Position numbers and translations under genes: made by a program
Notes under the pieces: generated by a model
Told to the model about the DNA's origin: nothing
What the model saw: the letters and a program-made list of their open reading frames with translations, nothing else
The model's database searches: none
Shown here: in pieces, positions 1 to 43,531 of the stretch
Layout: every line of letters begins with the position of its first letter
How positions within the stretch are numbered: position 1 is the first letter of the stretch
Source of the DNA: an uncultured delta proteobacterium
GTDB taxonomy: Bacteria > Desulfobacterota > Zymogenia > Zymogenales > Zymogenaceae
Assembly: GCA_963792965.1 (NCBI GenBank)
Contig: CAWBYW010000037.1
Span: 1 to 43,531 of the forward strand
Direction of reading: 5' to 3'
Length of the DNA stretch: 43,531 nt

Positions 1-86
1 GACCCCTTTGCCCCGCGGCTCTTGCCGTATAATTCGAGATGTGTTATTCTTATTTCGTTTAAAAAACGTCGGGCAGGAGCAGAAGC

Positions 87-1112
87 ATGAAAAAAAATCG
101 TTTAGGCAAGACCGGGCTCATGGTTTCGGAACTCGGTTTCGGCGGGATCCCCATTATGCAGCTGGATGTAAACGATGCCGCTAAAATGGTCCGGTATTGT
201 TTCGATCGCGGCGTCACCTTTTTCGATACGGCAAACATGTATATGGACAGTGAAGGAAAAATCGGGCAGGCATTGGAAGGCGTGCGCGACCGGGTCGTCA
301 TCGCCACCAAGACGCTGGAAAGATCCAGGGAAAAGGCGGCCGAACATATCGCCAACAGCCTTAAGCAGCTTCGCACCGATTACATAGACCTCTTTCAATT
401 CCATAACCTGTCCGAGGAATCTGCATTGGAAACAGTGCTGGCCCCCGGCGGCGCCATGGAGGCGGCAACGGAGGCGAAAGTTAGGGGCCAGATCCGGCAT
501 ATCGGGTTCAGCGCCCATAACAAGGACGCGGCCCTCAAGGTCGTTCAAACCGGGCTGTTTGAAACCGTTCAGTTCCCCTTCAACTTTCTGGAGACCCAGG
601 CCCTTGAAGCCTTGCATCCGGCGGCCCTGGAAAGAGACATGGGCATCATAGCCATGAAACCTCTGGGCGGCGGCATGCTCGAGCGGGCCGACCTGTGTTT
701 CAAATTTCTCCAGCAATACCCGAACGTGATACCCATACCCGGGGTATCCAACAAAGAGGAATTCGACCAGATCGTGGCCCTGTACGAAACGCCGCAACCG
801 CTGACCGACCGGGACCGGCAGGACATGGAAGGCATACGTGAACAACTGGGAGAATCGTTCTGCCGGCGTTGCGGGTATTGCCTGCCCTGTCCGCAGGGGG
901 TGCTGATCAGGGAGGCCCAGATGTTTCCGGCCATCGTGAATCGCATGTCGCTCCGGCAGACCCTGGCCTTTATGAAAGTTCCGATCGCAACGATTGAGAA
1001 ATGCGTCGAATGCGGCGAATGCGAAGAGAAGTGCCCGTATGACCTGCCCATCGTCGAGATGCTCAGGGACCATGCGGAACGCTACCGGGAGCTCGAGGCC
1101 TCGCTGAAATAA
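87..1112 (+). CDS. Aldo/keto reductase with C-terminal 4Fe-4S dicluster domain
   Basis: AKR motifs LGKTGLMVSELGFG, FFDTANMY, IATK, YIDLFQFH; C-terminal CRRCGYCLPCP and CVECGECEEKCP ferredoxin motifs. Confidence 0.93.
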   Translation: MKKNRLGKTGLMVSELGFGGIPIMQLDVNDAAKMVRYCFDRGVTFFDTANMYMDSEGKIGQALEGVRDRVVIATKTLERSREKAAEHIANSLKQLRTDYIDLFQFHNLSEESALETVLAPGGAMEAATEAKVRGQIRHIGFSAHNKDAALKVVQTGLFETVQFPFNFLETQALEALHPAALERDMGIIAMKPLGGGMLERADLCFKFLQQYPNVIPIPGVSNKEEFDQIVALYETPQPLTDRDRQDMEGIREQLGESFCRRCGYCLPCPQGVLIREAQMFPAIVNRMSLRQTLAFMKVPIATIEKCVECGECEEKCPYDLPIVEMLRDHAERYRELEASLK

Positions 1113-1188
1113 AACAGATATAAGAGCCGTCCCCGAAAAAGGACAATGGGACTGAGCGTCATTGCGAGGAGGCCCGTGTGGGGCGATA

Positions 1189-1317
1189 GGCGGACACCAC
1201 ATGTGGTGTCCCTACGGATGCTAAGGACGTTTCGAGTTCTTCCCTGTCGGGGCCCCCAAAAGGCCCGCCTTTTGGGGTGATTTTCGGGGCCCCCATGAAG
1301 CCTGCTTCATGGGGTGA
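1189..1317 (-). repeat. Composite intergenic repeat copy 1 (two TCACCCC-hairpin-GGGGGCCCC units, purine tract, GTAG-type REP)
   Basis: Minus strand reads tcaccccATGAAGcagGCTTCATgggggcccc-like unit (1286-1317), tcaccccAAAAGGCggGCCTTTTgggggcccc (1249-1280), agggaagaac..., then gtagggacaccacatgtggtgtcc (1189-1215). Same order as the copies at 10509 and 23452. Confidence 0.8.
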
Positions 1318-1460
1318 TAAGGCCGACGCGGCGGGGATACACCGGGGTACGGCCCACCGGTGCTGCTGGGCCCCCTATCAGAAGGGCGTCCTGTTGAGGA
1401 AGGGAAACGGAAATGGGCCGGTACGGTATTTTGTTATCAACCGGGATCGTTGATACATTT

Positions 1461-1485
1461 GTAGGGGCGGCATTCATGCCGCCCG
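1461..1485 (+). repeat. GTAG-family REP palindrome
   Basis: GTAGGGGCGGCATTCATGCCGCCCG; near-identical copies at 10618-10642, 23570-23593 and 23686-23710. Confidence 0.85.
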
Positions 1486-1497
1486 TCTTACATTCAC

Positions 1498-1533
1498 CGT
1501 CATTGCGAGGGCCCGAAGGGGTGTGGCAATCTC
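1498..1533 (+). repeat. GTCATTGCGAG...GCAATC palindromic repeat (RPE/CIR-like)
   Basis: cgtcattgcgagggcccgaaggggtgtggcaatctc; related copy on the minus strand at 31127-31159 and partial copies at 1157, 29629 and 31187. Confidence 0.75.
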
Positions 1534-1601
1534 AGCTCGGATGGGAGGTAGAAAGTGACAACGAAAGACTTGACCCCTTTAACGGATACTAACCATAGGA
1601 T

Positions 1602-2264
1602 TCAAACGGAGACCTGACTCCTATTATTCTCCGACCCCGCTTTCTGGGTGGCGTCTTTACCTTTCTTCTTCTTCTTTCCCCCAAACTTAAAAGAAAACCT
1701 AAGCTGCTTCATGAGGAAGGAAGGAAAGCCCTCGGGTTCAAACCCTATACTCTCAAACTCCTTAATAATACCGTCAATTTGCTCTTCTATGGAGACTATA
1801 CTTTTATAGGATAAATTAGGCTTCGTCATAGGCAAATCATATTTTCGGATATTGAGATAGAGAGCGAAAACAGATGAATAAAACGATGCCGTTGACATGT
1901 CAATCGAAAAACCATTGTGTATAAAGGCAAGCACACTTTTTCTTAGCTCAATTAGTGATGGTCTAATAAGAGCCACTATTCCTTCTGATTCTGCTATTTT
2001 TCCTATTTTCTCTTCTTCTGATAACCCTGCAATCTCGATTGCCTCTAGGGTTCCAGCAATAGTTAGTTTTGATTCTCTTATCGAAAGGAATAATGGGTTT
2101 ATATAATTTATTCTAAAATCCTCGGTCTTCTCTACATGACTAAGATATCTAGTCAAGAATGCTCCCACGATTGCCCCACCTAATCCCGCAACAAGTACGC
2201 CAATTATGGGTAATCCAACTGAGATCAACGTTTTCAATAGGTCATATGTTTGATCAGGAGTCAT
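1602..2264 (-). CDS. Hypothetical protein with single N-terminal transmembrane helix (AT-rich island)
   Basis: ORF 1602..2315, with the ATG at 2264 (MTPDQ...) preferred as start; hydrophobic stretch LISVGLPIIGVLVAGLGGAIVGAFL; Lys-rich tail; AT-rich. Confidence 0.7.
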   Translation of the reverse strand: MTPDQTYDLLKTLISVGLPIIGVLVAGLGGAIVGAFLTRYLSHVEKTEDFRINYINPLFLSIRESKLTIAGTLEAIEIAGLSEEEKIGKIAESEGIVALIRPSLIELRKSVLAFIHNGFSIDMSTASFYSSVFALYLNIRKYDLPMTKPNLSYKSIVSIEEQIDGIIKEFESIGFEPEGFPSFLMKQLRFSFKFGGKKKKKGKDATQKAGSENNRSQVSV

Positions 2265-2302
2265 GTCAATACTATTAAGAATCAGTAAGATGGCCCATAA
2301 TT

Positions 2303-3190
2303 TTACTTCTCGCATTCACCCCTAGCAGATGGCACTTCTTGGAAGGGAATCCCCGCGATCTCAGCTTTATTCTGCATATTTATATCTGACGTAACTATAA
2401 AAACCCTTGCACCAAGATTACCTCGTATGACTTCCAGAGCTGTAGCTAAGAATCGATCATCTGGTATGGTCGGATCAAGCCATGACAGAGTTTGCGTCAT
2501 GTTTGGTTCCACCGCAACAGCGCCAAGCGATATAAGACCATTCACAATTACGACTCCCTCATTTAGGGAACCTCGCCGCCGATACTCTTTGATCTTCCGG
2601 ACTATCTTTGCTGCCTTATCGCGTACTTCTTGAGTTTTTCTGCCGTTATCTTTTAGATCATCGAGTTCAGAAAGTATAGTTGGTGTCAGGATGATCGTGT
2701 AATGACTGGTATCTTCAAACCGCCAGTCTTCAACATCTGGATTGCCTATCATGGCGGAGGTGTCGGGGATTGCCAGCGTGTCGTCCGAAGAGGCTTCCCA
2801 GTAACTCTCGATTGTATTTATAATTTTATCAATTGATTTCCGAAAGTCGTTAATAGCACCGTCCATTGTCTTACGCCAGGTCAGCCCTTCTTGGTTCACC
2901 ATACTTCTGACTATTTCCAGGTCATCTTTCAAGTCGGCCTGAGGAGTGGAGGGTAGATTCCGCGTCAGCGTGCGAACAAGTTCAGAAAATCGATCGACCT
3001 CCGTAAGCAATCGAGTCTGAATTTGCTTCCCTCCTGTCGGCAAGTCATTCCAGACTTCCCAGTATTGTCTTGATACAGTAGTGTTAACTTCCATCTTATG
3101 CATTCCCGAAAACTCCTTTAGTAATCGGACCCCGTCATCGCAGATTCGTTCTGCTCGACCACGGAGGACATCCAGCATTGTATTACTCAT
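2303..3190 (-). CDS. PIN-domain ribonuclease with N-terminal helical extension
   Basis: PIN acidic motifs IPDTSAM, PTILSELDDLK, PDDRFLA, VTSDINMQNKA in the C-terminal half; start at ATG 3190 (ORF track uses TTG 3208). Confidence 0.85.
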   Translation of the reverse strand: MSNTMLDVLRGRAERICDDGVRLLKEFSGMHKMEVNTTVSRQYWEVWNDLPTGGKQIQTRLLTEVDRFSELVRTLTRNLPSTPQADLKDDLEIVRSMVNQEGLTWRKTMDGAINDFRKSIDKIINTIESYWEASSDDTLAIPDTSAMIGNPDVEDWRFEDTSHYTIILTPTILSELDDLKDNGRKTQEVRDKAAKIVRKIKEYRRRGSLNEGVVIVNGLISLGAVAVEPNMTQTLSWLDPTIPDDRFLATALEVIRGNLGARVFIVTSDINMQNKAEIAGIPFQEVPSARGECEK

Positions 3191-3256
3191 GGTAAAACCA
3201 CTTCTCAAGTCGGCTTCAAACTCATGTTCAAAGATAAGACCGCCTCTCTTTCTATA

Positions 3257-4240
3257 TCATGTCTTGTACTTGTCTTGGTCTTGAGAACAAAGCTCAATAC
3301 ATCTATTAATCCAATTCTGATACCAATACCAGACACCTTGCACATCAACTCCAAAACCTTTGCTCGGGTTCTTCGCATCTTCTGACTGCCACATCCGCAC
3401 ATGTTCAGGAAACACGCGGAAGCGGTTGAATCCGGCTATTTGGACTGCCGCGACAACATCTTTGGCCCGGAACTTGGGTTTTTCCACCTCCTTCTTCACC
3501 CAATACTCTTTGTCGATTGCCTTAGCAAGCTCTGATTTCGGGTCAATGAACTCGATGACCTTGTCAGCGTGCCCTGGCCGGTTGACCATTTTTCTCTTGA
3601 ATAGTAGGCGGAAAGAGTATTTAGGACTATTGTATTCTTCGTGCGTCAGCGCGCCGTCGAATTCAGCGATATACATCCGCAGTCTCTCAGGTATAACGGC
3701 CTCCGGTCTACCTCCTCCAATTTGCTCTTCGGTAAGCTCCATGAACTGTATAGAGTAGGTTAGTTGTTGATCGATACCAAGCCTTTCTCCAAATAGGTGC
3801 TTTAGATAGTGGTTATAATTCAATGCGCATGCTTGGTAGCGACCGCTTAGGTAGGAATCTAACGCGTGCGTCATTTGATGCTCAATCTCGTGTCGAAGAC
3901 CAATAAGAAACTGAAGGTTGTTAACCGCTTCTTTGTCAATCGGGCACCCGCTTTGGCTAAGGCATCTCTCTAGCTCCCAGTATTTGTAGGCGCCATGCTT
4001 GGTACGCTTATAGACTTTTCGGGACCTACCCTGTCTATAATATCGGTATTCGATTTTTCTTTCACGAAAATACGCATGCAGCAAATAGGTCCACGCAATG
4101 ATCATAAGCACAATAAATGTCTCTGACTTAAATTGTACCTGGGGATCATTGAATACACGTATGGCTGTCAACGCTGCCTCACGTGACTTCGAGATCAGTT
4201 CAGCTTTCATAGATCCGATGGACCGCTTTCTTACTCTCAT
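3257..4240 (-). CDS. DUF3644-family protein (HEPN-like, RxxxxH motif)
   Basis: N-terminus ELISKSREAALTAIRVFNDP...ETFIVLMIIAWTYLLHAYF is characteristic of DUF3644; RHEIEH matches the HEPN RxxxxH motif. Confidence 0.82.
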   Translation of the reverse strand: MRVRKRSIGSMKAELISKSREAALTAIRVFNDPQVQFKSETFIVLMIIAWTYLLHAYFRERKIEYRYYRQGRSRKVYKRTKHGAYKYWELERCLSQSGCPIDKEAVNNLQFLIGLRHEIEHQMTHALDSYLSGRYQACALNYNHYLKHLFGERLGIDQQLTYSIQFMELTEEQIGGGRPEAVIPERLRMYIAEFDGALTHEEYNSPKYSFRLLFKRKMVNRPGHADKVIEFIDPKSELAKAIDKEYWVKKEVEKPKFRAKDVVAAVQIAGFNRFRVFPEHVRMWQSEDAKNPSKGFGVDVQGVWYWYQNWINRCIELCSQDQDKYKT

Positions 4241-4298
4241 ACTACTGCACTAAATATAGCGTGAAGGTAATCGGCCGGTCCGGAGTATCTCGTCGCGG

Positions 4299-4784
4299 TC
4301 ACGCCCTTTTTTCCTGGTTCTCCCTCATCTTGGCCATGTTCCATAACGAGAACCCGATGAAGAAGCCCTTGGCTATGAAGTAATAGCCCATCCCATTGCA
4401 GATGGTAAACATGATATTCCCCTCGCCGCTGGCGGGTTTCGCCATCGCCAGGTATATTCCTGCCCCCACGCACAAAGCGCCGGAAAGGACGGCCACTAAT
4501 TGCGTGAAAAAATACTTGGGGTCTTTATATCTATTACCTACTACTTGGGGACCGCTTTCTTTATGCGGAGCCTCGGCCTGGATATTATCCCCGGGAAACG
4601 CCCGGACTTCGGGGATGGTAATGGGTTGTTCCTCCATCTTTTGCGCCTGGGGAAACACCTCTCGCTTAACGAAGATGCCGGTCTTGCACTTGGGGCATGA
4701 GACGTTCCGGCCTTCTTCGGGGACGAGTTTATCCGCGATATTTCCTGAAAATCCACAGTTAGGGCATTTGACCTGCATCTCCAA
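4299..4784 (-). CDS. Zinc-ribbon (MJ0042-finger-like) membrane protein
   Basis: N-terminal CPNC...CPKC; two C-terminal hydrophobic helices. Confidence 0.8.
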   Translation of the reverse strand: MEMQVKCPNCGFSGNIADKLVPEEGRNVSCPKCKTGIFVKREVFPQAQKMEEQPITIPEVRAFPGDNIQAEAPHKESGPQVVGNRYKDPKYFFTQLVAVLSGALCVGAGIYLAMAKPASGEGNIMFTICNGMGYYFIAKGFFIGFSLWNMAKMRENQEKRA

Positions 4785-5043
4785 GCCTCATCTTAAAGGG
4801 TGTGTCGATCTCTCGCAGCCATCCTCTCGTCCGGTTTGTTCGCGGCCCGCTCGCTGTGCAAATAAAAAGGCTCAGGGCGGCGCGGGCAGGTCAGTATCGA
4901 CCCGCGTCAGCATGAGCCTCTAGAAAGGACAGTTTCATTTTCTAACCGCCGTTACCCGAAGGATAAATCCACGCGTAACGGTTGTCAAGTTTTTTCTATT
5001 GATTTGTCGTCAGGAGGGAGAATAGGCGGCAGGTCTGCCGTCC

Positions 5044-5487
5044 TTATTTCCCCAGCGCCTTGTTGAAGAAGAAGAGGTACGCGCCGAGCTTCTGCAGATC
5101 GTCCGGGCCGGAGTACCTCAGCGCCGTCATGCCCGACGAGTTGTCGATGGAGCCGGAGGCGATGCGTCCGATGGACCAGCCCGCGGCGTCCTCGACCGTG
5201 CCGTTGTCGCGGATGCGCCCCACGGTCCACCCCGACGCGTTTTCGATCGTGCCGTCTTCCCGGACGCGTCCTATCGTCCAGCCGGACGAATCCTCGACGT
5301 TCCCGTTATCCCGGATGCGCCCGATCGTCCACCCCGTCGCGTTCTCGATGGCGCCGTTGGTCCGGATCCTCCCGACCGTCCGTCCCGAGGGGTCCTCGAC
5401 CGTGATGTCGGACTGCGCGAGCGCCGGGGCCGCGGCCGCGAGCATGAAAAGGACAAAGATCCATATCGTCCGCCGGCGCATCGTCAC
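5044..5487 (-). CDS. Secreted repeat protein (beta-flower-like, ~17-aa repeats)
   Basis: Signal peptide (MRRRTIWIFVLFMLAAAAPALA) followed by 5-6 repeats of xG(T/N)(V/I)E(D/N)xSGWT(I/V)GRIR. Confidence 0.8.
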   Translation of the reverse strand: MTMRRRTIWIFVLFMLAAAAPALAQSDITVEDPSGRTVGRIRTNGAIENATGWTIGRIRDNGNVEDSSGWTIGRVREDGTIENASGWTVGRIRDNGTVEDAAGWSIGRIASGSIDNSSGMTALRYSGPDDLQKLGAYLFFFNKALGK

Positions 5488-6497
5488 TTCCCCCAGAATG
5501 CCACGATGTTAACCGTAAAGTCGGGCACCGTGAAGTCTATCTCGCGCGTGTATCCCTTCGGGTCGCCCCCCACCTCGATCGGCTCATCCCTGGTAAACGT
5601 CAGCCTGACCCCGTCGGCCAGGAAATCGACGATCTTGTGGCTGAAATAGGTCCCGGACCAGAACCCCTGGATGTGCCTGATGGCATCCGACACATCTAAG
5701 TTGGCGATCCTCAGGTTCATCATCCCCGGCACTCTCCCCGCATAGGGGAAGGCGCGCAGCGCGTAGCCGAAAAAGGGGATCGTGCCGGCCGCGACGATCG
5801 CGGCGGGCCCGTGGTAGATGACCTTGCTCGTCCTGTCGGTGATGGGGAAGTAGTTCCCCTTCCGGTCGGGCTTGAGGAGCCGGCTTCCGGTAAAGGTGAC
5901 CTCCACCTCGAGGGCTTCCGCGCCCCGCACGAACCGCGGGACCGTCTTCACGGCGGAGGCGCAGATATAGCCGAAGAGGTTTTTCATGAGCGGGGAGATA
6001 AACGATCCGTTCAGCTCGCGGTTGAGCTCGTAGTAGTCGTTGAGGATCGCGGCGTCCCACCCCACGCCCGCAAAGGGACAGAGGAGGTCGCCCACCTGGA
6101 CGAGCGGGTAGGCGGAAATGGAATAGTAGCCACCGTTTACGACGCGGGAAAGCTGCGCCAGCCCCCCCTTGACCCCCACCGCGTAGGTCCAGGCGTTGCC
6201 GGTCCCCATCTTGAGGATGCCGATGGGCGGCACGGGAAAGTCAAGGCCTGCGAGCTGAATCTTCCTTATGGTGGAGACGGTCGTGACGATCGTCCCGTCG
6301 CCCCCGCCGCAAAAGATCATGTCGAAACCGCCCTCCAGTATCTCACGGACGGCCTGTTGCGCCTCCACGATCGTACCGGTGGCCCAGATCTGTTTCTTCG
6401 GCACGATGCGCGCGATGTTCGCCTCCAGGAGACCTGTATAGCGGCGGGCGTTCTTGTTGAGGATGACCGCGACTCTCTTTTTCTTTCGGGACACCAT
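5484..6497 (-). CDS. Diacylglycerol kinase family lipid kinase
   Basis: VILNKNA, GGGDGT and GILKMGTGN motifs; GVGWDA; start placed at ATG 6497 (MVSRKKK). Confidence 0.88.
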   Translation of the reverse strand: MVSRKKKRVAVILNKNARRYTGLLEANIARIVPKKQIWATGTIVEAQQAVREILEGGFDMIFCGGGDGTIVTTVSTIRKIQLAGLDFPVPPIGILKMGTGNAWTYAVGVKGGLAQLSRVVNGGYYSISAYPLVQVGDLLCPFAGVGWDAAILNDYYELNRELNGSFISPLMKNLFGYICASAVKTVPRFVRGAEALEVEVTFTGSRLLKPDRKGNYFPITDRTSKVIYHGPAAIVAAGTIPFFGYALRAFPYAGRVPGMMNLRIANLDVSDAIRHIQGFWSGTYFSHKIVDFLADGVRLTFTRDEPIEVGGDPKGYTREIDFTVPDFTVNIVAFWGK

Positions 6498-6740
6498 CGA
6501 TATCTTCTCTGATAAACGTTTAGCACCAAAAAGTGCCGTGAGTCCCACGGGAACGGCCCCGCCGGCGACAGTCGTACAATCGTAGGCGATTTCCGGGGGG
6601 GTGTCAAACGAAATCTCCGTGACGGGGCGCGGCGCGGCCGGGGTCCATCCGCCGCGCACGGAGCGGGCCCGGCTGAACTTTTGGGGCCCTTCACATAAAT
6701 CTTGACTGTTCTTAGTTAATCGTAATAGTATGCAATTTCA

Positions 6741-7596
6741 ATGGAAGGAGACAGCGCGCACAACGGAAACACGGTAAAGATCGCGGGCATCCAGTTTGCC
6801 ACTGTCGACGACGTCGACAAGAACGTCGCGCGGGCAAAGGAGCTGTTGGCGCTCGCCCACGAGCGCGGGGCCCGCGTCGCGTCGTTTGCGGAGCTCTTCT
6901 CGTCCCCTTGGTTTCCGGTCCAGACAAACGCCGACCCCACCCCCTTTTCCCAGACCGTCCCGGGCCCCCTCGTCGAGGAATTCTCGTCGCTTGCCCGCCT
7001 CTACGAGATGGTGATCGTGCTGCCACTGTGCGAGGCGAAAGGGGCCGCGCACCTATAACGCGGCGGCAGTTATCGACGCCGACGGAAAGCTCCTCGGGAC
7101 GTACCGGAAGGTGCACGTCCCCCAGATTCCCCTCTGGTACGAGCGGGACTGCTTTACCCCCGGCGACACGGGGTTTCCCGTCTTTTCGACCCGGTACGTC
7201 ACGCTCGGGGTGCAGATCTGCTGGGACAATTTCTTTCCCGAGGGGTGCCGGGCGCTGGCGCTCAAGGGGGCCAGGCTCATAGTGTGCCCCACGGCCGCGG
7301 CCATGAAGACCCATGAGCGCTGGCAGACGGTGATCGCGGCAAACAGCATCACCAACGGCGTCTTTTCGCTGAGGGTCAACCGCACGGGGAGCGAGGCCGC
7401 CCAGGATTTTTACGGGGAGACGTTTGCGGCCAATCCCGACGGCGAGCTGATGGGCGAGCCCTCGGGGATGAACGATTCGGTGTCGATCTACGACATCGAC
7501 ACCGGCGAGGTCGAGCGGGTCAGGTCGCTCTGGCCCTTCCTCGAAGACCGGCGCCCCACCGTATACCGCAAGGAGCCGGGATTGGGGAAGAAATAG
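6741..7596 (+). CDS. Carbon-nitrogen hydrolase (nitrilase superfamily amidase), split by a +1 frameshift near 7041-7044
   Basis: Catalytic triad motifs FAELF (E), YRKVH (K) and QICWD (C) are spread over ORFs 6741..7058 and 7111..7596; removing one G from GGGG at 7041-7044 joins them (AKGPRTYNAAAVID). Confidence 0.88.
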
Positions 7597-7832
7597 GCGA
7601 ATGGGGCGGTGTAACGCCCTTTTTTTCTTGCGATAAACAAGGATTTGTGCGATCTTTTCATGATATAATGTAATCTAAACTATAGGACGGACGGGGAGGG
7701 ACGATACAGGATAATCGGGGCGGGGCCGCTCTGGCGGCCGGGCTGATACGCTCTCACAACGTGTTACGGGGGTGGCAGAGAGCCATCTCCTGAAAAAAAA
7801 GATACATACTCTCACAAAGGGGAGGGTTCCCT

Positions 7833-8042
7833 ATGACGTTAGAAAAGAAACTCTGTGCCGTATGCGCATGGAGAAGAAACTGTCAGAAGAAATTTTCTAG
7901 CTCGTCTGGGGTATCGGGGGCCCTGTACTGTTCCGATTTCACCAAGGACCTCTCCATTAAAGACGAACCGATCGATCGAGCGCTCGACGAAAAGAACCGA
8001 GAAGCCGAGATGAAGAAGAAAGACAAATACTGGAAGTGGTAA
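7833..8042 (+). CDS. Small Cys-rich hypothetical protein
   Basis: CAVCAWRRNC...C motif; GGGAGG RBS upstream; directly upstream of argS. Confidence 0.75.
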   Translation: MTLEKKLCAVCAWRRNCQKKFSSSSGVSGALYCSDFTKDLSIKDEPIDRALDEKNREAEMKKKDKYWKW

Positions 8043-8058
8043 CGGGAGCTGCTCAATT

Positions 8059-9747
8059 TTGGTAAAAGAAACCCTGAGAGAGTTCATCGGTAGTTCTCTG
8101 GCCAAACTAAAAGACAGCGGTTTTCTCTCTTCCGACAATCTTCCCCTTCCCCAGATAGAGATTCCCAAGGATCCCCTCCATGGCGATTTTGCCACCAACG
8201 TCGCCATGATCCTTGCCGCGGACGAAAAGAAAAACCCACGCGAGCTCGCGCAGCGCCTGGTCGGCATCATGACGGACAACGGCGGACTTGTGGGCAAGGG
8301 AATCGTCGAGCGCGTCGAGGTGGCCGGGCCCGGGTTTATCAACATCACGCTGGCCAGGGACTTCTGGCACGAGACCGTCCGGCGCGTCCTTATCGAGAAG
8401 GACGGCTATGGCAGCGTGGACATCGGCAAGGGACAGCGGGTCCAGATAGAGTTCGTCAGCGCAAATCCCACGGGGCCGCTGCACGTCGGGCACGCCCGGG
8501 GCGGCGTGGTGGGCGATACGCTGGCCTCGATCCTTGCCGCCGCGGGCTATGAGGTCCAGCGGGAATATTACATCAACGACGCGGGCTCCCAGGTGGAAAA
8601 CCTCGGCAAGAGCGTCATGGCGCGCTACCGGGAACTTTTCGGGCAGAGTGTTGTCTTTGAAGATAACTACTATCATGGACAGTACGTCAAGGAGATCGCT
8701 GAGCGGATAAAGGAGGCCGAGGGCGACCGGCTCCTGGCTATCGGGGAGCGCGACGCGGTCTCGTATTGCATAAAGACCTCCGAGCGGGCGATCCTGGATG
8801 AGATACGGAAAGACCTCGAGGATTTCGGGATCGTCTTCGACGAGTGGTTCTCGGAAAAGAGCCTCTACGAAGAGGGGCTCGTCGACAAATACATCAAGGA
8901 ATTCAAAGAGCGCCGGCTGATCTACGAGAAAGAAGGGGCGCTCTGGTTTGACACGACCGACTACGGCGACGACAAGGACCGCGTCGTCATCAAGAGCGAC
9001 AAGGAGCCGACCTATTTCGCCTCGGACATCGCCTATCACTGGGACAAGTTCCACCGCCGGGGGTTCGACATCGTCATCAACGTCTGGGGGGCGGACCACC
9101 ACGGCTACGTGGTGAGGATGAAGGCGGCGGTAAAGGCGATGGGGATAAAGCCCGATAACCTCGTGCTGCTCCTCGTGCAGCTGGTCAACCTGATCCGGGC
9201 GGGAAAACCGGTATCGATGTCGAAGCGGGCCGGCGAATTCGTCACGCTCAGGGACGTGCTCGACGAGGTGGGCAAGGACGCGATGCGCTACTTCATGCTC
9301 ATGCGGAGCCACGATTCGCACCTTGACTTCGACCTGGACCTCGCCACAAAAAAATCGCAGGAGAACCCGGTCTACTACGTCCAGTACGCCCATGCCCGCA
9401 TCAGCTCGATCACCCGCCAGGCGCACGATGCCGGCTTGTCGCTGCCCGCGGACGCCGCCGCGCTCGATCTGTCGCCGCTGGTGCTTCCCGAGGAGATTTC
9501 CCTCATGAAGATCGTCTCGCGGTTTTCCGATGTCATAGCGGACTCGGCCCAACAGATGGAGCCGCACCGGATCATCTTCTATGTCTTCGAGCTGGCCTCG
9601 GAGTTTCACAGCTACTACAACCGTCACCGGGTGATCGGCGAGGACAGGGCGCTCTCCATTGCCCGGCTGGGGCTGGTCGGCGCGGTGCAGACCGTCATCA
9701 AGAAGGCATTGGATATCGCGGGAATATCGGCGCCGGAGCGGATGTAA
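8059..9747 (+). CDS. argS: Arginine--tRNA ligase
   Basis: HGDFATN, EFVSANPTGPLHVGH (HIGH motif), MSKRAG, YVQYAHARI and terminal APERM. Confidence 0.98.
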   Translation: MVKETLREFIGSSLAKLKDSGFLSSDNLPLPQIEIPKDPLHGDFATNVAMILAADEKKNPRELAQRLVGIMTDNGGLVGKGIVERVEVAGPGFINITLARDFWHETVRRVLIEKDGYGSVDIGKGQRVQIEFVSANPTGPLHVGHARGGVVGDTLASILAAAGYEVQREYYINDAGSQVENLGKSVMARYRELFGQSVVFEDNYYHGQYVKEIAERIKEAEGDRLLAIGERDAVSYCIKTSERAILDEIRKDLEDFGIVFDEWFSEKSLYEEGLVDKYIKEFKERRLIYEKEGALWFDTTDYGDDKDRVVIKSDKEPTYFASDIAYHWDKFHRRGFDIVINVWGADHHGYVVRMKAAVKAMGIKPDNLVLLLVQLVNLIRAGKPVSMSKRAGEFVTLRDVLDEVGKDAMRYFMLMRSHDSHLDFDLDLATKKSQENPVYYVQYAHARISSITRQAHDAGLSLPADAAALDLSPLVLPEEISLMKIVSRFSDVIADSAQQMEPHRIIFYVFELASEFHSYYNRHRVIGEDRALSIARLGLVGAVQTVIKKALDIAGISAPERM

Positions 9748-9783
9748 GGAAGTCTTGTTTCATATGAGAAAGGGAGGTATGAC

Positions 9784-10500
9784 ATGAAGGGCAGAGATAT
9801 GAAATATTTCACGGACGACGATGACGACAAGCGCGTGAGGGACTACCGAAAGTCGCGCGACACGTACGATTTCAACCTGGAGCCGCGCCACGTGGCGCTG
9901 TTGGTGGTGGTGGGGGTTATCCTCGGCGTGCTGCTCTTTTCGGCGGGCTACATCACCGGAAAATCCCAGGGGCTCAAGGGGTTTGAGGTCGCCAAGGGAC
10001 CCGCGCCGGAAACGAATGTGGTGCCGACCCCCTCGACAACGGAGAACCCTCCGACGGATGCCGGCAAGCCGAACGTGGATTTCTACGATACGCTTGGCGG
10101 CGGCGGGGTCAAGACCGAGGAGCTCGGGAGCTCCAAGGTGCCCCAACCCGCCACCGGGACGCCAAAGCCCCCAACCGGGACGCCAAAGCCCCCGACCGGG
10201 ACGCCCAAGCCCCCGACCGAGGTCGTTAAGGCCCCCACCAAGCCTGCCGAGGAGACCAAAACCGCCCTTTTCTTCATCCAGATGATCACCACCAAGGATA
10301 AGAAGAAGGCCGACGATCTCGTCAAGTCCCTCAAGTCCGACGGCTACCCGGCCTACAGCAAGGTCCTCCCCGACGGCACTACCCGCGTGGGGATCAAGTG
10401 GTACAAGACCAAGGCGGAGGTGGAAAAAGTCCTCAAGGAGATCACGTCCAAGGATAAGTACAAGAGCTATAAGCCGGAGATCGGGTCGGGGTGGCAATAA
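9784..10500 (+). CDS. SPOR-domain cell division protein (FtsN/DedD-like)
   Basis: N-terminal TM helix, FYDTL motif, Pro/Thr-rich linker, C-terminal SPOR-like domain; typical position after argS. Confidence 0.85.
   Translation: MKGRDMKYFTDDDDDKRVRDYRKSRDTYDFNLEPRHVALLVVVGVILGVLLFSAGYITGKSQGLKGFEVAKGPAPETNVVPTPSTTENPPTDAGKPNVDFYDTLGGGGVKTEELGSSKVPQPATGTPKPPTGTPKPPTGTPKPPTEVVKAPTKPAEETKTALFFIQMITTKDKKKADDLVKSLKSDGYPAYSKVLPDGTTRVGIKWYKTKAEVEKVLKEITSKDKYKSYKPEIGSGWQ
10153..10215 (+). repeat. 21-bp in-frame tandem repeat x3 (TGTPKPP)
   Basis: accgggacgccaaagccccc(a/g) repeated three times within the SPOR gene linker. Confidence 0.9.
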
Positions 10501-10508
10501 GTCATAAG

Positions 10509-10642
10509 TCACCCCACAAAAGCTGCGCTTTTGCGGGGGCCCCAATGACACCCCACGAAAACTTCGTTTTCGCGGGGACCCCATCAGAGAGGAGAGAGCG
10601 AGAACGAGTATAAGCCCGTAGGGGCGGCATATATGCCGCCCG
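10509..10642 (+). repeat. Composite intergenic repeat copy 2
   Basis: tcaccccacaaaagctgcgcttttgcgggggcccc (10509-10543), acaccccacgaaaacttcgttttcgcggggacccc (10548-10582), purine tract gagaggagagagcgagaacgag, REP gtaggggcggcatatatgccgcccg (10618-10642). Confidence 0.85.
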
Positions 10643-10684
10643 CAGACACTTTGTCCGTCTGACTTCTGCGAAGGAAAAGAACTA

Positions 10685-10891
10685 ATGCCGACCGTGATCA
10701 TCAACGCCGAGATATGCAAAGGATGTGAGCTCTGCGTGGAGGCCTGCCCGAGGAAGATCATCGTCATCGGGACAACCCCCAACGGCCAGGGCTATTTTAC
10801 CGCCGTCTACGAGGACACGGCAAAGAAGTGCACCGGGTGCGCGCTCTGCGCCGAGATGTGCCCCGATATCGCCATAGAGGTGTTCAAGTGA
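10685..10891 (+). CDS. 2x[4Fe-4S] ferredoxin, delta subunit of 2-oxoacid:ferredoxin oxidoreductase
   Basis: CKGCELCVEACP and CTGCALCAEMCP; overlaps the start of the alpha subunit. Confidence 0.93.
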   Translation: MPTVIINAEICKGCELCVEACPRKIIVIGTTPNGQGYFTAVYEDTAKKCTGCALCAEMCPDIAIEVFK

Positions 10892-11976
10892 GCGACCAAC
10901 AAGATAAAGCCCACAGCGTCGCGCGGGACCTGATCAAGGGCAACGAGGCGATCGCTATGGCGGCGCTCGACGCCGGCCTGAAGTTCTACTTCGGCTACCC
11001 CATCACGCCCCAGAACGACATTCCCGAATACCTCGCGTTTCACCTGCCCAAGGCCGGGGGGTCATTCATCCAGGCCGAGAGCGAGATCGCCTCGATCAAC
11101 ATGGTGCTCGGGGCCGCCGCCACGGGAAAGCGCGCCATGACCTCATCGTCGAGCCCGGGCATCTCGCTCATGCAGGAGGGGATTTCTTATATGGCCGGCA
11201 GCGAGATCCCGGGGGTGATCGTCAATATCTCCCGCAGCGGCCCGGGGCTCGGCGGCATTTCCCCCTCGCAGGGCGACTACTTCCAGGCGACCCGCGGCGG
11301 GGGGCACGGGGACTACCGGGTCCTCGTCCTTGCGCCCAACTCCGTCCAGGAGATGTATGACCTCACGATTTTGGCCTTCGACCTTGCCGATACGTACCGA
11401 AACCCCGTCATGATCCTCGGAGACTCGATACTCGGCCAGATCAAGGAGCCCATGGTACGCCATAAAGAGATAGCGGCCCCACGCGACAAATCGTGGGCGC
11501 TCACCGGCGCGGACGGAAGGCCGCCGCAGAAGCTGAAATCCCTCTACCTGGCCGAGGGCGAGCTGACCGTTCACAACTGGAAGCTCAAGGAAAAATACGA
11601 CCGCATGTCTGCCGACGTCCGGTATGACACATACCTCGTCGACGACGCCAGGCTCATCGTCTCGGCCTTCGGCTCCGTCTCCCGGATCGTCAGGACCTCG
11701 ATTGACCGGGTCAGGGAAAAGGGAATGAAGGTGGGGCTCTTCCGCCCCATCACGCTCTTCCCGTTCCCGCACGATCCGATCATGGAGCTCTCCGGACGGG
11801 TCAAGGAGTTCTTCGTCGTGGAGCTCAACACCGGCCAGATGGTGGAGGACGTGAAGCTCTCGGCCATGGGGGACGCGCGGGTCGATTTCTTCGGCAACCC
11901 CCCGGGCTCGATCCCGTCGCCGGCCCAGCTCGAGGAGCTGATAGAGGAACGATATAAGAAAATCGGGACTTCATGA
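10888..11976 (+). CDS. vorB: 2-oxoacid:ferredoxin oxidoreductase alpha subunit (VorB-like)
   Basis: KGNEAIA, FGYPITPQ, QAESEIA, TSSSSPGISL, RGGGHGDY; GTG start at 10888 overlaps the ferredoxin stop. Confidence 0.9.
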   Translation: MSDQQDKAHSVARDLIKGNEAIAMAALDAGLKFYFGYPITPQNDIPEYLAFHLPKAGGSFIQAESEIASINMVLGAAATGKRAMTSSSSPGISLMQEGISYMAGSEIPGVIVNISRSGPGLGGISPSQGDYFQATRGGGHGDYRVLVLAPNSVQEMYDLTILAFDLADTYRNPVMILGDSILGQIKEPMVRHKEIAAPRDKSWALTGADGRPPQKLKSLYLAEGELTVHNWKLKEKYDRMSADVRYDTYLVDDARLIVSAFGSVSRIVRTSIDRVREKGMKVGLFRPITLFPFPHDPIMELSGRVKEFFVVELNTGQMVEDVKLSAMGDARVDFFGNPPGSIPSPAQLEELIEERYKKIGTS

Positions 11977-11990
11977 TGTCCCGGTGAGAG

Positions 11991-12017
11991 AAACCCCGGC
12001 ACTGCCGGGGTTTTTTT
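11991..12017 (+). terminator. Rho-independent terminator after vorB
   Basis: aaaccccggc-act-gccggggttt followed by a T run. Confidence 0.85.
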
Positions 12018-12060
12018 GTGGGCGCGGCAGGCGCCCGGCCGCCCGCACCGCCGCATTGTG

Positions 12061-12089
12061 TTGACTAATGCGCCAATACCGATTACAAT
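12061..12089 (+). promoter_or_regulatory. Putative sigma70 promoter for the CoA-transferase-GNAT cluster
   Basis: TTGACT-N17-TACAAT, ~50 bp upstream of the ATG at 12142. Confidence 0.65.
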
Positions 12090-12141
12090 AAAAAACAATA
12101 CGCACTGTTTTCACGCCAATTCCCAGACCAGGGGGCCGACC

Positions 12142-14019
12142 ATGATGAACCTCCAATCCCTCAAGAAGACCTATCCCGACAAGTTTACGACTGAGGACGA
12201 GGTATTTTCGCACATTCACCGGGGCGACCGGATATTCATCAGCACGGGGTGCGGGGAGCCGCAGTATTTAGTTGGTGCGCTGATCAAGTACGTTGAGTCT
12301 CACCCGAAGGCGGTGTTTGACGCGGAGGTCTTTCACGTCTGGACGCTGGGGGTGGCGCCGTACACGGACGAGAAGTTCAAGTACAATTTTCGGCACAACT
12401 CATTTTTCATTGGGAACGACACGCGGGGCGCGGTGAACCGGGGGGGCGCGGACTACACGCCGATCTTTCTTTCGCAGGTGCCGGACCTTTTGGACCGGCG
12501 GATGATCCCGGTGGACGTGGCGCTGATCCAGACGTCGCTTCCGGACGCGCACGGGTACGTGAGCCTGGGGGTGAGCGTGGATATCGTGAAGGCGGCGGTC
12601 CAGAACGCGACGACGGTGATTGCGCAGGTGAACGCGCGGATGCCGCGTGTTCACGGGGACGGGTTCATCCACCTTGACATCATCGATTTCATCATCGCGC
12701 ACGACGAGGAGCTGTTGGAGTACGAGGACACGACGCCGGACGACATCGCGCAGGCGATCGGGCGGTACGTGTCGCGGATTGTGCGGGACGGGGACACGAT
12801 CCAGGTGGGGTACGGGAGCCTGCCGAACGCGATCATAGCGAACCTTGAGAACAAGGAGCACCTCGGGGTGCACACGGAGCTCTTCACGGACGGGATCGCG
12901 CAGCTGATGAAGAAGGGAGTGATCGACAACTCGAAGAAGACCGTTGACCGGGGGAAGACCGTGACGACGTTTTGCATGGGGAGGCGACCGACGTACGACT
13001 TCATTGACGACAACCCGTCGATCGAGTTTCGGACGGTGGACTACACGAACGATCCTCTGGTGATATCGCAGCACCGGAACATGGTGGCGATCAACAGCGC
13101 GCTGGAGGTGGACCTGACGGGACAGGCGACGGCGGAGTCGATCGGGACGACGTTTTACAGCGGGATCGGGGGGCAGGCGGACTTCATGCGGGGCGCGGTG
13201 CTGTCCCCGGGTGGCAAGACGATATTAGCGCTGGCGTCGACGGCGGAGGGGGGGAAGGTATCGCGTATCGTGCCGTTCTTGAGGGAGGGCGAGGGGGTGA
13301 CGCTGAACCGGGGTGACATCCACTACGTGGTGACGGAGTACGGGATCGCGTATCTCCACGGCAAGAACATCCGGGAGCGCGCCATGGAGCTGATCGCGAT
13401 CGCGCATCCGGACTTCCGGTCGGGGCTGGTGGAGGAGGCCAGGAAGAATAACCTGATCTATAAGGATCAGGCGTTCATACCGGGGAAGGAGGGGGAGTAT
13501 CCGGAGCACCTGGAGATCTACCGGACGACGAAGGACGGGATGACGATCTTCCTGAGGCCGGTGAAGATCAGCGACGAGCCCCTCCTCAAAGACTTCTTCT
13601 ACGACCTCTCGGATAAGAGCCTGTATCGGCGGTTCTTCAGCCTGCGCAAAGACATGCCCCACGAGCGGCTCCAGAGCTACGTCGTCATCGACTACACCAA
13701 GGAGATCGTGATCCTTGCCTCGATGACGAGGGATGAAAAAGAGATCATCACGGGGATGGGACAGTATATCATAGAGGAGAACTCGCTCACGGCCGAGGCG
13801 GCGTTCCTGGTCAAGGATGAGTACCAGAACCGCGGCATCGGGACGGAGATCCTCCAGTACCTTACCTATCTCGCCAAGCGGCGTGGCCTCACGGGGTTCA
13901 CGGCGGAGGTCCTCATTGAGAACAAGCCCATGATACACGTCTTCGAGAAGACCGGGTTCGACATCGAGAAACGCGGTGCCGAGGGGGTCTACGAGATGAA
14001 GATGAGTTTCATCGATTAG
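12142..14019 (+). CDS. Acetyl-CoA hydrolase/transferase fused to C-terminal GNAT acetyltransferase (copy 1)
   Basis: GCGEPQ, SLGVSVD, TIQVGYG, HLGVHTELF, DLTGQATAES, SGIGGQADF; GNAT motif A YQNRGIG; start at ATG 12142. Confidence 0.92.
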   Translation: MMNLQSLKKTYPDKFTTEDEVFSHIHRGDRIFISTGCGEPQYLVGALIKYVESHPKAVFDAEVFHVWTLGVAPYTDEKFKYNFRHNSFFIGNDTRGAVNRGGADYTPIFLSQVPDLLDRRMIPVDVALIQTSLPDAHGYVSLGVSVDIVKAAVQNATTVIAQVNARMPRVHGDGFIHLDIIDFIIAHDEELLEYEDTTPDDIAQAIGRYVSRIVRDGDTIQVGYGSLPNAIIANLENKEHLGVHTELFTDGIAQLMKKGVIDNSKKTVDRGKTVTTFCMGRRPTYDFIDDNPSIEFRTVDYTNDPLVISQHRNMVAINSALEVDLTGQATAESIGTTFYSGIGGQADFMRGAVLSPGGKTILALASTAEGGKVSRIVPFLREGEGVTLNRGDIHYVVTEYGIAYLHGKNIRERAMELIAIAHPDFRSGLVEEARKNNLIYKDQAFIPGKEGEYPEHLEIYRTTKDGMTIFLRPVKISDEPLLKDFFYDLSDKSLYRRFFSLRKDMPHERLQSYVVIDYTKEIVILASMTRDEKEIITGMGQYIIEENSLTAEAAFLVKDEYQNRGIGTEILQYLTYLAKRRGLTGFTAEVLIENKPMIHVFEKTGFDIEKRGAEGVYEMKMSFID

Positions 14020-15520
14020 GACGGCCATGGTTTTTAGCGGCGCAAAGATTATCGGAAAATTACAGTCGGCCTATCCCGACAAGTTTACGACTGAGGACGA
14101 GGTATTTTCGCACATTCACCGGGGCGACCGGATATTCATCAGCACGGGGTGCGGGGAGCCGCAGTATTTAGTTGGTGCGCTGATCAAGTACGTTGAGTCT
14201 CACCCGAAGGCGGTGTTTGACGCGGAGGTCTTTCACGTCTGGACGCTGGGGGTGGCGCCGTACACGGACGAGAAGTTCAAGTACAATTTTCGGCACAACT
14301 CATTTTTCATTGGGAACGACACGCGGGGCGCGGTGAACCGGGGGGGCGCGGACTACACGCCGATCTTTCTTTCGCAGGTGCCGGACCTTTTGGACCGGCG
14401 GATGATCCCGGTGGACGTGGCGCTGATCCAGACGTCGCTTCCGGACGCGCACGGGTACGTGAGCCTGGGGGTGAGCGTGGATATCGTGAAGGCGGCGGTC
14501 CAGAACGCGACGACGGTGATTGCGCAGGTGAACGCGCGGATGCCGCGTGTTCACGGGGACGGGTTCATCCACCTTGACATCATCGATTTCATCATCGCGC
14601 ACGACGAGGAGCTGTTGGAGTACGAGGACACGACGCCGGACGACATCGCGCAGGCGATCGGGCGGTACGTGTCGCGGATTGTGCGGGACGGGGACACGAT
14701 CCAGGTGGGGTACGGGAGCCTGCCGAACGCGATCATAGCGAACCTTGAGAACAAGGAGCACCTCGGGGTGCACACGGAGCTCTTCACGGACGGGATCGCG
14801 CAGCTGATGAAGAAGGGAGTGATCGACAACTCGAAGAAGACCGTTGACCGGGGGAAGACCGTGACGACGTTTTGCATGGGGAGGCGACCGACGTACGACT
14901 TCATTGACGACAACCCGTCGATCGAGTTTCGGACGGTGGACTACACGAACGATCCTTTGGTGATATCGCAGCACCGGAACATGGTGGCGATCAACAGCGC
15001 GCTGGAGGTGGACCTGACGGGACAGGCGACGGCGGAGTCGATCGGGACGACGTTTTACAGCGGGATCGGGGGGCAGGCGGACTTCATGCGGGGCGCGGTG
15101 CTGTCCCCGGGTGGCAAGACGATATTAGCGCTGGCGTCGACGGCGGAGGGGGGGAAGGTATCGCGTATCGTGCCGTTCTTGAGGGAAGGCGAGGGGGTGA
15201 CGCTGAACCGGGGTGACATCCACTACGTGGTGACGGAGTACGGGATCGCGTATCTCCACGGCAAGAACATCCGGGAGCGCGCCATGGAGCTGATCGCGAT
15301 CGCGCATCCGGACTTCCGGTCGGGGCTGGTGGAGGAGGCCAGGAAGAATAACCTGATCTATAAGGATCAGGCGTTCATACCGGGGAAGGAGGGGGAGTAT
15401 CCGGAGCACCTGGAGATCTACCGGACGACGAAGGACGGGATGACGATCTTCCTGAGGCCGGTGAAGATCAGCGACGAGCCCCTCCTCAAAGACTTCTTCT
15501 ATGACCTCTCGGATAAGAGC
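12170..15520 (+). repeat. ~1451-bp near-identical direct repeat (12170-13620 vs 14070-15520)
   Basis: Offset of exactly 1900 bp; by eye only three synonymous differences (13057/14957, 13287/15187, 13602/15502). Confidence 0.93.
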
Positions 15521-15919
15521 ATCTACCGCCGATTCTTCATCAACCTGATCTCCATGCCGCACGAGAAGCTGCAGAAATTCGTGGTGATCGACCACACGAG
15601 GGAGGCCGTCATCATGGCCGTCGTCGAGGAGGGAGGACACGAGCAGCTTGTCGGCATCGGCCAGTACGTCGTCGACCAGCTCTCCCTCACGGCGGAGGTG
15701 GCCTTCATGGTCCGCGACATCTACCAGAACCGCGGCGTCGGGACGGAGCTCTTGAGCTACCTGATGTACCTTGCCAAAAAACAGGGACTCTCGGGCTTCA
15801 CCGCTGAGGTGTTGCCGGAGAACACCCCGATGCTCCATATCTTCGAGGAAAACGGCTTCGAGCTGACCAGAAAGAGCCTCGGGGGCGTTCACATCCTCAA
15901 GCACAACTTTACCCCGTAG
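14027..15919 (+). CDS. Acetyl-CoA hydrolase/transferase-GNAT fusion (copy 2)
   Basis: Protein identical to copy 1 over the hydrolase domain; distinct GNAT C-terminus (YQNRGVG). Confidence 0.92.
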   Translation: MVFSGAKIIGKLQSAYPDKFTTEDEVFSHIHRGDRIFISTGCGEPQYLVGALIKYVESHPKAVFDAEVFHVWTLGVAPYTDEKFKYNFRHNSFFIGNDTRGAVNRGGADYTPIFLSQVPDLLDRRMIPVDVALIQTSLPDAHGYVSLGVSVDIVKAAVQNATTVIAQVNARMPRVHGDGFIHLDIIDFIIAHDEELLEYEDTTPDDIAQAIGRYVSRIVRDGDTIQVGYGSLPNAIIANLENKEHLGVHTELFTDGIAQLMKKGVIDNSKKTVDRGKTVTTFCMGRRPTYDFIDDNPSIEFRTVDYTNDPLVISQHRNMVAINSALEVDLTGQATAESIGTTFYSGIGGQADFMRGAVLSPGGKTILALASTAEGGKVSRIVPFLREGEGVTLNRGDIHYVVTEYGIAYLHGKNIRERAMELIAIAHPDFRSGLVEEARKNNLIYKDQAFIPGKEGEYPEHLEIYRTTKDGMTIFLRPVKISDEPLLKDFFYDLSDKSIYRRFFINLISMPHEKLQKFVVIDHTREAVIMAVVEEGGHEQLVGIGQYVVDQLSLTAEVAFMVRDIYQNRGVGTELLSYLMYLAKKQGLSGFTAEVLPENTPMLHIFEENGFELTRKSLGGVHILKHNFTP

Positions 15920-15943
15920 CGGCCTTGTCGTCAGGGTTTGACC

Positions 15944-17816
15944 GTGAGCAGAGCCGGTGAGATAAAGAAGAAGTACGCCGATAAGCTCCGGCCCATCGAC
16001 GAGGTCTTCTCCCACGTCCATCGCGGGGACCGGATCTTCATCGGCGGCGGGTGCGGAGAGCCCCAGTATCTGGTGTCGTCCTTTATCGAGCATGCGCGCT
16101 CTCACCCCTCGTCCGTTTCACGAAATCACGTCTATTGCCTCTATTGTTTCGGCGTTACGCCCCGCACAGAGGACCCGTTTGACGAGAACTTCCGTCGGAA
16201 TATCTTTTTCATCGGGCGCGACAGCCGCGATTGCGTCGCCAAAGCGGAGCGCGGACTACAGTCCGATCTTCCTCTCCCAACTGCCCACGTATCTTAAAAG
16301 CCGCATGGTCCCGTTTGACTGCGCCGTCATCCAGGTATCACCCCCCGACGACTACGGGTACGTGAGCTTAGGTGTCAGCGTCGACGTCACCAAGGCGGCG
16401 GTGAAGAATGCGCGGCTCGTCATCGCCCAGATGAACGCCCGGGTGCCGAGGGTGCACGGCGACGGGTTTGTCCACATCAATGATATCGATTTCGTCATCC
16501 CGCACGACGAGGAGCTGCTCGAGTACCAGGAGAAGACGCCGGACGACATCGCCCGCGCGATCGGAAGGTACGTGTCGCAGATCGTCCGTGACGGCGACAC
16601 GATCCAGGTGGGGTACGGAAGCCTGCCCGACGCCATCGTCTCGCATCTCGGCGAAAAGCGGCACCTCGGGGTGCATACGGAGCTCTTGACCGACGGGCTG
16701 GTGTCTCTGATCAAGAGGGGGGTCGTGGACAACACCGCGAAAGGAATTGACCCCGAAAAGAGCGTCGTGAGCTTCTGTATGGGCACCCGCCCCACCTACG
16801 ACTATGTCCACGAAAACCCCACGATCGACTTCAGGACGAGCGACTATACCAATAATCCGCTCGTGATCGCCCGTCTCCGCAATATGACCGCCATCAACAC
16901 GGCCCTTGCCGTCGACCTGACGGGGCAGGCCTCGGCGGAGTCGATCGGTGATTCGTTTTACAGCGGGATCGGGGGGCTGGCCGATTTCATGCGGGGGGCG
17001 GTGCTCTCGCGGGGCGGCAGGACGATCCTGGCGCTGGCCTCCACGGCGGAAAGCGGCGCGGTTTCGCGCATCGTCCCGTTTTTGCCCGAGGGGGCGGGGG
17101 TGACGCTGAACCGTGGGGACGTCCACTACGTCGTGACGGAGTACGGGATCGCCTACCTTGCCGGAAAGAACATCCGGGAGCGGGCGATGGAGCTCATCGG
17201 GATCGCCCATCCTGATTTTCGCTCGCGGCTCGTGGAAGAGGCGCGGCAAAGGAGCCTGGTCTACCGGGACCAGGCCTTCATCACGGGAGAGGCGGGGCAG
17301 TACCCCGAGCAGCTCGAGCGATACCGGACGACGAGGACGGGGTTGACGATCCTCTTCCGGCCGGTGAAGATCAGCGACGAGCCCCTCCTCAAGGACTTCT
17401 TCTATAACCTCTCGCCGGAAAGCCTCTACAAGCGCTTCTTTTCCCGCCGCCAGGACATGCCCCACGAGATCCTCCAGCGCTTTTCGGTCATCGACTATAC
17501 GAAGGAAATGATCGTCCTGATAACGATCAGACAAGATGAAAAAGAGATCGTCATCGGGATGGGCCAGTACAAGGTCAACGAGGATACGCGCACGGCCGAG
17601 GCCGCCATGGTCATCCGCGACGATTTCCAGAACCAGGGGGTCGGGACGGAGCTCGCTAACCACCTCGTCTTCCTGGCCAGGCGCCAGGGGCTGGTCGCGT
17701 TTACCGCCGACGTCTTCGAGGACAACTCCCCCATGCTCAGGATCTTCGAGAAGTCCGGGTTCGACATGGAGAGGAAAAGCGAGTATGGGGTCTTCAGGCT
17801 GAGGATGAATTTCTAA
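15944..17816 (+). CDS. Acetyl-CoA hydrolase/transferase-GNAT fusion (copy 3, diverged), +1 frameshift near 16241-16243
   Basis: N-terminal part in ORF 15938..16297 (DEVFSHVHRGDRIF, GCGEPQ); remainder in 16092..17816; deleting one A gives CVAKRSADYSPIF, aligning with AVNRGGADYTPIF. Confidence 0.88.
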
Positions 17817-17899
17817 AGAAAGGGGGTTCTGACGACCACGAGGGAGCGCTAGAGCGATTCGGGCGGCGTTCGAGCCTACCGATTTCGGTAACTCCCCGA

Positions 17900-18538
17900 T
17901 CAGAAATTCACGAAGGGATTATTCTCCCGCTCGATCTTGACCGTCGAGGTCGGGGTGGGGCCGTAGTTGTGGCCGGGCAGGATTACGGTGTCGTCGGGGA
18001 GCGTCATGATGCGCTCCTTGATCGACTTCATCATGGTCTTCATCGACCCGCCGGGGAGGTCGGTCCTTCCGACACCGCCGACAAAGAGGGTATCCCCGGT
18101 GAAGAGATATTTTGCGCCGTCATAGAGGCAGATGCTGCCGGGGGAGTGCCCGGGGGTATGGATAACGGAGAGTTTCTCATTTCCGATGGCAATGGTGTCG
18201 TTATCGGCCACGGTGATGTCCGCCTTCGGGGACTGCTTTCCCCCGAACATGGCCAGAAACGCCTTGCCGGCGAGGCTGGTCAGCCACGATGCCTCGGCCT
18301 CGTGGATGACGATTTTTGCCCCGGTCGCGCCCACGATGTCGGCGTTTCCCGAGATGTGGTCGGGGTGGGCGTGGGTATTGATAATATATTGTATGGTAAG
18401 GCCGAGCGTCTTTGCCTCGGCCAGGATCGGCTCGGCATCACCCGCCGGGTCGATGAGGGCGGCATTCTTTGTGGTCGGGCACCCGACGATATAGCAGAAA
18501 ACCGCAAGCCCCCCAACCTCCATCTGTTTGACGATCAT
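17900..18538 (-). CDS. MBL-fold metallo-hydrolase (glyoxalase II-like)
   Basis: THAHPDH, HTPGHSPG, FTGDTLF and LPGH motifs. Confidence 0.93.
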   Translation of the reverse strand: MIVKQMEVGGLAVFCYIVGCPTTKNAALIDPAGDAEPILAEAKTLGLTIQYIINTHAHPDHISGNADIVGATGAKIVIHEAEASWLTSLAGKAFLAMFGGKQSPKADITVADNDTIAIGNEKLSVIHTPGHSPGSICLYDGAKYLFTGDTLFVGGVGRTDLPGGSMKTMMKSIKERIMTLPDDTVILPGHNYGPTPTSTVKIERENNPFVNF

Positions 18539-18633
18539 CGCTTCACTCCATCGGCTCGTGGATATAAAAATCTATTATAACCGATCGATTGTGCCCGCGC
18601 AACGGTAATCGGGCCGCCTTTGTCTTGCCCTCC

Positions 18634-18662
18634 TTGACAAAGAGAGAGTGCGGCGGTACGAT
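18634..18662 (+). promoter_or_regulatory. Putative sigma70 promoter
   Basis: TTGACA-N17-TACGAT upstream of the 18740 gene. Confidence 0.6.
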
Positions 18663-18739
18663 AAATAAGGCGGGTGCGCGCAGGGAACGATGCGCGGCAT
18701 ATGACATGGCCGAATTCTCTCGGCAGGGGTCGTGAAAAG

Positions 18740-19075
18740 ATGGCGAAGATACGGATCAGCCTCGGAAACTGGATAGGAGCGGACGACCCTCCCATCGACG
18801 TCGAGCCCGGCTCGCCCGACTGGGAGGCCATCTGTAACCGTTGCGGGGAGTGTTGTTTCGAGCAGCTGTTCGACCAGGACGATAAGCTGTTGGCCTCCAC
18901 GATGTGCGAGTACCTCGATCCGGTGACCAGGCTCTGCACCGTCTATGAGCGGCGCTTTGAGATCTGCGACGACTGCATCAAGCTCACGGACAAAAACCTC
19001 CCGAACTTCGACTGGCTCCCGGACACGTGCGGCTACGTGGTCCGATTCGGCATCAGGAATAAGGGAAAGAAGTAA
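18740..19075 (+). CDS. YcgN/UPF0260-like CxxCxxCC cysteine-cluster protein
   Basis: WEAICNRCGECC, CEYLD...CTVYERR...DCIKL, WLPDTCGY. Confidence 0.85.
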   Translation: MAKIRISLGNWIGADDPPIDVEPGSPDWEAICNRCGECCFEQLFDQDDKLLASTMCEYLDPVTRLCTVYERRFEICDDCIKLTDKNLPNFDWLPDTCGYVVRFGIRNKGKK

Positions 19076-19217
19076 TCGGGTCGCCGTCCTCACAAGTCGC
19101 CGAGCCTCTATCCTATTTGAGACGTATTTACCCTCCCTTTTTATGGGGGGGCTTATTATTTTATTTGCCGACCTCGCCCTTTTTCGATACTATAGACCAA
19201 TACCCATCGGAGGCGCC

Positions 19218-19568
19218 GTGCACGAACTCCCGATCACCGAGGATATCCTGAGGATCGCGCTGACCCACGCCGAAAAGAACGGGGCAAAACGAATCGTGAA
19301 GATCAACCTCGTCATCGGGGAGCTGACCGACCTCATCGACGAATGGGTCCAGAGGTACTTCGAGTACCTGGCCAAGGAGACGATCGCGGCACACGCCACG
19401 CTCGTCATCGAGCGGGTGCCGATCACCGTGATGTGCCCGAAGTGCAAAAAGACCTTCGAGGTGGACAAAAAGACGCTCGACTTCAACTGTCCCGTCTGCG
19501 GGACAAAGGGGACGGAGCTGGTTAAGTGGGAGGGAGTTTACGGTCAAGAGCATCGAGATAGAGTATGA
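19218..19568 (+). CDS. hypA: Hydrogenase maturation nickel metallochaperone HypA (frameshift near 19522-19527; true stop uncertain)
   Basis: GGAGG RBS then GTG-HEL; IGELT; CPKC and CPVC; the canonical C-terminus GREFTVKSIEIE lies in the +1 frame. Confidence 0.9.
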   Translation: MHELPITEDILRIALTHAEKNGAKRIVKINLVIGELTDLIDEWVQRYFEYLAKETIAAHATLVIERVPITVMCPKCKKTFEVDKKTLDFNCPVCGTKGTELVKWEGVYGQEHRDRV

Positions 19569-19632
19569 GACTTGCCGGGAGGATACGTCCTCCCCCGTAT
19601 CAGGCAGAAACTATCAGACCAAGGAGACACCC

Positions 19633-20301
19633 ATGGCTGTCAAGCTTGTCACCATCAAAGAAGATATCCTCAAAGACAACAAGGAGATGAGCGCGCTCTT
19701 GAAGAAGCGGTTTGCCGCATCAAAAACGCTCGTCGTCAACCTCATGTCGTCGCCGGGGGCCGGCAAGACCTCCACGATCCTCAGGACGCTGGAAAAGCTC
19801 GGAAAAGACGTCAAGGCCGCCGTCGTCGAGGGGGACATCACCTCGACCGTCGACGCGGACAAGATGGACGCGCGCGGCATCCCCGTCGTCCAGATCAACA
19901 CCGGCGGCGCCTGCCATATCGATTCGGCGATGGTCGCCGAGGCAGTGGCCGACTTCGACACGACGGGGATGGACCTGATGATCGTGGAGAACGTCGGCAA
20001 CCTGGTGTGCCCCGCCGAGTTCGAGGTCGGCGAGGACCTCCGGGTCATGATCCTCTCGGTCCCCGAGGGTCACGACAAGCCCCAGAAGTACCCCCTCATG
20101 TTCATCGAGACGCAGGCCTGCATCCTCAACAAGATCGATCTCTTGCCCTATACCGATTTCGACATGGACGCGTTCACCAAAACGGTCTCGACCCTCAATC
20201 CGAAGAGCACCATCTTCCCGGTCTCGATGAAAACGGGAGAGGGCATCGACGCGTGGGCGGCGTGGCTCAAGGCCCGGATAGACGCGAAGAAGAAGAATTA
20301 A
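19633..20301 (+). CDS. hypB: Hydrogenase nickel incorporation GTPase HypB
   Basis: MSSPGAGKT, EGD, QINTGGACH, ENVGNLVCPA, PEGHDKPQKYP and NKIDL motifs. Confidence 0.96.
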   Translation: MAVKLVTIKEDILKDNKEMSALLKKRFAASKTLVVNLMSSPGAGKTSTILRTLEKLGKDVKAAVVEGDITSTVDADKMDARGIPVVQINTGGACHIDSAMVAEAVADFDTTGMDLMIVENVGNLVCPAEFEVGEDLRVMILSVPEGHDKPQKYPLMFIETQACILNKIDLLPYTDFDMDAFTKTVSTLNPKSTIFPVSMKTGEGIDAWAAWLKARIDAKKKN

Positions 20302-20381
20302 CCATCGGGCAGCGGCCGCCCGCCCGCGGGGCCGCGACCGGATTTCGATTGACCAACACGCCGAAAGGAAACAACCCACCC

Positions 20382-21864
20382 ATGGACGCTCATTCCCGCG
20401 CGCAGCTCGACCGGATTATCCATCCCCGGTCGCTGGCGGTTATCGGGGCCTCGGCCAGCCCCGGCAAATTCGGATGGCTTTATCTGAAGTCGCTCGTTCA
20501 GGTCGGATTTTCGGGGAACCTCTATCCTATCAACAAGGGGGTCGACTCGATCCTCGGCCACAAGGCCTATCCCACCCTGTCGTCCCTCCCGGAGATCCCG
20601 GACATGGTCGTCATCATGATCCCGGCGAGATTCGTCCCCGAGGCGCTCGAAGAGACGCTGGCGGTCGGGGCCCCGGGCGCGGTAGTAATTACCGCCGGGT
20701 TCGGGGAAGACGGCCGGGACGGGAAGGCGCTCGAGGAGCGCGTTCGGGAGATCGCCCGCCGGGGTATTCGCGTCATCGGTCCCAACTGCTTCGGGGTCTA
20801 TTCGCCTAAGGCAGGGGTCACGGTTCTGCCCGGTTCCGGATTTTCCCGGGAGTCGGGGCCGGTCGGCTTTTTCGCGCAGAGCGGCGGGCTCACGGCCGAC
20901 CTCGGCCAGATCGCCATCGGGAGAGGGGTGCGTTTCTCGGCCATGGTCAGCTACGGCAACGCGGTCGACGTCAACGAGCTGGACATGTTGGACTACTTCG
21001 CCCACGACGCCTCAACCTCGATTATCTCGGCCTACGTCGAGGGCGTCTCGGACGGCCCGCGTTTCCTGAAGATGCTCGAAGAAGTCACCCGGAAGAAGCC
21101 GGTGATCATCTGGAAGGGGGGAACGTCGGCCACCGGCGCCCGCATGGTCATGAGCCATACCGGGTCAATGGGCGGGCAGGCGGCGACCTGGGAGGCGGTC
21201 TTCAGACAGACGGGCGTCGTGCGGGTCAGCGGCCTGGTGGACCTGATCGATACCCTGGCTGGCGTTCTGTCACCTCTATCCGCGGGGGGGCAGGCGAATT
21301 GCGGTGATGGGTGGGGGAGGCGCGCTGGGCGTGGAGGCGTCCGACCTGGTGGATGGGCTCGGGCTGTCAATGCCGGCATTCGATAAGGGTGTCCAGGAGG
21401 AGATCGAAAAGCAACTGCCCGAGTTCGGCAAGAGCGCACGGAACCCGGTGGATACGGGAAACCCCCTCGTCGGGGCGGATCAGCTGGTCGAGATCATGCG
21501 GATCATCGCCCGAACGGGCCTCGTCGACGTGATCTTTGTCCTGCAGCTCCTCTTTCACTCCCAGCTGCTCATGCGGCGTGTGGCCGACCAGGCCGGCACG
21601 GAGCTTTCGGCCTTTGCGAGCTACCCGAAGCTTGCCGAGGGAGCGGGCGAGATAAGTGCGTCGGGGACCCCGGTGGTCGCGGTGCTGCCCCGGACTTCGA
21701 TCTCGACGAGCGACGAGGACCTCGAGCTTGAGGCGGAGCTCCGCCGGGCCGAGTCCGCCTTCCAGAAGGCCGGGTGTACGGTCTTCCCGACAATCGAGCG
21801 GGCCGTCAGATCATTGGCGAAAGTAGTCGCCTACCAGGAATACCAAAAGACGAAAAACTCATAG
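20382..21864 (+). CDS. Acyl-CoA synthetase (NDP-forming) alpha-subunit-like CoA-binding protein (copy 1), +1 frameshift near 21257
   Basis: HPRSLAVIGAS, GPNCFG, QSGG, SYGNAVD and phospho-His motif SHTGS; the C-terminal half (NPVD) is in ORF 21304..21864; no ATP-grasp domain. Confidence 0.87.
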
Positions 21865-21921
21865 CATACCGGAAACATCCCCAGCCTTGGTTTCCCCGAG
21901 CCGGTAGGGACGTTACGCACG

Positions 21922-23449
21922 ATGAAGAACGATGAATACGAGATACTGGACCGGATCGTCCATCCCCAATCCGTGGCGCTGGTCGGGGCGTCCCACAACC
22001 CGGGGAAATTCGGCTGGCTCTACCTCAAAGTCCTCAAGGACATCGGCTTTTCGGGGAGGCTCTACCCGATCAACGACCACGTCGACGAGATCATCGGCTT
22101 TAAGACCTACCCGTCGCTCTCAAACCTGCCGGAGGTGCCGGACCTCATGGTCGTCACGGTGCCGGCGCGGTTCGTGGTCGACTACCTCGAACAAGCCCTT
22201 TCGCTGGGCGTCCCCGGCGCGGTGGTGATGTCCTCCGGGTTCGCGGAGCTGGACGATGAGGGAAGGGCGATGCAACAGCACATCGCCGAGATCGCGGCCC
22301 GGGGCATGCGGATCATCGGCCCCAACTGCTTCGGCATCTATTCGCCGAAGGCCGGCATCTCGCTGATCCCCGGCGCGGGGTTCTCGCGGGAGTCGGGGCC
22401 GGTCGGATTTTTCGCCCAGAGCGGCGGGATGACCGCCGACCTCGGCCAGATGGCGATGAGCCGGGGCATCAGGTTCTCGGCGATGATCAGCTACGGCAAC
22501 GCCGTGGACGTGGACGAGATCACGCTCCTCGACTATTTCGCGTCCGACCCCACTACCCGCTTCATCGCCTCCTATATCGAGGGGGTCAAGGACGGGAGGC
22601 GCTTCTTCGAGCACGTCAATGATGTGGCAAAGAAAAAGCCCGTCGTCATCTGGAAAGCGGGGATGACCGAGGCCGGGCACCGGGCGGCGCAGAGCCACAC
22701 CGGCTCGATGGGGGGAAGCCGCGCGATATGGGAGAGCTTCTTCTCCCAGACGGGGGTGATCCCCGTCAGGGGGCTTGAGGAGATGCTGGACGTCTTGATG
22801 ATGCTCTCCTACGTTTACCCCCGCGGGGGGAGGAACATCGCCATAGTTGGAGGAGGCGGGGGACTTGCGGTGGAGGCCTCCGACCTTGCCGAGCTCTCGG
22901 GGCTCGGCCTGCCCCAGTTTCCAACAGATGTCGCCCAGCAGATCGCAGCGCTCCTCCAGGGAGCGGGGTCGGCCCCGACTAATCCGGTCGACGCGGGAAA
23001 CCCGGTCGTGCATCCGAGCGTCCTGGTCAAGATCATGAAGATGGCGGCGGCGCTGCCCCGAGATAGACACACTGATCGTGGTGCAGTTTCTCTTTCATAT
23101 CTACGTCCTCTTTCGGCGGATGTCTGACAGAAAAGACATCCCGCTCTCGACCTTTGCCACCTATCCGGCGCTGGCCGAGGGGATCAGGGAGCTCTGCAAC
23201 GAGTTCGGGAAGCCCGTCATCGGGGTTTTCCCCGAGACGGCGACCTCGGAGTCTCCCGAGGAGGTAGAGCTCGAGCTTGAGTGGCGAAAAGCACGCCATG
23301 CCCTGTTGAACGCGGGCGCGCCGGTCTATCCATCGATGGAGCGGGCCCTTGCGGCACTTTCCAAGATGGCGCGCTACCTTGAATACCTCAAGTCCCATGG
23401 GATTGTGCCTGAGCCGATCGGCGACCGGTGCGTGGTGCCGCAACACTGA
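21922..23449 (+). CDS. Acyl-CoA synthetase (NDP-forming) alpha-subunit-like CoA-binding protein (copy 2), +1 frameshift near 23056-23059
   Basis: Paralog of the preceding gene with the same motifs (GPNCFG, SHTGS, NPVD); removing one C from CCCC joins it to ORF 23078..23449. Confidence 0.87.
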
Positions 23450-23451
23450 GG

Positions 23452-23710
23452 TCACCCCAAAAATGCAAGCATTTTTGGGGGCCCCGGCATCACCCCAGAA
23501 AAGCTTCGCTTTTCCGGGGGCCCCGATGGAAGGGAAGAGAAGAAAGAGAGCAAGAGCGTGTTTTAACCCGTAGGGCGGCATACATGCCGCCCGGGTTTTC
23601 ACCAAGAAATCTTCGATTTTTTGGGGGCCGCGATGGGAGAGGCAAGAGCGAGGAGAGAGAAGACGATGGGGACGAGTTTGAATCCGTAGGGGCGGCGTTT
23701 ATTCCGCCCG
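23452..23710 (+). repeat. Composite intergenic repeat copies 3 and 4 (tandem)
   Basis: Hairpins at 23452-23485 and 23490-23524, purine tract, REP 23570-23593; then degenerate hairpin 23599-23631, purine tract, REP 23686-23710. Confidence 0.85.
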
Positions 23711-23738
23711 TAAGCGGCTGAATCATAGGACTTCATCG

Positions 23739-24059
23739 ATGAGGGAGAGGGAGCCCAAGGAGAGAAACGCCACCATCCGCAAGGAGATCATCGAGCTGAT
23801 GAAGCTCGGGCCCGTGACGCCGTTTGATATCTCGGGCGTGCTGAGGATCTCGGAGCGTGAGGCGACCGCACACCTCGAACATGCCCTTGCCTCGGCCTCA
23901 AATCAATATAAGATCGAGGTGAGCCCGGCCCGGTGCAAGGCGTGCGGCTTCGTCTTCCGCGACCGAAAGAAGGTTGCGCGTCCCTCCCGCTGCCCGCAGT
24001 GCAGGGCGGGCCGGGTCGAGGCGGCGACCTATCACATCAGGGGAGATAATCGAAAATAG
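23739..24059 (+). CDS. HTH plus zinc-ribbon predicted transcriptional regulator (COG3357-like)
   Basis: TIRKEIIELM...HLEH HTH region; PARCKACGFVF...PSRCPQC. Confidence 0.85.
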   Translation: MREREPKERNATIRKEIIELMKLGPVTPFDISGVLRISEREATAHLEHALASASNQYKIEVSPARCKACGFVFRDRKKVARPSRCPQCRAGRVEAATYHIRGDNRK

Positions 24060-24294
24060 TCCGAAAACTCCAACCCGTCAAGTAATCTGTCTCTGCCAGG
24101 AGTGGCAGCATCAACCGCACAGGGTTCCTCGACAAAAATCCTCCCTTTTCCTAATTTACTTGAAAATCGTCTTTTTTTGTGGTATTTCATCTTTTTTGGC
24201 CTGGGTGATACGTGCGCTCGGCATCCGTGCCCCCGACGGCCGTCATGAACAAACAAAAGAGCTGAAAACAGTCTGAATAGAGAAGAGGTATCCC

Positions 24295-25026
24295 ATGAAA
24301 GGCGTCATTCTCGCGGGTGGACTCGGTACCCGGCTCTTTCCTCTGACCAGGGTCACCAACAAGCACCTGCTTCCGATCTACAACAAACCCATGATCTTCT
24401 ACCCGATCCAGGCCCTCGTCAACGCGGGGATAGAGGATATCCTGGTGGTGACCGGCGGCAACAGCGCGGGCGACTTCCTGAAGCTCTTGCGCAACGGGGC
24501 CGACTTTGGGTTGAAGCGCGTCAACTACGCCTACCAGGAGGGGGAGGGGGGCATCGCCGACGCGCTGGCGCTGGCCCAGCACTTCGCAGAAGGAGAGAAG
24601 ATCTGCGTCATCCTTGGGGATAACATCATCGAGAAGAACATCACCGCCCACGTGAAGGAGTTCGAAAAACAGAAGGAGGGCGCCCGGATCCTGCTCAAGA
24701 GGGTGCCTGACCCGCAGCGCTTCGGGGTGCCGGTCTTTGAGGGCGACAAGATAATCAGGATCGACGAGAAGCCGAGTAACCCGGCGTCCGACTTCGCGGT
24801 GATCGGCATCTATATGTACGACACGAAGGTCTTCGACATCATATCGGGGCTGTCTCCGTCCGATCGGGGCGAGCTTGAGATCACCGACGTAAATAACCGA
24901 TACATAGGGTGGGGCAACCTCCGCTGGGGCGAGATCACCGGCTGGTGGACCGACGCCGGGACTTTCGATTCGCTTCTGGCGGCAAGCGCCCTGGTGGCCA
25001 AGACCGGCGCAAACAATGACAATTGA
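24295..25026 (+). CDS. rmlA: Glucose-1-phosphate thymidylyltransferase (short form)
   Basis: GVILAGGLGTRLFPLT, KHLLPIYNKPMI, LGDN, EKP, RGELEITD, WWTDAGT. Confidence 0.92.
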   Translation: MKGVILAGGLGTRLFPLTRVTNKHLLPIYNKPMIFYPIQALVNAGIEDILVVTGGNSAGDFLKLLRNGADFGLKRVNYAYQEGEGGIADALALAQHFAEGEKICVILGDNIIEKNITAHVKEFEKQKEGARILLKRVPDPQRFGVPVFEGDKIIRIDEKPSNPASDFAVIGIYMYDTKVFDIISGLSPSDRGELEITDVNNRYIGWGNLRWGEITGWWTDAGTFDSLLAASALVAKTGANNDN

Positions 25027-25036
25027 GGGGTAGCCG

Positions 25037-25492
25037 ATGATCGATGGGGTGACAATCAAGGAGCTGCGCGCCATCCCCGACGAGCGGGGAAGGCTCATGG
25101 AGATCCTGCGCTCCGACGACAAGGGATTCATCAAGTTCGGGCAGGTCTACATGACCACCGCATACCCGGGCGTCGTCAAGGGGTGGCACTACCATAAGAT
25201 CCAGACCGACAACATGGCGGTAATCCTCGGGATGATGAAACTGGTCCTGTTCGACGACCGTGAAGCGAGCCCCAGCCGGGGAGAGGTCACGGAGATCTTC
25301 TTCGGGGAGCATCGCCCTCTCCTGGTCACGATCCCTCCGCTGGTCTACCATGGGTTCAAATGCATCTCCGAGAAGGAGGCACTGGTCATCAACGTCCCCA
25401 CAGAGGTCTATAACCGCGCCAACCCCGACGAGTATCGTGTCGCCCCGCACGACAATAAGATCCCCTACTCGTGGGAGCGCAAAGACGGATAG
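25037..25492 (+). CDS. rmlC: dTDP-4-dehydrorhamnose 3,5-epimerase family
   Basis: DERGRLME, GVVKGWHYH, PPLVYHGF cupin motifs; position in the rml cluster. Confidence 0.88.
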   Translation: MIDGVTIKELRAIPDERGRLMEILRSDDKGFIKFGQVYMTTAYPGVVKGWHYHKIQTDNMAVILGMMKLVLFDDREASPSRGEVTEIFFGEHRPLLVTIPPLVYHGFKCISEKEALVINVPTEVYNRANPDEYRVAPHDNKIPYSWERKDG

Positions 25493-25613
25493 AAACCCAA
25501 GGAGGACCCGTTAAGGTGGGGGAGCGCGCCGTCGCCGGCAAGACAGTATCCCTTTTTCGTAATATCCGGGCTTAAACGCCCGGAACGGTTCAGGGTGACA
25601 TGAGGTTTTCTCG

Positions 25614-26621
25614 ATGAAGCTACTGGTTACCGGAGGGGCCGGATTTATCGGCTCCAATTTCATCCTCTATCTCCTCAACAAGGACACGGGCTACCACGTC
25701 GTAAACCTTGACGCGCTGACCTACGCGGGAAATCTCGAAAATCTCGCCGCGGTCGAAAAGGACCCCCGCTACACGTTTATCAGGGGCGACATCGCCGACG
25801 GAAAATCCGTCCGCGAGGCTATGAGGGGCGTCGACGGGGTGGTCAACTTCGCCGCGGAGACCCACGTGGACCGCTCGATCATGGATCCCGACGCGTTTAT
25901 AAAGACCAACGTCCTGGGCACAAACGTCTTGCTGAACACCGCCCGGGAGCTCAAGGTCGGCAGGTTTATCCAGATATCGACCGATGAGGTCTACGGGTCG
26001 CTGGGTCCCACGGGCCTCTTCTCCGAGGATTCACCGCTGAAGCCCACGAGCCCCTATTCGGCCAGTAAGACCGCGGCCGATCTGCTGGCGCTGGCCTACC
26101 ACAAGACGTACGGGATGGGCGTTTCGGTCACCCGCTGCTCCAATAACTACGGTCCCTACCAGTTCCCGGAAAAGCTGATTCCCTTGTTCGTTACCAACGC
26201 CATGGAGAATAAACCGTTGCCCATCTACGGTGACGGCAGGAACATCCGGGACTGGATCTTCGTCACGGATCACTCGCGCGCCGTTGAGACGGTGCTCTTG
26301 AAGGGGAAGGCGGGGGAGGTCTATAACGTCGGGGGAAACAACGAGCGGACGAACCTCGAAATCACCGATTGTATCCTCAAGACGCTCAAAAAGCCCGAGT
26401 CGCTCAAGAGGTACGTTACCGACCGCCCGGGCCACGATCGACGCTACGCCATCGACTCCTCCAAGATCCAGCGCGAGCTCGGCTGGTCTCCGCTCTACGG
26501 TTTTGAGCGTGCGATGGAGGAGACGATTTCGTGGTACGGGGACAACCGTCCGTGGTGGGAGGCGATCAAGAGCGGATCGTATCAGGAATATTACCAACGA
26601 CACTATGGCAAGCTGGAGTAG
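25614..26621 (+). CDS. rmlB: dTDP-glucose 4,6-dehydratase
   Basis: TGGAGFIG, DALTYAG, AAETHVDRS, STDEVYG, YSASK, DRPGHDRRYA. Confidence 0.96.
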   Translation: MKLLVTGGAGFIGSNFILYLLNKDTGYHVVNLDALTYAGNLENLAAVEKDPRYTFIRGDIADGKSVREAMRGVDGVVNFAAETHVDRSIMDPDAFIKTNVLGTNVLLNTARELKVGRFIQISTDEVYGSLGPTGLFSEDSPLKPTSPYSASKTAADLLALAYHKTYGMGVSVTRCSNNYGPYQFPEKLIPLFVTNAMENKPLPIYGDGRNIRDWIFVTDHSRAVETVLLKGKAGEVYNVGGNNERTNLEITDCILKTLKKPESLKRYVTDRPGHDRRYAIDSSKIQRELGWSPLYGFERAMEETISWYGDNRPWWEAIKSGSYQEYYQRHYGKLE

Positions 26622-26627
26622 ACGCCG

Positions 26628-27479
26628 GTGAATATTATCGTCCTCGGCGCCCGGGGGATGCTCGGGAGCGACCTCGTCCACGTCCTCGAAGCCCGACCCC
26701 AGCCCCACCGCGTGACGGCGTGGGATATTCAGGATATCGACATCACCGACAGAAGGGCGCTGAGCGAGAAATTCCACGCAACGCCCGCCGATATCGTGAT
26801 CAACTGCGCGGCATACACGGCCGTGGACCTGGCCGAGAAAGACCGGGATAAGGCCTTTATCATCAATGCCCTCGGGGCACGACACGTGGCCGCGTGCGCC
26901 GCACAGATCGGCGCGCGAAGCGTCCTCATCTCCACCGACTATGTCTTCGACGGCACCAAGGCCGCTCCCTATCGGGAGGACGACCGGACGGGACCGATCA
27001 ACCACTACGGCCACACGAAGCTCATGAGCGAGCGCTTTGCCGCCGACGCCGACCCGGACTGTCTTGTCGTCCGTGCCGAGTGGCTCTACGGTACCGGCGG
27101 AAAAAATTTCGTCGAGAAGATGCTCGAGCTTTCACGGGAGCGTTCGAAACTGTCCGTCGTCGATGATCAGCACGGCAGCCCCACGTACACGCGCGACCTC
27201 GCGCTTGCGATCACGATACTGGTCGAGGGTCGGCACACGGGGACCTATCACGTGAGTAACTCCGGCGACACCACCTGGTATGGATTTGCACAGAAGATCT
27301 TTGAGCTAACGGGAAAGACAATTGAGCTCATGCCGATCAGATCGGAAGAATTCAAGGCGGCGGCGCGGCGGCCGAAGAATTCAGTCTTCGACATGGGAAA
27401 ACTCATCGCGGACACCGATTACCGTCCGCGTCCGTGGGAGGAAGCGATCGAGGAATACCTTTCAAAAAGAAATCCTTAG
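26628..27479 (+). CDS. rmlD: dTDP-4-dehydrorhamnose reductase
   Basis: GARGMLG, NCAAYTAVD, STDYVFDG, YGHTK, DQHGSPT. Confidence 0.95.
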   Translation: MNIIVLGARGMLGSDLVHVLEARPQPHRVTAWDIQDIDITDRRALSEKFHATPADIVINCAAYTAVDLAEKDRDKAFIINALGARHVAACAAQIGARSVLISTDYVFDGTKAAPYREDDRTGPINHYGHTKLMSERFAADADPDCLVVRAEWLYGTGGKNFVEKMLELSRERSKLSVVDDQHGSPTYTRDLALAITILVEGRHTGTYHVSNSGDTTWYGFAQKIFELTGKTIELMPIRSEEFKAAARRPKNSVFDMGKLIADTDYRPRPWEEAIEEYLSKRNP

Positions 27480-27616
27480 ACAAACAGTAAAAACAGGTCT
27501 ATAATCTCACCATACCACCGGCAAGCGATGCTGTGCCGGTGCTCTTGTATCACAGACGGGGCGGTGGTCCGGCTCGGCTGATGATGTCTATACCAACGCG
27601 TGGAGAAAGAAATCCC

Positions 27617-28285
27617 GTGAAAAAAGAGATGCACGAAAAGGTCAGGCGCAGCGGCAGCCGCGAATATATCGAGGCGATCGTCTTTGCCCTGATCGTCGCC
27701 TTGTGCGTGATGACGTTTGTGGTCCAGTCTTTCGAGATCCCGTCGGGGTCCATGATTCCCACCCTGCTGTTGGGGGATCGGGTGCTGGTCAATAAATTCA
27801 TTTTCGGCACGAGGATTCCCCTTTCCGATGTCAAAATATGTGCGCTCAGGGAGCCGAGACGGGGAGAGATCGTGGTCTTTGAGCCCCCGGAGGGCTTTGA
27901 ATCGCCCCTCGGGCGAAACATCCACCTCATCAAGAGGGTCATCGGCATTCCCGGCGATACAATCCAGATTGTCAACAAAAAACTCTTCGTCAACGGGAAA
28001 GAGTTTGTGGTAAAGAACGCCCACTGGGACGATCCCGGCATCATCGATCGTGGGGTCTCGGTGCGGGACAACTTCGGCCCGATCACCGTTCCCCCTCATT
28101 CCTATTTCATGATGGGGGATAACCGGGATAACAGCTACGATTCCCGGTTCTGGGGATTCGTTCCCGAACCGGAGATCACGGGCAAGATGATCGTAATCTA
28201 CTGGTCCTGGGACATCACAACCACCAATCTGCTGGAGCGAATCAAGGCCATCCGATGGGGACGGATCGGGATGGTCGCACCGTAA
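27617..28285 (+). CDS. lepB: Signal peptidase I (paralog 1)
   Basis: PSGSMIPTL (catalytic Ser), LIKRVIG (catalytic Lys), MGDNRDNSYDSRFWG; GTG start at 27617 after GGAGA. Confidence 0.92.
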   Translation: MKKEMHEKVRRSGSREYIEAIVFALIVALCVMTFVVQSFEIPSGSMIPTLLLGDRVLVNKFIFGTRIPLSDVKICALREPRRGEIVVFEPPEGFESPLGRNIHLIKRVIGIPGDTIQIVNKKLFVNGKEFVVKNAHWDDPGIIDRGVSVRDNFGPITVPPHSYFMMGDNRDNSYDSRFWGFVPEPEITGKMIVIYWSWDITTTNLLERIKAIRWGRIGMVAP

Positions 28286-28342
28286 GGGCAGCTGCTTGTG
28301 TACCCCCGGTGATTGCCCAGCACAGAAGTCGGAGAGAGGATA

Positions 28343-28999
28343 ATGGAAAAAGAGACACGACACGCCGCGCGTCGCAGCACGACCAGGGAATATATCGAGG
28401 CGATCGTCTTTGCGCTGGTGCTGGCCCTCATCATCAAGACCTTTTTCATCCAGGCCTTCAAGATACCCTCGGGCTCGATGATCCCGACGTTACTCAGGGG
28501 CGACCAGATCCTCGTCAATAAATTCATCTACGGCACGCGGGTCCCGCTTTCCGACGTAAAGTTCCTCGAGCTCAGGGAGCCGCGGCGGGGGGACCTCGTC
28601 GTCTTCGAGTACCCCGAAGACCGCCGCATCCACTACATCAAGCGGCTCATCGGGGTTCCGGGCGATACTATCGAGATCGTCAATAAGGTCGTCTTTGTTA
28701 ACGGCGTAAAGTACGTGGTGAAGGACGCCCAGTTCGAGGACCCGGAGATGCTCCCCTCGAGCGTGTCGGTCCGGGATAATTTCGGGCCGGTCGTCGTTCC
28801 CCCCCACTCGTACTTCATGATGGGCGATAACCGGGATAACAGCAGGGACTCGCGCTTCTGGGGATTTGTGGACAGCTCGGAGATGGTGGGGAACGCCGTG
28901 GTGATCTACTGGTCGTGGGACATCGAGTCAGGGGGGCTGATCCAGCGGATCGGGAACATCCGGTGGGACAGGCTCGGGATGATCCTCCTGCATAAATAA
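28343..28999 (+). CDS. lepB: Signal peptidase I (paralog 2)
   Basis: PSGSMIPTL, YIKRLIG, MGDNRDNSRDSRFWG. Confidence 0.94.
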   Translation: MEKETRHAARRSTTREYIEAIVFALVLALIIKTFFIQAFKIPSGSMIPTLLRGDQILVNKFIYGTRVPLSDVKFLELREPRRGDLVVFEYPEDRRIHYIKRLIGVPGDTIEIVNKVVFVNGVKYVVKDAQFEDPEMLPSSVSVRDNFGPVVVPPHSYFMMGDNRDNSRDSRFWGFVDSSEMVGNAVVIYWSWDIESGGLIQRIGNIRWDRLGMILLHK

Positions 29000-29006
29000 G
29001 GCGTCG

Positions 29007-29555
29007 ATGAAACGGGATACCCCCTTCGTCGTTTTGCTATCGGTTCTTGCCTTTCTTTTTCTTGCCTACGTCTGGCTCTTCGACAACGTAAAGATGGAAT
29101 CGACCGCGATGGAGCCGCACATCCACGCTGGCGACTACCTGCTGGTGTGGCGCGCCGCCTACGCGATCAGGGCGCCCCTTGTGGGGGATATCGCGAGAAC
29201 GGGAGCGCCCGCGCGGGGCGACGTGGTGCTGGTGGAGAAAGACTCGGGTGACTCCGAGTATGGACGGGTCACCGCGGTGCTCAGGGTGGTGGGCCTGCCG
29301 GGGGAGGTCGTCGCGATCACGGATAAGAAAGTATCCATCGACGGACTGCCGCTCACGGAGAAGTACGCGACCTTTTCCGACGCGCGGGTCTATCCCGAGG
29401 GGCTCTCCGCCCGGGACAACATGGCGGCGGTCGTCGTCCCCGACGACGGTTATTTCGTGATGGGAGACCGGCGGGATATTTCCACGGACAGCAGATTTTT
29501 CGGGACGGTGAAAAGAGACGAGATCATCGGGAAGGTGGTGTGGGTCTATTGGTAG
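29007..29555 (+). CDS. Signal peptidase I-like protein lacking the catalytic Ser/Lys dyad
   Basis: Aligns with the neighbours (GD.LLV, RGDVV, RVVGLPGE, MGDRRDISTDSRFFG), but SGSM is replaced by STAM and IKR by VLR. Confidence 0.82.
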   Translation: MKRDTPFVVLLSVLAFLFLAYVWLFDNVKMESTAMEPHIHAGDYLLVWRAAYAIRAPLVGDIARTGAPARGDVVLVEKDSGDSEYGRVTAVLRVVGLPGEVVAITDKKVSIDGLPLTEKYATFSDARVYPEGLSARDNMAAVVVPDDGYFVMGDRRDISTDSRFFGTVKRDEIIGKVVWVYW

Positions 29556-29656
29556 GGGAGGGGACGTAGATGACGCACGAAATCGGCTTCCCTCTCCCTC
29601 TCTTTCATCGGTACCCCCGGTTAGTACCCGTCATTGCGAGCGTGTCCCTCTTCATC

Positions 29657-29684
29657 GGGGCCCCCACGAAGCATGCTTCGGTGA
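29657..29684 (-). repeat. Degenerate copy of the TCACCCC-hairpin-GGGGGCCCC unit
   Basis: ggggcccccacgaagcatgcttcggtga, preceded by a pyrimidine tract (purine tract on the minus strand). Confidence 0.6.
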
Positions 29685-29712
29685 GGCTACCTGCCCGTAG
29701 ACGCAGGGTTGT

Positions 29713-29769
29713 TATACGGTAAATTAAGTTTGTAGAGTTTAGAACTTAGTAAACTTAATTTGGCGTATA
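29713..29769. repeat. 57-bp imperfect palindrome, left att-like site
   Basis: TATACG-GT-AAATTAAGTTT-GTAG-AGTT-tag-AACT-TAGT-AAACTTAATTT-GG-CGTATA. Confidence 0.85.
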
Positions 29770-29861
29770 ATGGACTCATATTAATCCGATAGAAATGACC
29801 CAAGACAGGACTTAACCTCGTAGCCTTGACCCGTAGACTTCAGGAAAAATAGGCACAAATT

Positions 29862-30998
29862 ATGTACTTTCAGTTTCTTCCTTGGTGCCAAATTGATAGA
29901 GAATATCGAGTTGGGGATATAACCTTCTTACCGTTTACCTTTCACGCTGAAAATGATTACTTGGGTAAAAAGGAATTCAAACGAATTCAGAAGGTCTTGA
30001 AGTCATATAGATCAAATGATGATGGTAAACGGGTAAATGAAGCCGTAATTCTTAGATTTAAAGACTCTCCGATACTCTCAGACCTTTCAAAAGAAGCACT
30101 CGAAATATCTTATGAAATGAATCAAATCGCGTGCTTTTCCGCTTTATCGTCAAGGGACTTTTTTAAATATGGAGGTAACTATTGTTGTTCTGATAATTTT
30201 AGACTTGAAGTCAATTCATTTGAGGACATAAACTCAAACTATACTGCATTACAGACTAGGAGACGCGAAGGTACACACTACGATGGTCGATTAATGACTC
30301 GGATATATTTAACTAATCCAGAGAGCGTAAAGCTCAATAGAATAAAACTGGATGAAAAGCTCATTCGTTCTTTGGTGGAGTTTCGCTCAAGTGAGAATTT
30401 AGATGAATGGACTCACTTGAAAAACTCCATCTTATGTTACAACCAGGCAAATACCGATAACCCCTCAATATCTTATCAAGTGGAATGGATACTCCTTTGT
30501 AGTGCTATCGAGGAAATAATACAACACGGTTATAAAGCAAAAGAGGTTTCTTGGGAATTCCATGACCTGCTAATACCAGGGAAAAATGTGAATCTTTGTT
30601 TTTCAAGGAGGAAGAAAGAAATCTTAGGGATCTTCCAGCATGATAGTAGGAGCAGCGTTCGCCATATTTGGATAAAGGAGTTTATAAAAGCCAGGGGGAG
30701 TTATGCGCATGGTACGCTTGACGTTCGGCATAGGTTAGTATGGAAGCCCTTAGAACATCTAATACTAGCCTCAATAGCGTTTCCTTTAATCGCTAAAATA
30801 ATGCTACTAAAAAAAGGCCTTTATGAATTGTCAGAATATGACCTGAAGCAGATTAGTTGCTTCGAAGAATTCGCCGATGGTGATTTTCTATCCGATTTAA
30901 AATTATGGTCTAACCTGCTGAATTTTGAAGGATTGGAAATACTTCGAATCAAAATGGAGAAACTTTTTAGGGAAGGCTTATCGAAGAAGAAAAGATAA
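29862..30998 (+). CDS. AT-rich protein with C-terminal HEPN-like domain (ApeA-like candidate defence RNase)
   Basis: LLCSAIEEII helix followed by the RxxxxH motif RGSYAH; markedly AT-rich relative to the flanks. Confidence 0.72.
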   Translation: MYFQFLPWCQIDREYRVGDITFLPFTFHAENDYLGKKEFKRIQKVLKSYRSNDDGKRVNEAVILRFKDSPILSDLSKEALEISYEMNQIACFSALSSRDFFKYGGNYCCSDNFRLEVNSFEDINSNYTALQTRRREGTHYDGRLMTRIYLTNPESVKLNRIKLDEKLIRSLVEFRSSENLDEWTHLKNSILCYNQANTDNPSISYQVEWILLCSAIEEIIQHGYKAKEVSWEFHDLLIPGKNVNLCFSRRKKEILGIFQHDSRSSVRHIWIKEFIKARGSYAHGTLDVRHRLVWKPLEHLILASIAFPLIAKIMLLKKGLYELSEYDLKQISCFEEFADGDFLSDLKLWSNLLNFEGLEILRIKMEKLFREGLSKKKR

Positions 30999-31053
30999 CG
31001 CAGCATTAACACCTACAAGAATCACATTGTAAGCACCCGATTTCCCCCTCAGA

Positions 31054-31112
31054 TATACCGCCAAATTAAGTTTACTAAGTTTAGAACTTTTCAAATCTAA
31101 TTTGGCGATATA
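31054..31112. repeat. 59-bp imperfect palindrome, right att-like site
   Basis: TATAC-CGCCAAATTAAGTTTACTAAGTT-tag-AACTTTTCAAATCTAATTTGGCG-ATATA; 31059-31081 is the exact reverse complement of 29743-29765. Confidence 0.85.
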
Positions 31113-31126
31113 CGGTGACAGTCAGG

Positions 31127-31199
31127 GGATTGCCGCGCCCCTTCGGGGCTCGCAATGACAGAAGAAACGAAAAGACCCACCCGCTTGCTCGCAATGACG
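31127..31199 (-). repeat. Two GTCATTGCGAG-family repeats (inverted relative to the copy at 29629)
   Basis: ggattgccgcgccccttcggggctcgcaatgac (31127-31159) and gctcgcaatgacg (31187-31199), the latter a perfect inverse of 29629-29641. Confidence 0.75.
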
Positions 31200-31302
31200 T
31201 GGCTATTCCGGGGGAAAATATAGTCCGAAAAATGCGTTGACATCCGGGGTGAAAAATGATATTAAATATAAGAATATAAGCAGTATATAGAGGGATTATC
31301 TA

Positions 31303-31680
31303 ATGATCGGCATGATGAAATTCGTCACCAGTAGGAACGGCGCGAGCAGGATCAAGACGCTCATCACCCTGGCCATCATCGCCGCCGTTATCTATACCGC
31401 GATCAAGTTCATTCCCCCCTACGTCGATTACCTCAAGCTGACGAACGCCGCCTACGACACCATGAATTCCGTCGGCGACAAGGGTGATGACGTGATCATG
31501 CAGCGGTTTATGAGGATGGCAAAGGACGTCAAGCCGGACCTGGCACCGGAAGACGTCACGATTGAGCGGGGTGAATCGGGACCGGCGACGCTCCTGATCG
31601 ACTATTCGGTGACCGTCGTCCTGATCAAGGATAAACTCGAAAAGGTCCTCAATTTTCACATTGCGGAAAAAGCTTCGTAA
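31303..31680 (+). CDS. DUF4845-like membrane-anchored protein
   Basis: Pilin-like N-terminus (RNGASRIKTLITLAIIAAVIY), KFIPPYVDY and C-terminal IDYSVTV...LNF; this family is commonly adjacent to lepB. Confidence 0.68.
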   Translation: MIGMMKFVTSRNGASRIKTLITLAIIAAVIYTAIKFIPPYVDYLKLTNAAYDTMNSVGDKGDDVIMQRFMRMAKDVKPDLAPEDVTIERGESGPATLLIDYSVTVVLIKDKLEKVLNFHIAEKAS

Positions 31681-31715
31681 ACAGCGCCGCCCGCTTTTTT
31701 ACTCAGCGCACCGGG

Positions 31716-31741
31716 AGCCTCCCTTTGGGGAGGCTTTTTTT
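31716..31741 (+). terminator. Rho-independent terminator/possible attenuator immediately upstream of pyrR
   Basis: agcctccc-tttg-gggaggct followed by a T run, ending 12 bp before the pyrR ATG. Confidence 0.7.
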
Positions 31742-31752
31742 CAAGGAACGGT

Positions 31753-32304
31753 ATGGAAAAGACCGACACAAAAAGACTTCTGTTGACTCCCCAGGAGATC
31801 GACCGGATCATGAACCGTCTTGCCTCCGAGATCCTCGAAAAGCATCCCGACCTTTCCACGATGGTCCTCATCGGGATGCGGACCGGTGGGATCTATCTGG
31901 CCCGGATCATCCAGGAGAAGGTGAGGCAGAGCGAGGGGATCGAGCTCCCCATCGGGATCCTCGACATCACGCTCTACCGCGACGACATCACGACCACCAA
32001 CCAGCACCACTTCGTGCGTAAGACGGAGATCCCCTTTTCCCTCGCCGGAAAAGACGTCATCCTTGTGGACGACGTCCTCTATACGGGGAGGTCCACCCGC
32101 GCGGCGCTGGACGCGATGATGGATCATGGGAGGCCCAAGACGGTGAGGCTTTGCGTCCTCATCGACCGCGGGCAGCGGGAGCTCCCGGTCCGACCCGACT
32201 TCGTGGGAAAGGATGTAACGGTTCCGGCCGACCAGAGCGTCGAGGTCCTCTTCGACGATACGGGTAAGGTCCAAGGCGCCGTGGTCGAGAAACGAAAGGC
32301 TTAA
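31753..32304 (+). CDS. pyrR: Bifunctional pyr operon regulator/uracil phosphoribosyltransferase
   Basis: [32 protein letters not shown]; upstream of pyrB. Confidence 0.96.
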
Positions 32305-32324
32305 AAAAGAGAAGGGGCACCGTC

Positions 32325-33299
32325 ATGTCCGATTCGCCTACCCCGGCAAAAAATGAGCTCGCCTGGGACAAGAAAGACCTCCTCGATATCAAGGGCCTCA
32401 GCAGGCAGGAGATCGAGCTGATCCTCGATACCGCCGAGTCTTTCAAGGAGATCTCCGAGCGGGATATCAAGAAAGTCCCGACGCTCAGAGGAAAGACCGT
32501 CATTACCCTCTTCTACGAGGCGAGCACCCGGACCAGAGTCTCGTTTGAGATCGCGGGCAAACGGCTCTCCGCGGACACCATCAACATATCGACCTCCACC
32601 TCGAGCGTTCAGAAGGGGGAAACCCTCATCGACATGGCCAAGAACCTCGAGGCGATGGCGCCCGACGCCATCGTCATGCGCCATAACGTTCCGGGGGCGC
32701 CCTACATCCTGGCCGACCGATTGAAATCCTCGATCATCAACGCGGGCGACGGCGCCCACGAGCACCCGACCCAGGCGCTGCTTGACGCCTTCACGATCCG
32801 GGAGAAGAAAAAGAGAATCGAGGGGCTTTCCGTCTCGATCATCGGCGACATCGCCCACAGCCGCGTCGCCCGCTCCAACATCTACTGCCTCACGAAGATG
32901 GGGGCCCGGGTAACGATCTCGGGACCTGCGACGATGCTGCCGAGGGAGGTAGAAAAACTCGGTGTGCGCGTTACCACCGATATCCGTGACGCGATTCGGG
33001 GAGCGGACGTCATCATGATGCTCAGGATCCAGCGAGAGCGGATGGGGAAGGTCCTCTTCCCATCCGTGAGGGATTACTCCCGTTTCTTCGGGCTCTCGCT
33101 GGACGTCATGAAGGGCGCCAAAGACGACGTCATCATCATGCACCCGGGGCCCATGAACCGCGGAGTCGAAATCAGCTCGGAGGTGGCCGACGGGCCCTAT
33201 TCGGTGATACTTGATCAGGTAACGAACGGCGTGGCCGTGCGCATGGCGATACTGTACCTGCTGCTCGGGAGAGGAGGCGGTTATGAAGGCGCTCATTGA
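32325..33299 (+). CDS. pyrB: Aspartate carbamoyltransferase catalytic subunit
   Basis: [40 protein letters not shown]. Confidence 0.97.
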
Positions 33300-34572
33300 G
33301 GGAGGCACGATCATTGACCCGGCCGGCGGGCACGAGGGACCGGGAGACCTCGTGATAGAAGACGGCCTGATCCTCGGCATCGTAAAACCAGGCACGGGGC
33401 CGAAGGACGCCGAGGTCATAAACGCGCGGGGGCGCATCGTGTGTCCCGGTCTCGTTGACATACACACGCATCTTCGGGAGCCGGGTTACGAATACAAGGA
33501 AACGATCGCGAGCGGCACACGCGCGGCAGCGGCGGGCGGCGTCACCTCCGTCGCCTGCATGGCCAACACCAACCCGATCAATGACAACGGCTCGGTCACC
33601 GAGTCTATCGTCCAGCGCGCGCGCGCAGACGGCGTGGTGCGCGTCTATCCGATCGGGGCGGTGACGAAGGGTCAAAAAGGAGAGGTGCTGGCAGAGATCG
33701 GAGACATGAAGGAAGCCGGTGCGGTGGCGTTGTCGGACGACGGGTGCGTCGTGGCCAACTCCGACCTGATGCGGCGGGGCATGGAATACGCCAAGACCTT
33801 CGGGCTGCCCGTCATCACCCACTCGGAGGATATGACCCTCGTGGGAGAAGGGGTTATGAACGAGGGGTTCGTCTCCACGGAGCTGGGGCTGCCCGCGTCT
33901 CCTCCGGAGGCCGAGCAGATCATGATCTTTCGGGACGTGATGCTTGCCGCGCTCACGGGCGCGCGCCTTCACGTGGCACACGTGACGACGGCGGGGGGGG
34001 TCCGTATCATCCGGGAGGCCAAGCGGCGCGGCATCGCCGTGACGGCGGAGACCTGCCCCCATTATTTTACCCTCACCGATGACGCGGTGAGAAGCTTCGA
34101 CACCAACACCAAGGTCAACCCGCCGCTCAGGACCCAGTCGGATGTGGAGGCCGTCATCGAGGGGATCGCCGACGGCACCATCGATGCCATCGCCTCCGAC
34201 CACGCTCCCCACGTCGCCGACGACAAGGACGTCGAATACATCTATGCCAGGAGCGGGATGATCGGCCTTGAAACTCTGCTGATCCTCTCTCTTGTCCTCG
34301 TGCACCAAAAAAAGCTCACGATGAGTGCGCTGATAAAGAGCCTCACCAAATCTCCCGCCGGGGTCGTCGGGATCAACGCCGGCACGCTTGGGAAAGGAGC
34401 GCCGGCCGACGTGCTCATCTTTGACCCCGATGAGGAATGGGTCTACGATGTGTCCCACTCATTTTCCAGGAGCAGGAACACGCCCTTCTCGGGCAGAAAG
34501 ATGAAGGGGAGGGTCTCGCGCACTATCGTCGGGGGAAGGGTCGTCTTTTGTGAGGGGAAAATTGTCTCATAA
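33283..34572 (+). CDS. pyrC: Dihydroorotase
   Basis: [30 protein letters not shown]. Confidence 0.96.
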
Positions 34573-36056
34573 GACGCGCATAATCGTCACGATAGTCTGC
34601 CTGTTTGCTCTCCTGTCTTGTGCAAGCGCCGTCGATTACGAGGGGCACTTCTCGGGATTCGTGAAGAACCGAACGCTTCTCGATGACTGGTATGGCGTCT
34701 ATTTTTCGGAGACGAAGGTGGGCTGGGAGCATATCGATGTGGCCGAAGGAACCCTCGACGGGAAAGACGTCATCCGGGTCGGCGACGACGGGGTCGTTCT
34801 CTATCGTATGGAGGACGAGAAGACCCCCATGAAGAACACCTTTTCAGGGGAAGTATTTCTCACCCCCGGCGATAGACTTCTCGGCTTCAGATACACCCAA
34901 GCTCTGCTCTCCCATGAGCTTGTTGTCGTCGGGGAGGCGAAGGGGGGGGTCGTCTACGTAGACATTACGTCCGGCGGCGGCACCCAGCGGATTAAGTTCA
35001 ACGAGTCGGAGAATATTATTCCTTCCTCGGCTCTGGCCTATCTAACCCTCAAAGAAAAAATCTCGCCCGGCAAGACCTACGCGTATCGGGTCTTTCTTGA
35101 GTCTCTTCGGCTGACCGAAGATATCAAGGTAACCGTTAAAGGCCAGGAGGATGTCATCGTAAACGGGAAGAAAGAAAAGGCCTATCGGGTGGAAGGCGCC
35201 ATCCGCGGATATACCGTCACGTCGTTTGTGCAGGCCGACGGGAGGGTCATCAAACAGATCACTATGGACAATTTTGTGGCGGTGCGCCAGCCCGAGCGAG
35301 AGGCGACCAACCTCGGCGCCGACTCGGGACTCACTCTTTTGGCCATTATCGATTTTTCTCTTATCAGGCCGAATCGGCCGATCGCGGATCCCGAGGGCCT
35401 CTCCTTTCTTAGCGTCAAGATAGAGAATATCCCCGCAGGTACTTTGCCGCTGCCGAGCGACTTTCAGCAGATCACGGGACCCGACCAGGAAAAGGTCTAC
35501 ACCTATACCATCACGAAGGCCGAACCCTCGAGTCTTTCCGTCCCCGCCTACGGGGGCTTTCCAAAAGAGGTGGCCAACTATCTTGAGCCCAGTCTCGAAA
35601 TAGAGAGCACACACAAAAAGATCACCGATGCGGCAAAGAAGATCATCGGGGAAAAAACGGACCCCCTGACGGACGCCAGGAAGATCACCACCTGGGTTTT
35701 TAAGAACGTAGCCAAGAAGATGGTTGATACGACCTCAGCCCTGGACACCCTTCGCTCGATGGAGGGGGAGTGCCAGGCACATGCACATCTGCTGGCAGCC
35801 CTTCTGAGGGCCGACGGCATACCGGCCAAGGTCGTCTCGGGAGTCGTCTATTCTCCGGATATCGGAGGGTTTCTCTATCACTCCTGGGATGAGGTCTATC
35901 TTGGCCGGTGGGTGCCGGTTGATGCCGCCTTCGGGCAATTTCCCGCGGACGTAACTCACATCAAGTTCAGCGAAGGCGGTCCGGAATCCGTCATCGACAC
36001 GATACCGCTGGTGGGATTGATCAAGATCGAGGTGGTGGAGACAAAGAAGGGACTAA
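34550..36056 (+). CDS. Transglutaminase-like domain lipoprotein (artefactually fused to pilR in the ORF track)
   Basis: Lipobox-like LLSC; Cys-His-Asp triad in EGECQAHA, YHSWDEV, WVPVD; removing one G from GGG at 36049-36051 gives ...ETKKD-TAA at 36054-36056. Confidence 0.75.
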
Positions 36057-36082
36057 CCGTGCCGGATAACGGACATATACCC

Positions 36083-37492
36083 ATGGAAGAACAGAACGCA
36101 CAAAGGCCCGCGCGTATTCTCATCGTAGACGATGAGACGAGCATGAGGAGCCTCTTTACGATCATGCTGACGAAAGAAGGCTACGAGGTAGATGAGGCGC
36201 AAGACGGCGAGGAAGCGGTCAAACTCCTCAAATCGAAGATATACAACCTCGTAGTCACCGATATTATAATGCCGGGGATGAGCGGCACCGAGCTCTTAAA
36301 GCGGGTCAAAGAGATCCATCCTGAAACGGTAGTCATCATGATTACGGCCTATGCTTCCACCGAAAGCGCCGTCGAGGCGATGAAGGAGGGGGCGTACGAT
36401 TACATAACAAAGCCTTTCAACGTGGAGGAAATCAAAGTCATCATCAGAAATGCGGTGGAGAGGGGGAGGCTCGAACGGGAAAATATTCTGCTCAAGCGTG
36501 AATTGAGGAAAGAATACAGCTTTGAGAATATCATAGGGTCTTCCACGTCGATGCTCAAGGTTTTCGATCTAATCGAGCGGGTCTCGCAGACCAAGACCAA
36601 TATCCTTATTACCGGAGAGTCCGGTACAGGGAAAGAGCTCGTTGCCCGCGCCATTCACAACAAAAGCCCCAGAAAACAGCGTCCTTTTGTCGTCATCAAC
36701 TGCGGGGGCATCCCGGAGAACCTGTTAGAGAGTGATCTCTTCGGCCATGTCAAGGGGTCCTTTACAGGTGCGATCACCCACAAGGAGGGTCTCTTTGAAG
36801 TTGCCGACACCGGGACTATTTTCCTGGACGAGGTCGCCGAGTTGACTCCGCCCATCCAGGTCAAACTCCTGCGAGCGATCCAAGAAAGAACCTTCAAGCG
36901 GGTAGGGGGCACCGATGACATCTCTGTGGACGTGCGGATCATCGCCGCCACAAACAAAGATCTCGAGGATGAAGTCATCGCGGGGAGGTTTCGTGAGGAC
37001 CTTTACTGGCGCCTGAAGGTGATTGAGATAAAACTACCTCCCCTTCGAGAGAGGAAGGAGGATATCCCGATCTTAGCCGAGCACTTTCTGAAGAAATATG
37101 CGGCGGAGCAGGGCAAGGAGATCAAGAAGATATCGACCTATGCGCTGGAGGTCCTTAAAGACTATTCCTTTCCCGGAAACGTCAGGGAGATGGAGAACAT
37201 CATCGAGCGGTCAGTTGCGCTGGAGCACTCCAATATCGTGCTCCCGGAAAACCTTGCCCTCTCGGTATATAAGTGGCACGACGCTCACCAACAGGGGAAT
37301 AAGGTTACGGACCTCCTCAGCGAAGGCTTCTCCATGGAGGAATATGTCGGGAGCTTGGAGAAGAAGTTGATTTCCGAGGCCCTCGTCAGATCCGGGGGAA
37401 AGAAGAAGGACGCGGCGCAACTGTTGGGCATCAGCTATTGGGTGCTGCTCAGAAAGATCGACAAATATGGAGTCGGGGGGGGGCACTCGTAA
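36083..37492 (+). CDS. pilR: Sigma54-dependent response regulator PilR (NtrC family)
   Basis: Receiver domain (ILIVDDE, TDIIMP), AAA+ GESGTGKE, GSFTGA, FLDEV, FREDL, Fis-type HTH; directly upstream of a sigma54 promoter and pilA. Confidence 0.88.
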   Translation: MEEQNAQRPARILIVDDETSMRSLFTIMLTKEGYEVDEAQDGEEAVKLLKSKIYNLVVTDIIMPGMSGTELLKRVKEIHPETVVIMITAYASTESAVEAMKEGAYDYITKPFNVEEIKVIIRNAVERGRLERENILLKRELRKEYSFENIIGSSTSMLKVFDLIERVSQTKTNILITGESGTGKELVARAIHNKSPRKQRPFVVINCGGIPENLLESDLFGHVKGSFTGAITHKEGLFEVADTGTIFLDEVAELTPPIQVKLLRAIQERTFKRVGGTDDISVDVRIIAATNKDLEDEVIAGRFREDLYWRLKVIEIKLPPLRERKEDIPILAEHFLKKYAAEQGKEIKKISTYALEVLKDYSFPGNVREMENIIERSVALEHSNIVLPENLALSVYKWHDAHQQGNKVTDLLSEGFSMEEYVGSLEKKLISEALVRSGGKKKDAAQLLGISYWVLLRKIDKYGVGGGHS

Positions 37493-37670
37493 GGGAAACA
37501 ACCCGTCGGCCTTGGGAAGAATTGCCTTTTCGCAAACCGATTTTTGTGCTTCTGCAAAAGGAGCGTGAAAAGAGAATAAGTCAAAAGAATTCTATTGACA
37601 CCCACTTCTTTTTATGTAATAAATACAGATGGGTTATGTAACGAACCGAATAGCGTTAACAACTCATAAT

Positions 37671-37686
37671 TGGCACTGGTATTGCA
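37671..37686 (+). promoter_or_regulatory. Sigma54 (-24/-12) promoter of pilA
   Basis: TGGCAC-tggta-TTGCA consensus, 43 bp upstream of the pilA ATG, followed by an AGGAGG RBS. Confidence 0.9.
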
Positions 37687-37728
37687 TTATAAAGCTTTGC
37701 GATATTTTAAAGGAAAGGAGGTGTATCT

Positions 37729-38229
37729 ATGATAAGCAAAATCAGAAGCAGAAAGGGTTTTACCCTCATCGAGTTGATGATCGTTGTTGCCATCATCGCA
37801 ATCCTGGCCGCCATCGCCATCCCGAACTTCCTGAAGTTCCAGGCCAAATCAAAGCAGTCCGAGGCCCGGACGATGTTGACCGGCGTGTACGAGGCGGAGA
37901 TGGGCTTCTTCTCGACCGAGAACTACTTCTCGTCCGTCGCAACTAAGATCGGGTTCGAGGCCGCATCGAAGCCCAAGTACTACATCGACCCGTCGCGGAC
38001 CGGCTGGATTGTCTGCCGCGTGGAGGGTCCACTTCACCGCCACGACCTCGGGCAACATCGACCGGGATGCCTTCAGGGATCAGTGGATCGAGACCGACCT
38101 GGCGCGCGAGCCGCAGAACTATGCCATCCCGGCGCAGGGGTCGCAGGTCGTTCGTATGGTCCCAGTGCTACCGACACACTGACCGGCGCCGTCCCGGCTC
38201 GGGAGACGACGTCTCCAATTAGTCGTTGA
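37729..38229 (+). CDS. pilA: Type IVa major pilin; C-terminal half disrupted by frameshift(s), true end uncertain (38182, 38222 or 38229)
   Basis: KG|FTLIELMIVVAIIAILAAIAIPNF prepilin motif; the pilin-like segment FTATTSGNIDRDAFRDQW is in another frame from ~38033, and GSGDDVSN-stop is in a third frame. Confidence 0.88.
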   Translation: MISKIRSRKGFTLIELMIVVAIIAILAAIAIPNFLKFQAKSKQSEARTMLTGVYEAEMGFFSTENYFSSVATKIGFEAASKPKYYIDPSRTGWIVCRVEGPLHRHDLGQHRPGCLQGSVDRDRPGARAAELCHPGAGVAGRSYGPSATDTLTGAVPARETTSPISR

Positions 38230-38262
38230 AGCATCATCGCTGTCGAGACTCTGAAAAGCTTC

Positions 38263-38294
38263 AGGCAGAATCTAAAAAATTCTGCCTTTTTTTT
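38263..38294 (+). terminator. Rho-independent terminator after pilA
   Basis: aggcagaat-ctaaaaa-attctgcct followed by a T run. Confidence 0.8.
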
Positions 38295-38318
38295 ATTTCC
38301 TGTGATATACATTATCCT

Positions 38319-40467
38319 ATGAAAATCGTCGGTAGCGCGAAAAGATTCATCCTCTCACATCGTCCGCCAGCCTCATCTTCCTCGATCTCCTTTGCGGTAT
38401 ATCTGTTTACCCTCTGTCCCACGTTCTACTGGAGGGATTCGGCGGAGTTCGTTGACGCCGCCTTCGCCCTCGGGGTCGGCCACCCTGCGGGGTTCCCGAC
38501 GTACCTCCCGCTCGCGAACCTGATGACCTTTTTGCCGTTCGGTCCCATCGCCTTCAAGATCAACCTTGCTTCGGCCTTGATGGGGGCGGCGGCGTCGGTC
38601 GCGCTCTTTTATCTCACCCGCGCATTGATAGTCACGCTCGGAGGAGAAAGAAACGGCCGCGCACTCCTCTTTTCCTGCGCCACGGCCCTTACCTTCGCGT
38701 TTTCCTTCTCTCTCTGGGAAAGCTCCGTCGCCGCGGAAGTCTATACCGGCTGGGCGCTGGGCTGTGCGGTCATTCTGCTGCTTGCCGTTTCCTGGGCCCA
38801 GTCGAAGGATCGCCGCTTCCTCCTCGCGGGATCGTTCGTCTACGGATTGACGGCGGGGAATCCACGGGGCTTCCGTCTTCTTTCTCCCCGGGTTGCTCAT
38901 ATTTGTGATTCTCAATTATAAGGAACGCCTCAAGCCGGCGGACCTCTTGATGGTCATCTTCTTCTTTTTGGTCGGGTTTTCCGTATATCTCTATCTTCCG
39001 CTCCGCTCGGCGGCGGGCCCAAGAATGGACTGGGGCAACCCCCGGACGCTTGAGGGATTTCTTATCCAGATCTTTGACAAGAAGGACACCGCCTATCACT
39101 TTGCCGTGTCTCGCGGCGGTTTTCCTCAAAAACTCGGAGAGTTCTTATATATAACGGGCCGGGAATTGACGTTCCTCTGGCCGCTTACGGCGCTGTTCGG
39201 CTTCTATCTTGCCGTAAAGAAAAACTGGAAGCTCTTTGTCCTCCTCATCCTCTTTTTTCTTGCACAGATAACCTTCTTTATCTGGTATTGGAGCGTCGGG
39301 ACGATTTACATCCCCTCCTATGTCGTGCTCATGGCGATGGGGGGCGTGGGGCTCTATTTTATTGCAGAACGGCTGTCTAGGATGCCGAACATCAGGGTAA
39401 ACGCGGCGCGCATCCTGGCCGCGGCCGCGATTGCCCTCGTCTTCTTTAACCTATTGATCAACTACGGGGAATTGGATAAGTCCGACTATTATGCGGCCGA
39501 GAATTTCACATTGTCCGATTACCACCGCTTCGATTATCGCGCGATGGTCGTCACTAACCTTCTTTGGCCGAATTTCTATTGCCTCCAGGATATAGACCGT
39601 CTCCGGGAAGATCTGGTCATCATTGCCGTCGGAGATGTTATAGAGCCCGATTACTTTAACCGATTTACGCAAGAGCGATTCCCGATGCTCGCCGTTCCGC
39701 CGGGAGAGCCGACCAAAGAGACCGGTGTCACCTTCCTCAAAAACCTGATTTTTCTGAATTCCCACCATCGGACTGTATACCTCGGCCCCGATCAAGACAT
39801 CATCATGAGGCTCTCGTACCGAGTGCTTCCGGAGCTGCTCTTCTTCAGATTGGTCACCGAAAAAGAGACACAAAATGTTCCGAAGGAGTATTACGCCGCG
39901 TACGAAAAGAGGCTGGATGCCTTCGTCTCCCAGGAGATCGAATCACAGGGGCCGAATTTCTTTGAGGACGAAGTCTTTGTCGACTATTACCGTATCGTCT
40001 TTACCACCCTCTCAGCCTACCTGATAGACAGGAAATTGTGGGATGAGGAGCTGGAGGTGCTTCGATATTCCGCGAGCCTTAATTCCTTAACGATCGATCA
40101 GATGGTCGACACGGGTATCGCGCTCATGAATAGGGGTGAAAATACCGATGCGGAGATAGCCCTCAGGCGTTGTCTCGACGCCGAGCCGGCCAACAAGCGG
40201 GCGCACATCTATCTCGGCCACGTCCTCGTCGCGGAGGGGAGGCTTGACGAGGCCCAAAAGGAATTCGACACGGTTCTCAGGCTACATGGCGAGGAATTTG
40301 CCGCGTATTTCGGGATGGGGCTTGTTGCGTACGAGCGAGGTAATCTGAGCCAGGCGCGAGACCTGCTCAAGAAGGCCGGGGGGCATATCACCGGCAAGAC
40401 AAGTAAGGACGATGAGAAGCGTCTGCGCTCCCTCCTGGCCGATATCCAGTCAAAGATCTCGCCGTAG
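38319..40467 (+). CDS. DUF2723/TMEM260-like GT-C membrane glycosyltransferase with C-terminal TPRs, +1 frameshift near 38855-38860
   Basis: WRDSAEF, GVGHPAGFPTY, AEVY, YLYLPLRS...WGNP motifs; many TM helices; TPR-like C-terminus. Confidence 0.82.
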
Positions 40468-40557
40468 CCGATGGTCCGTCCGGAGTCGTCTGTCTATCCG
40501 AAGTGTCGGCTGGAGATGACGCTGTGGTGTTTTCTCCTCGTTGTTTGAAGGAGTTGG

Positions 40558-41313
40558 ATGAAAGACGAAAAATACCTAAGTATATTCAGCGATCTCGAAT
40601 CTGATATTTCGCTTCCCGATACGCCTTATCAGGCAAGACATATCAGCTACCTCATTAACCATCGCCAGCGTTTTATCAGCGACCTCCTGCTCGTCAGGAA
40701 ACACCATACTTCGGGAAAGATACTGGAAATCGGCTCTCACCCGTACCACCTCACCTATGCAATGAAACGACTCGGTTATGATGTCGTTGGATTGGATATC
40801 GACCCGCAACGATACGACCACTTCATCAGGAAACACGGACTCTCCGTCATCAAAAGTGATATCGAAACGGATCCGCTCCCTTTTGAGGATAATACGTTCA
40901 ACCTGATCCTCTTTAACGAGGTGTTTGAGCATCTCAGGATCGACCCCATCAGGACGCTGATCGAAATCAACCGGGTATCACGTCCGGGCGGGATCATGAT
41001 CCTTTCGACCCCGAACCTTTATGCCCTGCATAGGATCCTCTTGTTCCTCGTCGGCAGGGGGATCAAGGATCCCTATGGGGCCTTTAAACAAATGCACGAT
41101 GTCGGACATATGGGTCATATTCGGGAATACTCGGTAAAGGAAGTCAAAAAGTTCTTAACGAATACCGGATGGAAGGTGGAGGCCGTTCACTATCGAACGT
41201 ACAAATACTACATTAAGGGGAAATGGGGAAAGCTCGCAAATCTTATCTATCACGTGACCCCTCGGCCTTTTTCCCCGTATCTTGTTTTTATCAACAGAAA
41301 ACCAGAAGAATAG
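40558..41313 (+). CDS. Class I SAM-dependent methyltransferase
   Basis: ILEIGS, VGLDID, LPFEDNTFNLI, EVFEHL, PGGIMILSTPN, HIREYS. Confidence 0.9.
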   Translation: MKDEKYLSIFSDLESDISLPDTPYQARHISYLINHRQRFISDLLLVRKHHTSGKILEIGSHPYHLTYAMKRLGYDVVGLDIDPQRYDHFIRKHGLSVIKSDIETDPLPFEDNTFNLILFNEVFEHLRIDPIRTLIEINRVSRPGGIMILSTPNLYALHRILLFLVGRGIKDPYGAFKQMHDVGHMGHIREYSVKEVKKFLTNTGWKVEAVHYRTYKYYIKGKWGKLANLIYHVTPRPFSPYLVFINRKPEE

Positions 41314-41374
41314 CGGGACGTGGGAGTAACGTGATCAAAAGACCGCCGCCCCTCGCTGTCGATTGTGACAAACA

Positions 41375-42325
41375 ATGAGAAAGAAAAAGAAAGTATGTGT
41401 CGTCATCCCGGCATATAACGTCGGCAGGCTCGTTGTGCAGGTGTTGGATGGGCTGCCCGATTTTGTCGACAGGGCGGTCGTGGTCGACGATTTTAGCAGT
41501 GACGATACCGCGAAACGAGTTAAAGGATATCATGGCCGTTTCACGGGAAAGGTAAAGCTGATTACGATGCCCAAGAATGTGGGCGTCGGGGGGGCAATAG
41601 CGAGGGGATATAGGGATGTTCTCGAGAACGGCGATGATATCGCCGTGGTCATGGCGGGGGACAACCAGATGGATCCTCGTGACCTTCCCGCGATGGTCGA
41701 TCCCGTGGCGGATGGCCTGTGCGACTATAGCAAAGGGAACAGACTCTTCATGGGCGGGGCCTGGAACATGATCCCCAAGGTCAGGTACCTCGGCAATTCT
41801 TTTTTGTCGCTCTTAACCAAGGTCGCCTCGGGATACTGGCACGTGGCCGACTCACAGTCGGGGTATACGGCGATCAATCGTGAAACGCTCGAAAAGATCG
41901 ATATCGACGATATTTATCCCCGCTACGGGATGCCGAACGATATGCTCATTAAGCTTAATATCGTCGGCGCACGGGTAAGGGACGTGCCGGTGCGGCCCAT
42001 CTATAACGTGGGGGAAAAATCGGGAATCAGGCTTTATAGGGTAATCCCGACGATTACCTGGCTTCTCATCGACGGTTTCTTCACGCGAATGACCAAGAAG
42101 TATATCATCTTTGATTTCCATCCCCTCGTCTTCTTTTACATCATGGGGCTGGTGCTTGCCCCCGTCGGAGGAATATTCGGGTTCTATCTCTTTGTTTTGA
42201 GGCTCTTAGGATATGGCGTGGCAACGACGAGCGCCCTCTTTGCGGCATTCTTCTTCATCTCGGGACTTCAATCGCTCTTCTTTGCGATGTGGTTCGATAT
42301 GGAGTATAATAAGACCCTTCGATAG
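41375..42325 (+). CDS. Glycosyltransferase family 2 (DPM1/polyprenol-phosphate glycosyltransferase-like) with two C-terminal TM helices
   Basis: VVIPAYN, VVDDFSSD, NVGVGGA, AGDNQ, DSQSGY. Confidence 0.9.
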   Translation: MRKKKKVCVVIPAYNVGRLVVQVLDGLPDFVDRAVVVDDFSSDDTAKRVKGYHGRFTGKVKLITMPKNVGVGGAIARGYRDVLENGDDIAVVMAGDNQMDPRDLPAMVDPVADGLCDYSKGNRLFMGGAWNMIPKVRYLGNSFLSLLTKVASGYWHVADSQSGYTAINRETLEKIDIDDIYPRYGMPNDMLIKLNIVGARVRDVPVRPIYNVGEKSGIRLYRVIPTITWLLIDGFFTRMTKKYIIFDFHPLVFFYIMGLVLAPVGGIFGFYLFVLRLLGYGVATTSALFAAFFFISGLQSLFFAMWFDMEYNKTLR

Positions 42326-42367
42326 TCGATTAATAAGGAAACAGTGCAGGGAAGAATAGCGAAGGGC

Positions 42368-42905
42368 ATGAAGATCTTGCTGGTGACGAGCTCCTTTCCT
42401 CGGAGATCGGGGGACTGGGTGGGGGTTTTTCTATTTTCTCTCGCGCGCGAACTGGTGCGGCGGGGACACCGAATCACCGTTCTCTGTCCCCACGCGGCGG
42501 GCTGCCCCCTTGAAGAAACGGTGGACGGCGTCGTCGTGAGGAGATTTCGCTATATGTGGCCGGGGCGGTTTGAGACCCTCGCCTACGGCCGGGGGATGCT
42601 CCCCAACGTCCGGGAGAACCCGGCGCGACTGTTGCTGTTATTCCCGTACCTCGTTTCCCTCGGGATCCGCCTGAGGGAGTTGGCCGGAGAGTATGATCTG
42701 GTCAATGTCCACTTTTTGATTCCGCAGGGGCTTGCGGCCCGGATCTTCGGGGTGCGGGCGGTCGTGAGTATACATGGGAGCGACGTCAGCCTTGGGCGCG
42801 CGGGCCTGGGGAGGCTCCTTCTGGGTTTTGCTCTCTCGCAAGCACGAGCCGTGACGGCCAACAGCCGCGCGACGGCCCGGCGGGTGGAGGGCCTCGTGCC
42901 CAAAA
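42368..42905 (+). CDS. Glycosyltransferase family 4, N-terminal half only (truncated)
   Basis: MKILLVTSSFP, LARELVRRGH, VHFLIPQG, SIHGSDV, TANS; homology ends at ~42905 with no C-terminal GT-B domain. Confidence 0.8.
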
Positions 42906-43531
42906 TGAATACCGATGGTGCGGATGCGGGGTGGGTGGAGGCTCGGCCACCCAAAGCGAAGAGATCTTCCTCGAGCCCTCTTGACATCTCGTGAACTCAT
43001 CATCCACTAAGGGGCATGGGTCTGCGTGAAGCATGGCCTGATGAACTTCCAGGACAACGTGCTCATTGGAGAAGTTTTCAGCATGAGCTGAAAGGAACCT
43101 TGGGCGGGTGGCACAGTGACAAGGTACAACCGTTTAACGACAGTAACCACCAATCAACTTCCAACCTCTCTTTGCACACAAACTCGGTCCTTCCTTCGTC
43201 GTCCCATTCCTTCGGGAAAATGCGGAGAGTTCGGCGGCTGAGGACGGTGGTTGGAGGCGGTGGTGGCGGCCAGCGAGAGCTGTACACAAGGTGGTGGAGG
43301 CGACGGTGGCGCGGGGGTGCGCCAATGATCGAGACAGAGCACTAGTTAACTCTCCTCAGAGCACTTGAAGGCCCGATGCCGCACAGGCAGATCATATTGG
43401 ATACGAGTGACACGGCTTTTGCTGAACACCTTCTTATGTGGCGAGGAAGAACAAGGACAAGAAGCAGTCTTCACTGAGAAAGTGCAGTGGCGTAGTTCTG
43501 GTGGCGGCGTGATTTGGCACAATGTGGCAAT
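42906..43531. other. Unrelated terminal sequence (possible chimeric join or foreign DNA)
   Basis: Abrupt loss of the GT4 reading frame, no long ORF with host-like codon usage, GGT/GGC low-complexity runs. Confidence 0.55.

What the first reader, a model, noticed from the sequence alone, without database searches (positions are those of the whole stretch)
29713..31112. HEPN-gene cassette flanked by half-swapped 57/59-bp palindromes (attL/attR-like geometry)
Seen: one AT-rich gene is bracketed by two TATA-ended imperfect palindromes, each centred on a TAG loop and sharing the 12-bp direct core AGTTTAGAACTT (29736-29747, 31078-31089). The two inner arms, next to the cargo, are a perfect 23-bp inverted pair (29743-29765 vs 31059-31081), while the outer arms are more degenerate. 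Crossover at the core would excise a 1342-bp circle whose junction is a perfect palindrome (CGCCAAATTAAGTTTACTAAGTT-TAG-AACTTAGTAAACTTAATTTGGCG) and leave one imperfect empty site, as expected if a circle integrated into a chromosomal site. The sites lack the GTTRRRY/RYYYAAC ends of integron attC and are not 28-bp dif sites. Inference: a recombinase-free, trans-mobilised defence-gene cassette. An alternative is a relic of TA-targeting IS630-type MITE ends.
Basis: partly seen in the sequence, partly recalled or inferred. Interest (0 to 1): 0.85.

Follow-up and report, generated by a model that had tools for sequence, protein, structure and literature searches.

The report
Foreign defence-like gene between twin palindromes
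A single AT-rich gene for a probable RNA-cutting defence protein sits in a GC-rich bacterial chromosome between two related 57/59-base palindromes whose halves look swapped, as after an insertion, but no second example, empty site or enzyme could be found, so whether it is mobile remains unproven.

Summary
Two imperfect palindromes (29713-29769 and 31054-31112) bracket one ORF (29862-30998). They share a 12-nt direct core. Their inner arms are a perfect 23-nt inverted pair, while the other arm pairs match at 17-18 of 23. They are the only such palindromes in the 43.5-kb window, and GC falls from about 0.59 to 0.37 exactly between their outer ends.

The cargo belongs to an uncharacterised family (749 representative clusters) with an invariant Rx4H motif. 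Of 22 homologue loci, 11 lie directly upstream of a DUF1156 methyltransferase gene in helicase-methylase-ATPase defence operons. "HEPN-like defence gene" is therefore plausible, though Pfam, PADLOC, NCBIfam and fold searches do not confirm it.

The mobility claim is not shown:
- None of the 21 homologue loci with both flanks has a comparable bracket.
- A stringent pattern found no copy in 185,579 species genomes.
- Plasmid and phage collections gave no DNA match.
- The scanned ORFs of the contig include no recombinase or transposase.
- The source genome and metagenomes could not be searched.

Best reading (about 0.45): a non-autonomous single-gene cassette with perfect inverted ends that entered the centre of a related palindrome, moved by an enzyme encoded elsewhere. 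An 8-nt direct repeat at the outer edges supports a rival one-piece insertion. Interest is modest.

The parts
29713..29769 (.). Left imperfect palindrome (57 nt): outer arm 29713-29739, TAG centre 29740-29742, inner arm 29743-29769
   Evidence: GC 0.26 for both arms
29736..29747 (+). Left copy of the 12-nt direct core shared by both sites
   Evidence: longest exact direct match between L and R; spacing 1342
29743..29765 (.). Left inner arm, perfect 23-nt inverted partner of 31059-31081
29770..29861 (+). 92-nt spacer upstream of the ORF; no sigma-70-like promoter called on the + strand
   Evidence: GC 0.41
29862..30998 (+). Cargo ORF, 378 aa (P0001): N-terminal beta-rich domain plus C-terminal helical domain with Rx4H (R278-H283); probable HEPN-like RNase of an uncharacterised family
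   Evidence: GC 0.371
30999..31053 (+). 55-nt spacer downstream of the ORF
   Evidence: GC 0.47
31054..31112 (.). Right imperfect palindrome (59 nt): inner arm 31054-31081, TAG centre 31082-31084, outer arm 31085-31112
31078..31089 (+). Right copy of the 12-nt direct core
31059..31081 (.). Right inner arm, perfect inverted partner of 29743-29765
29713..29720 (+). Left copy of the 8-nt direct repeat TATACGGT at the outer edge of the AT-rich block (possible target duplication; its first 4 nt are also the arm end)
31109..31116 (+). Right copy of the 8-nt direct repeat TATACGGT, spanning the end of R and 4 nt of flank
29690..29707 (+). Terminator-like GC hairpin of the upstream lepB genes, 5 nt before the left palindrome (host context)
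29614..29641 (+). Host REP-like repeat copy; inverted partner at 31187-31214 (28 nt, 75% complementary), so the block lies near the middle of a host inverted pair
31187..31214 (-). Host REP-like repeat copy, inverted partner of 29614-29641; a further 12-nt core copy lies at 31148-31159

Best explanation
A horizontally acquired, non-autonomous single-gene cassette. The mobile unit is the gene with its two perfect inverted ends (inner arms; about 29743-31081, 1342 nt including one core copy). It entered the centre of an older, related but degenerate palindrome (the outer arms), producing two hybrid sites that share a 12-nt core in direct orientation. The enzyme that did this is encoded elsewhere. 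It may be a site-specific recombinase acting at the core, or a transposase acting on the inverted ends with a 3-nt TAG duplication; one copy cannot tell these apart. The cargo is a probable HEPN-type RNase, working as a stand-alone abortive-infection or defence effector, whose relatives usually sit as accessory genes in helicase-methyltransferase-ATPase defence operons. Shown: the geometry, its non-randomness, the foreign composition, the family's conserved Rx4H motif and its defence-operon context. Inferred: that the unit moved by these sites, the direction (integration), the enzyme, and the RNase and defence activity.
For: Geometry: (inner arms 23 of 23 against 17-18 of 23 for the other pairs; 12-nt direct core; TAG on the same strand in both sites). 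Non-randomness. Sharp compositional block: GC 0.369 against 0.585. No integrase, transposase or resolvase family among the 42 window ORFs scanned, and the cargo region holds one ORF of 50 aa or more on the + strand. The arms are conserved in two blocks, the 4-5 nt next to the centre and a distal AAATTA..TTT block, separated by a variable 4-nt patch. From general knowledge, this fits both IS ends and recombinase core sites. An assembly chimera is unlikely because the only exact direct repeat between the sites is 12 nt. Cargo: 749 representative clusters; R278 and H283 invariant in 86 of 86; confident models (pLDDT 96 and 95); HEPN_Apea in 3 of 86 relatives (best E 0.0012); an atlas neighbour cluster with 11% HEPN_Apea. 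In 11 of 22 homologue loci the gene is directly upstream of a DUF1156 gene; 8 of 22 have a SNF2+NOV_C helicase upstream; DUF499 was found in 3. Passages of PMC12839542 describe this system as recruiting HEPN and Schlafen RNases as auxiliary effectors. Homologue ORFs have lower GC than their flanks in 21 of 22 loci, by at least 0.05 in 17.
Against: There is no second instance. No further arm or site occurs in the window. The stringent 26-position pattern gave 0 matches in 185,579 species genomes. The 1426-nt block gave no blastn match in plasmids or phages. No site-like sequence occurs in 23 fetched loci (nhmmer, best E 4.5). Of 21 homologue loci with both flanks, 0 have a comparable inverted bracket. 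Only L011 has a strong flanking repeat, and that is a direct duplication of coding sequence; L012 is marginal. The outer arms are as AT-rich as the cargo (0.25-0.26 against flanks of 0.61 and 0.47), so the supposed chromosomal site would itself be foreign. The 8-nt repeat TATACGGT at the outer edges fits a one-piece insertion better. Arms of 23-28 nt are longer than those of the simple recombinase sites I recall. P0001 has no hit at E <= 0.01 in Pfam, PADLOC or NCBIfam, and Foldseek found nothing at E <= 0.001.
Confidence: 0.45

Rival explanations
1. One-piece insertion. The whole 1.4-kb AT-rich block, both palindromes included, arrived in a single event (transposition or integration at an 8-nt target), and the two palindromes are subterminal structures of that element. 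The host contributed only TATACGGT.
For: An 8-nt direct repeat lies exactly at the two outer edges (29713-29720 and 31109-31116). All four arms share the cargo's low GC and the shift to host GC coincides with the outer ends. This removes the need for a pre-existing AT-rich site in a GC-rich spacer.
Against: Four of the eight repeated bases (TATA) are the conserved end of every arm, so only CGGT is extra (about 1 in 256, found post hoc). The block's termini are not aligned inverted repeats once the 8 nt are removed (read). It does not explain why only the inner arms are identical. No other copy was found.
Confidence: 0.2
2. Passive passengers. The palindromes are hairpin elements of the AT-rich donor genome (REP-like repeats, terminators or operator sites) that flanked the gene there and were co-transferred on a DNA fragment. 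They played no part in the insertion.
For: They share the cargo's composition. Both fold as stable hairpins on either strand. There is no sign of a cognate enzyme or of other copies in the host contig. The host spacer is itself rich in other repeats, so it is a permissive site.
Against: The block's compositional boundaries fall exactly at the outer palindrome ends. The perfect inner pair against diverged outer arms is unexplained. Neither site has a T-run (one search lists neither as terminator-like). No homologue locus shows such hairpins beside the gene.
Confidence: 0.15
3. Two solitary miniature transposable elements (for example TA-duplicating IS630-type MITEs of about 53 nt) happen to flank an independently acquired gene.
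For: Each palindrome can formally be read as TA + inverted-repeat element + TA.
Against: MITEs are normally multi-copy, yet there are 0 further copies in 43.5 kb and 0 in the species-genome collection with the stringent pattern. It does not explain the inner-arm identity or the exact coincidence with the low-GC block.
Confidence: 0.05
4. A degenerate integron-type array (attC sites without integrase) or a Xer/dif-type module.
For: The site length of 57-59 nt lies in the attC size range (recalled). The sites form hairpins. Defence genes, including a HEPN family, occur in integron cassettes (PMC3710099 table row; abstract starts in the listing). dif modules are recombinase-free cassettes between Xer sites (abstract starts in the listing).
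Against: There are no RYYYAAC / GTTRRRY boxes at the ends, and the shared core is central rather than terminal. The sites are twice the length of dif sites. There is no GC-skew turn or change of gene orientation here. No integrase family was found in the window.
Confidence: 0.05
5. Assembly artefact: a fragment of another organism was spliced into this contig at shared repeats.
For: The window is a whole metagenome-type contig (its length equals the 'longest contig' of its proteins), and the composition contrast is strong.
Against: The exact sequence shared in direct orientation is only 12 nt, far below usual assembly word sizes (general knowledge). Both junctions are structured in the same non-trivial way.
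Confidence: 0.03

Closest known systems
Mobile insertion cassettes (MICs) and other IS-derived non-autonomous elements
   Same: Passenger gene without a transposase, bounded by inverted repeats (here 23 nt perfect) and presumed to be moved in trans. A short direct repeat (TAG) flanks the inner unit. The concept appears in the papers listed (listing and abstract starts only).
   Different: No cognate IS and no second copy are known. The ends abut mirror-image degenerate arms tip to tip, which an ordinary MIC insertion does not produce. The duplication length cannot be read because 12 nt are shared.
Xer-dependent elements: dif modules of Acinetobacter plasmids and IMEX
   Same: Recombinase-free cargo (often toxin-antitoxin or resistance genes) between two partly palindromic sites. 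Crossover in the centre of the site gives half-swapped hybrid sites. The host enzyme acts in trans (abstract starts; mechanism recalled).
   Different: Sites here are 57-59 nt with 23-28-nt arms and a 3-nt asymmetric centre, not about 28 nt. Similarity to dif was not tested with any model. The locus is chromosomal, away from any skew turn. No further modules were found.
Integron gene cassettes / attC
   Same: A single promoterless-looking defence-type gene next to an imperfect palindrome of attC-like length that can fold as a hairpin. HEPN genes are known as integron cassettes (PMC3710099).
   Different: The conserved R boxes are absent. The shared core is central, so the sites are half-swapped, which attC x attC exchange near the site's end does not give (recalled mechanism). 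No integrase or attI lies in 43.5 kb.
attL/attR of serine integrases
   Same: Imperfect palindromes of about 40-60 nt with a central crossover, giving hybrid left and right sites (recalled).
   Different: Those elements carry their own integrase, and their attP and attB halves are usually dissimilar. Here the cargo has no recombinase and the halves are about 75% alike.
ApeA and other stand-alone HEPN defence RNases
   Same: A single protein with an N-terminal mostly-beta domain and a C-terminal helical domain carrying Rx4H. It is embedded in restriction-modification-like operons (PMC3710099 table). ApeA is an abortive-infection tRNA anticodon nuclease (abstract of 10.64898/2026.01.26.701840).
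   Different: P0001 does not match the HEPN_Apea or PADLOC models. Only 3 of 86 relatives match weakly. No solved structure matches. This is a separate, unnamed family.

Membership tests
   Read on both strands: the ends are TATAC(C)G... / ...CG(A)TATA, and no such boxes lie at or just outside the ends.
Integron cassette / attC site | Integron integrase and attI nearby, or an array of attC sites | tested here: not met
   No integrase family among the 42 ORFs scanned. Only two sites in 43.5 kb. The contig end limits this test.
Integron cassette / attC site | Score with an attC covariance model (folded strand with extrahelical bases) | not testable with these tools
   No attC model is held. Rfam gave nothing. 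Hairpins form on both strands.
Xer / dif module or IMEX | Site of about 28-31 nt: two 11-nt arms round a 6-8-nt spacer (recalled) | tested here: not met
   The sites are 57 and 59 nt with 23-28-nt arms round a 3-nt asymmetric centre inside a 12-nt shared core.
Xer / dif module or IMEX | Chromosomal dif lies at the replication terminus (skew turn) | tested here: not met
   Cumulative GC skew rises steadily through 26-35 kb, and the genes on both sides are on the + strand.
Xer / dif module or IMEX | Sequence similarity to the lineage's dif site | not tested
   No dif model or source genome was available. A resemblance of part of the arm to a Bacillus dif arm is recalled only.
MIC / MITE (IS-derived non-autonomous element) | Terminal inverted repeats and no transposase inside | tested here: met
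   A 23-nt perfect inverted pair. The single cargo ORF has no transposase family.
MIC / MITE (IS-derived non-autonomous element) | Target-site duplication of defined length | tested here: inconclusive
   TAG, or up to 12 nt, is repeated next to the inner unit, and TATACGGT at the outer edges. The true length cannot be read from one copy.
MIC / MITE (IS-derived non-autonomous element) | Further copies and a cognate IS with the same ends | tested here: not met
   0 further copies in the window, in species genomes, or in plasmids and phages. The source genome was not searchable.
HEPN superfamily | Rx4-6H motif | tested here: met
   R278 and H283 (RGSYAH) are invariant in 86 of 86 aligned members.
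HEPN superfamily | All-alpha HEPN fold | tested here: inconclusive
   The C-terminal domain is predicted helical with pLDDT 95-96. Foldseek against PDB found no match at E <= 0.001. HEPN-containing rows (RNase L, IRE1, Csm6, 7ae8_C, 1ylm_A) appear only at E 0.6-1.2.
ApeA (HEPN_Apea, PF18739; PADLOC ApeA) | Match to the family model | tested here: not met
   P0001 has no hit. 3 of 86 relatives match at E >= 0.0012, without reference to the curated cut-off. An atlas neighbour cluster carries 11% HEPN_Apea.
Serine-integrase attL/attR | Integrase gene carried by the element | tested here: not met
   There is one ORF in the cargo, and it is not a recombinase.

The most novel reading that the evidence does not exclude
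The two sites are the attL and attR of an undescribed capture system. A host-encoded recombinase of an uncultured deltaproteobacterium-like lineage recognises about 58-nt palindromes with a 12-nt asymmetric core and uses them to take up and release single defence genes as about 1.3-kb circles. This would be functionally like integron cassettes or dif modules, but with sites unrelated to attC or dif.
Probability: 0.12. Interest if true: 0.7.

Novelty: new variant of a known kind. Interest (0 to 1): 0.35.

Why it matters
If the sites are real recombination or transposition ends, this would add a new site type to the short list of ways in which single defence genes travel without their own enzyme (integron cassettes, dif modules, MICs). 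It would also show how an accessory effector of helicase-methylase-ATPase operons can become a free-standing cassette. Independently of mobility, the cargo belongs to a sizeable unnamed protein family (749 clusters at 50% identity) with a conserved Rx4H motif and a recurrent slot in BREX-related operons, which is a clear candidate for functional testing. As it stands, it is one instance with no replication, so it is a lead rather than a discovery.

Tried and rejected
- DNA search of the 1426-nt block in plasmids and phages: no match.
- Stringent palindrome pattern in genome contigs: 0 matches. The pattern demands 26 fixed positions, so diverged copies would be missed.
- nhmmer profile of the two sites against the window and 23 loci: only the two sites themselves.
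- Rfam at gathering and E <= 1: nothing.
- Profile of 86 family members against PDB sequences at E <= 10: nothing.
- Foldseek of the full-length and C-terminal models against PDB: nothing at E <= 0.001.
- PADLOC and NCBIfam: nothing.
- tblastn in phages: nothing. In plasmids: 5 distant hits at 20-25% identity. The pMOL28 copy lies next to an integrase-domain gene but has no flanking bracket.
- The search for related loci with the 86-row alignment failed for lack of a conserved stretch. A 26-row alignment worked.
- My first palindrome routine and the repeat finder with seed 8 were too strict to list even L and R, so I replaced them with local alignment and a fixed-arm count.
- An indirect empty-site test through the neighbours' relatives. 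The closest DUF4845-like relative (91%) is on a 4125-nt contig and the closest lepB3 relative (85%) on a 4456-nt contig, so they do not share a contig length. No P0001 relative above 44% identity exists in the protein collection.
- Rejected: dif at the terminus, attC and assembly chimera.
- Not used: complex prediction, and the viral fold library.
Full report
**Observation**

Reading 29500-31400 and the repeat tables confirms the description.
- The left site is 29713-29769 (57 nt) and the right site is 31054-31112 (59 nt).
- Each is an imperfect palindrome round a TAG, and every arm ends in TATA.
- The longest exact direct match between the sites is the 12-nt core (29736-29747 and 31078-31089, 1342 nt apart).
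- The longest exact inverted match is the 23-nt inner-arm pair.
- Over 23 nt the inner arms match 23 of 23, whereas the other arm pairs match 17-18 of 23.

These features are not chance.
- The inner arm occurs twice at up to 3 mismatches, against 0 expected.
- No other arm lies within 7 mismatches anywhere in the window.
- L and R are the only places in 43.5 kb with at least 20 of 27 complementary arm positions, against 0 in 5 shuffles.
- Alignment of upstream against downstream flank scores 24 and 29, against at most 14 in shuffles.
- Both sites fold as hairpins on either strand.
- GC is 0.369 for 29713-31112 and 0.25-0.29 for all four arms, against 0.611 for the left flank and 0.585 for the rest of the window.
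- I add one feature: the 8-nt direct repeat TATACGGT at 29713-29720 and 31109-31116.

**Cargo**

The only sizeable ORF is 29862-30998 (378 aa, P0001).
- It has no Pfam match at E <= 0.01, and at E <= 10 only Imm15 at 0.08. It has no PADLOC or NCBIfam match.
- It has many relatives: 749 representative clusters at E <= 0.001, 110 of them at E <= 1e-30. The closest reach only 34-40% identity over at least 89% of the query, or 44% over half of it.
- In an 86-row alignment the invariant residues are P7, W8, R98, D199, W270, R278, H283 and H299. This includes an Rx4H motif.
- Three of the 86 relatives touch HEPN_Apea (best E 0.0012). An atlas neighbour cluster carries that family in 11% of its members.
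- AlphaFold models are confident (pLDDT 96 for the whole protein, 95 for residues 165-378). They show an N-terminal beta-rich domain and a helical C-terminal domain.
- Foldseek against PDB gave nothing at E <= 0.001. HEPN-containing entries appear only at E 0.6-1.2. A profile search of PDB sequences found nothing.
- "HEPN-like" is therefore probable, not proven.

**What the relatives' loci say**

The second genome scan fetched 22 loci from MAGs of Nitrospira, Desulfobaccales, Thermodesulfobacteriota, Planctomycetota, Acidobacteriota, Gammaproteobacteria and others. I scanned 97 of the 141 neighbouring ORFs listed.
- In 11 of 22 loci the homologue lies directly upstream of a DUF1156 gene.
- In 8 of 22 a SNF2+NOV_C helicase lies upstream.
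- DUF499 was found in 3 loci.
- This is the helicase-methyltransferase-ATPase system called Hma or type-1 BREX-related. According to passages of PMC12839542, it recruits HEPN and Schlafen RNases as auxiliary effectors. PMC3710099 (table rows) likewise places ApeA-type HEPN genes inside restriction-modification operons.
- Other loci put the gene beside toxin-antitoxin or other conflict genes: TacA-GNAT, MazE, DUF4145, M78-DUF4411, Schlafen AlbA_2, IS110 and IS3.
- The homologue ORF has lower GC than its flanks in 21 of 22 loci, by at least 0.05 in 17; L006 is higher. Some ORF limits are approximate (L008, L016, L019, L021, L023).
- A defence role is thus well supported by context. ApeA itself is an abortive-infection tRNA nuclease (abstract).

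**Is the bracket a property of the gene family or of a dispersed site?**

Neither could be shown.
- Of the 21 loci with both flanks (L008 lacks one), none has an inverted bracket like the window's.
- Only L011 has a strong flanking repeat (score 46 against at most 16 in shuffles). It is a 108-nt direct duplication overlapping the 5' end of the downstream DUF1156 ORF. L012 is marginal (17 and 17.5 against 16 and 14.5), and three others (L015, L020, L023) exceed their controls by at most 1.5.
- A profile of the sites finds nothing in these loci or elsewhere in the window.
- A pattern of the 26 positions conserved in both sites has 0 matches in one genome of each of 185,579 species. This also shows that the source genome is not in that collection. 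Diverged copies would escape this pattern.
- Plasmid and phage collections have no DNA match.
- The 42 window ORFs scanned include no integrase, transposase or resolvase family. Ten ORFs have no family at the thresholds used.

**Empty site**

- The neighbours' closest relatives are 91% and 90% identical (DUF4845-like) and 85% identical (lepB3).
- Named relatives are only about 60-68% identical. Hits from the Deltaproteobacteria / Candidatus Zymogen- lineage place the host roughly.
- Contig lengths shared between the two hit lists (14430 and 32538) suggest that lepB-DUF4845 synteny is conserved.
- No relative of P0001 above 44% identity exists. The cassette is therefore probably absent from relatives, but the sequence of their spacer stayed unseen.

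**Mechanism**

Two readings give the same sequence for the inner unit. Both need an enzyme encoded elsewhere, and together they form my best explanation (0.45).
- Conservative recombination at the 12-nt core, between a circle whose site is a perfect palindrome and a related imperfect site.
- Transposition of a unit with perfect 23-27-nt inverted ends into the centre of such a site, with a TAG duplication.

Three observations count against it.
- The presumed chromosomal half-sites are as AT-rich as the cargo.
- The 8-nt repeat sits at the outer edges.
- There is no replication of the arrangement anywhere.

The main rival (0.2) is a one-piece insertion of the whole block. Passive donor hairpins (0.15), solitary MITEs (0.05), attC or dif sites (0.05) and an assembly artefact (0.03) follow. 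The host spacer is itself repeat-rich. A 12-nt REP-like motif occurs 5 times in the window against 0.22 expected, with an inverted pair about 71 and 74 nt either side of the block. A terminator-like hairpin ends 5 nt before the left site.

**Comparison and novelty**

- The arrangement works like a dif module or IMEX (central crossover, hybrid sites, host enzyme) or like a mobile insertion cassette.
- It fails the tested defining features of attC (core boxes), dif (size, terminus) and ApeA (model match).
- For MIC or MITE membership it meets the inverted-ends criterion only.
- I rate it a new variant of a known kind, seen once.
- For some searches I saw search listings and abstract starts only. 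I saw the abstract and outline for 10.64898/2026.01.26.701840 and 10.64898/2026.09.23.753747, and passages for PMC3710099 and PMC12839542. Supplements were closed and might list this family among BREX-related auxiliary effectors.

**Verdict**

The mobility claim remains open, and the decisive data (source genome, reads, close relatives) were out of reach.

Noticed in passing
window 1550-4250: A second low-GC island (0.44 against 0.585) carries three minus-strand genes: an unknown 237-aa protein (1602-2315), a PIN_4 protein (2303-3208) and a DUF3644 protein (3257-4240). PMC3710099's table links a HEPN family to DUF3644. No flanking repeats were found.
   Followed up: partly
window 1158, 1499, 29630 (+); 31148, 31187 (-); also 1247-1318 and 29651-29687: Two host REP-like repeat families occupy GC-rich intergenic DNA. 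One is a 12-nt motif with 5 copies against 0.22 expected; the other is a GC-rich hairpin unit. Copies lie next to both low-GC islands, and an inverted pair (29614-29641 and 31187-31214) straddles the cassette about 71 and 74 nt away.
   Followed up: partly
window 27533-29555: Three tandem signal peptidase I (Peptidase_S26) paralogues lie directly upstream of the cassette. A terminator-like hairpin at 29690-29707 ends 5 nt before the left palindrome.
   Followed up: no
window 12016-17816: Three tandem genes each fuse acetyl-CoA hydrolase/transferase to a GNAT domain. They are followed by two CoA-ligase-like genes (19572-23127).
   Followed up: no
L002-L005, L010-L014, L019, L021 (match at about 10001-11100 in the full-length loci): Relatives of the cargo occupy a recurrent slot between a SNF2+NOV_C helicase gene and a DUF1156 methyltransferase gene (DUF499 ATPase further on). 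In some loci the stretch between the helicase gene and the homologue also holds Fic, NYN or Schlafen-AlbA_2 genes, so this looks like a variable accessory-effector position.
   Followed up: partly
L011 9558-9665 and 11196-11303: A 108-nt direct repeat (alignment score 46 against at most 16 in shuffles) flanks the homologue. The downstream copy overlaps the 5' end of the DUF1156 ORF. This suggests insertion or replacement by recombination within that gene.
   Followed up: no
L017 4368-5513: A lone homologue (GC 0.39 against 0.54) sits between housekeeping-type genes (amino-acid kinase-PUA, amidohydrolase). Like the window's copy it is an orphan, but it has no flanking palindromes.
   Followed up: partly
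proteins P0169 / P0170 and P0189: In the closest relatives, the two genes that flank the cassette were found on different short contigs (4125 or 1168 nt against 4456 nt). This could mean an assembly break in this spacer or simply different samples; it was not resolved.
   Followed up: no
L001 (NC_006525.1, pMOL28) 3983-5119: A distant homologue (25% identity) on a conjugative Cupriavidus metallidurans plasmid lies about 600 nt downstream of an integrase-domain gene. It has no flanking bracket.
   Followed up: partly
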